IMG/VR virus record: IMGVR_UViG_3300037155_000096
Origin: a virus
Reading direction: 5' to 3' (one strand)
Length of the DNA stretch: 64,000 nucleotides
Part shown: positions 1-64,000 of the stretch, piece after piece
Layout: each line of letters opens with the position of its first letter
How positions within the stretch are numbered: position 1 is the stretch's first letter
Position numbers and translations under genes: made by a program
The notes under the pieces: model-generated
The model's input: only the letters and a program-made list of their open reading frames with translations
Told to the model about the DNA's origin: nothing
The model's database searches: none

Positions 1-121
1 TATATCAGCATCGTGTTATCGGTGATAATCACGACATAGCCATTTTCGATAACCTCATTGACGCTCTTGCCGTCCAGATCTTCCCAGTGACTTAGCACTT
101 TGTACTGATAGCTTTTGTGTC

Positions 122-571
122 TCATTCGAACTTCTCCTTTGAACCTTCCGGCTCGATATAATTTTTACCATCATAAATAATTGCATTCTCAATGTCGCCC
201 TCACGTACAGGGCATAATATCCACTTGCTTGGATTTTCAGATTGTCGTTCAAGGCATATATCGAGCGGATAGATAATATGGTCAAACATGCCTTCAGGCA
301 GATCATCCAATGTTTTGTTCATCACCTGATAACCAATAACCGGGCGTTTTCTGAACATCGGATCGATATATTCGATGTTGAACTTCTTCAGGGCATCTTC
401 GTAATCGTCCGGATGAATGTTCTTGTTCTCGATATTGAGTTCATTCAGGAATATTTCGCTTAACTCAGCCGTCTGATCTCCATCAAGCGGTTCGCCATCC
501 CATAGAAAAGCTAAATCCCTAGCACATTGCTGTATCACCTTATACGCCTTTCGAGTGTAAAGTCCTTTCAT
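122..571 (-). CDS. Hypothetical phage protein
   Basis: 149-aa ORF, 4-nt overlap with the upstream ORF; no recognisable motif. Confidence 0.6.
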   Translation of the reverse strand: MKGLYTRKAYKVIQQCARDLAFLWDGEPLDGDQTAELSEIFLNELNIENKNIHPDDYEDALKKFNIEYIDPMFRKRPVIGYQVMNKTLDDLPEGMFDHIIYPLDICLERQSENPSKWILCPVREGDIENAIIYDGKNYIEPEGSKEKFE

Positions 572-1041
572 TTTTTCAAGTCCTTATTACGTTTCGGATA
601 GTTAAACAAACCTTTCGGCGGAGTGGAATCCCTGACTTTTTTGCCACCATTCAGGACGTACGGATCTATCATTTGAAACGTAGATTCCGTTAAATCTTTC
701 ATCGTCCTTTCATTCATAAGATATGCCATACCAAGCTCCCAATTCATTTTTGCTGAGCGTGTGGCAAGTTCAGATCTTTTAATAAACGTCATAATCTCAG
801 CGTTCTTGCATGACTGCCAGAAGCCGATGTTACCATCTTCATACAGGAAGGCGTTGATAACACCCTGAAGTGTCATCTTCTGCTTGTAATATTGCTTCAA
901 CGCCTGAAGAACTATGCAAGTCTTATCATGTGTACGATGCCACTTAAACAGGTGGGCCAGGAATAATTTCTCCTCATAGGGAAGAACCTCAAATTTCGTA
1001 GTGAATTCCGCTGGCAATTTATCTTCTGCCATAATCATCAT
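568..1041 (-). CDS. Hypothetical phage protein
   Basis: 157-aa ORF in a co-oriented cluster; no recognisable motif. Confidence 0.6.
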   Translation of the reverse strand: MMIMAEDKLPAEFTTKFEVLPYEEKLFLAHLFKWHRTHDKTCIVLQALKQYYKQKMTLQGVINAFLYEDGNIGFWQSCKNAEIMTFIKRSELATRSAKMNWELGMAYLMNERTMKDLTESTFQMIDPYVLNGGKKVRDSTPPKGLFNYPKRNKDLKK

Positions 1042-1285
1042 CCTCGTTTTCTAATACCATTGGCAGATCAGACAATAACTGTCTGTACGTTTGTTCGGAA
1101 GAAAGTCCATCTGCATAATAATTTCTTAACTGTTCGTCATTAAATTGTTCGAGATACTGAGCGCCATCGACACACTGGACATCCTCACAATATTTGAGAA
1201 CTTCCATGTACCAGTCGAGATACTTGTCGCTATCCCGCCGAAGGTTTCGTTTTTCGTTTATTTTCGCTGTTTCCATTTGTCCCAT
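1019..1285 (-). CDS. Hypothetical acidic phage protein
   Basis: 88-aa ORF in a co-oriented cluster. Confidence 0.55.
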   Translation of the reverse strand: MGQMETAKINEKRNLRRDSDKYLDWYMEVLKYCEDVQCVDGAQYLEQFNDEQLRNYYADGLSSEQTYRQLLSDLPMVLENEDDDYGRR

Positions 1286-1311
1286 AATGTATCTTATGTA
1301 AACTTACAATT

Positions 1312-1446
1312 CTATTGTGACTGCAAACACTCCCCTTCTCGCGCTACAATTTTCTCCACTTTCTTATGACCGTAAACTATCAAAGTAGCCCACGGCTCGT
1401 ACAATGTTAGTACCCGCATCTTATCCCTAAATGTTAGTACCCGCAT
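1312..1446 (-). pseudogene. Truncated ASCH-domain gene (N-terminal stump)
   Basis: Manual translation MRVLTFRDKMRVLTLYEPWATLIVYGHKKVEKIVAREGECLQSQ*. LTLYEPWATLIVYGHKKVE matches the ASCH N-terminal motif (LS/T-x-x-QPWA-x-LI-x-x-G-x-K-x-x-E); similarity stops immediately after it. Confidence 0.6.
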
Positions 1447-1456
1447 CTTATCCCTA
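1403..1456 (+). repeat. Perfect 27-bp tandem duplication (2 copies)
   Basis: aatgttagtacccgcatcttatcccta at 1403-1429 and 1430-1456; covers the RBS and start codon of the ASCH stump. Confidence 0.95.
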
Positions 1457-1535
1457 ATTGGTTATAAAATTGTTGTATGATTTACTTTCAAATCCCGTGC
1501 TAAGAAAAAATAAAGGCAGACCGGAATTTCACCAA

Positions 1536-1742
1536 TCACTTAATTTCCTTATAAAGTATCATAGCTGAGAAATACTCCCACGTACAGACTGCTCCTTTAT
1601 ATATCCCTATGGCATACTTGATATCCAATACTTCTACGATTGTCTCTTCATCGAGCCATTCCTGTACGGCATTTCCTAAGTTCTCAGCCGAAGCCATCGT
1701 AATTGTATGAATCTTAATTTCATTCGATTTCGTTGGAATCAT
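1536..1742 (-). CDS. Small protein, possibly Cse60/DUF2758-like
   Basis: IKIHT...LGNAVQEWL...VLDIKY pattern recalls this family; 68 aa. Confidence 0.4.
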   Translation of the reverse strand: MIPTKSNEIKIHTITMASAENLGNAVQEWLDEETIVEVLDIKYAIGIYKGAVCTWEYFSAMILYKEIK

Positions 1743-2218
1743 GACGGTACTTCTTTATCCTTAGCAAGTATTGGCAGTTCGACTTCCTTTACAGGAATAG
1801 AGAACTGGTTTGCCAGAAACTGTTTGAGCGAATCTACGCTTCCATCAGCCTCCATGAATTCGTCATATACCTTTTCGAAGGTTGCTTTACCAGCATCAAA
1901 ATCATTGAGAGCCTTCACTACCCTGCAATCCTTTGGCTTATGCTCCCCATGCCATAGTCGAATATAATCGATAATCTCATTGGACTGGTCTTCCTCGAAG
2001 ATAACTCCCTGATAGTTCTCGTCTCCGAGTGGCTCCCCGAAGAATCCCACCAAATCATTGGCAAATTTCTCTACTGCTTCCTTATCCGGACCTTTATACG
2101 TAGCAATGCCCTCCCCTGTCGCCAGAGAATATACATCCACTTCGTTTATTTCGCCGTCAAGAACTCTCTGAACTACGATTGTTTCATCGTTATACTTGTA
2201 ATGCGCTGAGGACATCAT
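1739..2218 (-). CDS. Hypothetical phage protein
   Basis: 159-aa ORF, 4-nt overlap with the downstream gene. Confidence 0.6.
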   Translation of the reverse strand: MMSSAHYKYNDETIVVQRVLDGEINEVDVYSLATGEGIATYKGPDKEAVEKFANDLVGFFGEPLGDENYQGVIFEEDQSNEIIDYIRLWHGEHKPKDCRVVKALNDFDAGKATFEKVYDEFMEADGSVDSLKQFLANQFSIPVKEVELPILAKDKEVPS

Positions 2219-2243
2219 GCTAATACCTTCCTTTTAATTTCAT

Positions 2244-2519
2244 TTAATCATCTACCGTGACAGCAAAATGGCTTACACTCCATCCTATCGTCTCAAACAT
2301 TTGCTTCAGTAATGATTCGATTTTACATTTTGTTGATTCATTCGTATCATCTTCCGGATCATTCATGATTTTGGTTAGGACACTAACCTCATATATCCTC
2401 TGGTTTGTGCCGTCATTCAGTGGATCTCCCGTCTCCCAGACATTATATCCTGCTATTCTATCCAGAACATCACTATCAATCTCATCGAGTTTGAAAAATG
2501 CTATTTTACCGAAAGTCAT
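2244..2519 (-). CDS. Hypothetical phage protein (start revised to MTFGKIAFF)
   Basis: The ATG at 2519 overlaps the upstream stop (ATGA, 2516-2519), so it is preferred over the track start at 2582. Confidence 0.6.
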   Translation of the reverse strand: MTFGKIAFFKLDEIDSDVLDRIAGYNVWETGDPLNDGTNQRIYEVSVLTKIMNDPEDDTNESTKCKIESLLKQMFETIGWSVSHFAVTVDD

Positions 2520-3238
2520 GATGTCGCCTTTAATTTTAGTTTTACTTTTCCGCCTACAGCCATAACTACCTGCGTCGTGCAAAGGTGTGGCTCTTTTAAT
2601 ACTATCGGGATCTCTTTATGACAGAATTCACATGGTATCGTTACTTCATCCCCGCCTTTCATATCAGGGGAAGAAATATCTTCCACACCATGAATAAAAT
2701 CAGGTACTATTTCCAAAAACTTTGCCGGAGCCTTATTCTCCATGCTTATCTTATCTCCAGCCCAATGTCCGACCAAATACATACTGGAGCCGTGGTAATC
2801 TCCGCTGCCTCTATTATTCCCACTCGCTGTTAGCAGCGGAAGCGGATGTATCTGTAATCCGTCTATTTCTGCTGGAACCGCCTCAAGATCTACGTACTCC
2901 TGTTTTGTGTGGTTCACAATGAACATGAATCCAGATATAGAAGTTGCTTTTACTTTTCTTGGTGTCTTAAATTTCCTGGCTATATGATTCAGGTTGGTCG
3001 CTTTTTCCGCAGCACGGATCTCCGCCACCGTCATGAAGGCGTCGGCATCACCATAATCGCCAGCCCAAACGAGCGGTTGCTTATACCAGCCGTGTTTCGG
3101 TCTGAGCAGAACCTCCACCGCCGCAACGAATTCATTATCGACGAACCCATGCTCCATCAGTTTACCGCCATTCTCATAATCATGCGGGAACATTGCTTCC
3201 CGTTTCTCGGGATTTACCGCTATATATGTCTGTCCCAT
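2516..3238 (-). CDS. Hypothetical phage protein
   Basis: 240-aa ORF; coupled to neighbours on both sides; C-terminal CxxC...H. Confidence 0.65.
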   Translation of the reverse strand: MGQTYIAVNPEKREAMFPHDYENGGKLMEHGFVDNEFVAAVEVLLRPKHGWYKQPLVWAGDYGDADAFMTVAEIRAAEKATNLNHIARKFKTPRKVKATSISGFMFIVNHTKQEYVDLEAVPAEIDGLQIHPLPLLTASGNNRGSGDYHGSSMYLVGHWAGDKISMENKAPAKFLEIVPDFIHGVEDISSPDMKGGDEVTIPCEFCHKEIPIVLKEPHLCTTQVVMAVGGKVKLKLKATS

Positions 3239-3372
3239 TATCTCGTCCTCTCTAATTTATCCATTAACTCTTTGGCATACTTCTCGATTTCTTCTTCAGG
3301 AACACACATTGCTTTAAGAAATGCAAGAAAGTCATCCCAACGTTCTTCAATATAAATCTTTACTAAATCCAT
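3238..3372 (-). CDS. Small hypothetical protein (44 aa, not in the ORF track)
   Basis: MDLVKIYIEERWDDFLAFLKAMCVPEEEIEKYAKELMDKLERTR*; fills the gap exactly, with a TAATG overlap at 3238. Confidence 0.6.
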   Translation of the reverse strand: MDLVKIYIEERWDDFLAFLKAMCVPEEEIEKYAKELMDKLERTR

Positions 3373-3374
3373 TA

Positions 3375-3788
3375 TTATCTCATCGGATATTCTTTATCGT
3401 ACAATTCAAACTGATACTCATTCGAGATTTTATACGCACTTTTCGTCCCCCAAAACGTTAATCTTTCGAATAGCCAGTTTATCTGCCTCTCGTTCCTGGG
3501 CAGCGGAACCTGCAGGGGACACTGAGTCGCCTTATTAAAACAGCCCTTATGGTCAATAAACAGCGTGACCGGACCTTCATCTTCTCTTTTGCCCAGGAAT
3601 CCATAGATTCCATGACCGGTAATCTTATAGCAGTCATCGCCTTCGGAGACCACATCATAGTTCGCTTTTTTGAGCATGGCCACCATCTCATCGATAGTGA
3701 CTTCTACATTCCGTTTCCTTGGTTCAAACGATTTCGGATCCAATTCAAAATCCACAGCATCCAGATCTTTGCCATTTTTATACATCAC
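3375..3788 (-). CDS. Hypothetical phage protein
   Basis: 137-aa ORF, 4-nt overlap with the HD gene. Confidence 0.6.
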   Translation of the reverse strand: MMYKNGKDLDAVDFELDPKSFEPRKRNVEVTIDEMVAMLKKANYDVVSEGDDCYKITGHGIYGFLGKREDEGPVTLFIDHKGCFNKATQCPLQVPLPRNERQINWLFERLTFWGTKSAYKISNEYQFELYDKEYPMR

Positions 3789-4309
3789 GCTGACTCCCTC
3801 ACTTCCAATTCTTTACTCATATACATATCCAGAAGCGCCCACATTTCCTGATGCAGATCTCCGAACTGCAGCATTGCCTTGAATAGCGCATACTGTTTCT
3901 TATACGAGTTGAAAAACTTCTCGTTATGAAACGCCCAACTTCTACGGACATTGGCAATTCTATCAGCAAGTTTCAGCTGAACAGCCTTCTGACATTCCGC
4001 AGTTTTGGTATACGTTCTCACCAGTGACTCCTTCTTGTCCTTTCCAGGCTCATTCGTAACTCGCCATACGATTTCAGAGACTTCATCGCCGAAATACTTG
4101 GCTATCAGCTTCCGAGTCACCTGAGTGTCCTCTACGGCGTCATGGAGCCAGGCAGCAACCAATATCGGTTCGTCCGTTACACCAAATTCGTCCAGAAGGA
4201 TCTCATAAACGTTGTTCAGATGTTCCGAGTAAGGCAACCCATCCCCGTATTTCTGTTTAGCATGGAGCATTTCTGCCACCATTTTAGCATTTTTAATATT
4301 TTCTGTCAT
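3785..4309 (-). CDS. Stand-alone RelA/SpoT-type HD-domain hydrolase (small alarmone hydrolase / Mesh1-like)
   Basis: Motifs H..QKY..G.PYSEHL, AAWLHDAVEDT and KLADRIANVR; no synthetase domain. Confidence 0.85.
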   Translation of the reverse strand: MTENIKNAKMVAEMLHAKQKYGDGLPYSEHLNNVYEILLDEFGVTDEPILVAAWLHDAVEDTQVTRKLIAKYFGDEVSEIVWRVTNEPGKDKKESLVRTYTKTAECQKAVQLKLADRIANVRRSWAFHNEKFFNSYKKQYALFKAMLQFGDLHQEMWALLDMYMSKELEVRESA

Positions 4310-5160
4310 ACTACATCCTTTGGATACTCCCGAATCTTTAGATGCTCGGGAAAATCCTCTATATTTCTAATTACTTTATCTTCCCCTGATAATTGCTTAA
4401 CGAATAGCGGCGTCTTGTTCATCTGGCAAGCCTCCCTGATGTCGTTTATCCAACTTACCGGACAATCCCTTCTCGAAGTACCAGATTCGCAGCCGACTAC
4501 CACCCAATCTATGCGCTGTAGCCCGCCGCTTCTGGGGAAATCTTTCGCCATTTTCAGACATCCACCGCACCTGCATAATGTATCGCCCAATGTTTTGGAT
4601 TGCAGGTCGATTCTGGATAACATTGGCTCAATACTTACCCACCTTAAAGCCACCGGCATCTGCATGAGTATCAGAATTCTTTTGTCTGCCATTTCCTGAT
4701 CCTCAGCCGTAACACCGAACCATAAATTCTTCATTCCGGATTTGTACCATGCTTCAAAACTTGAACTTGCAACATGCTTGGTCATCCAATCCGCCAGATA
4801 CGCATAAAACTCCAAAGCTCTCTCAGGTCTTTTCGTAAGCACCTGAAACGTATGCTTCGGACATCTTGCCATCGTAGCATACACTCTGAAAATAAATTCA
4901 AACGGGACGTCCTCGTGAAATAAATCAGACATCGAATTAACAAAAATCTTTCGTGGCTTCTGCCACCTGTAAGGGATCTCCAATTTATCGGTGTGGCACT
5001 TGACATCCGTAAATTTCCTGTCGTCCTTGCCGAACTCGCCGAGCCTTCTTTTGGCATAATTCTCTGCATAGCAGTGTTTACAGCCGGCACTTACCTTGTC
5101 GCAACCAGTAACGGGATTCCAGGAACTGTTAGTCCATGCAATTTCGCTTTTACTTCCCAT
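4306..5160 (-). CDS. DUF5131 / phage Gp37Gp68 family protein (radical-SAM-like)
   Basis: SKSEIAWTNSSWNPVTGCDKVSAGCKHCYA, IFVNSMSDLFHE, FQVLTKRPER, VSIEPML, IDWVVVGCESG. Confidence 0.9.
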   Translation of the reverse strand: MGSKSEIAWTNSSWNPVTGCDKVSAGCKHCYAENYAKRRLGEFGKDDRKFTDVKCHTDKLEIPYRWQKPRKIFVNSMSDLFHEDVPFEFIFRVYATMARCPKHTFQVLTKRPERALEFYAYLADWMTKHVASSSFEAWYKSGMKNLWFGVTAEDQEMADKRILILMQMPVALRWVSIEPMLSRIDLQSKTLGDTLCRCGGCLKMAKDFPRSGGLQRIDWVVVGCESGTSRRDCPVSWINDIREACQMNKTPLFVKQLSGEDKVIRNIEDFPEHLKIREYPKDVV

Positions 5161-5164
5161 TATT

Positions 5165-5728
5165 TTACATGCACTCCTTTATAACTTCGCTTTCAATTTC
5201 TTTCATGGATGTCCACGGAATCATGGTTTCTCCCTGCTGATCTATCAGATAAATCGGAATCTTTAATTCCTGAGCTATTCTGATTTCGCTATCAACGCCA
5301 CCCGACGTATCCCATCCTGGCATGGTTACAATAATCATTTTGCTCGATACGCTTAAATACGCCCGGCAGAAGTTCTCCCAGAACTGCCAATCAGTCGGTA
5401 GAGAATAAGCAAATGCAATCGAGTGTGCATGAGCTATCGGCGAAAATATCGTGTAGCCTTTGTTCATAAGTACCCCAGCTACTCTACTTGCGTCCATCGC
5501 TCGTTTATCCCTGACCATTGAATCCGGATCTGAGTACGGAGAGGACAAATAAATCAAGGGTTTACCGAACTCCTGTTCCAATCCTTTCAGTTTCTCTTCT
5601 TCAAACACAGGCATTATTTTTTTCTCCCCATGAAAATCTTCACGTTGTTCCATTGTAACTGAACAAATGCCACACCGCCGAGCCTTATTAAATCCAAAAG
5701 GTTCACATGGGCAAGGTGGTCCGGGCAC
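5165..5728 (-). CDS. DUF1937-like / nucleoside 2-deoxyribosyltransferase-fold protein
   Basis: IYLSSPYS, FSPIAHAH, PGWDTSGGVDSEIRIAQELKIPI; true start may be downstream (MPVFEEE). Confidence 0.75.
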   Translation of the reverse strand: MPGPPCPCEPFGFNKARRCGICSVTMEQREDFHGEKKIMPVFEEEKLKGLEQEFGKPLIYLSSPYSDPDSMVRDKRAMDASRVAGVLMNKGYTIFSPIAHAHSIAFAYSLPTDWQFWENFCRAYLSVSSKMIIVTMPGWDTSGGVDSEIRIAQELKIPIYLIDQQGETMIPWTSMKEIESEVIKECM

Positions 5729-5837
5729 AATCCGAGATAGTGCATTATCGATTCGATCATTGTCGTAACTTGATTTGTTAAAAAATATGTTATGAGGGAT
5801 AACTTACAAGAAGCGTGCTAAGATTTTTTGTGCCGTT

Positions 5838-6404
5838 TTATTCATTTCCGCCTTCAAATATCCAGATTCTATTTCCGGATGCCTCTCCCCTACTGACAAC
5901 CCATTGCGGATCTATCGTAGTGAATCGGTGCGTTTCCAAAATTCGTTTTGTTCCATGGATCTTCTCGTGCCCAATCAGGATATATTTCTTGACGTGCTTC
6001 AATATATTTTCTTCATCGACACCGTCAACCATTGAGGTACCTTCATCCGCCTTCGTTTTGTAAAGCTGCGTAACCCATGAAGCCACAACCGTCCATGGGT
6101 GATATCTTCTAACTGCATCCATAACCTCTAAATGGTCTACCTCTTGCGGATAATTGATCGTCGGCTGTCCTATCATTTTATAATAAGCTGCAATCTCAGG
6201 CTTCCTCTGAATCATGGCATCCGTCATCGGTATATTCAGAAACCTTCCAAGGTTGCCAGCTCCCGCACCTATCTCATTCGAGCGAATCGAATCCTTCAGA
6301 AGTTCCTGAAGCTGATCGATTAGTTCAACCGTCGGCAGAACCAGATGTCCTTGTTTCTTAGACGACCCATCGAAGGAATAAATATAATAAAAGTAGGTTC
6401 TATT
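5838..6404 (-). pseudogene. 5'-truncated class I SAM-dependent methyltransferase-like gene
   Basis: The frame of ORF 5838-6227 stays open upstream to a stop at 6405-6407 and encodes ...GHLVLPTVELIDQL...NEIGAGAGNLGRFL (SAM-binding motif at 6252-6275). There is no in-frame ATG upstream of 6227, and the sequence turns AT-rich at about 6375. Confidence 0.6.
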
Positions 6405-6652
6405 TTACCGACTGTTTAAATGGGGAAAAATGAATATGAGTTGGTTTATATGATAAATTTAGAGTGAAAGGAACAGCCGATGTCACAAGAATGTTCATAT
6501 TTAATCTATAACCCTTTTTATTGTCTAAGGATTGAATTTCGAAGGAATATCAGTTAACTTTATTATAATTATTGACAGTTGTTAGTAAGAATATGAGCGA
6601 CTAAGATTCCAAGTTAATTTTATTAGAGTCATATAATTGTTAATGGATAATT

Positions 6653-7297
6653 ATGAAAAAAATATTATTTAGTGTATTTCCTTTATTCTTCCTTTTTGGC
6701 TGCTCAAGTTATGTTTCAAGGTATTTTTTTAATTATGAGCAAATCGATAATTCAATAAAACATTTAGTTCAAAAAAATGAGATTTATGCAGGGTATAATC
6801 AATATTATGAAGATGATTTAATTAAACTGCACCTTGATTGTGAGCCGATGGGTATTAGGTTTTATCTAATTAACAAAACAAATAATACACTGAATATTAT
6901 ATGGGATAGCGTAAAGGTATATTCAGAATTTCTGAAAAATAAACCAGTTTCAATCATGCACACAAATAAAACTCAGGATAATATTGTAATTCCAGATCCT
7001 TCCGCATTAGATTTTATTGAAAAAAGTACTCTTATAAAATTGAGAGAAGAAGATCGTTTATCAGTTATTAAAACGTCAATTATTTTGGCAAACCACACTT
7101 GGATGGATGAGATTCAGTTCAATCAAAATGATTATTTACTTCCATATCAGTTTAGCAATAAAGATTCACTTAATTATAAATCCAATGGTGTAATTGGTAA
7201 AAAGATTAAATTATTACTGCCTTTGAAAACAAAAGAAGAAATAATCAATTATGCTTTCGTTTTTACAGTGAAAGAATTTCAAATTTTATCAAAATGA
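6653..7297 (+). CDS. Predicted lipoprotein of unknown function
   Basis: MKKILFSVFPLFFLFGC: positive N-terminus, hydrophobic core and lipobox LFGC; its stop overlaps the Argonaute start (ATGA, 7294-7297). Confidence 0.75.
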   Translation: MKKILFSVFPLFFLFGCSSYVSRYFFNYEQIDNSIKHLVQKNEIYAGYNQYYEDDLIKLHLDCEPMGIRFYLINKTNNTLNIIWDSVKVYSEFLKNKPVSIMHTNKTQDNIVIPDPSALDFIEKSTLIKLREEDRLSVIKTSIILANHTWMDEIQFNQNDYLLPYQFSNKDSLNYKSNGVIGKKIKLLLPLKTKEEIINYAFVFTVKEFQILSK

Positions 7298-9300
7298 GTG
7301 AATACAGAATCAATAAAGTCAATTTCAAAATTCTGAATCCCAAAATAAGAGTTTGGGTTTCAGGAAACCAGCTACCAGATTTTCAGAAAAGAAGAATTGA
7401 ACTTTTCAAAGAAGTGAATATTCCTGCAACTTTAAGTGAGCAGCCCTACATTTATCTATCGTTTCAATCTCATGTAGATGCTATAGAAGCAGAATTAAAT
7501 CTTGAAACAAAAAAATATTTTCTGAAACCGTATATTGATTTTCTTCTGACGAACTATTTTGAGAATAAGAATTTAACAACACGAAAAACCTTTATACAAA
7601 GCATTCAGATTTGGAATTATATTTCGCAAGACAACAAGAAAAAAACTTATGACCGCTTTTCAATAAGGCAATTGGGAACATTGCACTTGCACAAGTTGGA
7701 GTTACTCATTTCATACGATGGTAAATCACTTGTTTCAAGACTACCTTTGTCTGAAAGAGAGTTTAGATCACCTATCTCAAAATACTTTCAGGGTAATAAA
7801 ATTTATGAGACTAAAAGAACCCCAATTTCAGATACAAGTGAGGCCTTTCCTATTTTAAGTATTCCAATGCGAAAGGAAATGGATATTCCATTTGAAGGAT
7901 TCGCAACTAAGAATACATACCTTGAATATTATAAAAAAATTTCTGCCTTTTACGATATTCACTTGAAAGGGAAAACGATTGCGGACAACATCACTTTCTA
8001 TTCAGAAGCATTTGAGGAGGTTGATGAAATAAAAATAATGAGAGTAAAAAAGGTTTCTAACTACTTAAAATTTAATGGTAACAACGACTACAATATTTAT
8101 AGTGGACTGAAAAATTATGGACCTTATAAGGTACCGCAGACTGACAATCTGCGTTTCATTTTTATATACAAGGCAAATGAAATCCATCGTAAAGCAGCTA
8201 ATCAACTTTACATTGCCTTGAAGAATGGAATAAGCAATTTCCCAGGACTAAAAGATTATGTGAAAGTAAATTTTGAATTGGCACAGGAGAATAAAATTAT
8301 TCTGGAAACAAACGATCCTGCATCCGAATTAGCAGATAAACTTGAACACTATAACAAACATGAAGGATTAAAGTATTTTGCAATCTATCTTACAGACCAC
8401 AAACGATTCGAAGATTTGGAAAATAACGAAGAAGAATATTATAAAGTGAAATATTCATTGCTTCAAAAAGAAATTCTATCTCAATTTATTTATTACAAAA
8501 ATATTGACAGTTCTAGTTTTATATTTCACTTGCCCAACATTGCTGTTGCAATACTCGCTAAGTTGGGAGGTATCCCTTGGAAGTTAGATACAGTTTCTTC
8601 TGCAAAAATGATAGTTGGGTTTGGCGTGAAACGATTAGATGACAATACTTACTTAGGCAACACACTATGTTTTAAAGATGATGGAGAATTTTACAAATTT
8701 GAAACTTATCAGAGAGCAAACATTCAAACAATCGGAGAAGCACTTCGTGATAGTATCAATAATGTGATAAATCAGGAACACTTCACACCTGACAAACTGA
8801 TAATTCATTACTACAAAACTTTGAGTGATGAAGAGGCAGAGGAAATTGAAAATGTTTTGAAGGAAGTCAATTTGAACATTCCTTTTATCGTACTGACTAT
8901 AAACGACACCAAGAGCAAGGACTATTTGTTTTTTGATGTTGCTTCAAAAGATATAATGCCAGTAAGCGGAACAATAATTGAAATAAAAAATAAGACAGAA
9001 TATCTTTTGGCAAACAACGAGAGGCACAGTGAAACACAAATTTATTCAATCAGAAAATTTCCGTTCCCTCTGAAAATAAAAGTGAACAAACCAACCAACA
9101 CACTTTACGATGTGTTTGACATTAAGGAACTGATTGACCAAGTTTATAGTTTTTCAAGAATCTACTGGAAAAGTATTAACCAAGTTAGCTTACCTGTTAC
9201 GATTGCATACTCAAAAATTGTGGCTGACTTGGCAGCACATTTCCCTGAACACCGTTTGCCTGAAAAAGATATTGCTCACTCTAATCTTTGGTTTCTATGA
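7294..9300 (+). CDS. Long prokaryotic Argonaute, catalytically inactive PIWI (long-B-like)
   Basis: 668 aa; MID motif YYKVK..LL...ILSQFI; PIWI hallmark NIAVAILAKLGGIPWKL; MIVGFGV in place of IGID; KLIIHYYK in place of IIHRDG; C-terminal SRIYWKS...LPVTIAYS. Confidence 0.9.
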   Translation: MSEYRINKVNFKILNPKIRVWVSGNQLPDFQKRRIELFKEVNIPATLSEQPYIYLSFQSHVDAIEAELNLETKKYFLKPYIDFLLTNYFENKNLTTRKTFIQSIQIWNYISQDNKKKTYDRFSIRQLGTLHLHKLELLISYDGKSLVSRLPLSEREFRSPISKYFQGNKIYETKRTPISDTSEAFPILSIPMRKEMDIPFEGFATKNTYLEYYKKISAFYDIHLKGKTIADNITFYSEAFEEVDEIKIMRVKKVSNYLKFNGNNDYNIYSGLKNYGPYKVPQTDNLRFIFIYKANEIHRKAANQLYIALKNGISNFPGLKDYVKVNFELAQENKIILETNDPASELADKLEHYNKHEGLKYFAIYLTDHKRFEDLENNEEEYYKVKYSLLQKEILSQFIYYKNIDSSSFIFHLPNIAVAILAKLGGIPWKLDTVSSAKMIVGFGVKRLDDNTYLGNTLCFKDDGEFYKFETYQRANIQTIGEALRDSINNVINQEHFTPDKLIIHYYKTLSDEEAEEIENVLKEVNLNIPFIVLTINDTKSKDYLFFDVASKDIMPVSGTIIEIKNKTEYLLANNERHSETQIYSIRKFPFPLKIKVNKPTNTLYDVFDIKELIDQVYSFSRIYWKSINQVSLPVTIAYSKIVADLAAHFPEHRLPEKDIAHSNLWFL

Positions 9301-10499
9301 ATCTGGTTAAGCTATTTGAAAATACGGTATTCCTATTGGGTGCTGGTGCATCACAAGATGCAGGTTGCCTGATGTCAAGTAGTATGCTTAATGAATTGAA
9401 CAAAGCGATAAACGATATTGCTTCTGATGATGTAGTATATGGGAGTTACAAGGAAGGATTCAAAGAACTTTACAGAGTGATAAAACCTTCCCTAGAATAT
9501 CAGGCAGAACTTAAAAGAATTATTGCGGATAAAAAAGATTTGTATTCACCGAACATTGAAGATTATATTCTAATACTCCGCAAAATACTGAATAAGGATT
9601 TGATAATTCCAGAACCACTTGTTGGAAGTTGGAGTGATAAACTTTTATTATTAGAAATAAAATATACAAATCTATGCAAGCAGTATTTGAATTTTATTTA
9701 TCACTGCGTCATAAAATGGCTAACACCGCCAAACTATAAAGCTGCAACTGATTTGTTGCTTCCTGTAAGAACTTTGCTTGAGCAAACAACTAATGAAGAA
9801 TATTATATCAATTTCTTCACACTGAATTATGATTTAATTTTTGAAAAGGTTTTTAATTCGGCAGAAGCAAAACCATTGAACAATGGTTTCTCAAACAATG
9901 TTTGGGACACTATAAGTTTTGATGTTGAACAAACAAAAATTAACTTGTATAAAATTCACGGTTCTTTGGACTGGTATTCAGAGGAGGATACTACTCATTC
10001 ACTTCCTGACTACGAAATTGCTTTCAATGCACTTCAACCAGATGAGAGAAAACCGCATTTGATTTTAGGATATGAAACAAAATTATTTTCAGTTGACCCA
10101 TTTTTCACCTTGCTACAAAAGTTCATTACAAAATTAAAAGAAGCAAATCTTGTTGTAGTCATCGGATATAGCTTCTTTGATGCTTACTTAAATAACTTGT
10201 TAATAAAGTTTCTGAACAGCAGTGAAAATAAAAAACTTTTTATTGTGGATCCCCACTTTTCTAATCAGGAAAATCCAGCAGAATCATTTACAGAATATTT
10301 GAAACTGATTCAGACAGACACTTCTTCATTGAACATTGACAACTACACAACATTACCATCCTCAAAAGTTTCATTTTTTGCTTCTGAGAATTCTAAAATG
10401 TCTGGAGCAAAGGAATTTTATACAGAGTTTTTTGAGAACAAATGTGAGAAGTTGAAAGCCATTTATGCTGAGTTAGCAAAACAAGATGAACCGTTCTAA
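9297..10499 (+). CDS. SIR2-like (SIR2_2) NAD+-consuming effector
   Basis: VFLLGAGASQDAG, FFTLNYDLIFE, LYKIHGSLDW, VVIGYSFFDAYLN; the ATG at 9297 overlaps the Argonaute stop (ATGA). Confidence 0.9.
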   Translation: MNLVKLFENTVFLLGAGASQDAGCLMSSSMLNELNKAINDIASDDVVYGSYKEGFKELYRVIKPSLEYQAELKRIIADKKDLYSPNIEDYILILRKILNKDLIIPEPLVGSWSDKLLLLEIKYTNLCKQYLNFIYHCVIKWLTPPNYKAATDLLLPVRTLLEQTTNEEYYINFFTLNYDLIFEKVFNSAEAKPLNNGFSNNVWDTISFDVEQTKINLYKIHGSLDWYSEEDTTHSLPDYEIAFNALQPDERKPHLILGYETKLFSVDPFFTLLQKFITKLKEANLVVVIGYSFFDAYLNNLLIKFLNSSENKKLFIVDPHFSNQENPAESFTEYLKLIQTDTSSLNIDNYTTLPSSKVSFFASENSKMSGAKEFYTEFFENKCEKLKAIYAELAKQDEPF

Positions 10500-10677
10500 T
10501 GCCAACACACAACAAAATACACTCTTCCAATTCGCACAAGCCAGTCTTAGGGCATTTGGCGGATATGTTTTATACTCAGTATATTGACAGACTCTGGATT
10601 GTCGCAAATCGTAAACATATAAGACTCCTTGATTGTTAATTAACAAGGTTCTTATGCCGAATACTACAATTAGAATA

Positions 10678-12120
10678 TTAGTTTATTTGATTTTCTTGAA
10701 GAAAAAACGAAAAATTATATGGCGGTTGATTTTGAGAATAAAGTTTCAGTAACTCCAGTTTCTCAGAATGGGAAATCTCGGTTAAGCGATAAAGTTCATT
10801 AAAGGTCAGTGTAATGTGGTTAGATAATTCAATGTTTCGAGGATATACTTTGCACACTCGCATTAAAATATCAAACCGTGAAGAAAAATACCAATTAGCA
10901 CAAATTGCTTGTAATGTTTCTTCGAATACCAATAGTACAGGATGGATCTTATATTTTATATCGGGATTTAATGAAGCAACTGAATAAAAGGTTTTGGGTT
11001 CATTGTTAATCCTGTCTATCTTTTTTACTTGTTGCATAACGCCTTCTTTCAAAACGAACCTATCATTCAACTTCTGATAAAATTGTACAATATCATCTTC
11101 ATATAATGTTGCGAGGTTAAGGCATGTAGACTTTATCTCAAATAAATAGATATCAGTACCTTGGACTAAACCCATATCCCCATACTCATAGGATTTTGTA
11201 GCTATTTTAATCTCCTTTATTGAGTCAGAGATAAAAATACTTCTTATTAAGTCTTTTATCACAGGCTCAACAATATCAATTCCAAATTTTGGTTTGAACT
11301 CAATTGGAAAGGATTGGAATAATTCTGAATAAACTAATCGGAATGTCATGTCAAATAGGTTATTAAAATCTGTTGGAATTAAATCATTATTTATTTTTAT
11401 CAAAGGATATTTTTTCATGAAAAATAAATCTTGTGGAGGGTTAATCTTCTGCTTTCTTAGTGTCCATTCCTTATGTAGATCATCCTCTTTTATTGCAGCG
11501 AATCTTTCTAATAGATTAAAAATAGTTTTACTCGAATGTTTTTTTAATTCGTCACAAAGATCATCTAGCTTAATTCCATATTTATCGAAAATAATCGAAT
11601 TATAGGAAGAATCTTCAAGAGCTTTTATTTTCTCATTGAATTTATTGAAGAGATCAAAAGTCCCTCTTAAATCTGAATTCACCTGGGTAAATTGTATTGA
11701 TTTAATACTACTATATAATAATTTTTTCCCTGTGGATTGATTTTTTTGTGTGAGTTCTAAATCCGCTAATACTTGATTTATAAAAATAAACAATAAAAAT
11801 GTAAGGTAAGGATTGAATTCTTTAGCTGCCGAAAAAGAATCAGGTGGAATTGAACTTAAATATTGAAAGCATGCATTCATTGCTTGCTTATGGAATACGA
11901 TTATATTTCTATTTATTGGGATATTTAGAATCTCATATTGGATTTCCAAAATATCTTCAAGATCTCCTGCTACTGCAAACTTATTAGCTAAATGACCAAG
12001 AAAACGAACCCATTGTTCCCTGCTATTGCTCATTAAGATATTATTAATATTGTCATGACAGCACTGAACACTAACATTTTTCCCAAATTCATCATGATAG
12101 GTGTAATATTTTTTTATCAT
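10678..12120 (-). CDS. Hypothetical protein with a C-terminal PD-(D/E)xK nuclease-like motif
   Basis: YGDMGLVQGTDIYLFEIKS fits D...E-x-K; 480 aa; very AT-rich. Confidence 0.55.
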   Translation of the reverse strand: MIKKYYTYHDEFGKNVSVQCCHDNINNILMSNSREQWVRFLGHLANKFAVAGDLEDILEIQYEILNIPINRNIIVFHKQAMNACFQYLSSIPPDSFSAAKEFNPYLTFLLFIFINQVLADLELTQKNQSTGKKLLYSSIKSIQFTQVNSDLRGTFDLFNKFNEKIKALEDSSYNSIIFDKYGIKLDDLCDELKKHSSKTIFNLLERFAAIKEDDLHKEWTLRKQKINPPQDLFFMKKYPLIKINNDLIPTDFNNLFDMTFRLVYSELFQSFPIEFKPKFGIDIVEPVIKDLIRSIFISDSIKEIKIATKSYEYGDMGLVQGTDIYLFEIKSTCLNLATLYEDDIVQFYQKLNDRFVLKEGVMQQVKKIDRINNEPKTFYSVASLNPDIKYKIHPVLLVFEETLQAICANWYFSSRFDILMRVCKVYPRNIELSNHITLTFNELYRLTEISHSEKLELLKLYSQNQPPYNFSFFLQENQIN

Positions 12121-12245
12121 ATGATTTACTCTGTTTTGAACAGTTCTATCCTTAACTATGATAGTAAAAATATAACATTATTTTGAATTCGAAGAATTTG
12201 CTTTGAAAAAATTATCTGCACAACAAAACTGCCCCTGCTTTCGAA

Positions 12246-12338
12246 CGACTAGTTCTGGGGCACGCGGATATTAAGACAACAGAAATTTATACTCACCTTC
12301 AGGAGAATAATTTAAGTGATTCCGTAAATTTACTATAA
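12246..12338 (+). pseudogene. C-terminal stump of a tyrosine recombinase/integrase
   Basis: Translates RLVLGHADIKTTEIYTHLQENNLSDSVNLL*, i.e. the LGH-x3-TT-x-Y motif with the catalytic Tyr; in-frame stop about 40 nt upstream and no start codon. Confidence 0.8.
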
Positions 12339-12340
12339 GT

Positions 12341-12736
12341 TTAATAATCCCAAAAAACAGTTACTGCAAGATTCGGGTATTTATCAAATGTAAACTGCTT
12401 TGGTATATAGATATCAACAATTGCTTTGTTTTTGTTCCAATCAACAGTATCATACCTATATGTATGGGAATGATCCGAAGTGAATTTCATATTTTCTTTA
12501 ATAGGTTGTAATGCTCTTGCTGGGTTAATCCCGAGCTCTATATTTGTCCAATACTGTATAGTATCATGTTTACCTTTCGCTATTCTAACAGTAATAAATT
12601 TAGGTGTTGGTGTGGGTACTCTCCATTTAAGTATGTAGACATAATCAGTTCTTTTTCCAACAGTAATAGTCCACTTATAAGTATTATCAGTATCACTATC
12701 ATATTTTAACTGGTAGGACAATTCATTTGGCATCAT
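12341..12736 (-). CDS. Hypothetical beta-rich protein
   Basis: 131-aa ORF; no motif recognised. Confidence 0.5.
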   Translation of the reverse strand: MMPNELSYQLKYDSDTDNTYKWTITVGKRTDYVYILKWRVPTPTPKFITVRIAKGKHDTIQYWTNIELGINPARALQPIKENMKFTSDHSHTYRYDTVDWNKNKAIVDIYIPKQFTFDKYPNLAVTVFWDY

Positions 12737-12984
12737 TTATCCTTTTATTAAAATTTATATGGAGTTAATAATGGAAACGTTTTTTAATCTTTTGAAATAA
12801 ACTCTAATGTTGATTTTAAAATACATAATACGTTCTCAATTATCCACCCAACTTTATAAGCAACAACAAGTTATAAATCTTCCTTATCAATAATAATAGT
12901 GGATTAAAACGTCCTCTTTTTGTAATTTACTTCCAATTTAAAGCCTATATTCGGAAACAGAGCGCTAATTTTGATACCTATACC

Positions 12985-13140
12985 ATGAATATCTTCAAGA
13001 TACATGAAGACATCATCTCTGATTACTCCAGCTATATTTCAAGTTTCCTTGATATTTCCGATGAAAAAATAAATGCAAGGGCTAAATATTTTTTTAAGGG
13101 TAGTTCGAATTGCAGTTATAATAATAAATATATTCTGTGA
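12985..13140 (+). pseudogene. N-terminal stump resembling large DEAD/DEAH-box (DUF1998-associated) defence helicases
   Basis: MNIFKIHEDIISDYSSYISSFLDISDEKINARAK resembles the recalled N-terminus of that family, then ends after 51 aa; its stop overlaps the GTG of the next gene. Confidence 0.5.
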
Positions 13141-13865
13141 AGAAATTTAAAACTATACATACAAGTAGAACAATGATGTTCGCTGAACTGTCAAAGGTGA
13201 TGGACTATTCTATCGACAGTGATAATTTTTTTGAATCCCTAGGTCATAATGTTACCGGTAAGAAATCCAATTCAGGTGTTGAAAAAACTGCTAATTATTT
13301 AAAAAGATTGTATGGCTTTGACATCAACAATCAATCATTTATTGCATTCAAATATTTTTGGAAAATAACAGAGACATCAGATAAACCGTTACTTGCATTT
13401 ATTTATGCTATTAACTTTGATGATCTTCTTGCAGAAAGTTTAAATGTAATTCATAAAACTAAAGCTGATGAAAAAGCAACAATAGAATCTTTTGAAGAAA
13501 ATATTGAAAAGTACCACCCCAACCAATATTCGGAAAAAACTAGACGATCAATGGCTCAAAATATTGCAAGTTCTTGGAAACAAGCTGGTTTTATTGAAGG
13601 TAAAGTAAAAAATATCAGGACTCAACCAGAGATAAAGTATTTGGTAGCTTGTTTTGCATTTTTATTGGCTTATTTAAAGGGCGACAGGGGCGAGTTCATT
13701 TGGAATAGTATCGGAGTAAAGGCTGTTTGCTTTAATGAAAACCGGGCTAGAGAATTGGCAATTGAATGTGCAAAAAGAGATTTAATGCAATATCAGTTTG
13801 CCGGTAGCGTAACAGTCATCTCATTTAATAACTTAATAAATAAAATCGGAATAGATGCCATCTAA
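13137..13865 (+). CDS. brxA: BREX BrxA-like protein (putative)
   Basis: First gene of the operon, in the brxA position; helical 242-aa protein overlapping brxB. Assignment is mainly by position. Confidence 0.55.
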   Translation: MKKFKTIHTSRTMMFAELSKVMDYSIDSDNFFESLGHNVTGKKSNSGVEKTANYLKRLYGFDINNQSFIAFKYFWKITETSDKPLLAFIYAINFDDLLAESLNVIHKTKADEKATIESFEENIEKYHPNQYSEKTRRSMAQNIASSWKQAGFIEGKVKNIRTQPEIKYLVACFAFLLAYLKGDRGEFIWNSIGVKAVCFNENRARELAIECAKRDLMQYQFAGSVTVISFNNLINKIGIDAI

Positions 13866-14400
13866 AATAGATCAACTTTTAGAAGCCTTTGAAAAGGTAG
13901 TAAAAGAACCCTGGTCATCTGCTTTGTCAGGCCAGGAACGGATTTGGTTTTTGGTATATGACCCAGCAGAGCAACGCAAAGTTGATTTGCGAATGGGTGA
14001 TTTTGAAACCGCTACCTTGAAATCAGGGAAAAAATGGAATAGCATATCACTGAAACTTTGCTTCCCTAGCTGGATGGCTAATCATGAATATAAAGAGGAT
14101 TATTTCAGCAACCCTGAGTATATAGTGGACCAGTTGGAAGCTGAGTTTATTCCTTATGCAATTCAGTATTTAAAGAATGAGTTAAATAAAATTGAACAAG
14201 ATCAAGATACACTTATTGCCATTAAAGATGTATCTGCCCTATTTGGTTTTGTACGACTTTCTGAAATACTCAAGAGTTGCGACAAAGAATTTAAAGGACG
14301 TATGCTCATCTTTTTTCCGGGTGAATTTGAACACAACCATTACCGTCTGCTGGATGCCAGAGATGGATGGGATTATTTAGCAAGACCTATAACACTATAA
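13855..14400 (+). CDS. brxB: BREX BrxB (DUF1788)
   Basis: WFLVYDP..., LFGFVRLS, LIFFPGE...YRLLDARDGWDYLARPI; lies before brxC. Confidence 0.8.
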   Translation: MPSKIDQLLEAFEKVVKEPWSSALSGQERIWFLVYDPAEQRKVDLRMGDFETATLKSGKKWNSISLKLCFPSWMANHEYKEDYFSNPEYIVDQLEAEFIPYAIQYLKNELNKIEQDQDTLIAIKDVSALFGFVRLSEILKSCDKEFKGRMLIFFPGEFEHNHYRLLDARDGWDYLARPITL

Positions 14401-14410
14401 AAGAAGTAAA

Positions 14411-17400
14411 ATGAAAAATAAAGAACTTTTTACCCTGAATCCAGAGCAAGTAAACCTTAAGAACGAAGGTGTTGCAAAGATCAGGACCATCAATGAAAAG
14501 GAAGATCTTTCAATTGCAGAATATGAATTAAAAACCTTTGTCTGTGAAGGAGAATACCATGATGGTTTGAAAAAAATGTTGGAATACTATCTTCAAAATT
14601 ATAACAGTCCTGAACAACCAGGATTTTGGGTTAGTGGATTTTATGGTAGTGGAAAATCGCATCTTGTTAAAATGGCTAGTTACCTGTGGGATGATTTTGA
14701 GTTCCCAAATGGTAATACTGCTAGAAATATTAAGCCTTTACCACAGGACATTCAGGATTTATTTGTTGAAATAAATTTTAAGCAAAAAATTCAGGGTAAG
14801 CTATCAATTGCAGGTACTCTTCGTGATTTTCCATCTAAGGATATTCGTTATTCATTTTTGCAGATATTTCTTAATTCATTTGGTTTACCCCAACAATACC
14901 ATCATTTCAAGTTTGTTTACTGGGCAAAGAAAGAGGGAATTTATGATGGATTAAAAGCCTTGGTTGAAGCTGCAGGAAAAGACTTTAAAAAGGAAATTGA
15001 AAACCTGTTTGTTTCATCTACACTTTCCAAAGCAGTGCTTGCACTCATGCCTGAAATGGCCGAAAATGAGATGAAAATAAAAGAACTTTTTAAAGCTCAA
15101 TTTCCAAGAGTGGAAACTATTGGACGCGACGATTTTGTAAATACTATCCGAGAAGAAATACTTCCGCTTGCTTGTGGTGATAAAATTCCTTGTACTATTA
15201 TCATATTGGATGAGGTGCAACAGTTCATTGGCCAGGATAGCAACTTGGCTTTTGATGTCCAGCTATTAGCAGAAGATCTGTGCTCAAGATTTGATGGTAA
15301 ATTCCTTCTAGTAGGCACAGGTCAAAGTGCTTTAACGGATACTCCAATACTGCAAAAATTAATGGCTCGGTTTAGAGTTCCAATTCAACTTACAGATACA
15401 GATATTCAGAAAGTAATTAGAAAAACAATTTTAGATAAAAAGCCTACTGCTGTTCCGATTCTTAAAATTAAACTAGATGGCTCCTCGGGTGAAATATCAA
15501 GAAGTTTAGAAGGGACAATATTTGGTTACATTGCAGAGGACAAAAACACCTTAATAGCCGATTATCCCTTATTGCCATCAACACGTAAATTATGGAAAAA
15601 GTTATTACAGGTAATTGATACTGCTGGCACGATGGGTCAACTCAGAAATCAATTAAGAATTGTTGATGATAGTCTAAAATCTATTGCCAATTTAGAAGTT
15701 GGCCAAATTGTTCCGGCTGATTTTATGTTTTTTCAAAATACTACGCAATTAATGCAGGCGGGTTTGTTGTCAAATGATACCAATAATCTTATTCAGGGAA
15801 GAAAAGCCAGGAGTGGAGATGTTGAAATTGAAGGCAGAATATTAAGCGCAGTTTTCCTTTTGGACCAAATCATTTCCAATATTCCGGATACTGGTTTAAA
15901 ATCAAACGAAAATACAATTGCCGATTTGTTGATCGATAATCTGAATGTGAACTCTGATTCTTTTCGTATCAGGATAAAAGGCTTGATTAAAAAGTTGGTT
16001 GAGGAAAAGGCACTAATGCCCATCAGTGACGAGTACAAACTACAAACAAAAATTGGCGCTGAATGGGAACAGGAGTTCACCAAACAATACATAAAACTAA
16101 ACAACTCTGGGGACGATCAGATTCAAAGTTTGCGAAGAGAAAAGATAGTGGCTCTCTTTAAAGACAAAACCAAAGCCATAAGTGTTAAACAGGGAACCTC
16201 CCGAATGGTACGTGAATTTGAACTATGGGACAAAGACACTTTGCCTAATACCGAACATAAACTAAATCTATGGATTCGTGATGGTTGGTTTGAGAATGAA
16301 ACGACTGTGTTAAATGAAATCCGTGCTGCTGGAAATAATGCATCACTAGCTTATGCCTTTGTTAGAAAATTCCGTGACTCTGAACTAAGAACAGAAATCA
16401 TTAAATATTTAGCTGCCGGTTTGGCTATTAATGCGATGGGATTGCCTTCAACACCTGAAGGCGAACAAGCCAAAAAAAGTATGGAAACCCGTCAGTTGCA
16501 GGCAAAAAATGTCATGCAGGAATTGGTAGAAAAAATATGCGATGAAACCACTGTTTTTCTTGCAGGTGGTAACACCGTGCAAGTCGGTACATTAAAAGAC
16601 AATATTCAAGAAGCCCTCAACAGCATTGCTGACCGTCAGTTCCCAGACTTTAAGGCCAAGGCAGACTTTTTAAATTGGGGTCAGGCCTTAACTAAAGCCT
16701 TAGCTGGTAATCCCGATGCATTGAATGTTATCAGTTATAATGGAGATGTTGACAAACATCCGGTATCTGTTGAAATATTGCGGTTTATAGGTAACTCAAC
16801 TAAAACTGGCAAAGACATTCGCAGCCAATTTATGAAAGCTACATACGGATGGAGTCAGGATGCTATTGATACAATCCTGATAATGTTAAAAAACATGCAA
16901 TATATTTCCACCAACGAAACCGATTTAAAAGTTGCCAAAATTAACCAGGCTACCTTTAAAAAAGAAATACACATATTGGGAGCCAAAGAAAAAATCACTA
17001 TACGCAAACTCTTTCAGGATGCTGGTATAACTTGCCCTCCAAACCATGAAATATTTCCTTATTCCAACGAATACCTAGACAGGCTCAAAACCCTTGCTGC
17101 TAAAGTAAGTGGTGAAGCTCCTCGTCCAGAGACCATCAATATAGATTTTATTAAAGATATTGAAAATAAAGAAGGGAATGAAAGACTATTGGAAATACTC
17201 CAACAAACGGTTGACTTACAGGCAAAGTTTAGTGATTGGAGCGCAAAAGCAAAACTGATAGGCTCAAGAGAGCTTTTATGGAATGTACTGATTGAGTTAG
17301 TCAACCATGCCCCTGACGAACCTGAAATAGAGCCAATAAAAACGGAAACCAATGCCATTCGGGATAACAGATTATTACTTCAGGAACCTGATCCTATTCA

Positions 17401-17845
17401 ACCTATATTAAATGCGATAACTGAAAAGTTAGTAGGTATTCTGAACAACAGAAAGCAACAGTACAATACTCTATACGATCAAAAAATGTTTGACCTGCAA
17501 GCAAATGAATATTTCAAAAAACTAATCCCCGACCAGAAGCATAGCATTTTGGCAAAACACCAATTACTTATAAAGCCCGAAATAAAAGTCTTGGACGCAC
17601 ATGCTCTACTTAATCAATTACAAAAAGCATCCTTATATACCTGGGATACTAAAATAGCCGCCTTGTCTGGTCAGTTTCAATCGGCTTTGGAAGATGCTAT
17701 ATTATTGTCTGCACCACAGGCAAAAACATATAGTCTTCCTCGTAAAACCATCAATAACCAAGCAGACATTGATGCTTATGTGTCTGATTTAAAATCCAAT
17801 TTAGAAGTCCTATTAAAAGAATCAAGTTCAATAATATTAAAGTAA
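14411..17845 (+). CDS. brxC: BREX P-loop ATPase BrxC
   Basis: Walker A FWVSGFYGSGKSH, Walker B IIILDEVQQFIG; 1144 aa. Confidence 0.9.
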   Translation: MKNKELFTLNPEQVNLKNEGVAKIRTINEKEDLSIAEYELKTFVCEGEYHDGLKKMLEYYLQNYNSPEQPGFWVSGFYGSGKSHLVKMASYLWDDFEFPNGNTARNIKPLPQDIQDLFVEINFKQKIQGKLSIAGTLRDFPSKDIRYSFLQIFLNSFGLPQQYHHFKFVYWAKKEGIYDGLKALVEAAGKDFKKEIENLFVSSTLSKAVLALMPEMAENEMKIKELFKAQFPRVETIGRDDFVNTIREEILPLACGDKIPCTIIILDEVQQFIGQDSNLAFDVQLLAEDLCSRFDGKFLLVGTGQSALTDTPILQKLMARFRVPIQLTDTDIQKVIRKTILDKKPTAVPILKIKLDGSSGEISRSLEGTIFGYIAEDKNTLIADYPLLPSTRKLWKKLLQVIDTAGTMGQLRNQLRIVDDSLKSIANLEVGQIVPADFMFFQNTTQLMQAGLLSNDTNNLIQGRKARSGDVEIEGRILSAVFLLDQIISNIPDTGLKSNENTIADLLIDNLNVNSDSFRIRIKGLIKKLVEEKALMPISDEYKLQTKIGAEWEQEFTKQYIKLNNSGDDQIQSLRREKIVALFKDKTKAISVKQGTSRMVREFELWDKDTLPNTEHKLNLWIRDGWFENETTVLNEIRAAGNNASLAYAFVRKFRDSELRTEIIKYLAAGLAINAMGLPSTPEGEQAKKSMETRQLQAKNVMQELVEKICDETTVFLAGGNTVQVGTLKDNIQEALNSIADRQFPDFKAKADFLNWGQALTKALAGNPDALNVISYNGDVDKHPVSVEILRFIGNSTKTGKDIRSQFMKATYGWSQDAIDTILIMLKNMQYISTNETDLKVAKINQATFKKEIHILGAKEKITIRKLFQDAGITCPPNHEIFPYSNEYLDRLKTLAAKVSGEAPRPETINIDFIKDIENKEGNERLLEILQQTVDLQAKFSDWSAKAKLIGSRELLWNVLIELVNHAPDEPEIEPIKTETNAIRDNRLLLQEPDPIQPILNAITEKLVGILNNRKQQYNTLYDQKMFDLQANEYFKKLIPDQKHSILAKHQLLIKPEIKVLDAHALLNQLQKASLYTWDTKIAALSGQFQSALEDAILLSAPQAKTYSLPRKTINNQADIDAYVSDLKSNLEVLLKESSSIILK

Positions 17846-20800
17846 TGGCAGTACTTACACAACAACAACGGAATACATTAGAATCAGCGGTAAAGCAAGC
17901 AAGGAAGATTGCTGAAGTGGGAGCTTTCAATGCCTTACATGGATTGGCTGTAGACAGTAACGATCCATTTGCTCATATGACAAGTGAACAAAGAAACCTT
18001 CGCAATAGTTTATGGGCAAAAGCTAAGCTGTTGGGCGACAAGCCTGATAAACTCGGTAATAGAAGAATCGAACACCTAACATATGAACTTGCATATGAAA
18101 CTTGGCATAAAATGCTATTCGCAAAGTTTCTGGAATCAAATAGTTTGCTGATGCACTCTGATGGAGTTGCAGTAACAATGGAAGATTGTGAAGAGTTGGC
18201 AAGGGACGAAGGCTTTATAGATAAATGGGATGCCGCGGCAAGTTATGCTTCTAAAATGCTACCTGCCATTTTTAGAACAGAAGATCCTCTAATGCAAATG
18301 GCGTTTGCAACAGATGAAAGAATAAAACTCGAAGAAATTATTGATGGGTTAGAAAACCAAATATTTATTGCTGATGATTCTTTGGGTTGGGTATATCAGT
18401 TTTGGCAAAGCGAAGCAAAGGCTGCTATTAATGCCAGTAATGATAAAATTGATGGAGAAAAACTTCCTGCTGTTACACAGTTATTCACAGAACCTTATAT
18501 GGTTCACTTTCTTATTGACAATACATTGGGAGCTTGGTGGGTAAGCCGTAATCCAAACGTAAGGCCACCAGTTAAATTTGAATTCTTAAGATTGTTGGAC
18601 GATGGCACTCCTGCTGCAGGAAAGTTTGATGGATGGCCATCTGTGACAGCTGAAGTAACTTCCTTAGATCCGTGTATGGGATCTGGTCATTTTGTGGTAT
18701 CTCTCTTTAATGTGTTTGCCTCATTGCGCATGCTTGAGGAGGGTATAACTAAAGAGGAAGCAACTGATAAAGTAATTGCAGAAAATTTGCATGGGCTTGA
18801 ATTGGATGCTCGATGTACTCAAATTGCAGCTTTTAATCTGGCTTTAACCGCTTGGAAATTCTGTGGGCATTACAAAGAACTGCCAGAAATGAATCTTGCG
18901 TGTAGTGGAATTTCACCAAAAGGCAAGAAAGAAGATTGGGTAAAGTTAGTCGGTAAAGTTTCTGATCCTGTATTGAAAGCACGAATGGAAAATGGAATGA
19001 AAGTACTTTATGATCATTTCCAGTTAGCACCCGAATTGGGAAGCCTATTAGATCCAACAATAATAAAATCAGATGTATTCATAGCGAACTTTGAGGATCT
19101 TCAACCAATATTGAAAAAGGCATTAATTGAAGAAGAAGACGAAGATCAAATAGAACGAGGTGTAATAGCAGCTGGAATAGCAAAAGCTGGTCAAATTTTA
19201 ACTAATCATTATACTTTACAAATTACCAATGTGCCATATTTGGGAAGTAACAAGATGAGTGCAGATTTATACTCTTATGCAGAAAAGAATTTTCCAAATT
19301 CTAAGTCCGATTTAGCCTGTATCTTCATAGAAAGATGTTTAAAACAATTAAATCCTTCTGGCACATTCTCTTTTGTTACTCCTCAAAATTGGATGCAAAT
19401 TAGAAATTACGAAAAGCTAAGGGGACAGATAATAAATAATTATAACATCGATTTAATCTGTAATTTAGGCAAAAAATCGTTTAGAACTTCGATGTATGAT
19501 TTTAATGTCTGTTTAGTTGAGATTTCCAACTTTTATGAGGATAAGAACATTATTGCTTGCATAAATATCATCGAAAATTCGTTATCGGAAGAAAAACCGA
19601 CATTTATTAAAACAAATACTATTTCAAAAATTAGTCAAAAGGGTTTTTTATCCAATCCTTTGAAAAGAATTTTATTAAGCGAACATTCTGATACAGATTT
19701 GATTTCAAAATTTTATGATGTAGCTAAGGGGAGTGTTTCAGGAGATAAGCATCATTATATTCATAATTTCTGGGAAGTAAATGATCATATAAACCATAAA
19801 TATTGGTTAAATACTCCCACTGAAAAAGATTTCTTTGGTGGGAGAGAATCAATTATATATTGGAATAATTCTAACATATCGAATGAGATAGGATTTGCAC
19901 TCAGAGGAGAAAAGGTTTTTAGTCGACATGGATTTGCAATATCAAAAGTGAATAGAAGAGCTTTTACATTTTATCCGGGTATTTTATTTGACGATAATCT
20001 GGCCGTTATCTGTCCTAAGAATGGAAATAAACTTGAACCTCTTTATGAATTTATTCTCTCAGGTGAATTTAGTGAAGCAATTTCTAAATTGGATTCTAAA
20101 TTAGGGATTACTGCTGGAACTTTTGGACAGGTAAATTTCGATTTAGAGTATTGGCAAAAAATCGCTCAAGAAAAACACCCCAATGGTATCCCCAAACCTT
20201 ACAGCGATGATCCTACACAATGGCTGTTTCATGGACATCCAATAAAATCAACTAGCCCGGTACAAGTTTTTTTAGCTAGAATACTTGGATACAGATGGCC
20301 TGCTGAGGATGATGCTGAAATGGAGTTGGCAGATGAAGCCAGAGAGTTGATAATATCCGTAAAAGCATTTGACCATTTAACGGATGACGATGGTATTTTC
20401 TGTATTCCTTCTGTAAATGCAGAACAAGCCGGCGTAGATAGATTGCGTTCATATTTGCAAGAAGTTTATGCAAGTGAATGGAATAATCAAACCATAATAC
20501 AGTTGTTGGCTAAAGAAGGAGCAACTTCTTCTAATTTAGAAGACTGGCTTCGCAAAGAATTTTTTATTCAACACTGCAAAGTGTTTCAAAATAGGCCATT
20601 CATCTGGCAAATATGGGATGGTCGCAATGATGGCTTTTCAGCATTGGTCAATTACCACAAATTAGATAAAGACAATCTATCAAAACTTATTTATACATAC
20701 TTGGGCGATTGGATAAGGATGTGCGAAGCCAAAAAAAAATCCGGAGAAAGCGGTGCAGAAGGTTTGCTCAGTGCAGCTCTAAAATTAAAAGAGAAACTGG

Positions 20801-21078
20801 AATCAATTCTTGCAGGCGAAAAACCATACGACATTTTTGTGCGTTGGAAACCACTAGAACAACAACCCATCGGTTGGGAACCAGATTTGAATGATGGTGT
20901 TCGTATAAACATCCGTCCGTTTATGGAAGCAGATGTATTACGAAAAAAACCAAACATTAAATGGGGAATAGATAGAGGTAAAAACCCTCTTGGTTCATAT
21001 TGGGGTGAAGTAAGGAATAATGATGAACATTTGAACCTAGAACAAAAACGGGCTGTAAGAGAAAAAGCTAAGAAGTAA
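17845..21078 (+). CDS. pglX: BREX adenine DNA methyltransferase PglX
   Basis: TQLFTEPYMV, motif I DPCMGSGHF, LHGLELD, motif IV variant TNVPY; C-terminal LNDGVRINIRPF. Confidence 0.9.
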   Translation: MAVLTQQQRNTLESAVKQARKIAEVGAFNALHGLAVDSNDPFAHMTSEQRNLRNSLWAKAKLLGDKPDKLGNRRIEHLTYELAYETWHKMLFAKFLESNSLLMHSDGVAVTMEDCEELARDEGFIDKWDAAASYASKMLPAIFRTEDPLMQMAFATDERIKLEEIIDGLENQIFIADDSLGWVYQFWQSEAKAAINASNDKIDGEKLPAVTQLFTEPYMVHFLIDNTLGAWWVSRNPNVRPPVKFEFLRLLDDGTPAAGKFDGWPSVTAEVTSLDPCMGSGHFVVSLFNVFASLRMLEEGITKEEATDKVIAENLHGLELDARCTQIAAFNLALTAWKFCGHYKELPEMNLACSGISPKGKKEDWVKLVGKVSDPVLKARMENGMKVLYDHFQLAPELGSLLDPTIIKSDVFIANFEDLQPILKKALIEEEDEDQIERGVIAAGIAKAGQILTNHYTLQITNVPYLGSNKMSADLYSYAEKNFPNSKSDLACIFIERCLKQLNPSGTFSFVTPQNWMQIRNYEKLRGQIINNYNIDLICNLGKKSFRTSMYDFNVCLVEISNFYEDKNIIACINIIENSLSEEKPTFIKTNTISKISQKGFLSNPLKRILLSEHSDTDLISKFYDVAKGSVSGDKHHYIHNFWEVNDHINHKYWLNTPTEKDFFGGRESIIYWNNSNISNEIGFALRGEKVFSRHGFAISKVNRRAFTFYPGILFDDNLAVICPKNGNKLEPLYEFILSGEFSEAISKLDSKLGITAGTFGQVNFDLEYWQKIAQEKHPNGIPKPYSDDPTQWLFHGHPIKSTSPVQVFLARILGYRWPAEDDAEMELADEARELIISVKAFDHLTDDDGIFCIPSVNAEQAGVDRLRSYLQEVYASEWNNQTIIQLLAKEGATSSNLEDWLRKEFFIQHCKVFQNRPFIWQIWDGRNDGFSALVNYHKLDKDNLSKLIYTYLGDWIRMCEAKKKSGESGAEGLLSAALKLKEKLESILAGEKPYDIFVRWKPLEQQPIGWEPDLNDGVRINIRPFMEADVLRKKPNIKWGIDRGKNPLGSYWGEVRNNDEHLNLEQKRAVREKAKK

Positions 21079-21080
21079 TA

Positions 21081-23396
21081 ATGGTAAAAAGTATCTACGA
21101 TAAAGTTATCCAAGCATTAAAACAGGCCGAAAGCCACAATAGTAATTTGATGGTAAGACCGGAAGTGATTCTCTGGCCCGACCCTGAAAATCAATGGGTG
21201 GATGTGATAGGTATATTGCAGGAAACTATGCCTCAGCTGATCATATACGGCAGCTATGATCCAGTAAAGAAACAAGGCCCTGCTATATGGTTAAAGTGCA
21301 TGATTGCAAAAATGTTACCTGAAGCAGATTGGGATGCAAATGCCGTTCCCATCATTTACCTGCCTGGTGTAGCAAAAACCGATTTACGAAATGTAGAGCA
21401 TGCCGTTTTCAATTTCCAACCGCTTTTGGAGTATCAATACACCGGCACTTTATTCGTACAGGAAAACGGAAGAGAGTGGTCCATTTTGGCGTTTGTTGAA
21501 AATCCCATAAATGGTTTAGGTATTAAAGTTGCTAAAGACAGCTCCACCAAAGAGGCCTTAAAAAAAACACTCCCTACCATATTTCAAGACGGGGAGGTGC
21601 TTTCAAGCAAGACCATCATAGATGCCGATTATTTGAACAATCAACGTATTCCCGACATAATTCCTACTATACTTAAATGGATGTGCAAAGGCGATGCCTT
21701 TTTTCAAAATATGGAAGCCGATAGGAGAGAAGTGTTTATCAATCTATGCAAATCGCAATATGAATTTGAACCTGACTTTAAAAATATAAAAGCCATTGCC
21801 GAAAAACTTGGTTCACAAAAAAACTCCTGGAGATATGTATGGCAATTATATGCTACGGCCCCACATAAATACCCGGAAATAGAAGCCTTGTTACGTTTAG
21901 CCAAACCGGCAGATTTAGGCACAGGTATTTTTGCATTACCTGATGAAAGCTGGCCACAGGTAAATGAACAAAAAGAAGATACATTGGGTCATGCTCTGGT
22001 TAAAACAGCAAAACTAGATGCTACAAAAGCTCTATCTTCTATGAAGGAATTAGAAAATGAACACCGTGAAAGAAGAAACTGGGTTTGGTTTGAATTAGGC
22101 AAGTCACCATTGGCTGATGCTTTGCAATATTTATTTCAAATGGCATCAAAAGCTATGGAAACGTTTTCGTCATCATCCATCGAAGAACTTAAATTCTATT
22201 ACATTACGAATGGCTATACAGTTGATCAAAATATGAGAAAATCTTTGGCAGCTGTAAAAAGTGAAAAAGATAAAAACATAGTAAAATCAATCATCCGGCT
22301 TTTCTACCAACCCTGGCTTGAATCAGTTTCTAATAAGTTTCAAAAACTTATAGAAGCTGATGCATCTGTTTTTACTTCTCAAACGGCAAGTGTAGAAGCT
22401 GAATCATTCATATTGTTTGTAGATGCTTTTAGATATGAGTTAGCAGAAGAGTTCAGTAACCTCTTATCAAAATGTAAATTAAAAATTTCATTGCAAGCCG
22501 GTTGGTCGGCTATACCATCATTAACGCCGACTGCGAAACCTAATGTATCACCGATCGCAAATTCTGTTTCAATACAAAGTAGTATTTCCGAGTTTCGACC
22601 AGAATTGCAGAATGGAAAAGATTTACTAACTAATGTATTTCGGGATACATTAACAGCCAACAATTTTAAGTTTATATCCAATGCAAGTGAAATTCAGGGT
22701 GAAGGAAAATATTGGCAAGAAATAGGTAACATAGATACCAAAGGCCACGAAGAACAAGCTGACATGGTAAAACGCATAGAAGAATTATTTGATCAGGTGC
22801 AAGAAGCTTTAGAACTAGCTTTTGAAAAAGGCATCAAACGTATCAAGATTGTAACAGATCATGGATGGTTGTTGTTGCCTGGAGGCTTACCCAAAACTCA
22901 ACTCAATGCCGGTTTAACTGAAACCCGTTGGGGTCGTTGCGCATTAATTAAAGATGGAGTAAAAACAGATTTACTGCACCTTCCATGGCGTTGGAATCCT
23001 TCTATTTTCATTGCTTATGCGCCTGGTATAACTTTCTTCAAATCGAATCAAGAATATGCTCACGGTGGTATTTCACTGCATGAATGTTTAGTTCCTACAA
23101 TGATTATAGAAAATCCGAATTTGGTGAATATTGTAGCGGAAGTTAAAACTGTAAAATGGGTTAATCTAAAATGTACAGTGCAAACTAGCGATGTGCCTGA
23201 TGGGTACTCCATAGATATTCGAACAAAATACAATGATCCTAAATCCTCCATTCTTCTTTCTAAAAATAAGGCTCTAAAAGGTAATATAGTAACATTGATG
23301 GTGGATGATGCTGCCGAAGCTCAGTCAGCATCTATTGTATTGTTGGATGAAAACGAAAGAATACTAGATAAACAATTAACTACAGTAGGTGGGTAA
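21081..23396 (+). CDS. pglZ: BREX PglZ alkaline-phosphatase-fold protein
   Basis: LFVDAFRYELA, IPSLTPTAK, IVTDHGW, YAHGGISLHEC. Confidence 0.9.
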   Translation: MVKSIYDKVIQALKQAESHNSNLMVRPEVILWPDPENQWVDVIGILQETMPQLIIYGSYDPVKKQGPAIWLKCMIAKMLPEADWDANAVPIIYLPGVAKTDLRNVEHAVFNFQPLLEYQYTGTLFVQENGREWSILAFVENPINGLGIKVAKDSSTKEALKKTLPTIFQDGEVLSSKTIIDADYLNNQRIPDIIPTILKWMCKGDAFFQNMEADRREVFINLCKSQYEFEPDFKNIKAIAEKLGSQKNSWRYVWQLYATAPHKYPEIEALLRLAKPADLGTGIFALPDESWPQVNEQKEDTLGHALVKTAKLDATKALSSMKELENEHRERRNWVWFELGKSPLADALQYLFQMASKAMETFSSSSIEELKFYYITNGYTVDQNMRKSLAAVKSEKDKNIVKSIIRLFYQPWLESVSNKFQKLIEADASVFTSQTASVEAESFILFVDAFRYELAEEFSNLLSKCKLKISLQAGWSAIPSLTPTAKPNVSPIANSVSIQSSISEFRPELQNGKDLLTNVFRDTLTANNFKFISNASEIQGEGKYWQEIGNIDTKGHEEQADMVKRIEELFDQVQEALELAFEKGIKRIKIVTDHGWLLLPGGLPKTQLNAGLTETRWGRCALIKDGVKTDLLHLPWRWNPSIFIAYAPGITFFKSNQEYAHGGISLHECLVPTMIIENPNLVNIVAEVKTVKWVNLKCTVQTSDVPDGYSIDIRTKYNDPKSSILLSKNKALKGNIVTLMVDDAAEAQSASIVLLDENERILDKQLTTVGG

Positions 23397-23408
23397 GAAA
23401 TAAACCTT

Positions 23409-25454
23409 ATGGAATTAGATAAAATAGATCAAATAGCCGCCAATGCCTTCGAAGGCTTTGTAGTTCGAAAAGATTTACTAGAACAGTTTCGCAAAACCTT
23501 TCCTGTACCTACTTATGTAATAGAATTTTTGTTAGGCAGATATTGCGCTACAACAAACGATGCAGAAATTCAGGAAGGTCTAGAGATTGTAAAAAGGCAA
23601 CTTCAAGATAGAACAGTTCGTCCTGGGGAAGAAGAATATTTCAAATCCAGAGCCAGAGAAACAGGCTCTATAAAACTAATTGATATCATTACAGCTAAAC
23701 TGGATACAACCTCTGATAGCTATGTTGCAACTTTACCAAGCTTACAATTAAATAAGGTTCGAATTTCAGCAGAATTAGTAAACACTAACGACAGAATGCT
23801 TACCGGTGGATTTTACGGTGAGATTGAATTGGAATATGATGCTGCTATTGCTCAAGAAAATAACGGGAGACCATTTGGTATCAATAGTATCCGCCCAATT
23901 CAATTATCTCAACGTAATGTTTTGGAAATACTTTACAAAGGCAGAGAACAGTTTACTTTGGAAGAATGGAAAGATTTCCTGATACGCAGTGTTGGTATGG
24001 AACCGTCCACCTTATCTGAAAAGGCAAAGAATGTATTATTTGTCCGAATGATCCCATTTGTAGAACGTAACTATAATTTGATTGAGTTAGGGCCAAGAGG
24101 AACCGGCAAATCTCATCTTTATCAACAAATATCCCCCTACTCCCATTTACTTTCAGGTGGGAAAGCGACTGTTGCTAAAATGTTTGTGAACATGGGCAGC
24201 GGAGAAAGAGGTCTTGTTTGCAAGTATGATGTAGTGTGTTTTGATGAAGTTGCCGGTGTATCTTTCGACCAGAAAGATGGTGTGAACATCATGAAAGGTT
24301 ATATGGAAAGCGGAGAGTTTAGTCGCGGTAAAGAACCTATCCGGGCAGATGGTGGGGTTGTGTTGGTAGGGAATTTTGAAGTAGATGTAGAACACCAACA
24401 AAGAGTCAGTCACTTGTTTGGCCCTTTACCAAAAGAAATGAGAAATGATACTGCCTTTATGGATAGAATACATGCTTTTATTCCTGGATGGGATTTCCCC
24501 AAACTCGACAAAAGCTATTTCACTAATCATTTTGGGTTGGTAAGTGATTTCCTTGCAGAATGTTGGACGAGACTGAGAGATATAAATCGAATAACATCCG
24601 TACTGCCCCGAATCGATTATGGAGGAGCACTGAGTGGCCGAGATACAACAGCAGTAAATAAAACTGTAAATGGATTATTGAAATTAATGCAACCGAATCC
24701 AGAATCTTCAGTTTCAGATGAATTACTTGAATGGGCAATAAAAATTTCCCTGGAGTATCGCAGAAGAGTCAAAGAACAGCAAAAAAGAATAGGTTCGGCT
24801 GAATTCAGGAACACCCACTTTAGTTATAGAATTGGTGAAAATGGGGTTGAAACATTTGTGACCACTCCTGAGATTCATAGTGAAAATACGATTGGCGAAG
24901 ACCCTCTTCCACCGGGACAAATATGGGCGTTAAATGCTGGTGGACAGGAAGAGACTACTGGGTTGTATAAAATTGAAATAAATTTTGGCCCGGGTATGGG
25001 TGTTAAGATATTGAATAAACCTGCTTCACCAAAATTTCAGGAAAGTGTCCGATATGCTGAACAGAATTTATACAGCAAGAGCAAAGAACTTATTGGAGAC
25101 AGAGAAGCCCGGGAACATGAATTTTCGATTCAGCTAAGAGCATTTGATGCTTCCAAAAGTGGTAATGGAATGGGGATGGCAGTTTTAATGGCTATGTGCA
25201 GTGCTGTTTTAGAAAAAAGCACGAGAGGTGGTCTTGTAATCGTGGGTCAGTTGAATTTAGGCGGATCATTAGATATAGTTTATAATGCCGTAAACTTGGC
25301 TGAATTAGCAGTTGAAAAAGGAGCAACAACTTTGTTGATTCCATTGAACGCAAGGAAGCAGCTAAATGACCTTTCGGATGATATGATTACAAAAATAAAT
25401 ATACAGTACTATACTGATTTGAAAGACTGTCTGATAAAATCACTAGTGGACTGA
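23409..25454 (+). CDS. brxL: BREX BrxL (AAA+ with Lon-like C-terminal domain)
   Basis: Walker A LGPRGTGKS, Walker B VCFDEVAG, DTAFMDRIH; Lon-like tail GQLNLGG...KGATTLLIP. Confidence 0.9.
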   Translation: MELDKIDQIAANAFEGFVVRKDLLEQFRKTFPVPTYVIEFLLGRYCATTNDAEIQEGLEIVKRQLQDRTVRPGEEEYFKSRARETGSIKLIDIITAKLDTTSDSYVATLPSLQLNKVRISAELVNTNDRMLTGGFYGEIELEYDAAIAQENNGRPFGINSIRPIQLSQRNVLEILYKGREQFTLEEWKDFLIRSVGMEPSTLSEKAKNVLFVRMIPFVERNYNLIELGPRGTGKSHLYQQISPYSHLLSGGKATVAKMFVNMGSGERGLVCKYDVVCFDEVAGVSFDQKDGVNIMKGYMESGEFSRGKEPIRADGGVVLVGNFEVDVEHQQRVSHLFGPLPKEMRNDTAFMDRIHAFIPGWDFPKLDKSYFTNHFGLVSDFLAECWTRLRDINRITSVLPRIDYGGALSGRDTTAVNKTVNGLLKLMQPNPESSVSDELLEWAIKISLEYRRRVKEQQKRIGSAEFRNTHFSYRIGENGVETFVTTPEIHSENTIGEDPLPPGQIWALNAGGQEETTGLYKIEINFGPGMGVKILNKPASPKFQESVRYAEQNLYSKSKELIGDREAREHEFSIQLRAFDASKSGNGMGMAVLMAMCSAVLEKSTRGGLVIVGQLNLGGSLDIVYNAVNLAELAVEKGATTLLIPLNARKQLNDLSDDMITKINIQYYTDLKDCLIKSLVD

Positions 25455-25525
25455 AGCAAGTAAAAAAAAGTATTTTTTTAGAGTGATAAGACCAATAATA
25501 ACAAAAAAATAATTAAGGTATAAAA

Positions 25526-26620
25526 ATGAAATTAAATGAAATTACTATTGTTTTAGACCAGCTCTTACTTGACCCAAATAATCCAAGATTTGCTGATATA
25601 TCAGATGATACTTTAAATATTCCTCGTGAGAGGTATATAGAAGAAGCAATCCAAAAACAAGCTTATGACAAAATGATGAATCCTAAGTTTGATGTTATTT
25701 CTCTTGCGAACTCAATAATGACTGTAGGCTTCTATCCGGTTGATAAAATAGTTACTTCGAAAATTGATACAAGTAATTATGTTGTTATTGAAGGGAATAG
25801 AAGAACGGCTGCCTTAAAATATATATTAAGGCAGCATGAATTGGGTCAAACTACTCTTAGTGCTGAGGAAATTGCTGATTTATCCAACATCAGTATCATG
25901 GTTGTTGACGAACAAGAAGAACAGCTTGGTTACATTGGTAAAATAATTCAAGGGATTAGAAATGTTAGCGGTATTAAAGAATGGGAGGCATTTCAAAAAG
26001 CACAATTTATTAATGATATGATTGACAAAGGTAAAGAACCTGGAAATATTTCTAAAATGATCGGCATGCAGGTCAAAGAAATAAATAGATACTATAGAAC
26101 TTACCAAGTAATGTTGAATTTTAAAAGAGATGAGGAGTATGGATCAAAATGGAAACCAAATTACTTCAGTTATTTTGATGAAATATTAAAGAAACCAGCC
26201 TTGAGAGAATTTTTAGGTTGGAATCCAGACGATTTTATTTTTGAAAACATTAGTAATCTTAAAAGATTATATGACTGGATCTTACCAGATGATGATAAGA
26301 ATTCAACTATTAATGATGCTAAAGAAGTTCGGAGATTGCCAGAACTTATTTATGATCATACAGCTTTGACATATTTAGACGATAAAAACCTTCAAAAAGC
26401 AATTAATTATATCGAGCAAAAGAACTTTAACACGACTGGAATATCAATTACTGAATGCATATCAAGAATTCATTCGGCTATCGATGGCTTTAAAAATCTG
26501 ATTGCTGAGAGTTTAGAAAATGAAATTAATGATGAAGAAATTGATGAAATTGAAAAGGGGATTAATGATATGAAAACACAATTAAGCCGAGTAAAGACAT
26601 TAAGGACAAATGGACAATAA
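25526..26620 (+). CDS. ParB/sulfiredoxin-fold N-terminal domain protein
   Basis: LLLDPNNPRF and VVIEGNRRTAALK motifs; helical C-terminus. Confidence 0.75.
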   Translation: MKLNEITIVLDQLLLDPNNPRFADISDDTLNIPRERYIEEAIQKQAYDKMMNPKFDVISLANSIMTVGFYPVDKIVTSKIDTSNYVVIEGNRRTAALKYILRQHELGQTTLSAEEIADLSNISIMVVDEQEEQLGYIGKIIQGIRNVSGIKEWEAFQKAQFINDMIDKGKEPGNISKMIGMQVKEINRYYRTYQVMLNFKRDEEYGSKWKPNYFSYFDEILKKPALREFLGWNPDDFIFENISNLKRLYDWILPDDDKNSTINDAKEVRRLPELIYDHTALTYLDDKNLQKAINYIEQKNFNTTGISITECISRIHSAIDGFKNLIAESLENEINDEEIDEIEKGINDMKTQLSRVKTLRTNGQ

Positions 26621-27332
26621 CCTATTTGTAAATATTTTACAAAATACTGATAGAATAGAGACAGAATCTCTGTTAAACAAATATTATCAAATAAAAGGCC
26701 TTAATATTTTTGATTCTGCTGAAATGGCTCAAAATAATTTAAATCAATTTGTTGATGATTGTAATGCAGAAATAAAATACTGCCGAAACAAGAACATACC
26801 TTCTATATTCTTAAATGTAACAAATAATATATTAAATGTTAATCGGGATTATTTTTTAATTATGAATATTAAGGAAGATTTATTAAATCTAACCTGGGAG
26901 CAATTTGAGGATTTTGCATCTATTTATATTGAAAAAACATTTGGAACTTTAGATACATGGGTTTCCCAGCGTACAAGAGATGGTGGTGTGGATTTTACTG
27001 CAAGAATTCCTTTCAAAAGTAATTATTCGCAAAATATTTATGGTTTTATTGAATTTTATGGTCAAGCTAAAAAATATGAAGCAAATGTTGGTCGTGTTGA
27101 AATTGATAAATTTACAGCTTATGCAAATAGACAAAAAAGAGGAAATACATTTCCAGCTCAAATATTTTGTATACTAACTACTTCTGACTTTAATATTGAT
27201 GCCCAAAAAGAAATAAAAGCCAACTCTTTTTTATCCTTTAATGGTTTACAAATGGCCCAATTAATTTATTCTTACCTAAGTAACAACACTGAAAACTTAA
27301 ATCCCTTTGCGCAATTTGGTATATCCTTGTGA
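26610..27332 (+). CDS. Mrr-family (type IV-like) restriction endonuclease domain protein
   Basis: WEQFEDF, RTRDGGVDF, YGQAKKY (D...QxK), VGRVEIDKF, LTTSDF; 11-nt overlap with the ParB-fold gene. Confidence 0.8.
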   Translation: MDNNLFVNILQNTDRIETESLLNKYYQIKGLNIFDSAEMAQNNLNQFVDDCNAEIKYCRNKNIPSIFLNVTNNILNVNRDYFLIMNIKEDLLNLTWEQFEDFASIYIEKTFGTLDTWVSQRTRDGGVDFTARIPFKSNYSQNIYGFIEFYGQAKKYEANVGRVEIDKFTAYANRQKRGNTFPAQIFCILTTSDFNIDAQKEIKANSFLSFNGLQMAQLIYSYLSNNTENLNPFAQFGISL

Positions 27333-27454
27333 ATTTTCCTTTTGGCCTGACTAGGGAATATGCTGGCCATCTACGTTGAATTGAGAAAATTAGAACCCAA
27401 ATGTTATTAAAAATAGCTATTTTAGCATATTAAACTGGTAACTTAGAGACGAAT

Positions 27455-27631
27455 TTGATAATACTTCACAAAATAGATGAATTTATTTGGAATCTTTTCC
27501 CCAGTTCAAAGAAATTCGGAAATGACAAGAATATCCTGATCGAAGAAATTACTGACTATTATTCATACGGACCATACAAACCAAAAGTAACTGCTACGGA
27601 AGATCTAATCAAAATTGAAGTGGAATATTGA
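27455..27631 (+). pseudogene. Short gene fragment (possible N-terminus of a TPR-type protein)
   Basis: LIILHKIDEFIWNLFP...EEITDYYSYGPYKPKVTATEDLIKIEVEY*; looks like real protein and ends abruptly. Family recalled from memory only. Confidence 0.35.
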
Positions 27632-27679
27632 GGATTTAGCTGGATTGTTAGATAACGAATAATGGAAGCGGGGTTTAGT

Positions 27680-28015
27680 TTAAGTTTTTATAATTTCGAT
27701 TAATTTATCAATAACTTCATTTAATTTTCCTTTTGAAATGTTCCCCTTTTTGCTTTGAATAATTTTAGAATGCGCCGTAAAAATTCTATTCGGGCGAATA
27801 AAGGAGTCTACCTTTAGTTTGCCTGCGATAAAATCAGTGTCTGTAAGGGAAATCTTATAAATGTCTTTATTATAATACTGATGGGTTATTTGACATAGTA
27901 TTAAATCATCTCCCTTCAAATTAGTAATGACGAGGGCAGGTCTTAACTTAGTATCGCTTAAATCAGAAAACGGAAATGGTACAGTTACTACGTCTCCCTT
28001 TATAAATCCGCCCAT
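27680..28015 (-). CDS. mazF: PemK/MazF family toxin
   Basis: KGDVVTVPFPFSDLSDTKLRPALVI...CQIT...SFIRPNRIFT. Confidence 0.9.
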   Translation of the reverse strand: MGGFIKGDVVTVPFPFSDLSDTKLRPALVITNLKGDDLILCQITHQYYNKDIYKISLTDTDFIAGKLKVDSFIRPNRIFTAHSKIIQSKKGNISKGKLNEVIDKLIEIIKT

Positions 28016-28251
28016 ACTTCGTCCTCAATGGGGTTGTCCCAATCCCTTTTTAATACATCTTCAGATGCTAACATATTTAAATATGATTCTGAATAAATTA
28101 TATCTGGAGCAACGGGGACAATAACATCCCACAAGGAATTAAATCCTAAATAACAAAACGATGCCTTGGCTTTTATTTCGGGATAATCGAATGGAAATCC
28201 TGAAATAATAGAATTCGTCATTTTATTCGATATTACTATCGTGTCACCCAT
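28000..28251 (-). CDS. Putative antitoxin
   Basis: Directly upstream of and overlapping mazF; acidic C-terminus LASEDVLKRDWDNPIEDEVWADL is typical of PemK-partner antitoxins. Confidence 0.6.
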   Translation of the reverse strand: MGDTIVISNKMTNSIISGFPFDYPEIKAKASFCYLGFNSLWDVIVPVAPDIIYSESYLNMLASEDVLKRDWDNPIEDEVWADL

Positions 28252-28252
28252 A

Positions 28253-28597
28253 TTAGGTTTTCTCCTTGTCTTGTTTTTTCTCAGACTCTACCATCTTTAA
28301 ACGATTATCTTTGTTTTCCTGTAAAGCCGTAACGAGTTCGTTCATTTTTTCTGGAGTAATAATGAGTCTCGCTAAACATTTTGCATCAATTGAATCTATT
28401 TTGTCAAATTCCGCTTTTCTTTCTTCTTCTGATGCACCTATTACTAACGGAAGAACAGTTTCAAAAAAAGCTAAAGTAAAAAAATCCTTCTGATGTTGCA
28501 CAACTACGTGATTGACAAATTTAGTTTCTAAATTTTCTGGAAAAATAAAATTTAACTTTATTTTCTTAGTAGTTAATTCTGACGTTTTTACTGGCAT
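28253..28597 (-). CDS. DUF3467-like protein
   Basis: FVNHVVVQH...FTLAFFE...ARLIITPEKMNELVTAL pattern. Confidence 0.6.
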   Translation of the reverse strand: MPVKTSELTTKKIKLNFIFPENLETKFVNHVVVQHQKDFFTLAFFETVLPLVIGASEEERKAEFDKIDSIDAKCLARLIITPEKMNELVTALQENKDNRLKMVESEKKQDKEKT

Positions 28598-29125
28598 TTT
28601 GATTTTATTTAAAAATGGAAATTGTTCTATTTATTTATTAGACAACCTTATAATCGAAAAGTTTCAAAAAAATATATCTTGTGGCGCATCTATTCTAATA
28701 AATTATCTTATTAGTTCCTAACAAAATATGATTTATGTCAACACTAAAAATAGCTTTGCGTCTTATAACCCAAGACAGGAAGCTTACCACAACTAAAATG
28801 ATATGAAATAAGTATGCCACAATAAATAGTCTGAATATAGAACAAAATCCAACTATTTCGAGAAACGATAATGTAAAATGTACAGACAATTCTTAATTAA
28901 TTACAAATATAGGTATATACTTCTATAAAAAAAAGCAATTCGGTGTCCACATGATGCAAGTAATCTCTTCTAATATGGGGATATTATGGAAGATAATAAA
29001 AATCAATATTATTAAATCGAAACTGAGACACTACCGGAATTTAAGAGTAAAAAAATAGGCAGAAACTGATGAATAATTTGACAAGATACAAATATTGACG
29101 GTTGAAGCTCTTTTGGAAAGAGTAA

Positions 29126-29446
29126 TTATAACCGATGAGTTAGAGCCTTATCGCTTCCTGATAATATCAAATAAGAATCATAATTTGGTATTCGGATAAG
29201 TTTTTGTGCTTTATTTTTTATTAACAGTTCAGAAAAATTATTAAAATATTCGTCATGCATAATTAAATAATAGAATGGATGCATTGCGTTACCATCTTTT
29301 TTTGAATGTAGTAGATTACAAAAACATACTCCTGGTTCAGAATTCGATAATGAATTTATTATTGCAGAAAAGTCATTTATAGCATTAGTTTTTAAGATTC
29401 TTTTATGTTGAATTTTAAATATTAACATTATCCTTTCACCTTCCAC
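29126..29446 (-). CDS. Hypothetical protein
   Basis: 106-aa ORF downstream of the PIN-like gene. Confidence 0.5.
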   Translation of the reverse strand: MEGERIMLIFKIQHKRILKTNAINDFSAIINSLSNSEPGVCFCNLLHSKKDGNAMHPFYYLIMHDEYFNNFSELLIKNKAQKLIRIPNYDSYLILSGSDKALTHRL

Positions 29447-29472
29447 TCATGTATCTCGGACAGTAAATAGTT

Positions 29473-30342
29473 TCATATTTCAGTTGCAATTAATTGACTA
29501 TTAATACTCTGACCATCTATTTTAAATAAAACTCCATCTTTACAACACCTATGGAATATTTTTATCATTTTAGTATCATTGGAAGCTAAACACTTGTTAA
29601 AAACTCCCAACGTAAGATATTCAACGTCTATGTGATCATGAATTAATTTAGTAGGACTAATAATTCTATTAAAAGAATCATTATCCCTTTTATATTCTAC
29701 AGCATAAATTAAGAATACTTGAAACCAACACAATATAGCCCAATTAAAATCTATAATTTTTGACTTAGGCATATATTTAAAGCGAAAAATATCATAAATT
29801 TTAATTAGATAATCTCTATCATTATAGATCTTATTTAATGTTTCATCAAATATTGTAGAATTCGGGTCCTCTATATTCTTAATTTCAGGTATGAGATTAT
29901 AAACTCCATCCATGAGTTTTTTAAATTTTTCTGCTCCTTCACCTTCCAATTCCTTATGGTAAAAGTTTAACATATTTATTATGTTTTCATCGAATTTGCT
30001 TTCTCTTAAACTATTAATATCTGCATCAAAAGAAGTATCATATAAAAAATCACTTACTGACTCAATAGGTTTTTTATATTTTATTTCATATTCAATTAGG
30101 GTGTGAATAGACTCCATTAAATGCACCTTATTCTTTACTAAATTTAATCTATTCAAAATAATAATTGCCTGTTCTTTTTTATTCTTATCGTAATCATCAA
30201 TCAAATCCTTTTCCTGTTTACAATACTTAAAAATCTCATAACCCAATACCCCTGGGAGAACGAAGTTGTTATTATCACATATCTTTATCAAAGCATCTCG
30301 ATTTACGCCAAGAATCCAACTTTTGTCCACGATGATATTCAT
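29473..30342 (-). CDS. Hypothetical protein, possibly PIN-fold nuclease
   Basis: N-terminal IIVDKSW, E in LGYEIF, late HDHIDVEY and LASNDTKM follow PIN-like acidic spacing. Confidence 0.45.
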   Translation of the reverse strand: MNIIVDKSWILGVNRDALIKICDNNNFVLPGVLGYEIFKYCKQEKDLIDDYDKNKKEQAIIILNRLNLVKNKVHLMESIHTLIEYEIKYKKPIESVSDFLYDTSFDADINSLRESKFDENIINMLNFYHKELEGEGAEKFKKLMDGVYNLIPEIKNIEDPNSTIFDETLNKIYNDRDYLIKIYDIFRFKYMPKSKIIDFNWAILCWFQVFLIYAVEYKRDNDSFNRIISPTKLIHDHIDVEYLTLGVFNKCLASNDTKMIKIFHRCCKDGVLFKIDGQSINSQLIATEI

Positions 30343-30426
30343 TTTTATTACTCCTATAATTATAAAATAATTTTATTCGAACTGCTTCACACGAGGACAA
30401 AAACAGGACTACACGTTGAATATAGA

Positions 30427-30462
30427 CAAAAAAGAGACAGAAGCATTCAAGCCTCTGTCTCT
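30427..30462 (-). terminator. Rho-independent terminator downstream of the PEGA lipoprotein gene
   Basis: Stem AGAGACAGA (30433-30441) / TCTGTCTCT (30454-30462) next to an A-run, which reads as a U-tract on the minus strand. Confidence 0.7.
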
Positions 30463-30487
30463 TAATTCCTCTTAATTCCTTGATGGA

Positions 30488-30922
30488 TTATTTAGTCGGT
30501 TGATCAGCTCCTTTTTCTTTCTCTATATGTTGTTGCTGTTGTTGTTCAAGAACTGCGTTAACGTGGTCTTGGTCCAAGCCATACCAATTTCCAGTAGCTG
30601 CATCAACTATAATAGGCACTAAACCAAAGACTACATCAAGAACAATCCACCCTGCTCCAACTGAATTATTTAATACAATGGTCTTAGTTTCAAAACCATC
30701 TTTCTTAAACTCAAGCGTGTAAGAGTTTTTTGATTTTAGTTGCAGTTGAACAGGTGTTGTGCCTAATAGGTTTCCGTTAACATAAACTTTTGAAGCACTT
30801 GGATCAGACGAGAAAGAAACGGTATCCGTTGAACCGTGAAATATGGTCGCACAACTTGCTAATAAAATGGCGGTTATAATGCCAAAAATAAAAACGGAAC
30901 TGAGACTGAATATTTTTTTCAA
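30488..30922 (-). CDS. PEGA-domain lipoprotein (start revised to TTG at 30922)
   Basis: AGGAG RBS upstream of TTG; lipobox LLASC; SDPSASKVYVNGNLLGTTPVQLQL is PEGA-like. Confidence 0.75.
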   Translation of the reverse strand: MKKIFSLSSVFIFGIITAILLASCATIFHGSTDTVSFSSDPSASKVYVNGNLLGTTPVQLQLKSKNSYTLEFKKDGFETKTIVLNNSVGAGWIVLDVVFGLVPIIVDAATGNWYGLDQDHVNAVLEQQQQQHIEKEKGADQPTK

Positions 30923-30968
30923 AACTGACTCCTTTTTAATTCGGCAATCCTTATTAAGATTATGATTC

Positions 30969-31011
30969 GGCACTCGCTGAATTGCCTTTAAACGAAATGC
31001 CTTACTATTTA
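30969..31011 (+). repeat. 43-bp dispersed direct repeat, copy 1
   Basis: ggcactcgctgaattgcctttaaacgaaatgccttactattta; 41/43 identical to 32207-32249. Confidence 0.9.
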
Positions 31012-31096
31012 CTTATAATACTCTTTTTACTTTATCAATTAAACTGCCACCCAAAACCACTGTCCGTATTGAGTAGCAGGTACGAAGTTGTCTAAA

Positions 31097-31759
31097 CTAA
31101 TCTGGAAGTTCATTAAGATTTATTAGATTTTCTTTACCATTGACTTCAAAAAGATTATCGTTGCTTAGTGTTATTTTAGTTTGCTGATTCGGTTTTACTG
31201 TAATCCGAATTAGCCAATGATATTCTTCCGTTTCGCCCCCAGCCATGCGTGAAGAGGAAGCCACAAGAGCAAATTTCCCAGGTTTAAGTGAAAGCGTGAA
31301 TTTCCCATCTGCGTCGGTTTTTGTTGTCAACATAGTTGTTGATAATCCCTTTCTACTAAACACATCTCGAAAATACTGAAACATATTATCTAAAAGAGAA
31401 TCGTATTCAATTCTGCAATTAAGAAGTTTTAGTTTACTTTCAAGATAAGTTATTTTGTCACTTTGATATTTCTGTTTCTCTGTTTCAAACTCTAATTCAT
31501 CTAACTTCTTTTTCATTAAACCTAAACTCGGTTTACCTGGCATAATTTCTTTTCTTGCCGATTGGTATTTTGATTGTATGTATGGCTTGATAGCACTTTC
31601 GGAGATAACACATATCTCCACCAAACCAAGTTTTATACTCTCGCCTCCTCTCGTTACTATAAAAACTTCACCTGAAGCACCCGATACTAATGGAGAACAA
31701 TTTGCAATAAAAGAAAAAGCATAAATTACTAAGCAAAGGAAAAGAATATTTATTTTCAT
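31097..31759 (-). CDS. Exported/lipoprotein with a carboxypeptidase-regulatory-like domain (start revised to MKINILF)
   Basis: Signal-like N-terminus with Cys; TKTDADGKFTLSLKPGKFALVA motif. Confidence 0.6.
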   Translation of the reverse strand: MKINILFLCLVIYAFSFIANCSPLVSGASGEVFIVTRGGESIKLGLVEICVISESAIKPYIQSKYQSARKEIMPGKPSLGLMKKKLDELEFETEKQKYQSDKITYLESKLKLLNCRIEYDSLLDNMFQYFRDVFSRKGLSTTMLTTKTDADGKFTLSLKPGKFALVASSSRMAGGETEEYHWLIRITVKPNQQTKITLSNDNLFEVNGKENLINLNELPD

Positions 31760-31814
31760 AATTAATCCTTTATGATAAAAAACTAAGTTTTCAAATGAGC
31801 AGTTCAGCGTTAGG

Positions 31815-32162
31815 TTAGAATTTGAATTTTCCAGCAAGTTCATTGTTGATGAAAACCATAGCTGTATATCCAGCGCCAATACCAAGAAAACCAGCAGAAT
31901 AGGATACCATTAGTTTTACTTCTTTGCCTTTATAACTTCCTTTTTCTTCCATGTTCCCTGAGAAGAAGTTAGCACCATTATCTATTACGGTGCTATCGTT
32001 TATGACAACCTTAAAATTCTGTGTCACTCCGCTTGTATGGTAGACATTGATTTCCCAGTTGGCTTCTGTAGAACCAGATGGGCGATAAGTTGCAAATTGC
32101 GAAGATGTACAACCAACAATCACAAAAGCCAAGACGATAAGTACAGAATAAATTATTTTCAA
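31815..32162 (-). CDS. Predicted lipoprotein
   Basis: MKIIYSVLIVLAFVIVGC lipobox; TTG start with AGGAG RBS. Confidence 0.7.
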   Translation of the reverse strand: MKIIYSVLIVLAFVIVGCTSSQFATYRPSGSTEANWEINVYHTSGVTQNFKVVINDSTVIDNGANFFSGNMEEKGSYKGKEVKLMVSYSAGFLGIGAGYTAMVFINNELAGKFKF

Positions 32163-32206
32163 AATGTTTCTCCTTATGATTAAGCAATTCTATTAAATTA
32201 AAGTCT

Positions 32207-32249
32207 GGCACTCGCCGAATTGCATTTAAACGAAATGCCTTACTATTTA
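32207..32249 (+). repeat. 43-bp dispersed direct repeat, copy 2
   Basis: ggcactcgccgaattgcatttaaacgaaatgccttactattta. Confidence 0.9.
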
Positions 32250-32356
32250 TTATGTTCATTAAGACAAACCTCCGCCTTCTCCATAGCTTCTTTTTCTGTA
32301 TCGACATGAATATGTAGGTGTTATCCCAGGTTATTTCCTTCATCTTAAAATTACAA

Positions 32357-32641
32357 TCAATGAATCATTTCAATTTCTTCGGGTTCGGTTCCAGTAATAG
32401 GACCTGTTAAAATACCTTCTTTACCTTCCGTGAAACTCCCCGCATTTAAATTTACAGCATTACCATTCTCCCAATCCTCTTGTATCTTGTCGCTAATTTC
32501 TTTCGTTATTACTATTTTTTTTAAAGGCAGGGCAGCTATTCTAACAAAATAATCTTGTCCGTTTATAACTAATTGTGTAATGCAGTTGGTTTTTCCCGAA
32601 GTTCTGTAATCAGCTTCAATGATTATTTCTTTGCTTTTCAT
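32357..32641 (-). CDS. Hypothetical protein
   Basis: 94-aa ORF. Confidence 0.5.
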   Translation of the reverse strand: MKSKEIIIEADYRTSGKTNCITQLVINGQDYFVRIAALPLKKIVITKEISDKIQEDWENGNAVNLNAGSFTEGKEGILTGPITGTEPEEIEMIH

Positions 32642-32723
32642 AATAATGATCCCGTAAATAATTGTTTTACATTAAGATAACACATATTCCATTAATCATC
32701 AATACTTGCCTCTATTCAATGGA

Positions 32724-32888
32724 TTATCCTTTAAATACTCCTAATGGAGTTAATTCAACAAGTATTTCTACTAGATCCTTCTGGTTATCCATTACTGTTT
32801 GAATATCCTTATAAGCTCCTGGAGCTTCATCAAGATCCTTTACAGTTCTGATTCCATGAACAATTCCCTGGTCGTCAAGTACCTTCAT
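32724..32888 (-). pseudogene. rtcB: C-terminal stump of RtcB RNA ligase
   Basis: MKVLDDQGIVHGIRTVKDLDEAPGAYKDIQTVMDNQKDLVEILVELTPLGVFKG*; DEAP-x-AYK...VM..Q.DLV.....L.P....KG is the RtcB C-terminal signature; in-frame stop a few codons upstream. Confidence 0.85.
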
Positions 32889-32966
32889 CCAGATCATCTA
32901 TGTAAATTATCGCATAAGCGAACTTGCCTTTCATCTGGAACATGCATTCATCCTATTACTTAGAAA

Positions 32967-33450
32967 TGGGGGATATTGTTGACGCTCTTAATGAAATGAG
33001 AAGGGGTAAAGAATTTAAACCTTCAGAAGAAGATATAAGTGCAGAAAAGGGAAAGTTGTAAAAGACAATGCAATTTCCGATATTTTAGATGATTATATCG
33101 GAAGTAATGGTTTAGATGTTGATAAAGCCATTGCAGATAGGAAACAGAACATTGAGAAAATCCAATTAGAGAATGGTGTTCATGTTTCTGATTCCGATTA
33201 CTTAAATAAAATTGATGAATTAAAAAATGCTAAAGAACCGAATGAATCTGAAATAGATAATATATTCGGTGAAGATTTAGACAATAACAGGATTGACCAT
33301 GAAACAATCAACACAGTTGCATCCTCTCCAGAAACGAAAAAATTTGAATCTATTGTCGAAGATGCTAAAGGAAAAAACGAGACTAACTCAACTCCTGAAA
33401 TCAAAAAATCAATCGAAAGAATTGACGAAGTAGTATCTCCCTATCTGCCG
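32967..33450 (+). pseudogene. Frameshifted fragment of an acidic/Lys-rich protein
   Basis: MGDIVDALNEMRRGKEFKPSEEDISAEK continues after a 1-nt shift near 33045 as KGKVVKDNAISDILDDY...IERIDEVV; protein-like composition ends near 33440. Confidence 0.45.
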
Positions 33451-33539
33451 GTTAGTCGCATATCTTGTTTATTTTCGGAATGTGTTTGGAGTATTCGTTT
33501 GTATTCAGATGAACACATTAGTTTTAGGCTTGAGCGCCC

Positions 33540-34388
33540 TTATACGCCAAAGTGTTCGATTAGATGGGTAAATGATAGGTTTAAGCGTGAGATATTGCTT
33601 TCCGTCCGGTTCTTATTCTTGTTGACCATATTTGCTACGTCCTGATTGTCTGCATAATCTTGGTTGGACTTCTCTATCTCGGGATCTGAAAAATACCGGC
33701 CAGCATCATGCTTCACCCAGGGATATTCCAGAACCTGTGCTAATCTTTCGTCCGCCTTATCCTGCTTTACCATAAACCATGAGGGCGGTCTTACTTTCTC
33801 TTTGGTTTCCCATACGTAGATACATTTCCCTTTTGCAACTGTCAATTTGTTAACAGTCCCCCATACCTTATAATCGGTACAAATTCTTTTCCATACGTCC
33901 TTCTTGACCTTGACGATCTCATATTTATCATCGTTCGATACTTCTATTAAAGACAACTTATCTGAATCCTTCGCCCGTGTAATAATCTTCAGAACTTCGG
34001 CAGCCGGATCAAAATCGATAGGGCAGATAACCATGTCAGCTTGATAAAGGGACAGCCAGCTCTTAGGCATTTCAGATTTCGCCAGCAGCAGTACTGAATT
34101 CTTTGTGAACTTGCTTGCGAAGAACTTGATGAACGCCCCGCCGGTTTCTTTCGGTATATTCTTTTTCGGAGTAACCGTGGTAACACTACCATCGGGTTTC
34201 GATATCGTAGTCTGAAGCGAACGCAGGAACAAGTTCCCTTCCAATGCTTTAGCGAACTGCTCTTCAGTTCCCTGAACATACGAATAACCGGAAACAGGAT
34301 ACTTCCTTATCTTGAGTCCTAATTTCTCCAGTTCTTTTTTCTTGGACTGGCTGAGGTTCTTGTTATCTACGATTTTCTCTGTGTTCAT
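33540..34388 (-). CDS. Hypothetical phage protein
   Basis: 282-aa basic ORF. Confidence 0.6.
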   Translation of the reverse strand: MNTEKIVDNKNLSQSKKKELEKLGLKIRKYPVSGYSYVQGTEEQFAKALEGNLFLRSLQTTISKPDGSVTTVTPKKNIPKETGGAFIKFFASKFTKNSVLLLAKSEMPKSWLSLYQADMVICPIDFDPAAEVLKIITRAKDSDKLSLIEVSNDDKYEIVKVKKDVWKRICTDYKVWGTVNKLTVAKGKCIYVWETKEKVRPPSWFMVKQDKADERLAQVLEYPWVKHDAGRYFSDPEIEKSNQDYADNQDVANMVNKNKNRTESNISRLNLSFTHLIEHFGV

Positions 34389-34427
34389 TTCATTCCTTAA
34401 AGAATATCAGCAATATGAGGGCTGCCA

Positions 34428-34811
34428 TTATTCATGCGCCCTGATAAGTTCGATGGCTTCATCGAGATCTTCGACCGTGATTGTCGCGAAGTTCTTCAGG
34501 AACTCCAGGTACCGTGGCTTGAAAGTATCATTAGCTTCCATTACAAATATTACTGTCTTACCGAGACCATAAGCGTATGCCATCTCAGCCGTCAGCCCAA
34601 GACCAACCGGATTAGTCTTTTCGAAATAAGCCAGCACTATGTCAGATTTCTTCAGATGATGCTTATTCCACACACCTATCTCATCCATGCTGAAATTCAA
34701 TTCCTGATTATCGCCCGGATTGAAGAACGTAAATCCTTCCAGATTTTCCTTTACTTTTTCTCTCCACATTGAGTGAAATCCACCTGACAGGTACACCTTA
34801 GTCGTTTCCAT
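34428..34811 (-). CDS. Nucleoside 2-deoxyribosyltransferase-like protein
   Basis: KVYLSGG, FFNPGD, SDIVLAY, GLTAEMAYAYGLGKTVI. Confidence 0.85.
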   Translation of the reverse strand: METTKVYLSGGFHSMWREKVKENLEGFTFFNPGDNQELNFSMDEIGVWNKHHLKKSDIVLAYFEKTNPVGLGLTAEMAYAYGLGKTVIFVMEANDTFKPRYLEFLKNFATITVEDLDEAIELIRAHE

Positions 34812-34855
34812 CGAATCTTTCCTTTTGTATTATTTTTCTGATTATTCTTATTATC

Positions 34856-35620
34856 TTATAATTTCCATAAATGACCGTCGAATGCGAATGCATAGTCAAT
34901 GACTACCACATTGTAAAACGAGAAATTCCCGTTTCTCTGGACGAAGTAAATTCCGAATCCCTGGTTCGAGTTCTTGAACATGCTGTAATTCCAGTCTCTC
35001 TTGCACATACAGCCGACCGAGTAACCCTGCATGACCTTGCCTTCGATATTTCCGCTGGTTGCCGTATCGCTCTTGTGAATATGTCCCATTACGAAGTTCG
35101 CATGGAAGTCCTGAATCAAATGGGACCTTACAGCGGTGACTCCGGCTCTGAATCCATGAGTAACATTTAACTTGCCAGCCTTGTAAAAACCTTTGTATGG
35201 CAATATCATGCCGAACCCTCTTTTCTTCAGCTGCAGCTTGCTGTACCTGTGAATGCTATCATCGAAGAAATTCGGGTTCTCCGTGAAGTAATCATCCTGC
35301 CACTTATCGTGATTGCCGTCCAGCCATATCAACTCGGTCTTTCTATTCGGCAACAATTCATCTAACATTAGATTGGCTGCAACATGATCTTCATTGACTT
35401 CCTCATACGGCGTTTCATTCTTTCTTTTACCGTGACTTCCATAAGCCGCATAATTCAGAATATCTCCATCGAGTACAATCTCACCCGGTTTGAACTCCTT
35501 AATGAATTCACTCACCAGCTTTATCAGTTTCTTATCCTGATACGGCGAATGGAAATCCGCCATGACTATTCCCGTTTTCACCTGTCCGATTATGTTCATC
35601 CCAGCTCCGCTTGGTTGCAC
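34856..35620 (-). CDS. Calcineurin-like metallophosphoesterase
   Basis: DFH, GDILN, GNHD, THG and GHIH motifs. Confidence 0.9.
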   Translation of the reverse strand: MQPSGAGMNIIGQVKTGIVMADFHSPYQDKKLIKLVSEFIKEFKPGEIVLDGDILNYAAYGSHGKRKNETPYEEVNEDHVAANLMLDELLPNRKTELIWLDGNHDKWQDDYFTENPNFFDDSIHRYSKLQLKKRGFGMILPYKGFYKAGKLNVTHGFRAGVTAVRSHLIQDFHANFVMGHIHKSDTATSGNIEGKVMQGYSVGCMCKRDWNYSMFKNSNQGFGIYFVQRNGNFSFYNVVVIDYAFAFDGHLWKL

Positions 35621-35633
35621 ATGATTTCGTTGA

Positions 35634-35870
35634 CTAGATTTTTCTTTTTGTCAGTGCACCCGATGGACTAATATCCCATTCGGATATCGGGAGGACTTCA
35701 TTGGAATTAAAACATTCGACAGTGTTGATCAGAGTAGCTAACCGCCTGGACATTTTTCTCAGACCTTCGAGAGTCTCCTTTGCGGGAACGCTCTCATCTT
35801 CAAAAAATCTTTCAATCGCCTCATTAGCTTCGTGCTGTAACAACTTGTTCGGGCTTATCGTCTGGTTCAT
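35634..35870 (-). CDS. Hypothetical phage protein
   Basis: 78-aa ORF in the operon. Confidence 0.5.
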   Translation of the reverse strand: MNQTISPNKLLQHEANEAIERFFEDESVPAKETLEGLRKMSRRLATLINTVECFNSNEVLPISEWDISPSGALTKRKI

Positions 35871-35877
35871 ACTATTC

Positions 35878-36729
35878 TCACTTAATGAAACTACTGATTG
35901 GAACTGAGACGGAAATACCCGCCCATTTTGTGTCTGTAACTAAAAACCATGCACCAATCGCCTTATACTGGATCGTAAGACCGTAAGCTATGGAAGCTCC
36001 TGTAAGCGATACTGACTTTACCATCTCTGTGCCTGTACCGAGTAGTCCGCCGACTTTCAGATTATCTAAGAATCCGGGTTCGATGCAGTTACTAGCCGAC
36101 GGAGCAAAAAGCTTCTCATCTACTTCGGTATTCAATGTCGTCACTGTTATCCCAGGCGTCTTGGGTTCAAAGATTCCCATAACCTGCAAGGTCTCGGGAT
36201 TTCTTGCTATCTTAATCTTCCCTTCCAGTGGTCTGAATTTCAGGTTCAACTTCGTGAAGCTGTTAACCGGGGCTTTCAAATCGATGACAGTAGTTCCGCT
36301 TACACCCACCATTAGAGTATCGTATTGTGGAAACGTGTACGTAGCTTTCGTACTGTCAATGGTGGTGCTGCCACCCTTTATAATAATCGCCAAATCGTTA
36401 ATTTTTAAGCCCAGTTCCTGTATGACTGCCAGTTGATATCCTTGCTTGCGTAACGATTCTCTGAGCTGCGTGTCTGTTTGCTGTTGCAAGTCATACAAGT
36501 AACTGAGTTTCTCATATTCTGTCTTACCCTGATCGTTAATTACCTGCCTCAATGAATCCAGGCTTGCCTGAAAGTTCACATTGCTTACTTTACCAGCCCG
36601 TTCTACCTCAGCCTTCAATGACTGATTCTGCTTATATAAGTAAACGCTTACCGATACCAATGCGAGGAATACACCCACCAGAATTGCTGTGGTAATAACT
36701 TTCTGTTTCAGAGTCATTGCTAAAATCAT
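35878..36729 (-). CDS. Membrane-anchored coiled-coil protein (possible spanin-like lysis accessory)
   Basis: N-terminal TM helix, coiled coil, beta-rich C-terminus; lies downstream of the endolysin. Confidence 0.45.
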   Translation of the reverse strand: MILAMTLKQKVITTAILVGVFLALVSVSVYLYKQNQSLKAEVERAGKVSNVNFQASLDSLRQVINDQGKTEYEKLSYLYDLQQQTDTQLRESLRKQGYQLAVIQELGLKINDLAIIIKGGSTTIDSTKATYTFPQYDTLMVGVSGTTVIDLKAPVNSFTKLNLKFRPLEGKIKIARNPETLQVMGIFEPKTPGITVTTLNTEVDEKLFAPSASNCIEPGFLDNLKVGGLLGTGTEMVKSVSLTGASIAYGLTIQYKAIGAWFLVTDTKWAGISVSVPISSFIK

Positions 36730-36968
36730 TTCACCCTTCCGTGCTTGGTTCCTAAAATTATTTCCGTTCCCTCTTTGTACCAGCTATGTCCGTTCTGACA
36801 TGTTCTCTCATTTATTCTGCATTTGCAGGTACCCACATATTTTTCTTTGCATTCAGGACAGTAGTCGATATTTCCAATAAGCCCCCGAGCTTCTGCTATG
36901 CGACTGGCTTGACGCCTTGTCTCAAGTGCCACTATCGTAGCAAATAATGTCTGCCTAAGTTTTCTCAT
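36726..36968 (-). CDS. Small Cys-rich (zinc-ribbon-like) protein
   Basis: YCPEC...TCKC...CQNGHSW. Confidence 0.5.
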   Translation of the reverse strand: MRKLRQTLFATIVALETRRQASRIAEARGLIGNIDYCPECKEKYVGTCKCRINERTCQNGHSWYKEGTEIILGTKHGRVK

Positions 36969-37558
36969 TTCGCGCTCTGCTGGGTTGGTTTCTGTATCGA
37001 TGTTTTCGAATATGTCACTGGCGTGAAGTACACTATTCTGAAGTAATTAGCTGGCTGTATGTATCTTGTTCTCTTATAAACTCCATCTCCGTCTGACTGA
37101 CTGCCAGCCGTACCGGAAGACGTATTCCCTTCAACCGTGGATCCACTGGATTTATTCCAATGAAGCACAAATCCTGTATGCCCGTGTATCGTAGTTCCAT
37201 GCCGGAATATGAATATGCTTCCGTCGGGTACTTGTTTAACTCCGATAAGAACATCTTTCGCTGCGATACTGGTCTTGGTTATGTAATTCACCGCCAGACC
37301 GGATCTCATCTTGGGCAAATCGACTTGCGCAGTTGTCAGATTAAAACCGACAAACGCTCCACACCAAGAGTCTCCCTTATGGAGTCCTACCGAGTGAAGG
37401 AACATTTCTACTGCCACACCATCATTATGCCCGGTCTTTTCCTTTACGCCGACAAATGATAATGCGGACTGAATGTGCTTAGCCTGTCCGAACGTCGGAT
37501 TAGGAAGAAGCGATACAAGCAGCAGCAAGAATACAATTCGACATGAAAAATATCGCAT
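36965..37558 (-). CDS. CHAP-domain endolysin with a predicted signal peptide
   Basis: VGVKE..GHNDG, SWCGAFV (catalytic Cys), HGHTGFV (His), TVEGNT; hydrophobic N-terminus ending TFG-QA. Confidence 0.85.
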   Translation of the reverse strand: MRYFSCRIVFLLLLVSLLPNPTFGQAKHIQSALSFVGVKEKTGHNDGVAVEMFLHSVGLHKGDSWCGAFVGFNLTTAQVDLPKMRSGLAVNYITKTSIAAKDVLIGVKQVPDGSIFIFRHGTTIHGHTGFVLHWNKSSGSTVEGNTSSGTAGSQSDGDGVYKRTRYIQPANYFRIVYFTPVTYSKTSIQKPTQQSAK

Positions 37559-37787
37559 ATGCTATCGGTTCCTTTGTTATTAACGCCATCGTGTCTACTT
37601 CAGGACATGCGAAATGGTCAAACGCCCATACGATTGTCACTGCTATGACATACTTAAAAATGCCTACTGCAAACGAACTGTATTCGATTGCATAACTGAA
37701 CGTGAACCATACTCCCAGACCGGAGATTAAGCCCATTATCAGAAACGTCCTGAGTGCCGCAAATGCTTCCTTATTAAATGCTTTCAT
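37500..37787 (-). CDS. Putative holin (about 3 TM helices)
   Basis: 95 aa, hydrophobic segments, immediately upstream of the endolysin. Confidence 0.6.
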   Translation of the reverse strand: MKAFNKEAFAALRTFLIMGLISGLGVWFTFSYAIEYSSFAVGIFKYVIAVTIVWAFDHFACPEVDTMALITKEPIAYAIFFMSNCILAAACIASS

Positions 37788-37795
37788 TACCTATC

Positions 37796-38137
37796 CTATT
37801 TCGTTGAAAAATATTTTACTACTGCCATCGTGATTCCACCGGACAAGAGAGCCACTATGAATCCCCATACTCCCAGAATCACTTTTAATTTCAAATCCTG
37901 ATTACTGAACTTGAGTTCAACAGCTGCAACAGCCTTATTGGTTTCCTTAACCTCATCCAGAGCCGCTTTCTTGCTATCTTCGATCTTCTTTTCAAGATCA
38001 ATCCTCTGGGACTCAATTTTCTTCCATATCTCTGTCTGGGCGGTATCCAGTCTCTCCAATTCACTAAGAATCAGGCGACGGTACTCCCCAAAATGGTCTC
38101 TACTGAGATCAACTGTTTCCTGCCCGTTTTCTAACAT
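37796..38137 (-). CDS. Coiled-coil protein with a C-terminal TM helix (XhlA/holin-like)
   Basis: Heptad-rich N-terminus, then VILGVWGFIVALLSGGITMAVV. Confidence 0.6.
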   Translation of the reverse strand: MLENGQETVDLSRDHFGEYRRLILSELERLDTAQTEIWKKIESQRIDLEKKIEDSKKAALDEVKETNKAVAAVELKFSNQDLKLKVILGVWGFIVALLSGGITMAVVKYFSTK

Positions 38138-38139
38138 TT

Positions 38140-38835
38140 CTACCCTGTTATCGTATTCTTAATGGCGAACAATATTTCCTTGGCGACTCCGCAAGTTGCA
38201 CAGTTCAATTTCGGATCTGTCAAAGCTGTCTCCAGGATACCCTTCATACTGTTTATGGCTGACGCCACTTTTTTCTCATTACGACTGTTCTTCAGATAAA
38301 AACTAATGCCCGTTGCAACCGTTCTCATAAGGTTCAGTTCATATTTGTCCCACGCCTCAGCATCTTCATAATCACTTATGCCGACGAAACCGATATATTC
38401 TTCTTTTATAAACAAGGGAATCAATAAGGATGAATTCAGTTCAAAATTCTCAAGGATGGAACTCCACGGCTCTGCACCGGGAGAGGGAACGGAATGTACG
38501 ATCTGGTTCGATGATAATTTTTCATATAACAAGTCTGCTTCATCGTAAGCAAAATGTTCTACTGCCGGTATTGTGATTTCTTCGGAAAGCCACATTCCCT
38601 GGCGGGAGGCGTATATTCTACCTTCATAAATGAGGTTCGTAAACACGAATGCCTTGGATACATGCGTGACTTCCCCAAGTTTTTTCAATGCTGCTGGAAA
38701 GACGCTCCCACCATTTGCCAGAAGTATATTCTGGATCTCTACTATTGCTCTTAAATACTTATCATGTTTTGCCAGCTCCAGATCTTTTTTATCCAGTTCC
38801 TCGGCAAGCGTCCTTAACTGTTCAAGATTCGACAT
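38140..38835 (-). CDS. Stand-alone GAF-domain protein
   Basis: ALKKLGEVTHVSKAFVF...SSLLIPLFIKEEYIGFVGISD...WDKYELNLMRTVA matches GAF domains of sensor kinases; no output domain. Confidence 0.8.
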   Translation of the reverse strand: MSNLEQLRTLAEELDKKDLELAKHDKYLRAIVEIQNILLANGGSVFPAALKKLGEVTHVSKAFVFTNLIYEGRIYASRQGMWLSEEITIPAVEHFAYDEADLLYEKLSSNQIVHSVPSPGAEPWSSILENFELNSSLLIPLFIKEEYIGFVGISDYEDAEAWDKYELNLMRTVATGISFYLKNSRNEKKVASAINSMKGILETALTDPKLNCATCGVAKEILFAIKNTITG

Positions 38836-38987
38836 GGTGATTTCCTTTCGGCAGGGCGTACTATCTTAATCTTATCGCTATTCATCCCAAACCCACTTTC
38901 TGATCTCTGCTAATCGGACTTTACATTACCTCATCTACTTTACATTCTCATCTATTCCGACTTCACCATAGAATTACACAACGTGAG

Positions 38988-39019
38988 CAAATTAAATACT
39001 ATAAGAGCCTGTTACAACG
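38988..39019 (-). promoter_or_regulatory. Candidate promoter CGTTGTAAC-N16-TAATTTG upstream of the GAF-lysis operon
   Basis: TTGTAA and TAATTT separated by exactly 17 nt; same motif and spacing at 44073-44104. Confidence 0.55.
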
Positions 39020-39057
39020 GTCACGCCCCCTTTTAAGCGTCATTATGGACATTTCGC

Positions 39058-40647
39058 TTATCTTCTTGCCAATAAGTTGAACCCTGCGGAACTGTTCGCT
39101 GCACTTACATAATACTCTCTTATGATTACTATTCCTGAACCACCCGAGCCGGGCCATCCAGCATCGCTATTAGCTCCGCCGCCAGTGGCAAATTCACCAT
39201 CTGTTGCTGCGGTGTCAGATTCTTCCGGAACTTCGCCTCCCATTTCTCCCATGCCTCCGCCACCTTGAGCGCTGTTCTGAGTGCCACCTTGATATGGTCT
39301 TCCTCCTCCCTGTCCACCACCCGAGAATAACTGTCCATCTGATTCGCCAAATGCTCTTGTCGTTGTACGCTGCCCGAGTCCCCCGAAGATTGCGCCATTC
39401 TCTCCATCATTGCCATTCCAGCCGCCACTTCCAGCTCCCCCGGCTCCACCTGAGCCCCCGTCACCGCCTTTTCCATAATTCCATACACCAATAACGACAT
39501 ACCCCGAAGAATCACGGACTATCGAACCTATGTGTTCTTTCGAAGGGACATTCTGCCACTGTTCCCAATCGGCACCTATTTGATCTGAACGGAACACACC
39601 ATAACTTTCTGTCCCGATCAAAAACCCTATCCCAGTCCATGCTACCGAGGTCACTTTAATATCGGTTAAATTCGAGTGAATCCAACTTTGTCCGGCTTCC
39701 GTAGAATAGTAGATTCCATTGCCAGTCCCTGCCAGAAGACTACGCATTCCGTCATAGAATAGAGTATAGCACGACGAAGTCCCATTCATCAAATACCAGT
39801 TAACGCCATAATCTACGGAACTGAGAATACCTTCTTGAGCTCCCGCATACAAAATTGCGCCTTGTCCAGCGATTACTTGATAAAACAGGGGTTGCCAGGC
39901 ATTAGGGTTACTATTAGCCTGCACCCATGAAGTGCCATTATCCAGAGAACGATATAGACCTGTGCCGTGTGTAGAAGCATACATATAATATTCACCGGAA
40001 GTGAATGAAGTAACTTCAAGAAATTGTGTGACTCCATTATCTTTTGTCCACGACGCCCCATTATTTATGGACGTATATATGCCCTGACGAGTGCCGACAA
40101 AGATTTTATTGCCAACGAAGAACCAGCAGTTGATATTCACTACCCCGTTAAATCCATTATTTATCTGTGTCCAGCTTGAACCGTGGTCTGAGGATCTCCA
40201 TGCTCCTTGATTATTTACTCCGACATAGATATAACCTCCGTTAGCGGCAAGAGAGTTCACTTGTGAGTATCCCAGCCATCCGTTCTGAGAGAAAGTCATA
40301 CCATCGTCATCTGATCTAAGGATTCCATATCCTCTACCGGCGCATCTTCCTCCTGCCGCGAAATATGGTCCGAACGAAGATTGAGCGCCATTTTCAGTGT
40401 CATCAGCGTATCCGCCTTCACCAACCATTGCGACATAATCTGTCGCAGGCGTGACAGGTATATTCGTGAATGTCCTTGTAAAACCACCACCGCCACCACC
40501 GCCAGGAGCAAGATTGGTTACTCCCCAGCCTCCGCAACCGCCTCCGCCAGCCAAAAATACATCAACCGAGTTAACATCTGCTGGGCACGTCCATGCGTTA
40601 TATCCAGTGCTATCAATAACCGTGGTTCTTTTTAGAACTCTGCTCAT
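39058..40647 (-). CDS. Glycine-rich phage fibre/appendage protein with an inserted BNR-repeat beta-propeller
   Basis: N-terminal WTCPADVNSVDVFLAGGGGCGG and C-terminal GGSGIVIIR Gly-rich domain; central repeats SxDxGxSW (RSSDHGSSW, SINNGASW, SLDNGTSW, SVDYGVNW, STEAGQSW). Confidence 0.75.
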   Translation of the reverse strand: MSRVLKRTTVIDSTGYNAWTCPADVNSVDVFLAGGGGCGGWGVTNLAPGGGGGGGFTRTFTNIPVTPATDYVAMVGEGGYADDTENGAQSSFGPYFAAGGRCAGRGYGILRSDDDGMTFSQNGWLGYSQVNSLAANGGYIYVGVNNQGAWRSSDHGSSWTQINNGFNGVVNINCWFFVGNKIFVGTRQGIYTSINNGASWTKDNGVTQFLEVTSFTSGEYYMYASTHGTGLYRSLDNGTSWVQANSNPNAWQPLFYQVIAGQGAILYAGAQEGILSSVDYGVNWYLMNGTSSCYTLFYDGMRSLLAGTGNGIYYSTEAGQSWIHSNLTDIKVTSVAWTGIGFLIGTESYGVFRSDQIGADWEQWQNVPSKEHIGSIVRDSSGYVVIGVWNYGKGGDGGSGGAGGAGSGGWNGNDGENGAIFGGLGQRTTTRAFGESDGQLFSGGGQGGGRPYQGGTQNSAQGGGGMGEMGGEVPEESDTAATDGEFATGGGANSDAGWPGSGGSGIVIIREYYVSAANSSAGFNLLARR

Positions 40648-41177
40648 AAGATCAGACTCCTGTTCTCTGGAGAAACATATTCTTCCCCATAGGCTTCGAA
40701 TAATTCCTTTTCGCTGTTTACTATAATGCGTTGTCCCAACTCATCAAAGAATCCTGTGCGAGACAACCACTTGCCCTTGGCATTTATTTTAGTCATCAGA
40801 ACTTCATTATAATCACGGCTCCCGGTGATAAATTGAACCTTGTGCCACCAACCATTTTCCTCTGCAAAATAAAATTCTATTTTGTACCCAGCGGGCATGG
40901 TTATGCTGATTACATTGCCGCATGGCATAGTCTCCATTTTTGCGACGATATTATTTTCTTTCGCACTCGACATAATCTTGGTCAACACCTCCCTGTCTTT
41001 CTCCCAGATGACAATATCGCCGTCCCCGCAGGTCTCACATTTTCTTCTTATTGAGCCGACCACCAGATATTCTAACGCCGGAGTGCCCGTGTGTTCGGAA
41101 TACTCCTTAATCAAATCTTCTATGATTCTGCAGTGCGCTGCTGCTTCGGCAAGTGGAATTCTTGTTCCTCTTGACAT
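40644..41177 (-). CDS. polX: Minimal family X DNA polymerase (palm + C-terminal domain only)
   Basis: VVGSIRRKCETCGDGDIVI (GS-x-RR...GDxD), FITGSRDYN, SEKELFEAYGEEYVSPENR; 177 aa. Confidence 0.85.
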   Translation of the reverse strand: MSRGTRIPLAEAAAHCRIIEDLIKEYSEHTGTPALEYLVVGSIRRKCETCGDGDIVIWEKDREVLTKIMSSAKENNIVAKMETMPCGNVISITMPAGYKIEFYFAEENGWWHKVQFITGSRDYNEVLMTKINAKGKWLSRTGFFDELGQRIIVNSEKELFEAYGEEYVSPENRSLIL

Positions 41178-41178
41178 C

Positions 41179-43377
41179 CTAAACCCCTACACCAACTGAC
41201 ATCAAGTTCCATTTACCTAAACTTGCAAACCATTCGAAAAGCATAGTCATATTCTTCCCAAGTGTTGTGGTCGTTGGCAGAGCGGTTCCAGCTTTTGCCA
41301 CATAATTAGTCCCAAAAGAAAGTGCCCGAGCAAACCCATTGTCCAATAATCGTATTTCCATGAGTTCCCCATCAGCAGGTATGCTATAAGAGTGATTGGC
41401 TATTGTCAATGGCTGTGACACCGCCGTTACATCGAATATATCGAATGTTGCAATCTCGGGCGTAAGACTCGCGCCTACACTATTCACAGTGTAGACTCTC
41501 GGCTGCTTTCTTTTATTTGTTAAAATATTCGTGCTTGAAATGGTCGGGACCACTATGCCACCCATCGTAATTGCATTAGTGCTTTCGATATCAGTAGCCC
41601 ATAATTTCGCTAACCTTGAGCCCGTCGCCCCTATGGTTTGCGGAGTTGCTTGAGAAACTAAAATTGCACCTGTCAGGGACGTTAAATATCCCGCGCTCGT
41701 CCAGGGCGTTCCGACTACCAGTGTTCCTGATGTCGAGGGTAACGTCAAGACAATGTCTGTTCCGGCGACCACGTTGGGCTGTAAGGATACATTCCCGGAT
41801 GTCGAACCCGCTAAACGAATCACACCTAATTTTGTGCCTGCCAGTCCTAAATCTAATAGTGCGCCCGGATTAGCGTTCCCTACGCCCAGATTACCACCAT
41901 TGAAAAACGAGCCGCCGCTTTTTGCTAACTTTATAAAATTAGTGCCGCCATCGGTCAGTGCAAAAAATGCTTCCAGAAAAGTATAATACGTAGCACCATC
42001 TCGACCGATATATAGCTGATCGTAGGCTGGCATTATGTCCCAGTAATGTGTGTCTGCGCTTTGTTCAAGTCTTAGACCGCCAGAACCATACGCCACGCTT
42101 CCTGCCTTAAAATGGAGCTTCCCTGTCGGGTTGCTTATACCGACTCCAATATTGCCGGTTGCTATGACATTACTTACATCAAGATCTGTTGCCCATAGTT
42201 TCGTTAAACGATTTGACGAGTTTCCTATGGTCTGTGGCGTAGTCTGAGCGGTTAATACGGCTCCTGCGAGGGAAGTCAGATAAACATTCGTATCTAATGC
42301 AAAAGTATTCGCACCCGTCATCTTTACAAATGATGTCGATGCGTATGTAAGTCCCGCCAATGAAGACAAACCCACCGAAACTGCTTGCCTGCCCGAGAGA
42401 TCTACTGTCAAGTGAGAAGCTGCTGTGCCCGCACCCGACAAAGGACTATCTACCACAACTCCTGTTAAATATGCACCCGTTCCCTGTTTCGTTGCCAACT
42501 GATCGTATAATAATTTTGCACTCGGATACTGAGCATCGGTGGAAGAGCCTGAAATCGAAGACACCTTCCTGGCGACATCTTCCGGAACATAAGTAATGTT
42601 CGAGTTAAGCGTATTCCAATTCGCAGCTGTCTGACCTGGGTTATTCGTATTGGCTATTATCGAGTCACCTATCTGGATTGCAGATCCGCCCAAAGTTCCG
42701 GCAGTGGAAATAACCCACATGTCGCCTTTCATAATTGCGCCAGCCACTCCTGAACCCGTGCTGGTCAGAGAAGTCGGATACGCATTCCCAGAGGCATTAT
42801 AACCGCTACGATAGTTGAGCAACCCGCCTATGAGATTATCTGCGTAATTTTTAATTGCTTTTACACTCGGGTACTTAGTATCGGAGCCACCATCCCCTGC
42901 TATATCTATTGACTTGTTGGAGAGATCTTCTTTCCCAGCGATATCACTCGCTAACAGATAAGAGCCGGCATTTTGTTTTCCATTCCAGTTTGATTTATCC
43001 GCGTCTGTTACCAGCCCATGTGTTGAGTCCGCCGTTAATTGAGACAGTGCAGTCGGCAATGTCTGATCTCCAGTGTTGCTACCGCTCAAAGTGGTTATAC
43101 CGAGCTTGCCCTTAATTGATTCTGTGGTTTCAACGTTTGCGGATATTCTGTCGTCAACTTTCTGATCAGTATAATACTTATGAGTCTCACCTTCAGTGAT
43201 GTCATCAGTATTCAGACCGTTGACCAAAATAAGGGAGTCGGCTGTGATACTACCGGATACGTTGAGATTGGCTTCAAGGAGAACGCTTTCTCCCACCATA
43301 TACATGAGTGCCGAGTTCGCATTATCCACGCTATAAAATTTTAGATGATTTCCATCGAATAATGAAACGGGCTTCAT
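41179..43377 (-). CDS. Tail fibre / receptor-binding protein
   Basis: Gly/Thr/Ser-rich modules typical of fibres (GNIGVG, GNLGVG, DITEG..NKYYT-like), internal 33-aa repeat. Confidence 0.75.
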   Translation of the reverse strand: MKPVSLFDGNHLKFYSVDNANSALMYMVGESVLLEANLNVSGSITADSLILVNGLNTDDITEGETHKYYTDQKVDDRISANVETTESIKGKLGITTLSGSNTGDQTLPTALSQLTADSTHGLVTDADKSNWNGKQNAGSYLLASDIAGKEDLSNKSIDIAGDGGSDTKYPSVKAIKNYADNLIGGLLNYRSGYNASGNAYPTSLTSTGSGVAGAIMKGDMWVISTAGTLGGSAIQIGDSIIANTNNPGQTAANWNTLNSNITYVPEDVARKVSSISGSSTDAQYPSAKLLYDQLATKQGTGAYLTGVVVDSPLSGAGTAASHLTVDLSGRQAVSVGLSSLAGLTYASTSFVKMTGANTFALDTNVYLTSLAGAVLTAQTTPQTIGNSSNRLTKLWATDLDVSNVIATGNIGVGISNPTGKLHFKAGSVAYGSGGLRLEQSADTHYWDIMPAYDQLYIGRDGATYYTFLEAFFALTDGGTNFIKLAKSGGSFFNGGNLGVGNANPGALLDLGLAGTKLGVIRLAGSTSGNVSLQPNVVAGTDIVLTLPSTSGTLVVGTPWTSAGYLTSLTGAILVSQATPQTIGATGSRLAKLWATDIESTNAITMGGIVVPTISSTNILTNKRKQPRVYTVNSVGASLTPEIATFDIFDVTAVSQPLTIANHSYSIPADGELMEIRLLDNGFARALSFGTNYVAKAGTALPTTTTLGKNMTMLFEWFASLGKWNLMSVGVGV

Positions 43378-43397
43378 GTGCTTCCTCTTTATAAATT

Positions 43398-43430
43398 AAA
43401 AGCCGGTCCGCTGGGGGAAGACAGACCGGC
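43398..43430 (-). terminator. Rho-independent terminator
   Basis: Stem GCCGGTC (43402-43408) / GACCGGC (43424-43430), followed on the minus strand by TTTT. Confidence 0.7.
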
Positions 43431-43446
43431 ACTCATACAAGACGGC

Positions 43447-44001
43447 TTATTCAGCCACCTCGCTTTGAACTTCTTCTAATACTTCCGGAATAGGAACTAC
43501 CGGCACCACTTCAGGTAAAACCGGTTCTACCTTATCGAAAGTCACCGAAATTTTCTTTCTTTCTTTAGGTTCGGCCTCGGTATCACTCTGATCGAGGAAA
43601 TTACCAAGCTGGAAGAAGTCATCAGTGTCGAGTTCCGTTATTCCTTCGAGATCCTCTACTGTGAACGGAAAAATGTTTGAAAGCTCTATGTCATTACCGA
43701 CCAGCTCTTTCATATACTTCTGCCATTTTTCGTGGTCTATGATGTCATAGCTACCTATACCGACTTCTTGAGGTGCTTCGCCCTCTTTCACAACCTTCAA
43801 TTCGGTTTTTTCTTTACCGACTAATTCAAGGATCTTTTTCTTTTCCGTGTAATAGTCAACCAAGTCTGGCTGAATTTTCTTTATGATTCTTCCCAGCTTG
43901 TAAGTCGCCTTAAACGAAAGTTTGTGCTCCTTGCTGAGTAAATCCAATTTTGTTAAGGCTACTTCCGCCTCAATGAGTGCGCCCAGTTTCATCCTGATCA
44001 T
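43447..44001 (-). CDS. Helical phage protein (DUF1617-like), tail-fibre associated
   Basis: KLSFKATYKLGRIIKKIQPDL pattern; acidic tail. Confidence 0.5.
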   Translation of the reverse strand: MIRMKLGALIEAEVALTKLDLLSKEHKLSFKATYKLGRIIKKIQPDLVDYYTEKKKILELVGKEKTELKVVKEGEAPQEVGIGSYDIIDHEKWQKYMKELVGNDIELSNIFPFTVEDLEGITELDTDDFFQLGNFLDQSDTEAEPKERKKISVTFDKVEPVLPEVVPVVPIPEVLEEVQSEVAE

Positions 44002-44072
44002 CGTATCATCTCCTAAGTTTTTCTTGTATGAGTTGCGCCAGAAACCTATCCGGCATTTATTATCGTAGACGA

Positions 44073-44104
44073 CAAGTTAGAAACTGAAGATGTCCGTTAC
44101 AACG
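44073..44104 (-). promoter_or_regulatory. Candidate promoter CGTTGTAAC-N16-TAACTTG
   Basis: Second copy of the motif at 38988-39019, with identical 17-nt spacing, in an intergenic gap. Confidence 0.55.
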
Positions 44105-44145
44105 CAGGACGGCCATATTAAGTGCCAATAAGGACAGTTGGGAAG

Positions 44146-44853
44146 CTAAATGCCGAAAAACGGGGCGTAGGTTTTGGGAACTGCAGAATATGTCATGACG
44201 AGCTTTATCCTGGTCGCTTTTAACTGAATGATTTCTCCCAGCGTGGCTGGAATAAGCATGTTCAGTTTCAGATGGATCTTCCTATCGGAATACTGTGCCG
44301 CACTCGGTACGCTGATAGCGCTTCCCATAGCATGCTTCCATCCTGATGCTGGATCGCCAAGTGTCAATATGCTCGGCTCGTTCTTCCAGGCATTGCCGCT
44401 TGTTCTTACCCTTGTCGGATGCTGCACGGCGACCAAATCCGTGGTAGACGTTCCCTTGACTAACTGAAGCGGACCAATTCCCGTTTCGGAAGCATTAAAA
44501 TACAATACGCTAAGCTTACCCCTCTTATGCATATACCATCTGCCGTAAAAGGACGCAGTAACGGAAGTTACTTTGGAGCCGAAAGGCACTCCAAGATCCT
44601 CCCATATACCCTTCCACTCCCAAGATGGACTGGTACTTACTGCCGAGCCATGAGCCCCATTCTTGCCGTGCGCCGCCAGAGTTCCGTACCAGATGCCTGA
44701 ACCTTCGCCAGAACCCGGATGATCGGTTCTATGCGCTACTTTTCCCCTTCCGCTGCTTCTTTTCTTATACTCCAAGCCTATACCTTCGGTGGCATTGCCC
44801 GTCCACCCTTCGGCGTTCGCTGTAAAAAGAAACAATTTCGTTTGTGTTGACAT
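44146..44853 (-). CDS. Hypothetical structural (fibre-associated) protein
   Basis: 235-aa beta-rich ORF in the fibre module. Confidence 0.55.
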   Translation of the reverse strand: MSTQTKLFLFTANAEGWTGNATEGIGLEYKKRSSGRGKVAHRTDHPGSGEGSGIWYGTLAAHGKNGAHGSAVSTSPSWEWKGIWEDLGVPFGSKVTSVTASFYGRWYMHKRGKLSVLYFNASETGIGPLQLVKGTSTTDLVAVQHPTRVRTSGNAWKNEPSILTLGDPASGWKHAMGSAISVPSAAQYSDRKIHLKLNMLIPATLGEIIQLKATRIKLVMTYSAVPKTYAPFFGI

Positions 44854-44932
44854 AATTTAATCTCATCAGGCAGTGTCCCTAACACGCGGTTCTACCGTGT
44901 TACACGGACCGCGGGTTGGGGACATTCCTGAG

Positions 44933-47900
44933 TTAATTCACCGTATAATAACCTAAATAATTCGTTCCGTCGTATATGAACGAGCATGAGAGATTCCCAC
45001 TACTTCCATCAGGCGCTATTCCCCCCGCCCACCTAATGTTGCTTGGAAACGTGATAGCGTCTATTGATTCAGAGGCCGTGAATAGCAGGATATATCCAGC
45101 GCCCACCAAGGGGTTCTTAAACGTCAGCGAATACGTCATTCCGTCTGACGCATTAGTTATTCGCTGTTTGTTACCATTATTCCAGTCTACGATTGACGTT
45201 CCTGTGCCCATTTCGTACAGACCATCAGCATGCTGTCCTTTGAATATCACCGTTTTGGTGAACACTGCGCATACTTCCGGCTGAACATCCGTGAAGTAAT
45301 TCGAGCCCCGAGACGTTATAAACATACCTGTGTTCGTAGTGTCGATGTACTTCGAATAGTCACCATCCTCATATATGTATACTCTATATACAGAAGCTCC
45401 CGCCACAGCACCCCAACTTATATGAGCACCATGAGGGTACATGCCGAAGTTATAATTAACGCTTCCGGAAACTACTCCCCACTGACCATCTGCCGACTTC
45501 GCCTGAACCTTAATATGACCTGTCGCAAAGTTTCCCGAACCCTCTGCACCATCCGATACAATGGCTACTCCCGCCGGGGCATCCATCGAGACCACTGTAA
45601 GTCCTCTGGGCAACAAGGACGTCGTGGTAATCGCTGCATTTGTCCCCAAATTCATGGCTCCTTCGATAGCGCCGCTACTCATAAATCTTAGATCGTTTAG
45701 TCCCACGGGATTCCAGGATCTGTCATTTGTAGAACCGATAAGAATTCTCGCTCCTGCAGTTCCCGTCCACGCATCCGTCCCTATGTTAAGAATAGTATCA
45801 CCGTCTGCCCATATGTTAAACTTAACCGCCGTTCCGACCAAGAAACTAATTGCGGATGAATTCGACCAGCTCGAGCCAGCATATAACGATACGTTATTAC
45901 CTGTCATCTTTATCCTTGCACCACTACTGGCCGTCTGTATTGTTCCGCCCGTTATCGTAGCCGTCGAGGTTATACTTCCGGCAAGGTTCAAGATTCCAGT
46001 GTTGCCGTTGTAAAACAAATTTGTTCCGGTGGCACTTCCAATAAAAGCTCCGAAGGCATTATTCGATGGATCTTGACCGATGTAGAAGCCAGCTCCTAAA
46101 ACTACATTTGCAGAAATAGCCGCTGTGCCACCCTTGACGTATAGGTTGCTCGTTAAGTTCGAAAACTCAAGCAATGTTGCACCCGAGCCTGTCGATAACG
46201 TATGCGCTCCAAGGGCAAATCCACCTATCGCTCCTGCTGTAGCCGTTACACCACTGGCATTTATCGAATAATTCGTTCCCGACAATCCAGATGAATTCAG
46301 CGTGACATTACCTGCTATCAGAGAACCACCGCTGAGGGTGATACTACTTCCCGTTACTGATATTGCGCCGCTGAAAGCAGATGCACTTGTAACATTAAGA
46401 GAACCATTTACATTAGCTCCCGTTAGGGTTGCCACTCCGCTTGTACTTACACTGAAATTCGTACTTGTTATCCCAGAGGCATTGAACGTAATGCCTCCGA
46501 TGGTACCGGATGCACCTGTTATGCTTCCCGTGAACGTGCCAGATGCGCCTGATATGTCACCCCTGAACTTAGCGTTACCACTGCTGTCGATGTAGAAGTT
46601 CTTTGCTGAAATCCATCCAGACGAATTTAATATTACGCCTGCCGTTGTGTAAGCACCATCAGATCCACCTGCTAAGTTGCTTGACCATATTGACTGGTAG
46701 CTAAATGCGAAGCCAGCTAAACGGTTATACGAATGATCTCCTACTGCAGTACTCACTGTATCTGAACTTAATGCGAAGAATTCATTTCCGTTATGGTCCA
46801 TCATCTGAAGACCATAATAACCGGTTTTAACCGAGGTTGCACTTGCAGCCAGTTCTCCTAAAACCAGATGTCCCGCATTATTACTCTGTCTCCATACCTG
46901 AACTATTCCTTTCAGTATGATCTCCTGACCATAAATCGTTCCTGTCCCTGTCGTATTCGCATTATTGAAATACATCGTATTGCCGGTGTTACCAGCAGTA
47001 ACTCCATTGCGCAACATAGACGTAGTGAAATCCCAGCCCGCAATAACAGCTTTCTTGACATTGTTCAAATAGCTGAACTCGATAAACGGACTTGCATTAT
47101 TGTAATCAAATATCCCGAACCCATGCTTTCTCGTCGTCGGAGTAGAGCCGAACGTCCAGTTATTAGAGCCGTCCTTAGCAATCGGTAGTTCGCCGAAATA
47201 CATATTATATGAAACAACGCCTGTATCCACCGAGAGAGAAAGTCCCGCACTATAAATATTCTGACCATAACCAGTTCCGCCGTGTTCGTTCGCGAGCGAC
47301 ACATAGCCCGCTCCAACTCCAAGTGCAAGCGACTTATAGATTCTGCTCGCATCGATTGTCCAGCCCGCCGCCGTTACTGTTGTGCCTGACCAAGTCAGAA
47401 AGTTACTAGCTCCGAGCCATCCCGAATTTCCTGTTATCTGGGCATAATTCGATACCAACGTAACCGTACCATCACTTGCGTATGAGATTCTATTGCCCGC
47501 CGTTGTACCTGCCCTAAAGTTTCCGCCACCGTCTAACCACAAACCTGTTCCTGTGCCGAAAGCTGTTGCTGAGCCAAGCGCTATCGAACCAGTTGACGCG
47601 CTTGAGATTACAATCGTCGATGTGGACAAATTAAACGTGCTCGCTTTCATGCTGAGTGCGCCGGACACGTATTTCAAGTAAGACGCATCTGAAGCAGTCC
47701 CGACATAGAAATCAGTTCCATTTATCCATAAGCCCGCATTGGTCGTATCGGAGGCTACGGTTTTCCCACTTGCCAAAGTAAAACTTGACGTTTTAATAGA
47801 CACGACACCTGTGCTGATAAATTTAAGATATGAATTTGCATCCCCGGCATAGAATTCCGTTACACCCGAGTTCCTGGCAATCCAGAATCCCGCTGTGGTA

Positions 47901-50900
47901 TCTGAATACGAGGTCTTACCTGTACTTATACTTGCTAAATTGGTATCTCCATAAAGCTGGATCTTGCTACCGGCCGTCGGACCTACCGTAACAACTGAAC
48001 ACGTTGCTGAAACACCGCCGTCCAATACTATTGCACCTGCCGCTAAAGAAATTTTCTTACTTACAGAGTCAATGACCAGATCATCCGTGTTGGCGATCAG
48101 ACTAAATACACTGGCTTTAATAGTCGTAGCTATCGGCGTAACTTTTATGAAGTCCGTTCCTGACGACGTGGCCATGCCCGCCCTGAAATTACCATTGCCA
48201 TCTGCATAAATCCCTACTCCGGCATCAACTGAAGCGGCTGAACCGATTAGTATAGTCCCCGTTGACAAACCAGACAACGAAATGGAAGAACCTACGAAGA
48301 TTCGTGTGTCGGCAGCATCAATCTTAATTGTATCCACAGCAGCTGTCTGAGCTGCCGTCGATATGAAAACCTTGCTTGCCGATGACAGAGTGGCTGTATC
48401 AAAGTCCCATCCCGCTAAACTTGCTGTACCATTTAATCTAAGTGCAAAAGATTCACCACCACCTGACGTGTAGCCAAACAATCCTGATGTCAGGGGAACG
48501 CCTGTATTCGTGAGCTTTAACGCAGAGACTGCTGTTCCCGTGATATTCCCTATCATGATTGAACCGTCCGCCAAACCGATAGTATGCTCTGCGCTTCTTA
48601 TTCTCAATCCATAATCTGCTATCGACACGACCGGGTTCTGCATCGTACCGCCTATGCCGCCGGCGCATACCCACATTCCGTATTCCTCATCATTCTCTGT
48701 GATTTCTTTAAGAGACGCTTCATCTATCTCAAGCCATGAACCAGCAAACGAAGTTAAGCATACTCCCATGAAGAACCCTGGACTTGTCGCAATGAACGTG
48801 CCGGTTGCACTTTGGCAACTACCAGTATTCACCGGATAGTTGACATATACTGCACCTCCCTGTGCTTGAATACACATTGGATAGGACGACCTGTATTTCA
48901 TTGAAAACGAGTATTTCTTGCCTACCGTTAGTTGGTTCGTCGGACCATTCATTATGCCCCACCAGCCTCCTGCTCCGCCTGAAGTGCTGGTATCAAGATG
49001 AACCCTTTGCGCATTTCCGGTAAAACCATTACCTGACGTGAGACTATAGGTGACAGTAAATTTTGCGCTATCGTATGTAGCTACAAATCCATCAGCCAGT
49101 CCTGGCGTCACGTTAGTACTATGCACCCAGTCTGTGCCATTCGTAATTAGCTCGGGACCATAAGTTATTGCACTACCTGCATCGGTCGGCTGAAACTGTG
49201 ACGGGATTTTCTGTATCGTTCCGGTTATATCTTCGACCTGAAAACCGCAGGAATAAACGCTGAGCGGTAGAATCGCATCTTCATATAAAATCGCTCTATT
49301 CTGGTAAATACCAGTATCCGAGGACGAAGCGAAGTATGTTCTATAAAATCTCTTCCACTCAGTAGTGATCGAAAGCGGAGTGGTGCCTGACTTGTAAACG
49401 TTGTCGGCGATTCTATTCAGTCCCAGCATCTGCCCATCTGTATCAGTATATGCACTCGACGCTTTAAGCCAGCAACTTATAAGATACGTTCTGCCCGAAT
49501 AAATCTGGATGCCTGGTGAGGAATCAAGATAAATTCCGCCTGTTCCGCCCGTAGTTTTATTTAACACCTTATAAGGCAGATCCGAGTAGCCGCCATTAGC
49601 ATAACAGACTGCGGTTCCTGTGTCACCACCCCAGCCGAATCCCGTTGACGGATCACATGTATAAACCGTACCATAAACGTGGTTCGAATAATCTGAATAA
49701 GGGGCGAGATTTCTCGTAATCCTTCCCGCCATGAAAGTATTACCTACGCCCCTGATGTCTCCCGCTGTCAACGTACCGGATATACTTACATTTTTTTCCG
49801 CAAAGAGATTTTGCGTCCATAGACCATAGTCCTTCAAGGCTCCAAATACAGGGGACGTTAAACCCGCCAGATTTCCCAATCTTGACTGTACGGTGGGACT
49901 CATTAGCGTATTCCACTCTTCATCATAATCGTAATCCCAAGTCACTATCTGGGAATAAGGACTATTGCTACCATTATTACCATCGATGGCTGACACTTCA
50001 TAATAACCGTTTCCCGCGGCACCATAGTCAAGAGCCAGCGAACCCTTCATAAACGTTATTGCAGATGTGGGGTACTGGAACGGTTGAAAAAGATATGTCT
50101 GCGTCCAGGGTTTCGGATCTGCGCCACTTCCATATCTGCTATCGAAGAATACCCACCCATACATATCGGTGACATTCAATCCGCCACTTATCCGCGACTG
50201 GACTCTGAATCTGACCACATCATTGTCTTCAAAAACATTTCCTATAAAGCCGTCGAACTCTTCCACAGTGACGTAATAATCGCCCCAACCATCATCTCCA
50301 TCTCCAGGAACATAGACAAAATTAACAGCTAGTTTCGCGACTGATTTGCATATCATTTGTTCGCCTGCCAATGTCTGCTCTAAATCGGCGATAAAACTTT
50401 TGACGTGCAACTGATCAGCATAAATCGACCTGAAATCGGCATCACCATGCTGGGTTATGCGATAACCCGTTGTCTGGGAAGCGAAATCATTCTTGCTAAT
50501 TCCGCCACAATTTGTTAACGCTGAGTCTGCGGTACTCTTAATCGTTACGATGCCCGCACTACTAATGGTCAGCAACTGGTCGGTATCATTCGCCGCACCT
50601 ATATAAAAATCACTGCTATGCAGACCAATACGCCACATCCAGCCGCCTGTATCGGTGTTATACAGTCTTATGTATGGAACCGCTGAAGTGCCTGTCGCTT
50701 GTGATACTCTAAGATCTCCATTGACATCCAGCTTAGAGCCCGGATTCCTGCCAATACCGACATTGCCAGTATTATCTATTGATATCCTTGCCACACCAGC
50801 TGTCTCATCATTTATCGTGTAATACGAGGCGGTCGGATACATTGACCAGTTATGCCCTGACGTATTGTCCATACGGATTGCAGATGCCCACCCACCATTT

Positions 50901-53900
50901 CCGGAAATATGGATCTTGGCTGTTGCTGCTATAATTCCCAGACCGAAATTACCTGTCGATGTAAGCGCTGCTAATACCGTCCCTGCCAGACCACTAAAAC
51001 TATTTGACGTGTCCGTAGCGAAAAGCAAATTGCCTGTACTAGCTTGAACAAGTAACGAATATCTTCTTGCTGCTAAACTTCCATCCTGAATCAAATTTAT
51101 TCCGGCATCATAAGCACCCTTGTAGTTCTTTGCGGAGAAGACTCCATTATAACTATCTGCCTTCATACAGAACGACGCACCTGAGCCATCTGATGCATTA
51201 TTCCCCTCGAAAAGTGCCACATTACCGCCTGCCGAGCCACCCCTAACTTCCAAATGATAGGTGGGGCCGGAGAGTCCAACGCCTACGTTGCCACCATTCG
51301 CATTCAGATATGAATTGGCGGTACTTCCACTTATCCAGCTACCTATGTTTGCTGTGCCGCCATCATAAATTCTTAGCCCGCCCGAACCGTTTCCATAGCC
51401 GACGAAGACTGAGCCAGTGCCTTTTGCTCTCACTATTATATTATCATTGGCAGAGGGACTTATCGTTCCAATATACCCGCCACCAGTTATACTAACCCGA
51501 GTGGCGCCAGGTACTCCGAAATAAGAAGTTCCATTTACCTCCAAGGTAACTGCCGGAATACAGCCGATACCTATATATCCTGCATTCGTAACCGTAACCA
51601 GCTGGGTGTCCTGTGCTGTGTTAAAAATCTCGATATTCGAGTTGAAGCCTGTCAGCAATCTTAAATTGTTCGAAGCCGTCAGCCTAATCAGGGGGACTAC
51701 GGTTCCCGATGTATTCTTGGATAGCAAAGCATTGTTATTCGGAATAAATATCTCACCATTAACATCCAGCTTGTTATCTGGAGTCATTCCGATTCCAACT
51801 TTACCAGCATTCGTAATCGTAATGTTCGCCCCTGCAATAATGGTTGCATCATTGTAGTTGGCTAATCCGCTCGCATTTCCGATATATAAACTTCCCGCTG
51901 TCTGAGCAATGAATCCTTCCCTATTACCATAATTGAATAACGATACAACCGCCGCTTTATTTGCACCATGCCCCATTACCCTTACAGTATTCTGAGAGTC
52001 ATTATCTCCTACATGTAATCTGGTCGCAGCATCTGGACGCCCTATGCCCACACCAGTATTGACGATTGTCAGTCTATAGTCCGTACCCTCGGCATTGTGA
52101 AAATAATGAGCCTCACTTTTATAATGTATCTCGTCGTCGCCGAGCGTAATCGTGTCCGACCAGCCCGAGATCGTGACATTCCCGCTGTTCCCATTACCCC
52201 CAAGGTCATGCACTTCTAAATATCCCGATAGTCGAATGCCACCGTCGACATCCAGGGCTACAGCTGGCGACATCACATTGATGCCGACACACTCGCCTTG
52301 TACGATAAGCGTTGGCACGTCGCCATTAGTTCCGAATAAAAGTCTTCCCGATGTATTCCGATATGCTATGTCTCCGGCTTCAGAATCTGTGAACCAATGT
52401 CCTGGGATTTGCACATAAGCAATCCATGCATCTGCACCCGCTCCGCCACTGCCTATGCCGGATGGGCCGGTTATCGGCATGTCTATCCACATGGCATTGC
52501 CGTTAAACATTGAAACTGTCAACTTGTGCGTATCAGTGCCGAATACAGCATCCCCTGCAACCGCCAATGAAGTCAAGACTCCGACCGAAGTCAGATAGGA
52601 TGCCAACACGCCATTTCCCAAAGCGGTTGCGCTTAATACCTGGACGTTGTTTATCTTGAATACTTTTCCGGTTAATAAGTTCCAGTTCTCACTCGCGGTC
52701 CAGTTGACATTCGGACTGTCCCATGTAATCGTTTTATCTATCGTGCCCTTTAATGTCAGACCGCCGCCATTTGCTGTCCCATCAGTAGGCGTATTAACTG
52801 AACCGATCTCAATGTTCTTGTCATCAACCGTTAAGGTCGTAGCATTGATCGTTACCGTAGTACCATTGACAGTAAAACAGCCACCTATGGTCAAATCATT
52901 TGTAATCGTCAGCGCGGAAAATGTCGGACTGCTCGTGGTGAGCAATGCTTGGTTCAAATCAAATCCATCCACCTGATCGGCGTTCAACCCCGTTACCAGA
53001 TGTCCCCGTGCATTAGAATTCAGGACGAAGGGCGCAACAGGAGACGGCGGGTTTACATTTACAATTCCATTTATCGTAGCATCGTGCGCGGTAGTTAAAT
53101 ACGAAAAGGTGACGATACTTGTTGTAGCAAGTGCCTGGTTAATTGCATCCAGATACGTCTTATTACTATGAACGTGATGAATCGTCGCATCGCCTGTTGT
53201 GGCTATATGCGTGTCTATTACTGAGTGTGCGTTCGTACCGACCCCGGATAAGTCCGAGTGATTTCTCGTAGCCATATCAGTCAGATTCGAGCCGGACTTA
53301 CTTATCTTAGTCCATGCTATTGCCGCAGCACTTGCGATGTCCGCGTTACTCAGCTGAGCTAACGTTGAGAGCACGCCGCTTGCGTCGGCTTTCAGAAATC
53401 CACTTACAAGACTGCTTAGCGTTATGCCGCCTGATACCGAAAGACCTCTTGACAGGCTGAAGATCGTTCCGTTGTAAGACAATATGCCCTGAACGGTGTT
53501 ATCAAAAATCAATTTGGTCAGAGAACTACCGCCTACACCTATTGTAAATATCGGACTCGTAGTCCCCATTAAATTGCTTGCCGCAGCGTAAGTGCTGCCT
53601 GCCAGGTAGATATTGCCTCTTACCGTGAGGGATTCCACTTCCACGTCCATTCCCTTAAAGACAAATTCGCTGGCACTCATCTTAAAATAACTTTGCGGCG
53701 TCTGATAAACCAGAAGTCCTTGTCCACTCAGAATAACTTTCGGTGCATACGCTGTCAGATATATCTGATCGACAAACAGTTCATTGTCAAAGTCACAGTC
53801 CTCTCCATAAACCGCATCTCCGCTACGGACCACAAATTCGAGCTTGAAGGCATTGGACGTGTGCTGAAAACTTATGGTGACATTATTCCAGTCGCTCATT

Positions 53901-55786
53901 ATGTTCGAATACTCGTATTCGGCTAGATACGGATCTATAACGACCGTATGGAGCGTTCCATAGTTTAATCCCACCTTCTTTAACAACGTTCCGGTAGCCG
54001 AGTCCTTTATGTTTACATAAGCTTCGCCAGCCTGAGCACCGATAGCATTTGACTTCGCCCTGAACGAAAGGACATAAGTGCTCGCTGTTCCCGGAACACC
54101 TTCAGGCACCGTGGCTCCAGTCTTCAGCGCAACCGTTGTCAAATCATACGCTGCTTGTTCTTTTCCTGTACTCAAGTCCAAAGCGCCACCCGTAATCGTC
54201 GCACCACCCAAAACAAGAGCTGTTACATTCCAATACGTAGCAAGCGGGGAGAAAACTGGCAGAGCATTGGCACCCCTGAGAGCTGTCGGATCATCGAATA
54301 TCGTTGTCGAGTCCGTAATTACTATCTTATTGCCGACTGTTATTCCGGTGGAGTTCAGAGCAATCGAGGGAGTCAGAAATGAGCCACCAAATCCACCTGA
54401 ATTTGCCCATAACTTGCCTTGCTGTAATATAAAATTGGCGCTCTGCACCTGTATGTCCGAGCCATCCCAGTAAATTCCTTTACTCAGCGCGCCCGAGACT
54501 ACCGAGCCTACTCTGAAAATTCCATTTGTCGAGTCGGACATAAAAAGACCATTACCAGCCAAAGCGGCTGTGGCATTAGCTGAGCGTAGGATTCCGCTGT
54601 AAGCTCCATCTGTACCCAATGTCAGGCAATGAGTTATAACCGCATCATCTGTTAAGAGCAGTCCCGTTGCTACTGTCTCGAAATATGCAAGGGCTGTCCA
54701 GTGTGTCAGATCGAATGTTCCGGTCGAGTTATCAACCTTGCAGAAATAATAAACCCAAGGATCTGTTATTAAAACTCTGTATCTAGCTACATCTCTGAAA
54801 TCATTAGTCGCGCGGTATGTTTTCGTCGGATCGTAAGTTCCCCTATAAGTTACGCCTGGTCCGTTAATTCCGTTAGCTCCTGCCGCACCTGTCGCCCCCT
54901 GTTTGGACTTTACAAAACTGAATCGTTTCGTAGTTACATACGTAGAACCATCCAGAATGACAATATCCGCATAGCCCGTGTCGGCCATAAACATGTCAAT
55001 GGTTATCCGGGAGCCGTCTTCAGGTATGGCTGCGTTACAGCCGTAGGCAGACGAATCTTCCTCTGAGAATGTCGGCGTTATTTCATTGATGCCCTTGAAA
55101 AGCTGAACATCTGTGTAACCTGATGACGGTACCGGGTTATTGCCATCTTTATCAGTAGCAATGACCAGAACTTCATTTGAGAGAATTACTGAATAGGCTC
55201 CGGAGCCATCCGTTAACCGCGTAAGCGTTAGAACATCCATCATCGGAGTCATAACTCTTCCATCCAGCAATCCTTCTACCGTACAAGTTATTACAATCAG
55301 ATCGCTGCTGAAATCCGTTGCCAGAACAGTTAGCGTTGACGTGTGTCCCGATTGAGTGACACCATTCTTTGTCCATATAAAATTTGTGGGCGAGATGTTC
55401 GTAACAGAACATGTAACAATCGTGGAACTTGGTGTTATCGAGCCATCTTCATAACGCTTGAAAATGCCGCCACAGTTCGAATTCAGTGCAATCGCCCCGA
55501 AACTCGTACCGCTTCCTACCTGGAATGATTCCCAATCTCCATCCGGTACTAACTTAGGCAGATACCCGCCACCGTAGAATCTTAATTCATATTTACCGTC
55601 GGGTATCTCGTCTTTCGGGACCACCAGGGAATACTTGCCATATAGTCTGGTTACGTCCCTTGCGACCACTTTCGCGAGGGCAGGATCATATATGACTACC
55701 TCTACGCCAACGTCCGGCAATCCATTGGAACCGAACTTCTGACCATAGATAATAACGGAATCGTCATTATACGTAATGCCTATCAT
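44933..55786 (-). CDS. Giant modular tail fibre / adhesin (3617 aa)
   Basis: Uninterrupted 10.9-kb ORF; short collagen-like stretch, about 7 G(N/K/Y)VGIG-type modules, CBM-like segments, long beta-repeat region, fibre-type C-terminus (VDWNNGNKQRIT...FPSNIRWAGG). Confidence 0.85.
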   Translation of the reverse strand: MIGITYNDDSVIIYGQKFGSNGLPDVGVEVVIYDPALAKVVARDVTRLYGKYSLVVPKDEIPDGKYELRFYGGGYLPKLVPDGDWESFQVGSGTSFGAIALNSNCGGIFKRYEDGSITPSSTIVTCSVTNISPTNFIWTKNGVTQSGHTSTLTVLATDFSSDLIVITCTVEGLLDGRVMTPMMDVLTLTRLTDGSGAYSVILSNEVLVIATDKDGNNPVPSSGYTDVQLFKGINEITPTFSEEDSSAYGCNAAIPEDGSRITIDMFMADTGYADIVILDGSTYVTTKRFSFVKSKQGATGAAGANGINGPGVTYRGTYDPTKTYRATNDFRDVARYRVLITDPWVYYFCKVDNSTGTFDLTHWTALAYFETVATGLLLTDDAVITHCLTLGTDGAYSGILRSANATAALAGNGLFMSDSTNGIFRVGSVVSGALSKGIYWDGSDIQVQSANFILQQGKLWANSGGFGGSFLTPSIALNSTGITVGNKIVITDSTTIFDDPTALRGANALPVFSPLATYWNVTALVLGGATITGGALDLSTGKEQAAYDLTTVALKTGATVPEGVPGTASTYVLSFRAKSNAIGAQAGEAYVNIKDSATGTLLKKVGLNYGTLHTVVIDPYLAEYEYSNIMSDWNNVTISFQHTSNAFKLEFVVRSGDAVYGEDCDFDNELFVDQIYLTAYAPKVILSGQGLLVYQTPQSYFKMSASEFVFKGMDVEVESLTVRGNIYLAGSTYAAASNLMGTTSPIFTIGVGGSSLTKLIFDNTVQGILSYNGTIFSLSRGLSVSGGITLSSLVSGFLKADASGVLSTLAQLSNADIASAAAIAWTKISKSGSNLTDMATRNHSDLSGVGTNAHSVIDTHIATTGDATIHHVHSNKTYLDAINQALATTSIVTFSYLTTAHDATINGIVNVNPPSPVAPFVLNSNARGHLVTGLNADQVDGFDLNQALLTTSSPTFSALTITNDLTIGGCFTVNGTTVTINATTLTVDDKNIEIGSVNTPTDGTANGGGLTLKGTIDKTITWDSPNVNWTASENWNLLTGKVFKINNVQVLSATALGNGVLASYLTSVGVLTSLAVAGDAVFGTDTHKLTVSMFNGNAMWIDMPITGPSGIGSGGAGADAWIAYVQIPGHWFTDSEAGDIAYRNTSGRLLFGTNGDVPTLIVQGECVGINVMSPAVALDVDGGIRLSGYLEVHDLGGNGNSGNVTISGWSDTITLGDDEIHYKSEAHYFHNAEGTDYRLTIVNTGVGIGRPDAATRLHVGDNDSQNTVRVMGHGANKAAVVSLFNYGNREGFIAQTAGSLYIGNASGLANYNDATIIAGANITITNAGKVGIGMTPDNKLDVNGEIFIPNNNALLSKNTSGTVVPLIRLTASNNLRLLTGFNSNIEIFNTAQDTQLVTVTNAGYIGIGCIPAVTLEVNGTSYFGVPGATRVSITGGGYIGTISPSANDNIIVRAKGTGSVFVGYGNGSGGLRIYDGGTANIGSWISGSTANSYLNANGGNVGVGLSGPTYHLEVRGGSAGGNVALFEGNNASDGSGASFCMKADSYNGVFSAKNYKGAYDAGINLIQDGSLAARRYSLLVQASTGNLLFATDTSNSFSGLAGTVLAALTSTGNFGLGIIAATAKIHISGNGGWASAIRMDNTSGHNWSMYPTASYYTINDETAGVARISIDNTGNVGIGRNPGSKLDVNGDLRVSQATGTSAVPYIRLYNTDTGGWMWRIGLHSSDFYIGAANDTDQLLTISSAGIVTIKSTADSALTNCGGISKNDFASQTTGYRITQHGDADFRSIYADQLHVKSFIADLEQTLAGEQMICKSVAKLAVNFVYVPGDGDDGWGDYYVTVEEFDGFIGNVFEDNDVVRFRVQSRISGGLNVTDMYGWVFFDSRYGSGADPKPWTQTYLFQPFQYPTSAITFMKGSLALDYGAAGNGYYEVSAIDGNNGSNSPYSQIVTWDYDYDEEWNTLMSPTVQSRLGNLAGLTSPVFGALKDYGLWTQNLFAEKNVSISGTLTAGDIRGVGNTFMAGRITRNLAPYSDYSNHVYGTVYTCDPSTGFGWGGDTGTAVCYANGGYSDLPYKVLNKTTGGTGGIYLDSSPGIQIYSGRTYLISCWLKASSAYTDTDGQMLGLNRIADNVYKSGTTPLSITTEWKRFYRTYFASSSDTGIYQNRAILYEDAILPLSVYSCGFQVEDITGTIQKIPSQFQPTDAGSAITYGPELITNGTDWVHSTNVTPGLADGFVATYDSAKFTVTYSLTSGNGFTGNAQRVHLDTSTSGGAGGWWGIMNGPTNQLTVGKKYSFSMKYRSSYPMCIQAQGGAVYVNYPVNTGSCQSATGTFIATSPGFFMGVCLTSFAGSWLEIDEASLKEITENDEEYGMWVCAGGIGGTMQNPVVSIADYGLRIRSAEHTIGLADGSIMIGNITGTAVSALKLTNTGVPLTSGLFGYTSGGGESFALRLNGTASLAGWDFDTATLSSASKVFISTAAQTAAVDTIKIDAADTRIFVGSSISLSGLSTGTILIGSAASVDAGVGIYADGNGNFRAGMATSSGTDFIKVTPIATTIKASVFSLIANTDDLVIDSVSKKISLAAGAIVLDGGVSATCSVVTVGPTAGSKIQLYGDTNLASISTGKTSYSDTTAGFWIARNSGVTEFYAGDANSYLKFISTGVVSIKTSSFTLASGKTVASDTTNAGLWINGTDFYVGTASDASYLKYVSGALSMKASTFNLSTSTIVISSASTGSIALGSATAFGTGTGLWLDGGGNFRAGTTAGNRISYASDGTVTLVSNYAQITGNSGWLGASNFLTWSGTTVTAAGWTIDASRIYKSLALGVGAGYVSLANEHGGTGYGQNIYSAGLSLSVDTGVVSYNMYFGELPIAKDGSNNWTFGSTPTTRKHGFGIFDYNNASPFIEFSYLNNVKKAVIAGWDFTTSMLRNGVTAGNTGNTMYFNNANTTGTGTIYGQEIILKGIVQVWRQSNNAGHLVLGELAASATSVKTGYYGLQMMDHNGNEFFALSSDTVSTAVGDHSYNRLAGFAFSYQSIWSSNLAGGSDGAYTTAGVILNSSGWISAKNFYIDSSGNAKFRGDISGASGTFTGSITGASGTIGGITFNASGITSTNFSVSTSGVATLTGANVNGSLNVTSASAFSGAISVTGSSITLSGGSLIAGNVTLNSSGLSGTNYSINASGVTATAGAIGGFALGAHTLSTGSGATLLEFSNLTSNLYVKGGTAAISANVVLGAGFYIGQDPSNNAFGAFIGSATGTNLFYNGNTGILNLAGSITSTATITGGTIQTASSGARIKMTGNNVSLYAGSSWSNSSAISFLVGTAVKFNIWADGDTILNIGTDAWTGTAGARILIGSTNDRSWNPVGLNDLRFMSSGAIEGAMNLGTNAAITTTSLLPRGLTVVSMDAPAGVAIVSDGAEGSGNFATGHIKVQAKSADGQWGVVSGSVNYNFGMYPHGAHISWGAVAGASVYRVYIYEDGDYSKYIDTTNTGMFITSRGSNYFTDVQPEVCAVFTKTVIFKGQHADGLYEMGTGTSIVDWNNGNKQRITNASDGMTYSLTFKNPLVGAGYILLFTASESIDAITFPSNIRWAGGIAPDGSSGNLSCSFIYDGTNYLGYYTVN

Positions 55787-57939
55787 AACGCACTATTCTC
55801 CCTTACTGAAGTGCTTAGCGGAATCGCATATATCGTTAATCGGCCACTGATGCCGCCTCTATTAAGCCCAGCTACTGCGTCCCATACATCTGCAATTAAA
55901 TTTCTTTCTCCGTGAGTCTGCGAGATTATCAAGTCCGCGTCATTAGTGAATACGCTGTCACTTGCATTGATCGTTGGTATCGAATCATACTGAGCCTCGT
56001 TTCCTTCCTGATATACCCTGAGCGTAACGTCCTCTCCCATGTGAGCATCGCAGTCAAAGTCGATTTTGATGAGCTGATAGTCAATGGGTAACTTATTTAC
56101 TCTCAGGATCTGTCTCCCTCTTTTAGAACCGGCTATCAGAGCATCATGCGCACCTGTTGACGGCCATGTCGTTACACCGTTCATACTTCCAAGCTGAATA
56201 GTATTTCCATCCGCATACATTATCATGTAGTCTATCAATGTGCCTGATACGTTAATGCTGATGACTTCTCCGACCACTGCGCCGGGTAGGCTCGTGACAC
56301 TATAACCGCCTGTACCAGGCACCATCTGAACCGTCACGGCTGAGATCACTCCTACATAATCATGAATCATTGTAATTACGCATGCGTAGCTTCTGATGTC
56401 AATATAAGACGATACGATAGGAACTGCATTGGGCGGTATTCCTGCCGAACCAGAGGTAACTGAACCTACGAGCGATGCCCCGACCTGCTGACCTGATATT
56501 AGCGGACGCACCTTGCAGCTATAAGTCGCAGATGCATTAGTCGATATCTGACATGTTTTTCCCGAGAACACCTGAGTCAGGTGATTCGCATTCGCAAAAT
56601 CGGCCACTCCCGAGGTGGTGAAACATGCTTCGTATTTCTCAGCCGCATCCCATCCTGTAATCGCGATATCAAAACCATTCTTGCTCTGGGTAAGAGTCAG
56701 GGCTGCGCCCGCGCTGTCAATATCCGGGAACTTAGCTAAAAATCTTCCTGCCGGCAGCATAATGTAATTTCCAGGGAGTCCGTTTTTTACACCACGTATA
56801 TAAATGTCATACAAAGTCGCTACTTCCAGCTCAAGCCATGTTTCCATTTTCGTATGATCGGTAGCATAGTCGGTGGTTCTCTCCACTCTGTCAGTAATCT
56901 GAGGCACTCCGCCTACTACCGGGACTGCTGCAATCTCATAATGATCTGCATTGAAATGTATCGTCGCAAACTTTGTTCCGGTTATACTTTTCGTCCCGAG
57001 ACTTATCGGATCTCCATTCTCATCTTCCAAAACTAAATCGGTTGTTCCGTGTTCGGTTGCCCCGCTGGTCGTTACTTTTGCAGATAACGTGAAACCGCTT
57101 TCCATATAGTAAACCCATGCGCCCATAAAGGCATCATCCAGAACTTCCACGCCGGTTATCTGAAATAAATCACCTGTCAGGACACCCTGAACAGTTCCCT
57201 CATAACCCCATGCCAGTTTCACCCTCAATCTGTTGGAATATGCCGATACCAAATCTCTTGCTACCAGCAGTCTATTTATATCATCGACATTCACAAGCTT
57301 AGTTCCTATGATACTCGTAACTCTGAAATTAAAAATGTCTACAGGCGGAGTAGGTTTTAGTACTACTTCGACTCCGGTTCCCGCAGGACCGCCTACATAA
57401 AACTTCTTTGCCGAAGTGAACGTATCCGTATTCGGAAGGTGCATCTGACTCCAGATCTCTGCGACCAGACTTGTATTCGTAGTGTGCGGTACCGACCATT
57501 GAATAGCTCCGCTTACTACACTTGCTATTTGCAGGTGAAACACCGTGGACGTATCTGCTGGCATCGTAGCATTTCTTGAAAGGACTCCTGAACAAGTCTT
57601 TCCACTCACAGTAAACGTTGCAAAAATCTTATCTCCGTTTACCGCCGTACCAGATAGTGTCTGCGTAACGACATCAAGGTACATGTTCTTATACAGGATT
57701 CTTCCCGCCTGCGTAACCGTCACGGCTCCGGGGATTGCCAGATCTACACCGACGGACATTCCTCCCAATGCTTTATGGAATATCTCCTTAAACAGACTTT
57801 GACCAGCGTTAATGGCGTACTCGGCATTGTCTGCCGCATCTTTCGCTAGCAAATTGATGAAGGCATCATTTAACGGATCTCCATCAGCCAGTTTGGATAA
57901 CGGATTATGGTACGTATTATTCGGTGTGTAGGTATTCAT
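55783..57939 (-). CDS. Baseplate/fibre attachment protein
   Basis: 718 aa, beta-rich, between the baseplate genes and the giant fibre; 4-nt overlap with the fibre gene. Confidence 0.6.
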   Translation of the reverse strand: MNTYTPNNTYHNPLSKLADGDPLNDAFINLLAKDAADNAEYAINAGQSLFKEIFHKALGGMSVGVDLAIPGAVTVTQAGRILYKNMYLDVVTQTLSGTAVNGDKIFATFTVSGKTCSGVLSRNATMPADTSTVFHLQIASVVSGAIQWSVPHTTNTSLVAEIWSQMHLPNTDTFTSAKKFYVGGPAGTGVEVVLKPTPPVDIFNFRVTSIIGTKLVNVDDINRLLVARDLVSAYSNRLRVKLAWGYEGTVQGVLTGDLFQITGVEVLDDAFMGAWVYYMESGFTLSAKVTTSGATEHGTTDLVLEDENGDPISLGTKSITGTKFATIHFNADHYEIAAVPVVGGVPQITDRVERTTDYATDHTKMETWLELEVATLYDIYIRGVKNGLPGNYIMLPAGRFLAKFPDIDSAGAALTLTQSKNGFDIAITGWDAAEKYEACFTTSGVADFANANHLTQVFSGKTCQISTNASATYSCKVRPLISGQQVGASLVGSVTSGSAGIPPNAVPIVSSYIDIRSYACVITMIHDYVGVISAVTVQMVPGTGGYSVTSLPGAVVGEVISINVSGTLIDYMIMYADGNTIQLGSMNGVTTWPSTGAHDALIAGSKRGRQILRVNKLPIDYQLIKIDFDCDAHMGEDVTLRVYQEGNEAQYDSIPTINASDSVFTNDADLIISQTHGERNLIADVWDAVAGLNRGGISGRLTIYAIPLSTSVRENSAL

Positions 57940-57973
57940 CTCTCAATATTCCTTAGCATTAAATTTCGTTAAA

Positions 57974-58657
57974 TTATAAGAGCCGTGGACGTGTCGTCCT
58001 TAGCGTCTCAAAGGGCACGCTATCAATCAGTATATGTATCGGCGTGATTCTTTTTACTGCTTCTTCAAGCGATTTATTAAATATCGTATCGGTGGAATCA
58101 TATCCCTCCACCTTTATTCTAAGAAGACTTTTAATCTCAGATAACGGACTCAGAAGATGGCTTTCCGCCAATAGATTCGAGCCGGCCTTCATGGGTACTC
58201 CCTCTGACTCCCCATCCATTCCACAAGTAAGTTGAATCAGTGTCGTTCCGAGTATATAATGATCGCCGCACTTGGGCCAGTATTCGTAAATTTCCGTAAT
58301 GTCCGAATTTTTATCGTAACTGCTTATCAGGGTTTGAAAGGCGAGTCGCGTGCCTTTTCTATCAATCCATTTCGAAGCCAACTGAACAAATGCCTTTTGC
58401 TTGTCCATGAAATTTCTATCAACCTGGATATTAAAGTTCTCCGCCATATCCGCTAATTCGCTATCTCTTACCGTGGATCCTCTTTTGGACGCCAGAAGGT
58501 CATCTGCCGCTAGCTTGAACATCGCCTGTGCTTCCGCCATGACATAAATAAACTTCTTCATGTTATCATCAGCCGCATGATGAGCTGGTATCTGAGACAT
58601 CATGGACTGTGCGATTTCTTCCGTACCCTTGCTATAAACAATATCCATCTGTTCCAT
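57974..58657 (-). CDS. Baseplate wedge protein (P2 gpI / T4 gp7-like)
   Basis: QIPAHH..D..KKFIYVMAE, KGTRLAFQTLI and VKRITPIHI patterns; position after baseplate J. Confidence 0.65.
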   Translation of the reverse strand: MEQMDIVYSKGTEEIAQSMMSQIPAHHAADDNMKKFIYVMAEAQAMFKLAADDLLASKRGSTVRDSELADMAENFNIQVDRNFMDKQKAFVQLASKWIDRKGTRLAFQTLISSYDKNSDITEIYEYWPKCGDHYILGTTLIQLTCGMDGESEGVPMKAGSNLLAESHLLSPLSEIKSLLRIKVEGYDSTDTIFNKSLEEAVKRITPIHILIDSVPFETLRTTRPRLL

Positions 58658-59301
58658 TACATCCTCCCCGTAAAATGTATTCCGGTTTCATCCTGACACG
58701 ATTCTTCAATGGTGACCGTCAGACTTGCTTTCTTAGGCGTTCCGTCCATGAAGAACTTCTGATATTCAATCTGGGCATCTTTTACTATGCCCGTAATGAC
58801 GTTGTTCACTTTTCCTACTCTCGATAAGAACTTCATGAGATTCATGGTCTCCGGAAATATTACTCTCACCTGCGGAGGCGGCTCTACGGAGGTATCGGAA
58901 TACTTTGGATAAGTCAATGCCCTCAGCCAGCCCAATGCTCGATCAATGTCTATATTGTAGTTATCAACCTTTTTTATCGTGTCTGCCCCACTGTCCTTGT
59001 AATCGAATGCGTTTGTGTCAGACGGCTGGGGAAGCAATGCATTATTCACCGAGCCAAGAGACTCCCTGAAAAGCGTTATTGCAAAACTTATTGTCCTGCC
59101 GCCACCTGACTGCCACATCTGTAAAGGATGCGAACCACCAGGTGTCTGCTTGCTGTCCCAATTCGTAGAGTTTCCATCAGAGATCGTCTCCGGAAAGAAC
59201 TGAAGGATCATACGATTGACGCCCTCGATGTTTCCCTTGACCATCTTAATCTTGATATTCGCCTTCTGACTTCTGTCCATGAATTCGATTTTGGTCGACA
59301 T
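58657..59301 (-). CDS. Tail-tube-initiator-like protein (CIS tube protein N-terminal type)
   Basis: LQFFPETISD..., GGGRTISFAITLF, PPPQVRVIF, FFMDGTPKKASLTVTIEE. Confidence 0.7.
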   Translation of the reverse strand: MSTKIEFMDRSQKANIKIKMVKGNIEGVNRMILQFFPETISDGNSTNWDSKQTPGGSHPLQMWQSGGGRTISFAITLFRESLGSVNNALLPQPSDTNAFDYKDSGADTIKKVDNYNIDIDRALGWLRALTYPKYSDTSVEPPPQVRVIFPETMNLMKFLSRVGKVNNVITGIVKDAQIEYQKFFMDGTPKKASLTVTIEESCQDETGIHFTGRM

Positions 59302-60053
59302 TACAATACCTCAACCGTAAATACTTCATCCAACGAACCAACCCCCTTACTGATTATATGCTCACTCCTGGCTAACAAAAGATTGCCGTACTCATCGATT
59401 CCACTTTGAGAGTTCTCCACGTAACTGTCGCCACTTGGAAGGTTAATACTTACATTGGCGCTTGAGAGTCCATCTACCAGCTGTATAGCCTCATATATCT
59501 CCGAAAGATATAACGACTGATTGAAATCCCTTCCCCTGACCAGATCAATCATAACCTGCTGAACGTTCCGCCTGACCTCATCCGCCACATAACCTTTTTT
59601 TACCCTGATGATCGCATCTAAACAGCACTCCACAATCATACCCATTCCCGATGTACTCTCATGCGTTACATTTATAAGCCTTCTTTCATCCAGGTATCCC
59701 GATAACTCTTCAAGCAAATCATTTCCAGGGGCTACATAAAAACCGTCCTTATCGTATGTCAATGCATAGACGACAACATGGTTAGCATTGCCAGTCGCGG
59801 AAATTATTCCGCTTACATATGATTTTATCTTTCCCACATCAAAACTTGCGGTCTGCAGGAATGTCTTGATCTCATTTAAGTCAGATTGCATCACCGTTAA
59901 TTTCGCTGCATACATATCCCTGAAATTCTTTAAGGTCGATATGGCTGTATTCATCGCACTTACTGAAGTTGCGGCTCTAAGTTTCAGAGCGGAGATCATC
60001 GCTTGCGCATTATTCATCCTCACCGTGAGTTCTATATTTGTCATAATATTCAT
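59301..60053 (-). CDS. Baseplate J/gp6-like, C-terminal part
   Basis: Helical N-terminus, then RDFNQSLYLSEIYEAIQLVDGL, typical of the J C-terminus. Confidence 0.7.
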   Translation of the reverse strand: MNIMTNIELTVRMNNAQAMISALKLRAATSVSAMNTAISTLKNFRDMYAAKLTVMQSDLNEIKTFLQTASFDVGKIKSYVSGIISATGNANHVVVYALTYDKDGFYVAPGNDLLEELSGYLDERRLINVTHESTSGMGMIVECCLDAIIRVKKGYVADEVRRNVQQVMIDLVRGRDFNQSLYLSEIYEAIQLVDGLSSANVSINLPSGDSYVENSQSGIDEYGNLLLARSEHIISKGVGSLDEVFTVEVL

Positions 60054-61792
60054 TATAATATTGCCTCTGATTGCTGTATGTTCGTAGATACAAGTTTGAG
60101 CGCATTTTCAATGGCTGTCAGCTGATCCCTTGTCGCCTGAACCTCACCCAACGCTGCTGTCATCACATCTATTAACTCTCCATACTGGTTTTCAAAATCA
60201 TTATCCAGAATAATTTCATTTGCCCTGCCATCAATGACAGTCGAGATTGTCGCCACATCATTTATAAAACTTCCGATTATCGTCGCCAATGGTGAACCGT
60301 CATCGAGTCCTCTGATAACCTTAGCCTTGGCTTTGGCTATCCTCCCATAAGCTCCCGAGAATGTCGTAGCCAGCGTATCCCAGTCTTCCTGTGTAACCGC
60401 CCTATCAGAGGTACTGAAAAACTTCGGAGCATTAGCCTTGATCGATTCAAGTGATTCTGCATCTCCGCCACCGACTGCTTCCACTATGTTTGTTACCGTG
60501 AATTTCACCGTTCCTATTCCCCCTGGACCTGCAACTGTATCAACTGCTTTCGTAATTACGTTAGAAGCCACATTACCAGTCTTGCCCACTCCGATCCTCT
60601 TATATACTGTAATGACACTTCCTGCTTCAGGCACCATACCGGTGAGTCCGCTTCCGAAGATAACTGCCGGACTTTCACCGAGATAGTCTACCTCGAATTG
60701 TGCGAGACTTCCGAACTCCAGAGTATCGACCTCCGGCCATTCAGTTTCGCCCACAAACACCTTCACTCCCTTTAACATCCCCTTGCCCTTCGGAATTCCG
60801 CCAAGAATCATTATCTGATTCGATTGTCCCGAGCCTACAAAGGTTTCTACGATGGTCTCTCCCTGAATAACCGCAACATCAGCATAAATATCTTTGAGTA
60901 GCGAGGTCATAACGACATCTGCTGCGGTCTCGAATATAATGCCATTGTCCGTTTTGCATTTCAAACCTTTTGGGAAGGTCACCGTGCCGTGTCCATCACC
61001 GATCTGCTCAGAGAGCGTCACTCTTATTTTAGAACCTGACGCCACCATCGGGGAGGGCTTATAATTCAAATAGCGTGACAAATCTGAAGCGCTTGAAACA
61101 AGTTTTGCGTCCTTCATTCTCAGTTCGTTTGCAATGAAATTCAGATACCAGGTCATTCCCTCCGACTGATATGACAACACCTCTACCAATAACATTCCTA
61201 AATCACTTGTAACGAAATTGTTGAAATCATCACCGAAATTTTTCTTTATCAGACTCATTGCCTCATCAGTATAAGTCCACATATCCTTGGCTAAGAAATT
61301 CTTTCTTAGAAACGAATCTCCTGTCATTCTGGAGGAGTCGCTGATTATGCTTCGGTCTTCATACACCTGCCAGTTTGCTATCTGATAATCAAGGACGCCC
61401 GCCTCTGCATGTGTGCCGTCAAAATCATCTGAGGTCGGAGCAATCGTAAATGTACCTCTGCCCATACCTTCATTTGAAGCACCGCCCACTATGACATACA
61501 CTCCCTTATTAAGTCCGCTGAGCACATGTAATATCTGCCCGATATATTGATCCGCCTCCGAAACTCCATACGTGGCGACTATAAACGAACCGCTCGATAT
61601 ATCCGTGAAGGTTAGTCCCGTGTAACCGTGTCCGCTGGCTACTCCACCACCGAGTCCGAGACATATGTAAGCCTTGTCGCCCTGGAAGCCTTGGTTCTTC
61701 AGGTTACTATGTAAGTTCATGGTAAGTCCGCATAATGCATACACAACCGGAGCCTGAACAAACGTGGTGTCTTCTACTATTGTTAAAATCAT
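60053..61792 (-). CDS. Baseplate J/gp6-like, N-terminal part
   Basis: DFNNFVTSDLGMLLVEVLSY, GGGDAESLESIKANAP, DRAVTQEDW. Confidence 0.8.
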   Translation of the reverse strand: MILTIVEDTTFVQAPVVYALCGLTMNLHSNLKNQGFQGDKAYICLGLGGGVASGHGYTGLTFTDISSGSFIVATYGVSEADQYIGQILHVLSGLNKGVYVIVGGASNEGMGRGTFTIAPTSDDFDGTHAEAGVLDYQIANWQVYEDRSIISDSSRMTGDSFLRKNFLAKDMWTYTDEAMSLIKKNFGDDFNNFVTSDLGMLLVEVLSYQSEGMTWYLNFIANELRMKDAKLVSSASDLSRYLNYKPSPMVASGSKIRVTLSEQIGDGHGTVTFPKGLKCKTDNGIIFETAADVVMTSLLKDIYADVAVIQGETIVETFVGSGQSNQIMILGGIPKGKGMLKGVKVFVGETEWPEVDTLEFGSLAQFEVDYLGESPAVIFGSGLTGMVPEAGSVITVYKRIGVGKTGNVASNVITKAVDTVAGPGGIGTVKFTVTNIVEAVGGGDAESLESIKANAPKFFSTSDRAVTQEDWDTLATTFSGAYGRIAKAKAKVIRGLDDGSPLATIIGSFINDVATISTVIDGRANEIILDNDFENQYGELIDVMTAALGEVQATRDQLTAIENALKLVSTNIQQSEAIL

Positions 61793-62169
61793 TATTTCCT
61801 CGGTAGTGTAAATGTTTCTTCAGTCTGTCCTTTTTCGCCCAGGTACTCGTAGTTAATCGTAACCACGACCTCTCCATCCTCACTTTCGATTACTATATCA
61901 TCTGGCATTACTTTCGCTCTTGGCTCATATTTCTGAATTGCACCAAGAATTTCTGACTTCAATTCGGATTGCAGAAATTCCCCATCATTTTCAAAAATCA
62001 GTTCAAGTATATTCGTTCCAAAATCGGGGCGCATTATTCTCTCCCCTTTCTGGGTAAGCAGAATCTCCCTGATGGACTCACCGATCAAATCAGTATCGAC
62101 ATAAAACGGTGGTATCCCGCTTACGCCTGCATCGAACGTACTTCCAAAACCTTTTATTATACAGTCCAT
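61792..62169 (-). CDS. gp25/GPW-like baseplate wedge subunit
   Basis: SIREILLTQKGERIMRPDFGT...IQKYEPR. Confidence 0.9.
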   Translation of the reverse strand: MDCIIKGFGSTFDAGVSGIPPFYVDTDLIGESIREILLTQKGERIMRPDFGTNILELIFENDGEFLQSELKSEILGAIQKYEPRAKVMPDDIVIESEDGEVVVTINYEYLGEKGQTEETFTLPRK

Positions 62170-62212
62170 GCCCTTACAAAACAGTTTATTTACTTAATGC
62201 AATCAATTTCAC

Positions 62213-62536
62213 TTAACTAATTCTTCCCGCCGAACCCTTTATCGTACCTGTCGCTTTTCCTGGCGCTGACGTACTCCCGGCTTGTGCCGCAGCTGAACCA
62301 GTTGTCGTAACCGCTATGCCCGCTGGGACCGATATGTCCGCTGGATTTACTTCGATCTCCATTGCCGCCGTAACATGTTCAATGACCGCTTTTGCTATCG
62401 CATTGCTATCCGCTTTCAATCTTGCCTTGACAGCTGCTTTAGTCCCTGCATCTTCTACAGCATCTATTTCACTCTGCATAGCTGCAAGTCTGTTGTCCAA
62501 AATCATCGTCGTTAGCTTAGAAACATCGAGAGCCAT
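62213..62536 (-). CDS. Hypothetical baseplate-region protein
   Basis: 107 aa, Ala/Gly/Thr-rich tail, follows the spike gene. Confidence 0.55.
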   Translation of the reverse strand: MALDVSKLTTMILDNRLAAMQSEIDAVEDAGTKAAVKARLKADSNAIAKAVIEHVTAAMEIEVNPADISVPAGIAVTTTGSAAAQAGSTSAPGKATGTIKGSAGRIS

Positions 62537-62540
62537 TTCA

Positions 62541-63338
62541 TTAACCTTCTTTATTCGATAAAAACTTATCTTTCATAGACTTGAACTTCTGAACAAATAC
62601 TGTAAGAGCTGCTGGGAACATTGGAACTGGCGCTGCCATATTGCCTACTCCGATGTTCGCCTTGTTCTCATCTACCCATTGTAGATACTCTTCCCTGACG
62701 ATATACTGACCATTCAGCTTCACTCCGTCCTTAGCCATAATAAACGTATTTCCATTGTTATCTGCAATCTTAATTCCATCTTTATCCGACATATACGCAT
62801 TACCAAATTTGTCTGTGAGCGAAACGCATTCTGCGTCCTTTTTATCATCCAATTTTAACTCATGTCCCTTCGGCGATTTGATGTGCATGAAGTTCAGTTC
62901 ATTATCATCATTCTTCTCCGAAAACAAGATCTCGTAGCCGGTTGTCGTTTTAATTCCCCTTACCGAGGGCTTCTTCGTCTGAACATCCTTAAAGGGGACA
63001 TCAGCATCACCGTTCCAGAATCCTCCATCATAAAACGGTCTGCCATAATCACCATCGATGAAGGTGACAAATACGTATGCGCCCACTTCCGGAGGGAAAA
63101 ACTGCCCCGAGCTATTGCCCACGAAATTACTTTTCGGCGGTATCCATAAATCATAGGGATTGCTGGAATCGTTTGTACTTCCAGGGAAAATCATTCCACA
63201 GAGCTTTACACAACCGGTCTTCATCGGATCTTCATTGTCGGTCACTATACACATATAATGACCATAGTACCTGCCCGTAACATGTCCTAAGCCATATTTT
63301 CCTATCTCACCTACAAACTGTCTAATTAGTTCTAACAT
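62541..63338 (-). CDS. Baseplate assembly protein V / gp5-Vgr OB-fold spike
   Basis: YYGHY.C.VTDNEDP.KTGCVK, FFPPEVGAYVFVTFIDGD..RPFYDG, short beta repeats. Confidence 0.85.
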   Translation of the reverse strand: MLELIRQFVGEIGKYGLGHVTGRYYGHYMCIVTDNEDPMKTGCVKLCGMIFPGSTNDSSNPYDLWIPPKSNFVGNSSGQFFPPEVGAYVFVTFIDGDYGRPFYDGGFWNGDADVPFKDVQTKKPSVRGIKTTTGYEILFSEKNDDNELNFMHIKSPKGHELKLDDKKDAECVSLTDKFGNAYMSDKDGIKIADNNGNTFIMAKDGVKLNGQYIVREEYLQWVDENKANIGVGNMAAPVPMFPAALTVFVQKFKSMKDKFLSNKEG

Positions 63339-64000
63339 GTTTCAAATCCATTTATCGTCAGCTCCATATCGTAACTACCTACTAATGAGTATTTGACTCC
63401 TCTAACAAGATGCGGTCTGTTAGTCAGATCTTCCGAGGGAGACAGGAATCTTGCATTCCATCCATAGGGGAAAATTCCCGGATACATAAGCGTAGTGATC
63501 TTTACTTCGAATGCTCCGACTTTGGTGTCCAGCGGAATCGTTTTCTTTTCATCTACAGCCACATAGGACTGCCCGCTGACTGTGGGCGCCACCCTGGGCA
63601 CTCTGTTCAAGCGTTCATCATAACTTTTTTTCGCTCCACCACCGCCGAGCATATCGTTCTGAATTTCAGGCATCCTCGTGACTTCGTCAATCTTTACTTG
63701 CGCATCTATTTTCTTTCTGTCTGCCGCTAACTGACTGATGGCTATGGCATCATATGAATAATTCAGGATCGGCAGAATAATCGCATCTGACTTGCCGAAC
63801 TTCAGGTTGGCGGGCATAAGTTCTCTATCCACCAACGTCAGCTCCTTATTCGCTTTGTAATTTCCAGACAGACTAAGGTCCATCAGTGTCACTTCCAGTT
63901 TTCCCTTCGGTTTTACCGTGACGTTATATCCGATATTAGCTTTTTTCAGGATGTCTTTGAACCACGCAGACAATGTAGTCGCGACAGGCGTACTCGCTGC
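63332..64000 (-). CDS. Baseplate hub / late control D-like protein (5' end outside the window)
   Basis: The frame stays open to the window edge (…AASTPVATTLSAWF…); position upstream of gpV; C-terminal YDMELTING. Confidence 0.6.
   Translation of the reverse strand, partial: AASTPVATTLSAWFKDILKKANIGYNVTVKPKGKLEVTLMDLSLSGNYKANKELTLVDRELMPANLKFGKSDAIILPILNYSYDAIAISQLAADRKKIDAQVKIDEVTRMPEIQNDMLGGGGAKKSYDERLNRVPRVAPTVSGQSYVAVDEKKTIPLDTKVGAFEVKITTLMYPGIFPYGWNARFLSPSEDLTNRPHLVRGVKYSLVGSYDMELTINGFETC

Follow-up and report, generated by a model that had tools for sequence, protein, structure and literature searches.

A probable two-gene BPAS copy, an inactive long Argonaute with a SIR2 protein, located behind a lipoprotein gene in a phage-like genome

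The window, a 64,000-nucleotide stretch of IMG/VR virus record IMGVR_UViG_3300037155_000096, contains a prokaryotic Argonaute (pAgo) gene followed by a SIR2 gene and immediately preceded by the gene of a predicted lipoprotein. The pAgo and SIR2 genes are best explained as a two-gene copy of the BPAS system (long-B prokaryotic Argonaute plus the Sir2 protein bAgaS), with the lipoprotein gene as a chance neighbour rather than a third component (probability of about 0.85). In BPAS the pAgo gene lies upstream of a SIR2_2 gene, and complex formation and NAD+ depletion have been tested for GbBPAS (Song et al., Nat Commun 2023, PMC10620215). An inactive long-B pAgo paired with a Sir2 protein in an abortive infection scheme, as proposed in the initial annotation, agrees with this published system.

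Organization of the locus

The three open reading frames share a strand and are chained by two ATGA stop/start overlaps, an arrangement noted initially and confirmed from the ORF coordinates and the junction sequences (Table 1).

Table 1. Features of the lipoprotein-pAgo-SIR2 locus (coordinates of the window).
Feature	Coordinates	Strand	Details
AT-rich intergenic region 5' of lipoprotein gene	6228-6652	+	GC 34%; no ORF >=60 aa past 6323
Lipoprotein ORF	6653-7297	+	214 aa
Lipoprotein/pAgo ATGA stop/start overlap	7294-7297	+	...TCA AAA TGA; pAgo ATG = 7294-7296
pAgo ORF	7294-9300	+	668 aa
pAgo/SIR2 ATGA stop/start overlap	9297-9300	+	...CTA TGA; SIR2 ATG at 9297
SIR2 ORF, ATG start	9297-10499	+	400 aa
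SIR2 ORF, TTG start	9288-10499	+	403 aa

The gene calls of two related loci (L022 and L023) also use the ATG start of the 400-aa SIR2 product and contain the same 4-nt pAgo/SIR2 overlap, and in other relatives the SIR2 match likewise starts within the end of pAgo. The lipoprotein/pAgo overlap says little on its own. Every pAgo relative starts with ATGAG (ATGAGT in the window), so that the frame one base on contains a TGA and an upstream ORF read in that frame stops on it; the overlap thus arises automatically, and the TGA stop of the lipoprotein gene is supplied by the pAgo start. Lipoprotein relatives terminate with TAG or TAA, either at the position of 7294-7297 or one codon later. Overlaps of 4 nt are present at 8 of the 51 same-strand junctions in the window, and overlaps of any length at 20, according to a crude gene call. 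The GC content of the lipoprotein gene is 26.4%, and those of the pAgo and SIR2 genes are 32.6% and 32.3%, respectively.

The intergenic region 5' of the lipoprotein gene would be the sole gene-free space able to house a promoter for 6653-10499. A sigma-70 promoter scan of this region gave a site count not above chance, the Bacteroidota-type TAnnTTTG (-7) motif was searched for at the locus and not found, and a terminator scan gave chance-level results, with no terminator between the lipoprotein and pAgo genes. Since the genes overlap by 4 nt and leave no intergenic space, co-transcription of the lipoprotein gene with pAgo-SIR2, together with translational coupling in this genome, is likely.

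The locus heads a low-GC defence island that includes a BREX type 1 system, within a phage-like genome of about 185 kb. The nearest virus record overlaps the window only from position 36640 onward, and the locus is outside the overlap.

The pAgo and SIR2 proteins

The 668-aa protein matches the PADLOC pAgo model over its full length (4e-180; model positions 2-674 of 674) as well as Pfam Piwi (1e-16), and its closest PDB sequences are AfAgo (4e-19) and RsAgo (8e-11). Its AF2 model (pLDDT 88.3) has RsAgo as the top fold match (TM 0.68, E 2e-29), and matches full-length Argonautes along the whole chain, not the short MID-PIWI form. At the three DEDX positions covered by a motif alignment the catalytic residues are replaced: GxDV by GFGV (G444), RDG by HYY (Y506) and YAH/D by YSK (K641); the best alignment partner is the inactive AfAgo. 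MID residues Y382, K386, Q397 and K423 are invariant across 52 homologues. As judged from its sequence, the protein is a catalytically inactive pAgo of the long-B type and the putative sensor of the BPAS pair, the long-B placement being drawn from its nearest solved relatives (the long-B AfAgo and RsAgo) and from its partner, an og_44-type SIR2_2 protein. RsAgo (the long-B pAgo of Rhodobacter sphaeroides; PDB 5awh, 6d8a) and AfAgo (PDB 1w9h) similarly have no catalytic tetrad. However, RsAgo is 777 aa long and without a dedicated effector gene, whereas the pAgo here is ~110 aa shorter, SIR2-paired and ~15% identical to it.

The downstream gene product matches Pfam SIR2_2 (3.5e-13) and PADLOC Aga_SIR2 (2.5e-57 and 1.5e-55). 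Counted from the TTG start, its NAD-site motifs are the glycine-rich GAGAS loop at residue 18, LNYD with its Asn at 180 and HGS with its His at 224; LNYD and HGS align with TNYD and HGS of a solved SIR2 (PDB 8w9l). It is predicted to be a bAgaS-like SIR2_2 protein and the NADase effector of the pair.

The locus shares with BPAS a dead long pAgo gene located 5' of a stand-alone SIR2_2 gene in one operon, and the retention of the SIR2 NAD-site Asn (the counterpart of GbbAgaS N155 and ThsA N112) and His; a further shared expectation, read here from the genes, is NAD+ depletion triggered by an invader. It differs in being a divergent Bacteroidota/Ignavibacteriota-type copy of 668 + 400 aa, in its location beside BREX in a phage-like genome, and in its 4-nt overlap with an unrelated lipoprotein gene. 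SPARSA (short pAgo plus SIR2-APAZ) also couples an Argonaute sensor to a SIR2 NADase and acts through abortive infection, but its pAgo is short (MID-PIWI only) and its SIR2 is APAZ-fused and encoded upstream, whereas the locus here has a full-length pAgo and a downstream-encoded SIR2_2 protein without APAZ.

By analogy with the tested GbBPAS, the slicer-dead pAgo would hold SIR2 inactive in a complex and load small guides. Recognition of invading plasmid or phage nucleic acid by pAgo would then release the NADase activity of SIR2, and the ensuing collapse of NAD+ would cause the infected cell to die or stop growing.

Distribution of the pair and of the lipoprotein

Nine related loci with 74-90% pAgo identity were fetched for comparison, representing about 5 independent contexts. 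SIR2 is directly 3' of pAgo in all nine, with its start within the pAgo end. Both proteins are 66-90% identical and the overlap is kept over the nine loci, indicating purifying selection. DNA similarity to three of these loci (L001-L003) spans exactly the region from the pAgo ATG to the SIR2 stop. The genes located 5' of the pair elsewhere include an Eco57I-like methylase (L001), McrC/HsdR (L002), an IS200 transposase (L003), MazF (L015/16), and HsdS or a methylase-S fusion (L017, L022, L023/24). At its 5' end the pair overlaps its neighbour by 1 nt in L017 and is separated from it by 3 nt in L001 and by 9 nt in both L022 (following a 55-aa ORF) and L023/24; whatever the neighbour, the cassette as a rule sits tightly against it.

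The pair could also be a passenger that is decaying or silent and currently without function. That no separate promoter was found and that the pAgo of L003 is frameshifted might speak for this, but both ORFs are intact here, the MID pocket is conserved, as are the catalytic motifs of SIR2, and the selection noted above is implied across the nine loci, making this reading hardly credible.

The lipoprotein gene is absent from all nine pAgo-SIR2 loci when searched for by tblastn and with a 55-sequence family profile (E<=10), several of these loci having short flanks (0.6-2 kb). At the level of genomes, all searched as incomplete MAGs, no lipoprotein family member is present in any of the three that carry the pair, and no pAgo is found in one that carries the lipoprotein (recovered as positive control at 1e-56). 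A census of lipoprotein homologues had been set beforehand as a test of their association with the pair, and the ten checked, 27-96% identical, occupy unrelated contexts with no pAgo or SIR2 nearby; even the 96%-identical lipoprotein has different genes downstream. These contexts include a conserved housekeeping row (peptidase M1-lipoprotein-Metallophos-PBP1, also with UDG), a Mu-like prophage in which the gene is flanked by a TIR protein and a methylase, and an integrase/AbiGi island in which it adjoins a DUF4145/PD-T7-4-like gene. Other relatives are located in a toxin-antitoxin island, beside HsdR, or beside regulators and secreted proteins, such that about four of the ten have mobile or defence-type surroundings. 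The neighbours of these relatives have no homologues within the window from which the empty site might be reconstructed. An ancestral lipoprotein-BREX junction was considered and rejected, the signal being a weak tblastn match (E 2e-4) of a neighbour of one lipoprotein relative to BrxB of the window, with no PADLOC support.

Neither pAgo nor lipoprotein relatives were found in a scan of viral contigs or in the INPHARED phage collection, and the pAgos of a plasmid collection are all distant, with identities to this one of no more than 27%. The exact lipoprotein sequence is present on two contigs and a near-identical pAgo is carried by a 31.6-kb contig; the lipoprotein-pAgo-SIR2 arrangement may therefore persist in at least two samples, probably in one and the same phage. 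Nothing relevant on a pAgo partnered by a lipoprotein came up in a search of the literature.

The lipoprotein and its possible roles

The N-terminus of the 214-aa protein consists of MKK, ILFSVFPLFFLF and then the lipobox L14-F-G-C17. The LFGC motif had been recognized initially and is upheld by its family, in which C17 is invariant in 55 members and G16 nearly so. The protein is thus predicted to be a lipoprotein, with a signal peptide and a lipobox as substrate of signal peptidase II. In its structural model residues 2-12 form a helix, and the mature part is predicted to form a beta-sandwich with two helices. There is no match in Pfam, PHROG or PADLOC scans, nor anything consistent in a Pfam scan of the 55 family members. 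Foldseek returned only generic beta-sandwich matches (E>=1.8e-3), the wide VIA fold search gave an uninformative best Z of 6.9 (TRAP, PCuAC, YcdA), and an ESM Atlas search found unnamed clusters only; the family, itself unnamed, comprises about 376 clusters.

Small exported lipoproteins such as T5 Llp, TraT and Cor act in exclusion for mobile elements (phages and plasmids). These offer a possible analogy only, as no sequence or fold similarity to the 214-aa protein was found. The lipoprotein could nevertheless act by itself in the envelope, as a single-gene defence or superinfection-exclusion factor, co-transcribed with BPAS and forming a mechanistically separate layer. Such a role is the leading candidate for the protein, if a doubtful one. 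It would fit the position of the gene at the head of a defence island in a phage-like genome, the relatives in the Mu-like prophage and the AbiGi/integrase island and beside toxin-antitoxin genes and HsdR, a nearest ESM Atlas cluster that is mostly viral, and a sporadic distribution (1 of 201 genomes of one class). It fits less well with the members in the housekeeping row or beside regulators and secreted proteins, and the PADLOC, PHROG and fold searches lend it no match. An independent factor of this kind refines the chance-neighbour explanation and does not contradict it.

The initial annotation had gone further in proposing the exported lipoprotein as a third, coupled part of the system, one that would act alongside pAgo-SIR2 by sensing events at the envelope or by preventing entry. 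The shared strand, the ATGA overlap and the lack of an intervening terminator are consistent with this, and the mobile or defence-type surroundings of some relatives suggest that the family may have a defence-related role of its own. However, the proposal does not hold against the distributions: co-occurrence is lacking in both directions, among the nine close loci, the ten lipoprotein contexts and the genomes, and the closest lipoprotein precedes other genes. Of the three outcomes that the initial annotation had named as refuting it, two are observed, namely homologues in unrelated contexts and close loci without the gene. Furthermore, a lipid-anchored lipoprotein and a cytoplasmic pAgo-SIR2 would occupy separate compartments with no transmembrane relay encoded, and GbBPAS functions as two genes in E. 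coli. A three-component system is consequently very improbable, and there is just as little to be said for a lineage-specific recruitment of the lipoprotein as a real third part, for example one that relays what happens at the envelope to the sensor in the cytoplasm.

With the lipoprotein as a chance neighbour, a mobile pAgo-SIR2 cassette would have inserted immediately downstream of an accessory lipoprotein gene that was already in place. Most likely, read-through and the stop/start overlap would then let the cassette draw on the promoter of that gene and on the ribosomes that translate it.

The main value of the locus is the caution that in a compact genome a 4-nt stop/start overlap is no evidence of joint function. 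BPAS also gains a divergent copy here, carried beside BREX in a phage-like genome. The lipoprotein family could merit a domain entry. For BPAS, the locus supports a picture of a cassette poor in promoters that settles downstream of other genes, most often those for restriction.

The Argonaute-SIR2 pair

The initial annotation correctly described three open reading frames with two ATGA overlaps and a lipobox, in agreement with the ORF coordinates, junction sequence, signal and domain matches. These genes encode a lipoprotein, a prokaryotic Argonaute (pAgo) and a SIR2 protein, and are followed by further putative defence genes.

Features of the low-GC region and their coordinates in the window
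Feature	Coordinates	Strand	Details
Lipoprotein ORF	6653-7297	+	214 aa
Lipoprotein/pAgo ATGA overlap	7294-7297	+	
pAgo ORF	7294-9300	+	668 aa
pAgo/SIR2 ATGA overlap	9297-9300	+	
SIR2 ORF	9288/9297-10499	+	403 aa from TTG, 400 aa from ATG
Two genes between BPAS and BREX	10678-12736	-	480 and 131 aa
Complete BREX type 1	13137 onward		BrxA 13137, BrxB 13855, BrxC 14411, PglX 17845, PglZ 21081, BrxL 23409
PDC-M38A/PD-Lambda-5_A-like gene and Mrr-like nuclease gene	25526-27332		After BREX operon

The pAgo matches Pfam Piwi (1e-16) and, over its full length, PADLOC pAgo (4e-180), and its closest solved sequences are AfAgo (4e-19) and RsAgo (8e-11). An AlphaFold model (52 homologues in the alignment; pLDDT 88.3) matches full-length Argonautes along its entire length, RsAgo ranking first (TM 0.68, E 2e-29). 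At the catalytic positions, GFGV, HYY and YSK replace the GxDV, RDG and YAH/D of active enzymes, and the MID pocket residues Y382, K386, Q397 and K423 do not vary across pAgo homologues. The SIR2 protein matches Pfam SIR2_2 (3.5e-13) and PADLOC Aga_SIR2 (2.5e-57), and retains the glycine-rich loop, the LNYD Asn and the HGS His, which align with the TNYD and HGS motifs of a solved SIR2 (PDB 8w9l).

A BPAS system is defined as a long-B pAgo gene followed by a SIR2_2 gene; the tested prototype, GbBPAS, forms a stable complex, is activated by a plasmid with a CloDF13 origin, and depletes NAD+ in a manner dependent on the SIR2 Asn (Song et al., PMC10620215). The window's pair has all of the sequence-level characters of BPAS and is predicted to be a further member of this known class. 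The replaced catalytic motifs, full-length Argonaute fold and SIR2_2/Aga_SIR2 matches bear out the earlier prediction of an inactive long Argonaute with a SIR2 partner.

Gene neighbourhoods of the pair and of the lipoprotein

Nine loci with pAgos 74-90% identical to that of the window (L001-L003, L015-L017 and L022-L024) all have a SIR2 gene directly 3′ of pAgo that starts within the pAgo end. The genes upstream of pAgo are two Eco57I-like methylases (L001; 3-nt gap, 4997-5001), HsdR and McrBC (L002), an IS200 transposase (L003), MazF (L015/16), and HsdS or a methylase-S fusion (L017, L022 and L023/24). The HsdS-type gene overlaps pAgo by 1 nt in L017 (699), a 9-nt gap precedes pAgo in L023/24 (L023 4762-4772), and a 55-aa ORF separates the restriction-modification gene from pAgo in L022 (1987-1997). 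The cassette lies 0-10 nt behind restriction-modification genes in L001, L017 and L023, and behind the 55-aa ORF in L022; it seems to lack promoter space of its own and to ride on upstream operons. Because the HsdS end just 5′ of the pAgo ATG is conserved across L017, L022 and L023/24, the nine loci represent about five independent contexts. At the DNA level, L001-L003 resemble the window from the pAgo ATG to the SIR2 stop. In L003, from an Ignavibacteria MAG, the pAgo gene (5001-7013) is broken across several frames beside an intact SIR2 gene, reflecting either a long-read assembly error or a pseudogene.

The close lipoprotein family has 13 members, and neighbourhoods of ten relatives (27-96% identity) were compared. 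These include a conserved row of peptidase M1, lipoprotein, Metallophos, PBP1 and UDG genes, an island with integrase, DUF4145 and AbiGi, a toxin-antitoxin island, and several regulator or secreted-protein neighbourhoods. A Mu-like prophage (L018 3358-7001) carries a relative between genes for a TIR-domain protein and an N6/N4 methylase, and in L004 (6860-7501) a relative adjoins a DUF4145/PD-T7-4-like gene. The genes downstream of the 96%-identical lipoprotein encode products of 148 aa and 195 aa.

The proposal that the three genes form a new subtype is not supported by the sequence comparisons: the lipoprotein is absent from all nine pAgo-SIR2 loci (tblastn; 55-sequence family profile, E≤10), and neither pAgo nor SIR2 occurs in the ten lipoprotein neighbourhoods. 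At the genome level, no member of the lipoprotein family is present in the three genomes carrying L001-L003, and no pAgo in the genome of lipoprotein locus L013, where the lipoprotein itself was recovered as positive control (1e-56); the close family turned up in only one of 201 genomes of that class.

The junction and the lipoprotein

All pAgo relatives start with ATGAG. The next frame therefore contains a TGA, at which an upstream ORF read in this frame terminates, overlapping pAgo by 4 nt. Relatives of the lipoprotein stop with TAG or TAA at the window's stop position or one codon later, suggesting that the native stop and an intergenic spacer were lost at this junction. Overlaps of 4 nt occur at 8 of the window's 51 same-strand junctions, and overlaps of any kind at 20. 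The lipoprotein gene has a GC content of 26.4%, compared with 32.6% for pAgo and 32.3% for SIR2. The overlap probably couples expression of the lipoprotein and pAgo in this genome; it is no evidence of a shared function.

The lipoprotein has a standard signal (MKK, a hydrophobic stretch, and L-F-G-C17). In its family (P0001; alignment A4) the invariant positions are N74 and C17, the latter across 55 members; Y24, W84, H103, P190, Y200, F202 and F204 are almost invariant. The family, with 376 clusters in a profile search, consists of unnamed proteins of about 200 aa and has no Pfam entry; some longer members of 300-430 aa (P0020, P0021) carry the domain C-terminally. The predicted structure is a beta-sandwich with two helices (pLDDT 89.9), for which fold searches gave no solved structure of convincing similarity (best Z 6.9). 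Its Atlas neighbours are all unnamed, one of their clusters being largely viral. Roughly four of the ten neighbourhoods are mobile or defence islands, which makes superinfection exclusion or another stand-alone role at the envelope a reasonable guess, though one less likely than not.

Genomic setting

The phage-type genes upstream of the three-gene region are DUF5131 (phrog_2045), a deoxyribosyltransferase-like gene and an HD protein. The two genes between BPAS and BREX have no match in Pfam, PADLOC or PHROG; in Atlas they fall only in unnamed clusters, with NERD-domain proteins as a weak lead (score 0.91), and could be another defence gene pair. Lysis and baseplate genes, 98% identical to a virus record, lie past the BREX and the PDC-M38A-like and Mrr genes; the 98% identity to this nearest record (G001) spans 36640-52000, where its contig ends. 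A 185,403-bp contig carries the window's pAgo. The island (6228-27332) has a GC content of 26-36%, compared with 43-44% in the backbone (1-6227 and 29000-64000). Given this low-GC island within a phage-like backbone and the match to G001, BPAS and BREX seem to be phage-borne cargo.

Follow-up and report, generated by a model that had tools for sequence, protein, structure and literature searches.

In phage phiKZ, the holin gp142 has a single transmembrane domain (TMD) and a large cytoplasmic N-terminal domain, which is regulated by the soluble protein gp143 (PMC12894885); gp143 speeds holin triggering (Manohar et al. 2026; PMC12894885). Lysis inhibition in T4 involves the holin T, the periplasmic antiholin RI and the cytoplasmic antiholin RIII (PMC11413866, PMC8385771), and RIII delays triggering (PMC8385771). 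In the SpoIISA/SpoIISB system of Bacillus subtilis, a GAF-fold cytoplasmic domain controls a holin-like lytic toxin with three transmembrane (TM) segments (PMC3057836).

Here we analyze a locus of an uncultured T4-like phage from soil in which the gene of a stand-alone GAF protein heads a run of membrane and lysis genes; the window is the whole stretch of 64,000 nucleotides taken from the IMG/VR record. To our knowledge, the regulators T4 RI and RIII, P1 LydB, ICP1 ArrA and phiKZ gp143 are phage-specific and have no recognizable ligand-sensing fold, and our literature searches, which paired GAF with holin or looked for GAF domains encoded by phages, found no phage example. The preliminary description of this DNA, which knew of no characterized example of such a lysis regulator, needs qualification: soluble regulators have been described (phiKZ gp143, PMC12894885; T4 RIII, PMC8385771), but neither has a sensor domain.

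Layout and proteins of the lysis run

The GAF gene lies in the late structural/lysis region, after the tail-fiber genes, of a phage that also encodes a homologue of the baseplate protein gp6. All genes of the cassette are carried on the minus strand, in the order GAF gene, 113-aa membrane gene, 95-aa holin-like gene and 197-aa endolysin gene. In the direction of transcription, the features are:

39011..39051, minus strand: TGTCC-N28-GTTGTAAC element, immediately past the stop codon of the preceding gene, with another copy at 44096-44136
38836..38975, minus strand: conserved leader of the GAF gene (~140 nt), a candidate promoter/operator, with blocks conserved in the relative L011
38140..38835, minus strand: stand-alone GAF protein, 231 aa, from a Pfam PF01590 match and an AlphaFold2 model
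37796..38137, minus strand: 113-aa protein in which a charged helical region of ~85 aa precedes one C-terminal TM segment and a 5-aa tail; we propose that it is the membrane partner of the GAF protein
37500..37787, minus strand: 95-aa holin-like protein of class I topology, with three hydrophobic stretches, its gene overlapping the endolysin start
36965..37558, minus strand: 197-aa endolysin, probably of CHAP type, matching PHROG endolysin families (1.7e-13, 1e-12), with an N-terminal Sec-type signal peptide
36726..36968, minus strand: 80-aa Cys-rich, zinc-ribbon-like protein with five Cys, its gene overlapping both neighbors
35878..36729, minus strand: 283-aa protein, a possible spanin-like component, whose N-terminal membrane anchor is followed by a coiled coil and a beta-rich C-terminal part

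The genes are tightly packed, with a 2-nt gap between the GAF and 113-aa genes, an 8-nt gap between the 113-aa and 95-aa genes, a 59-nt overlap of the 95-aa and 197-aa genes, and 4-nt overlaps joining the 197-aa to the 80-aa and the 80-aa to the 283-aa gene. Beyond the lysis genes, a metallophosphoesterase gene follows at similarly close range (13-nt gap), so that tight spacing by itself does not delimit a lysis unit.

The Pfam profile PF01590 matched residues 45-177 of the GAF protein at 32.1 bits (cut-off 22.4). The AlphaFold2 model (mean pLDDT 87.3, pTM 0.79) comprises a linker helix (2-39), an alpha/beta core (46-155) and a helical hairpin (164-206 and 213-230), and its antiparallel sheet packed on helices is that of a GAF fold. 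Pfam and hydropathy analysis found no kinase, cyclase or other output domain and no hydrophobic segment, and the sole cysteines, C212 and C215, form a CxxC motif outside the GAF core. The earlier reading of a coiled-coil-GAF-helical (CxxC) protein devoid of kinase or cyclase output is thus confirmed, as is that of a coiled-coil/TM gene starting 2 nt downstream, since the 113-aa ORF has a charged helical N-terminal part and one hydrophobic stretch. Hydropathy places this stretch at residues 80-111, with no signal peptide. We propose that the topology of the 113-aa protein, as read from its sequence, resembles that of class IIIB holins, namely a single TM segment, a large charged N-terminal part and a short tail, the orientation being a prediction. 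No homologues of this protein were found beyond its own lineage, and BLASTP against phiKZ gp142 aligned only 10 TM residues (E 0.10), which fails to support a sequence relation.

Downstream, the preliminary description had placed a holin-like gene and an endolysin gene. The endolysin stands on its PHROG matches, whereas the 95-aa protein, which matched no Pfam or PHROG family, is called holin-like from its size, topology and position; it is small, has three TMDs and neighbors an endolysin gene, as class I holins do, and is predicted to form holes. The ESM clusters nearest to it are viral small membrane proteins, which we take as a lead only. The endolysin carries a Leu-rich signal peptide, scored 22.4 bits against the CHAP profile (1.7e-4; below the cut-off of 26) and 6.4e-8 against TIGR02594, and shares 34% identity with an endolysin annotated in a Streptomyces phage. 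Three endolysin homologues all conserve Cys66 and His127. The homologue in the L018 fragment bears a CHAP match. A PDB sequence search with the endolysin was empty, and its fold model from the three-sequence alignment (pLDDT 30) was unusable. The T-type holin profile PF11031 had no match at E<=10 to the GAF, 113-aa or 95-aa protein, and none across the 77.8-kb phage fragment. The 283-aa protein has a TM segment at residues 6-34 and a weak match to Rz-like spanins in PHROG (0.0077), has no relatives outside its own lineage, and gave an empty PDB sequence search.

Conservation of the GAF/membrane pair

In L011, a diverged relative with 72-72.5% DNA identity, the 4.4-kb tail-fiber block upstream is absent, and the leader, the GAF gene and the 113-aa gene are retained together (1-nt gap). 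The fragments L018 and L019 retain the order 113-95-CHAP-(80)-283: a homologue of the 113-aa gene precedes the holin-like gene, relatives of the 95-aa protein (74-80% identity) hold their position ahead of the CHAP gene, and the 283-aa gene is kept in both. The 80-aa gene is missing from L018, where the CHAP gene runs directly into the 283-aa homologue. This synteny with the endolysin is documented in one shallow clade only (at least 70% DNA identity).

An IMG/VR motif survey found the same GAF subfamily at 11 loci in four other lineages (HMM E 1e-30 to 1e-35). In all four (L020, L023, L024 and L027), a gene that overlaps or abuts the GAF gene encodes a small coiled-coil protein with a single TM segment, and in control phage DNA of ~250 kb only 6 of 319 ORFs were partner-like, all of which adjoined GAF genes. 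The gene order of L011, L018 and L019, the sister lineages and this control together support the earlier claim that the GAF gene is linked to the adjacent membrane gene and the pair to lysis genes. The coupled membrane partner recurred in 4/4 other lineages; no endolysin gene stood beside the pair within the loci examined in L020, L023, L024 and L027. Homology among the membrane partners was not detectable across lineages: when the 113-aa family was compared with the PAS-GAF partners by hhalign, only the TM segment aligned (31% probability). A separate comparison, of the 184-aa protein with the 122-aa neighbor of the PAS-GAF genes, was not significant. A PDB sequence search with the 371-aa protein of L023 was empty.

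The PAS-GAF proteins of the sister lineages (L022-L036) resemble the protein described here in that they contain the same GAF subfamily, have no output domain, are encoded in a late region near tail-fiber genes and are translationally coupled to a coiled-coil, single-TM protein. They differ in having an extra PAS domain and Cys clusters, and in that the membrane gene comes first, with a central TM segment, and no endolysin gene adjoins the pair in the loci examined; the protein described here is GAF-only, ends in a CxxC hairpin and belongs to a pair that heads a holin/endolysin run. The sensor/membrane pair that recurs in uncultured T4-like phages is, to date, tied most clearly to actual lysis genes at this locus.

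We consider it rather unlikely that the sensor/effector pair is real but serves some other late membrane function, such as superinfection exclusion, a block to incoming DNA, or membrane remodeling or energizing, and stands before the lysis genes incidentally. Lysis genes are scattered in T4-like phages, the sister lineages have their pairs among late genes, those for tail fibers included, in loci that show no endolysin, and the tight packing at this locus extends to non-lysis genes, all of which count toward such a function. Against it, the pair adjoins a holin-like gene and an endolysin gene and is kept in the diverged relative despite the changed upstream side, and holins that consist of one TM segment and a large cytoplasmic domain are an established class (PMC12894885).

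A possible sensor/effector pair for lysis timing

In its order, spacing and relatives, the GAF gene is encoded alongside a holin-like gene and an endolysin gene, as an antiholin or lysis-regulator gene would be. The position of a GAF sensor ahead of the lysis genes, together with the same pairing in other lineages, suggests that the pair probably ties bursting to an intracellular signal. We give about even odds to the reading that the GAF and 113-aa proteins work together as a sensor and its effector, a two-part device for timing host lysis. By analogy with described holins, the effector could, with a similarly balanced likelihood, be a class-III-like holin or a holin partner that is bound by the cytoplasmic GAF sensor and thereby sets lysis timing. 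The 113-aa protein would sit N-in and tail-anchored, and a GAF dimer would use its flanking helices to grip the helical domain that the 113-aa protein exposes to the cytoplasm. A small ligand, a metal or redox would alter the state of the GAF domain or of the CxxC motif, and the changed state would alter the readiness of the 113-aa protein, alone or with the 95-aa protein, to form or permit a lethal membrane lesion, which would let the endolysin act. We lean toward restraint, in the manner of an antiholin, for as long as the signal is absent, although the sign of the effect is a guess.

The likeness to phiKZ lies in the gene of a soluble protein in a lysis cassette that adjoins the gene of a small membrane protein, for which we predict here, as in gp142, one TMD between a large N-terminal domain and a short tail. 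The two pairs share no sequence similarity, and gp143 has not been described as a sensor domain (PMC12894885). In contrast to phiKZ, the soluble protein here is a GAF protein, its gene comes first, an additional holin-like gene with three TM segments follows, and the function is predicted.

With T4, this locus shares its T4-like phage background and its position after tail-fiber genes. On the T4 map, gene t stands after the tail-fiber genes as well. The soluble RIII acts on the single-TM holin T, which is the arrangement that we propose for the GAF and 113-aa proteins. However, the large domain of T is periplasmic and fused to the holin, whereas the GAF protein would be cytoplasmic and is separate; RI senses superinfection; the T4 holin profile found no match here; and there is no sequence homology with RIII or T. 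Annotated T-type holins are among the viral models that matched the GAF model in a Foldseek search of BFVD (E 8e-6 to 2e-5), which suggests, as a model-based lead only, that T4-type holins may carry a GAF-like regulatory domain. Tenacibaculum phage pT24, proteins of which matched the model structurally, had no GAF or T-holin match at the sequence level, and no solved chain of T4 holin T was among the 50 matches listed in either PDB search, which is uninformative either way.

In SpoIISA, a GAF-fold domain with an N-terminal helix likewise dimerizes and controls a membrane toxin, but that domain is fused to the membrane part and is neutralized by a small unstructured antitoxin (PMC3057836). SpoIISA is moreover chromosomal, stands in no phage lysis cassette and has no sequence relation to the phage GAF protein.

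More tentatively, and as a doubtful generalization, output-less GAF and PAS-GAF sensors of T4-like phages may clamp the coiled coil of membrane proteins that act as or control holins, so that a metabolite, metal or redox signal times lysis. If this is true, it would be an inside-the-cell counterpart of T4 lysis inhibition, phages would be borrowing bacterial sensory modules to choose the time of host burst, and the resemblance of T-type holin domains to GAF would make gating by a sensor domain an old trait of T4-like lysis. A GAF-based regulator would open the input signal to ligand screens and to pocket or CxxC mutants, and the locus is a compact, clonable cassette of five or six genes.

Relatives, selection and leader of the GAF gene

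A sequence search yielded 261 family representatives at E<=1e-10, with the linker helices on both sides included. Outside the phage lineage, every relative is a GAF module, either of a multi-sensor histidine kinase or of a GGDEF-EAL protein; the cellular matches span query residues ~10-200, and the long helices that flank the phage domain are those that join neighboring sensor domains in the cellular proteins. Identity to the closest cellular protein is only 25-35%. The phage protein belongs to the same sequence family as these bacterial modules and keeps both linker helices, but it stands alone, lacks a transmitter and has lost six conserved polar residues. In the cellular 'GFIGFDxC' subfamily (152 domains), R24, R61, E81, D154, C156 and R160 are conserved at 66-92%, whereas the phage protein carries R24H, R61K, E81M, D154S, C156Y and R160E and so departs from the polar signature of the subfamily; among the losses are the Asp and Cys that are nearly invariant in the GFDxC motif, and L011 shares the phage-type residues. 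The ancestral ligand may therefore no longer fit the pocket. No NKFDE-type cNMP motif was found by regular expression, and the GAF core contains no bilin chromophore Cys, which leaves the likeness to bilin-binding GAF domains at the fold level. The ligand binding that the preliminary description had expected of the domain is thus not borne out by these residues.

That the GAF protein is a decoy of host sensor kinases, a lone module that pairs through its dimerizing helices with a host multi-GAF kinase and so silences or hijacks the pathway, would agree with the exclusively kinase and GGDEF-EAL origin of its cellular relatives and with matches that take in the flanking helices. We regard this as improbable, as the conserved polar residues of the subfamily are lost, the recurrent coupled membrane partner is left unexplained and identity to cellular proteins is too low to indicate a recent donor or a target of mimicry. 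Cyclic nucleotides are ligands of some GAF domains and phages encode signal sponges, which would suit a counter-defense role in soaking up a nucleotide of host immunity or second-messenger signaling; such a role seems even less probable, given the missing NKFDE-type motif, the lack of a PADLOC match, a location among late structural and lysis genes and not downstream of the phage's early-promoter motif, the coupled membrane protein and the retained signaling helices.

Comparison with L011 revealed strong purifying selection on the GAF gene (dN/dS about 0.07), with pN 0.14 against pS 0.71 in the GAF core and the CxxC motif kept. The L011 copy is broken by a frameshift into ORFs of 167 aa and 62 aa, beyond which pN is 0.18 against pS 0.45; the frameshift is more likely an assembly error, in a single short contig of low-coverage type. 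A captured host kinase fragment, functionless or merely tolerated, would account for the broken L011 copy but is hardly credible in view of the selection, which persists past the frameshift, the well-folded model and a protein sequence that is identical in many samples. Searches of phage records with the region and with the GAF protein gave no matches, a word-index search and a metagenome scan returned only the same phage and one diverged fragment, and an NCBIfam scan added nothing.

The spacer upstream of the GAF gene is 222 nt long; its last ~140 nt, the leader, are conserved in L011 and contain a 19-nt tandem repeat at 38918-38954 (TRF). In L011, a hairpin and T-run, terminator-like as we read the sequence, follow the 184-aa homologue ahead of the conserved leader. 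The GAF gene had been thought to have its own promoter, and the conservation of the leader behind this hairpin is in favor of that view, but no known promoter motif was found: sigma70-like, TATAAATA and Bacteroidota -7 motifs are absent upstream of the gene, as is TTAGCAYG-N4-TTGT, the early-promoter motif of this phage. The leader had no Rfam match, its RNA fold was not significant (z 0.55), and covariation was weak, from two sequences only. The TGTCC-N28-GTTGTAAC element farther upstream is absent from the L011 spacer; its two copies in this phage compare with 0.02 expected.

Gene order around the GAF gene

All genes of the region lie on the minus strand and are listed here from the 5' start of the run.

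Genes and spacer of the GAF region
Minus strand, 5' start of the run: 3617-aa, then 235-aa, then 184-aa proteins
Minus strand, 3' of the 184-aa gene: fibre-like protein, 732 aa
40644-41177, minus strand, 3' of the 732-aa gene: minimal Pol-beta-like polymerase (palm plus thumb), 177 aa
Ends at 39058, minus strand: glycine-rich/BNR protein, 529 aa
Between the 529-aa gene and the GAF gene: spacer, 222 nt
38835..38140, minus strand: GAF gene, 231 aa
37796..38137, minus strand: 113-aa gene, 2-nt gap from the GAF gene
37787..37500, minus strand: 95-aa gene, 8-nt gap from the 113-aa gene
37558..36965, minus strand: 197-aa gene, 59-nt overlap with the 95-aa gene
Minus strand, in order after the 197-aa gene: 80-aa Cys-rich, 283-aa and 78-aa genes; junctions are 4-nt overlaps or a 7-nt gap
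Minus strand, 13 nt after the 78-aa gene: metallophosphoesterase gene

The source phage, which is uncultured and measures ~179-185 kb, has a baseplate wedge protein distantly homologous to gp6 of T4-like phages, and its gene order is identical in several soil and peat metagenomes. The preliminary description had an output-less GAF gene heading the genes of the 113-aa protein, the holin-like 95-aa protein and the endolysin, an arrangement confirmed by Pfam, gene spacing and PHROG. Upstream of the GAF gene, we identified neither the candidate promoter of its own that had been proposed for it nor an RNA element. In the 113-aa protein, a charged, helical N-terminal part precedes a single hydrophobic stretch (80-111), after which five residues follow; the 95-aa protein shows three such stretches. 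Pfam and PHROG searches returned no family for either. The 197-aa protein begins with a Leu-rich signal peptide and matches PHROG endolysin families (1.7e-13), TIGR02594 and, under the cut-off, CHAP; the 283-aa protein carries an anchor at its N-terminus and weakly matches Rz-like spanins.

The 177-aa polymerase carries the motif GSIRR...DGD, is flanked by tail-fibre-type genes on both sides, and is reminiscent of ASFV Pol X in size and design. The glycine-rich gene (529-533 aa) appears as two gene calls (71 + 416 aa) in some metagenomic copies (comparison of L001/L002/L004 8316-9778 against L003/L005/L006/L008); the copies may vary here, or the glycine-rich stretch may be misassembled. The element TGTCC-N28-GTTGTAAC is repeated shortly after the stop codons of late genes (39011-39051 and 44096-44136, minus strand); two exact-pattern copies occur against 0.02 expected, and a related sequence lies at 44854-44932.

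A possible role in lysis control

The phiKZ holin gp142 has one TMD and a large cytoplasmic N-domain, through which the soluble gp143, encoded next door, alters the triggering time (PMC12894885); by analogy, this is the best precedent for the GAF/113-aa pair, although the window proteins have no sequence relation to gp142 or gp143. In T4, the antiholin RIII is cytoplasmic (PMC8385771), and SpoIISA is a holin-like toxin controlled by a GAF-fold domain (PMC3057836). On the basis of these precedents, we propose, as an evenly balanced possibility, that a GAF dimer would attach to the 113-aa protein at its cytoplasmic helical domain and, upon a ligand, metal or redox change, would gate the membrane lesion. 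The cytoplasmic type of holin regulator is already known, and there is about an even chance that the window system adds a sensor domain to it as a new element. The ligand-gated lysis timing suggested earlier stands in part: the linkage of GAF and membrane genes is kept in a diverged relative, but we infer the binding, the signal and the direction of effect.

BFVD matches to the GAF model (m2348c107825f) include annotated T-type holins, such as those of Serratia PS2, Proteus Stubb and phiP4-3 (predicted structures; E 8e-6 to 2e-5), and unnamed 200-260-aa proteins of GAP32, RaK2, Tenacibaculum and Polaribacter phages (E 2e-7 to 8e-4). Our literature search found no paper linking holins with a GAF-like fold, and we regard the modelled likeness to T-type holins as a lead.

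Linkage to membrane genes in other phages

Scanning IMG/VR with a pattern for the subfamily motif yielded 18 stretches, 11 of them holding true members in four lineages (E 1e-30 to 1e-35, HMM built from cellular domains). One locus (L020:5455-8531) encodes a 367-aa protein (an N-domain without assignment, GAF at its end), a 180-aa coiled-coil protein whose gene overlaps it, and then two further proteins of 304 aa (membrane) and 170 aa; the 180-aa protein is tail-anchored, with a C-terminal membrane helix and then a short basic tail, and so matches the 113-aa protein in design. The surroundings on this different T4-like viral contig include HNH endonuclease genes and one for a gp2-like DNA end protector. 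The other three lineages (L022/23/29/31/35; L024/36; L027) encode an output-less 360-375-aa PAS-GAF protein, its gene preceded, with a 1- or 4-nt overlap, by that of a 122-124-aa protein that combines a coiled coil at its N-terminus with one membrane helix. Because these partners are homologous, the three lineages count as one event; judged from sequence, the independent architectures are three (PAS-GAF, L020 and the window lineage), between whose partners homology was not detectable. Among 319 ORFs in ~250 kb of phage loci, taken as a rough control, six satisfied a strict definition of partner-like, and every one of them adjoins a GAF gene. A membrane partner recurs in the four lineages; no endolysin was seen beside the sister pairs within the loci examined. 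The GAF protein and its partner may instead serve another late membrane function, which we consider rather unlikely.

In favour of a role in lysis, two further fragments, L018 and L019, maintain the order 113-95-CHAP-(80)-283. L019 appears to continue the phage of L011, the only diverged GAF gene copy in the collections (72.5% DNA identity); this clade is shallow and so alone shows only modest conservation. In L011, a hairpin plus T-run, read as a putative terminator, lies 3' of the 184-aa homologue, followed by ~140 nt aligning with the 3' part of the 222-nt spacer, the GAF gene and, 1 nt later, the 113-aa homologue. The 4.4-kb fibre/PolX/Gly-rich block (window 39058-43377) is absent there (L011:312-530, ~72% identity), and from this order we take the two phages to differ here by an indel; the GAF gene evidently travels with its leader and membrane gene, not with the fibre genes. 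Since it is absent in L011, the block (732-aa, PolX-like and 529-aa genes), with the putative terminator behind the 184-aa gene on one side and the GAF leader on the other, would be a swappable host-range module.

The GAF protein and its relatives

The 231-aa protein scores above the Pfam GAF cut-off, and its AlphaFold model (pLDDT 87, pTM 0.79; 20-sequence alignment) comprises a helix (2-39), the GAF core (46-155), a long helix (164-206) and a last helix (213-230), with the CxxC (212, 215) at the predicted turn joining the two C-terminal helices. An exhaustive profile search gave 2266 relatives (E<=0.001), of which the best 150 are long proteins almost throughout, aside from two fragments that belong to a single diverged phage copy. 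Pfam scans of ten relatives showed sensor kinases with GAF domains for the most part and one GGDEF-EAL protein, and alignments to cellular relatives (25-35% identity) reach into both flanking helices; the phage protein therefore looks like a single GAF unit with linker helices excised from a sensor array. Given such relatives, it could act as a decoy of a host kinase, which we think improbable. A nucleotide sponge is slightly less probable still; the protein lacks the cNMP-type NKFDE motif. Its GAF core contains no Cys. Six conserved polar positions of the subfamily are swapped (R24H, R61K, E81M, D154S, C156Y and R160E), and the hydrophobic and Gly/Pro framework is retained.

In the L011 copy (531-1228), one frameshift separates ORFs of 167 aa and 62 aa; it probably reflects faulty sequencing or assembly, because conservation persists past it and the CxxC is retained. 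Between the window and L011, pN is 0.14-0.18 with synonymous sites near saturation, and that the gene is a captured fragment in decay seems very improbable.

Elsewhere in the window, a low-GC defence island (6653-27332, plus strand, GC 0.30-0.38) encodes a short Argonaute (Piwi, 668 aa) and its SIR2 partner (403 aa), together with a BREX set (BrxC-like, 1144 aa; PglX-type methylase, 1077 aa; PglZ, 771 aa; BrxL, 681 aa); a nuclease of the Mrr type is also present there.
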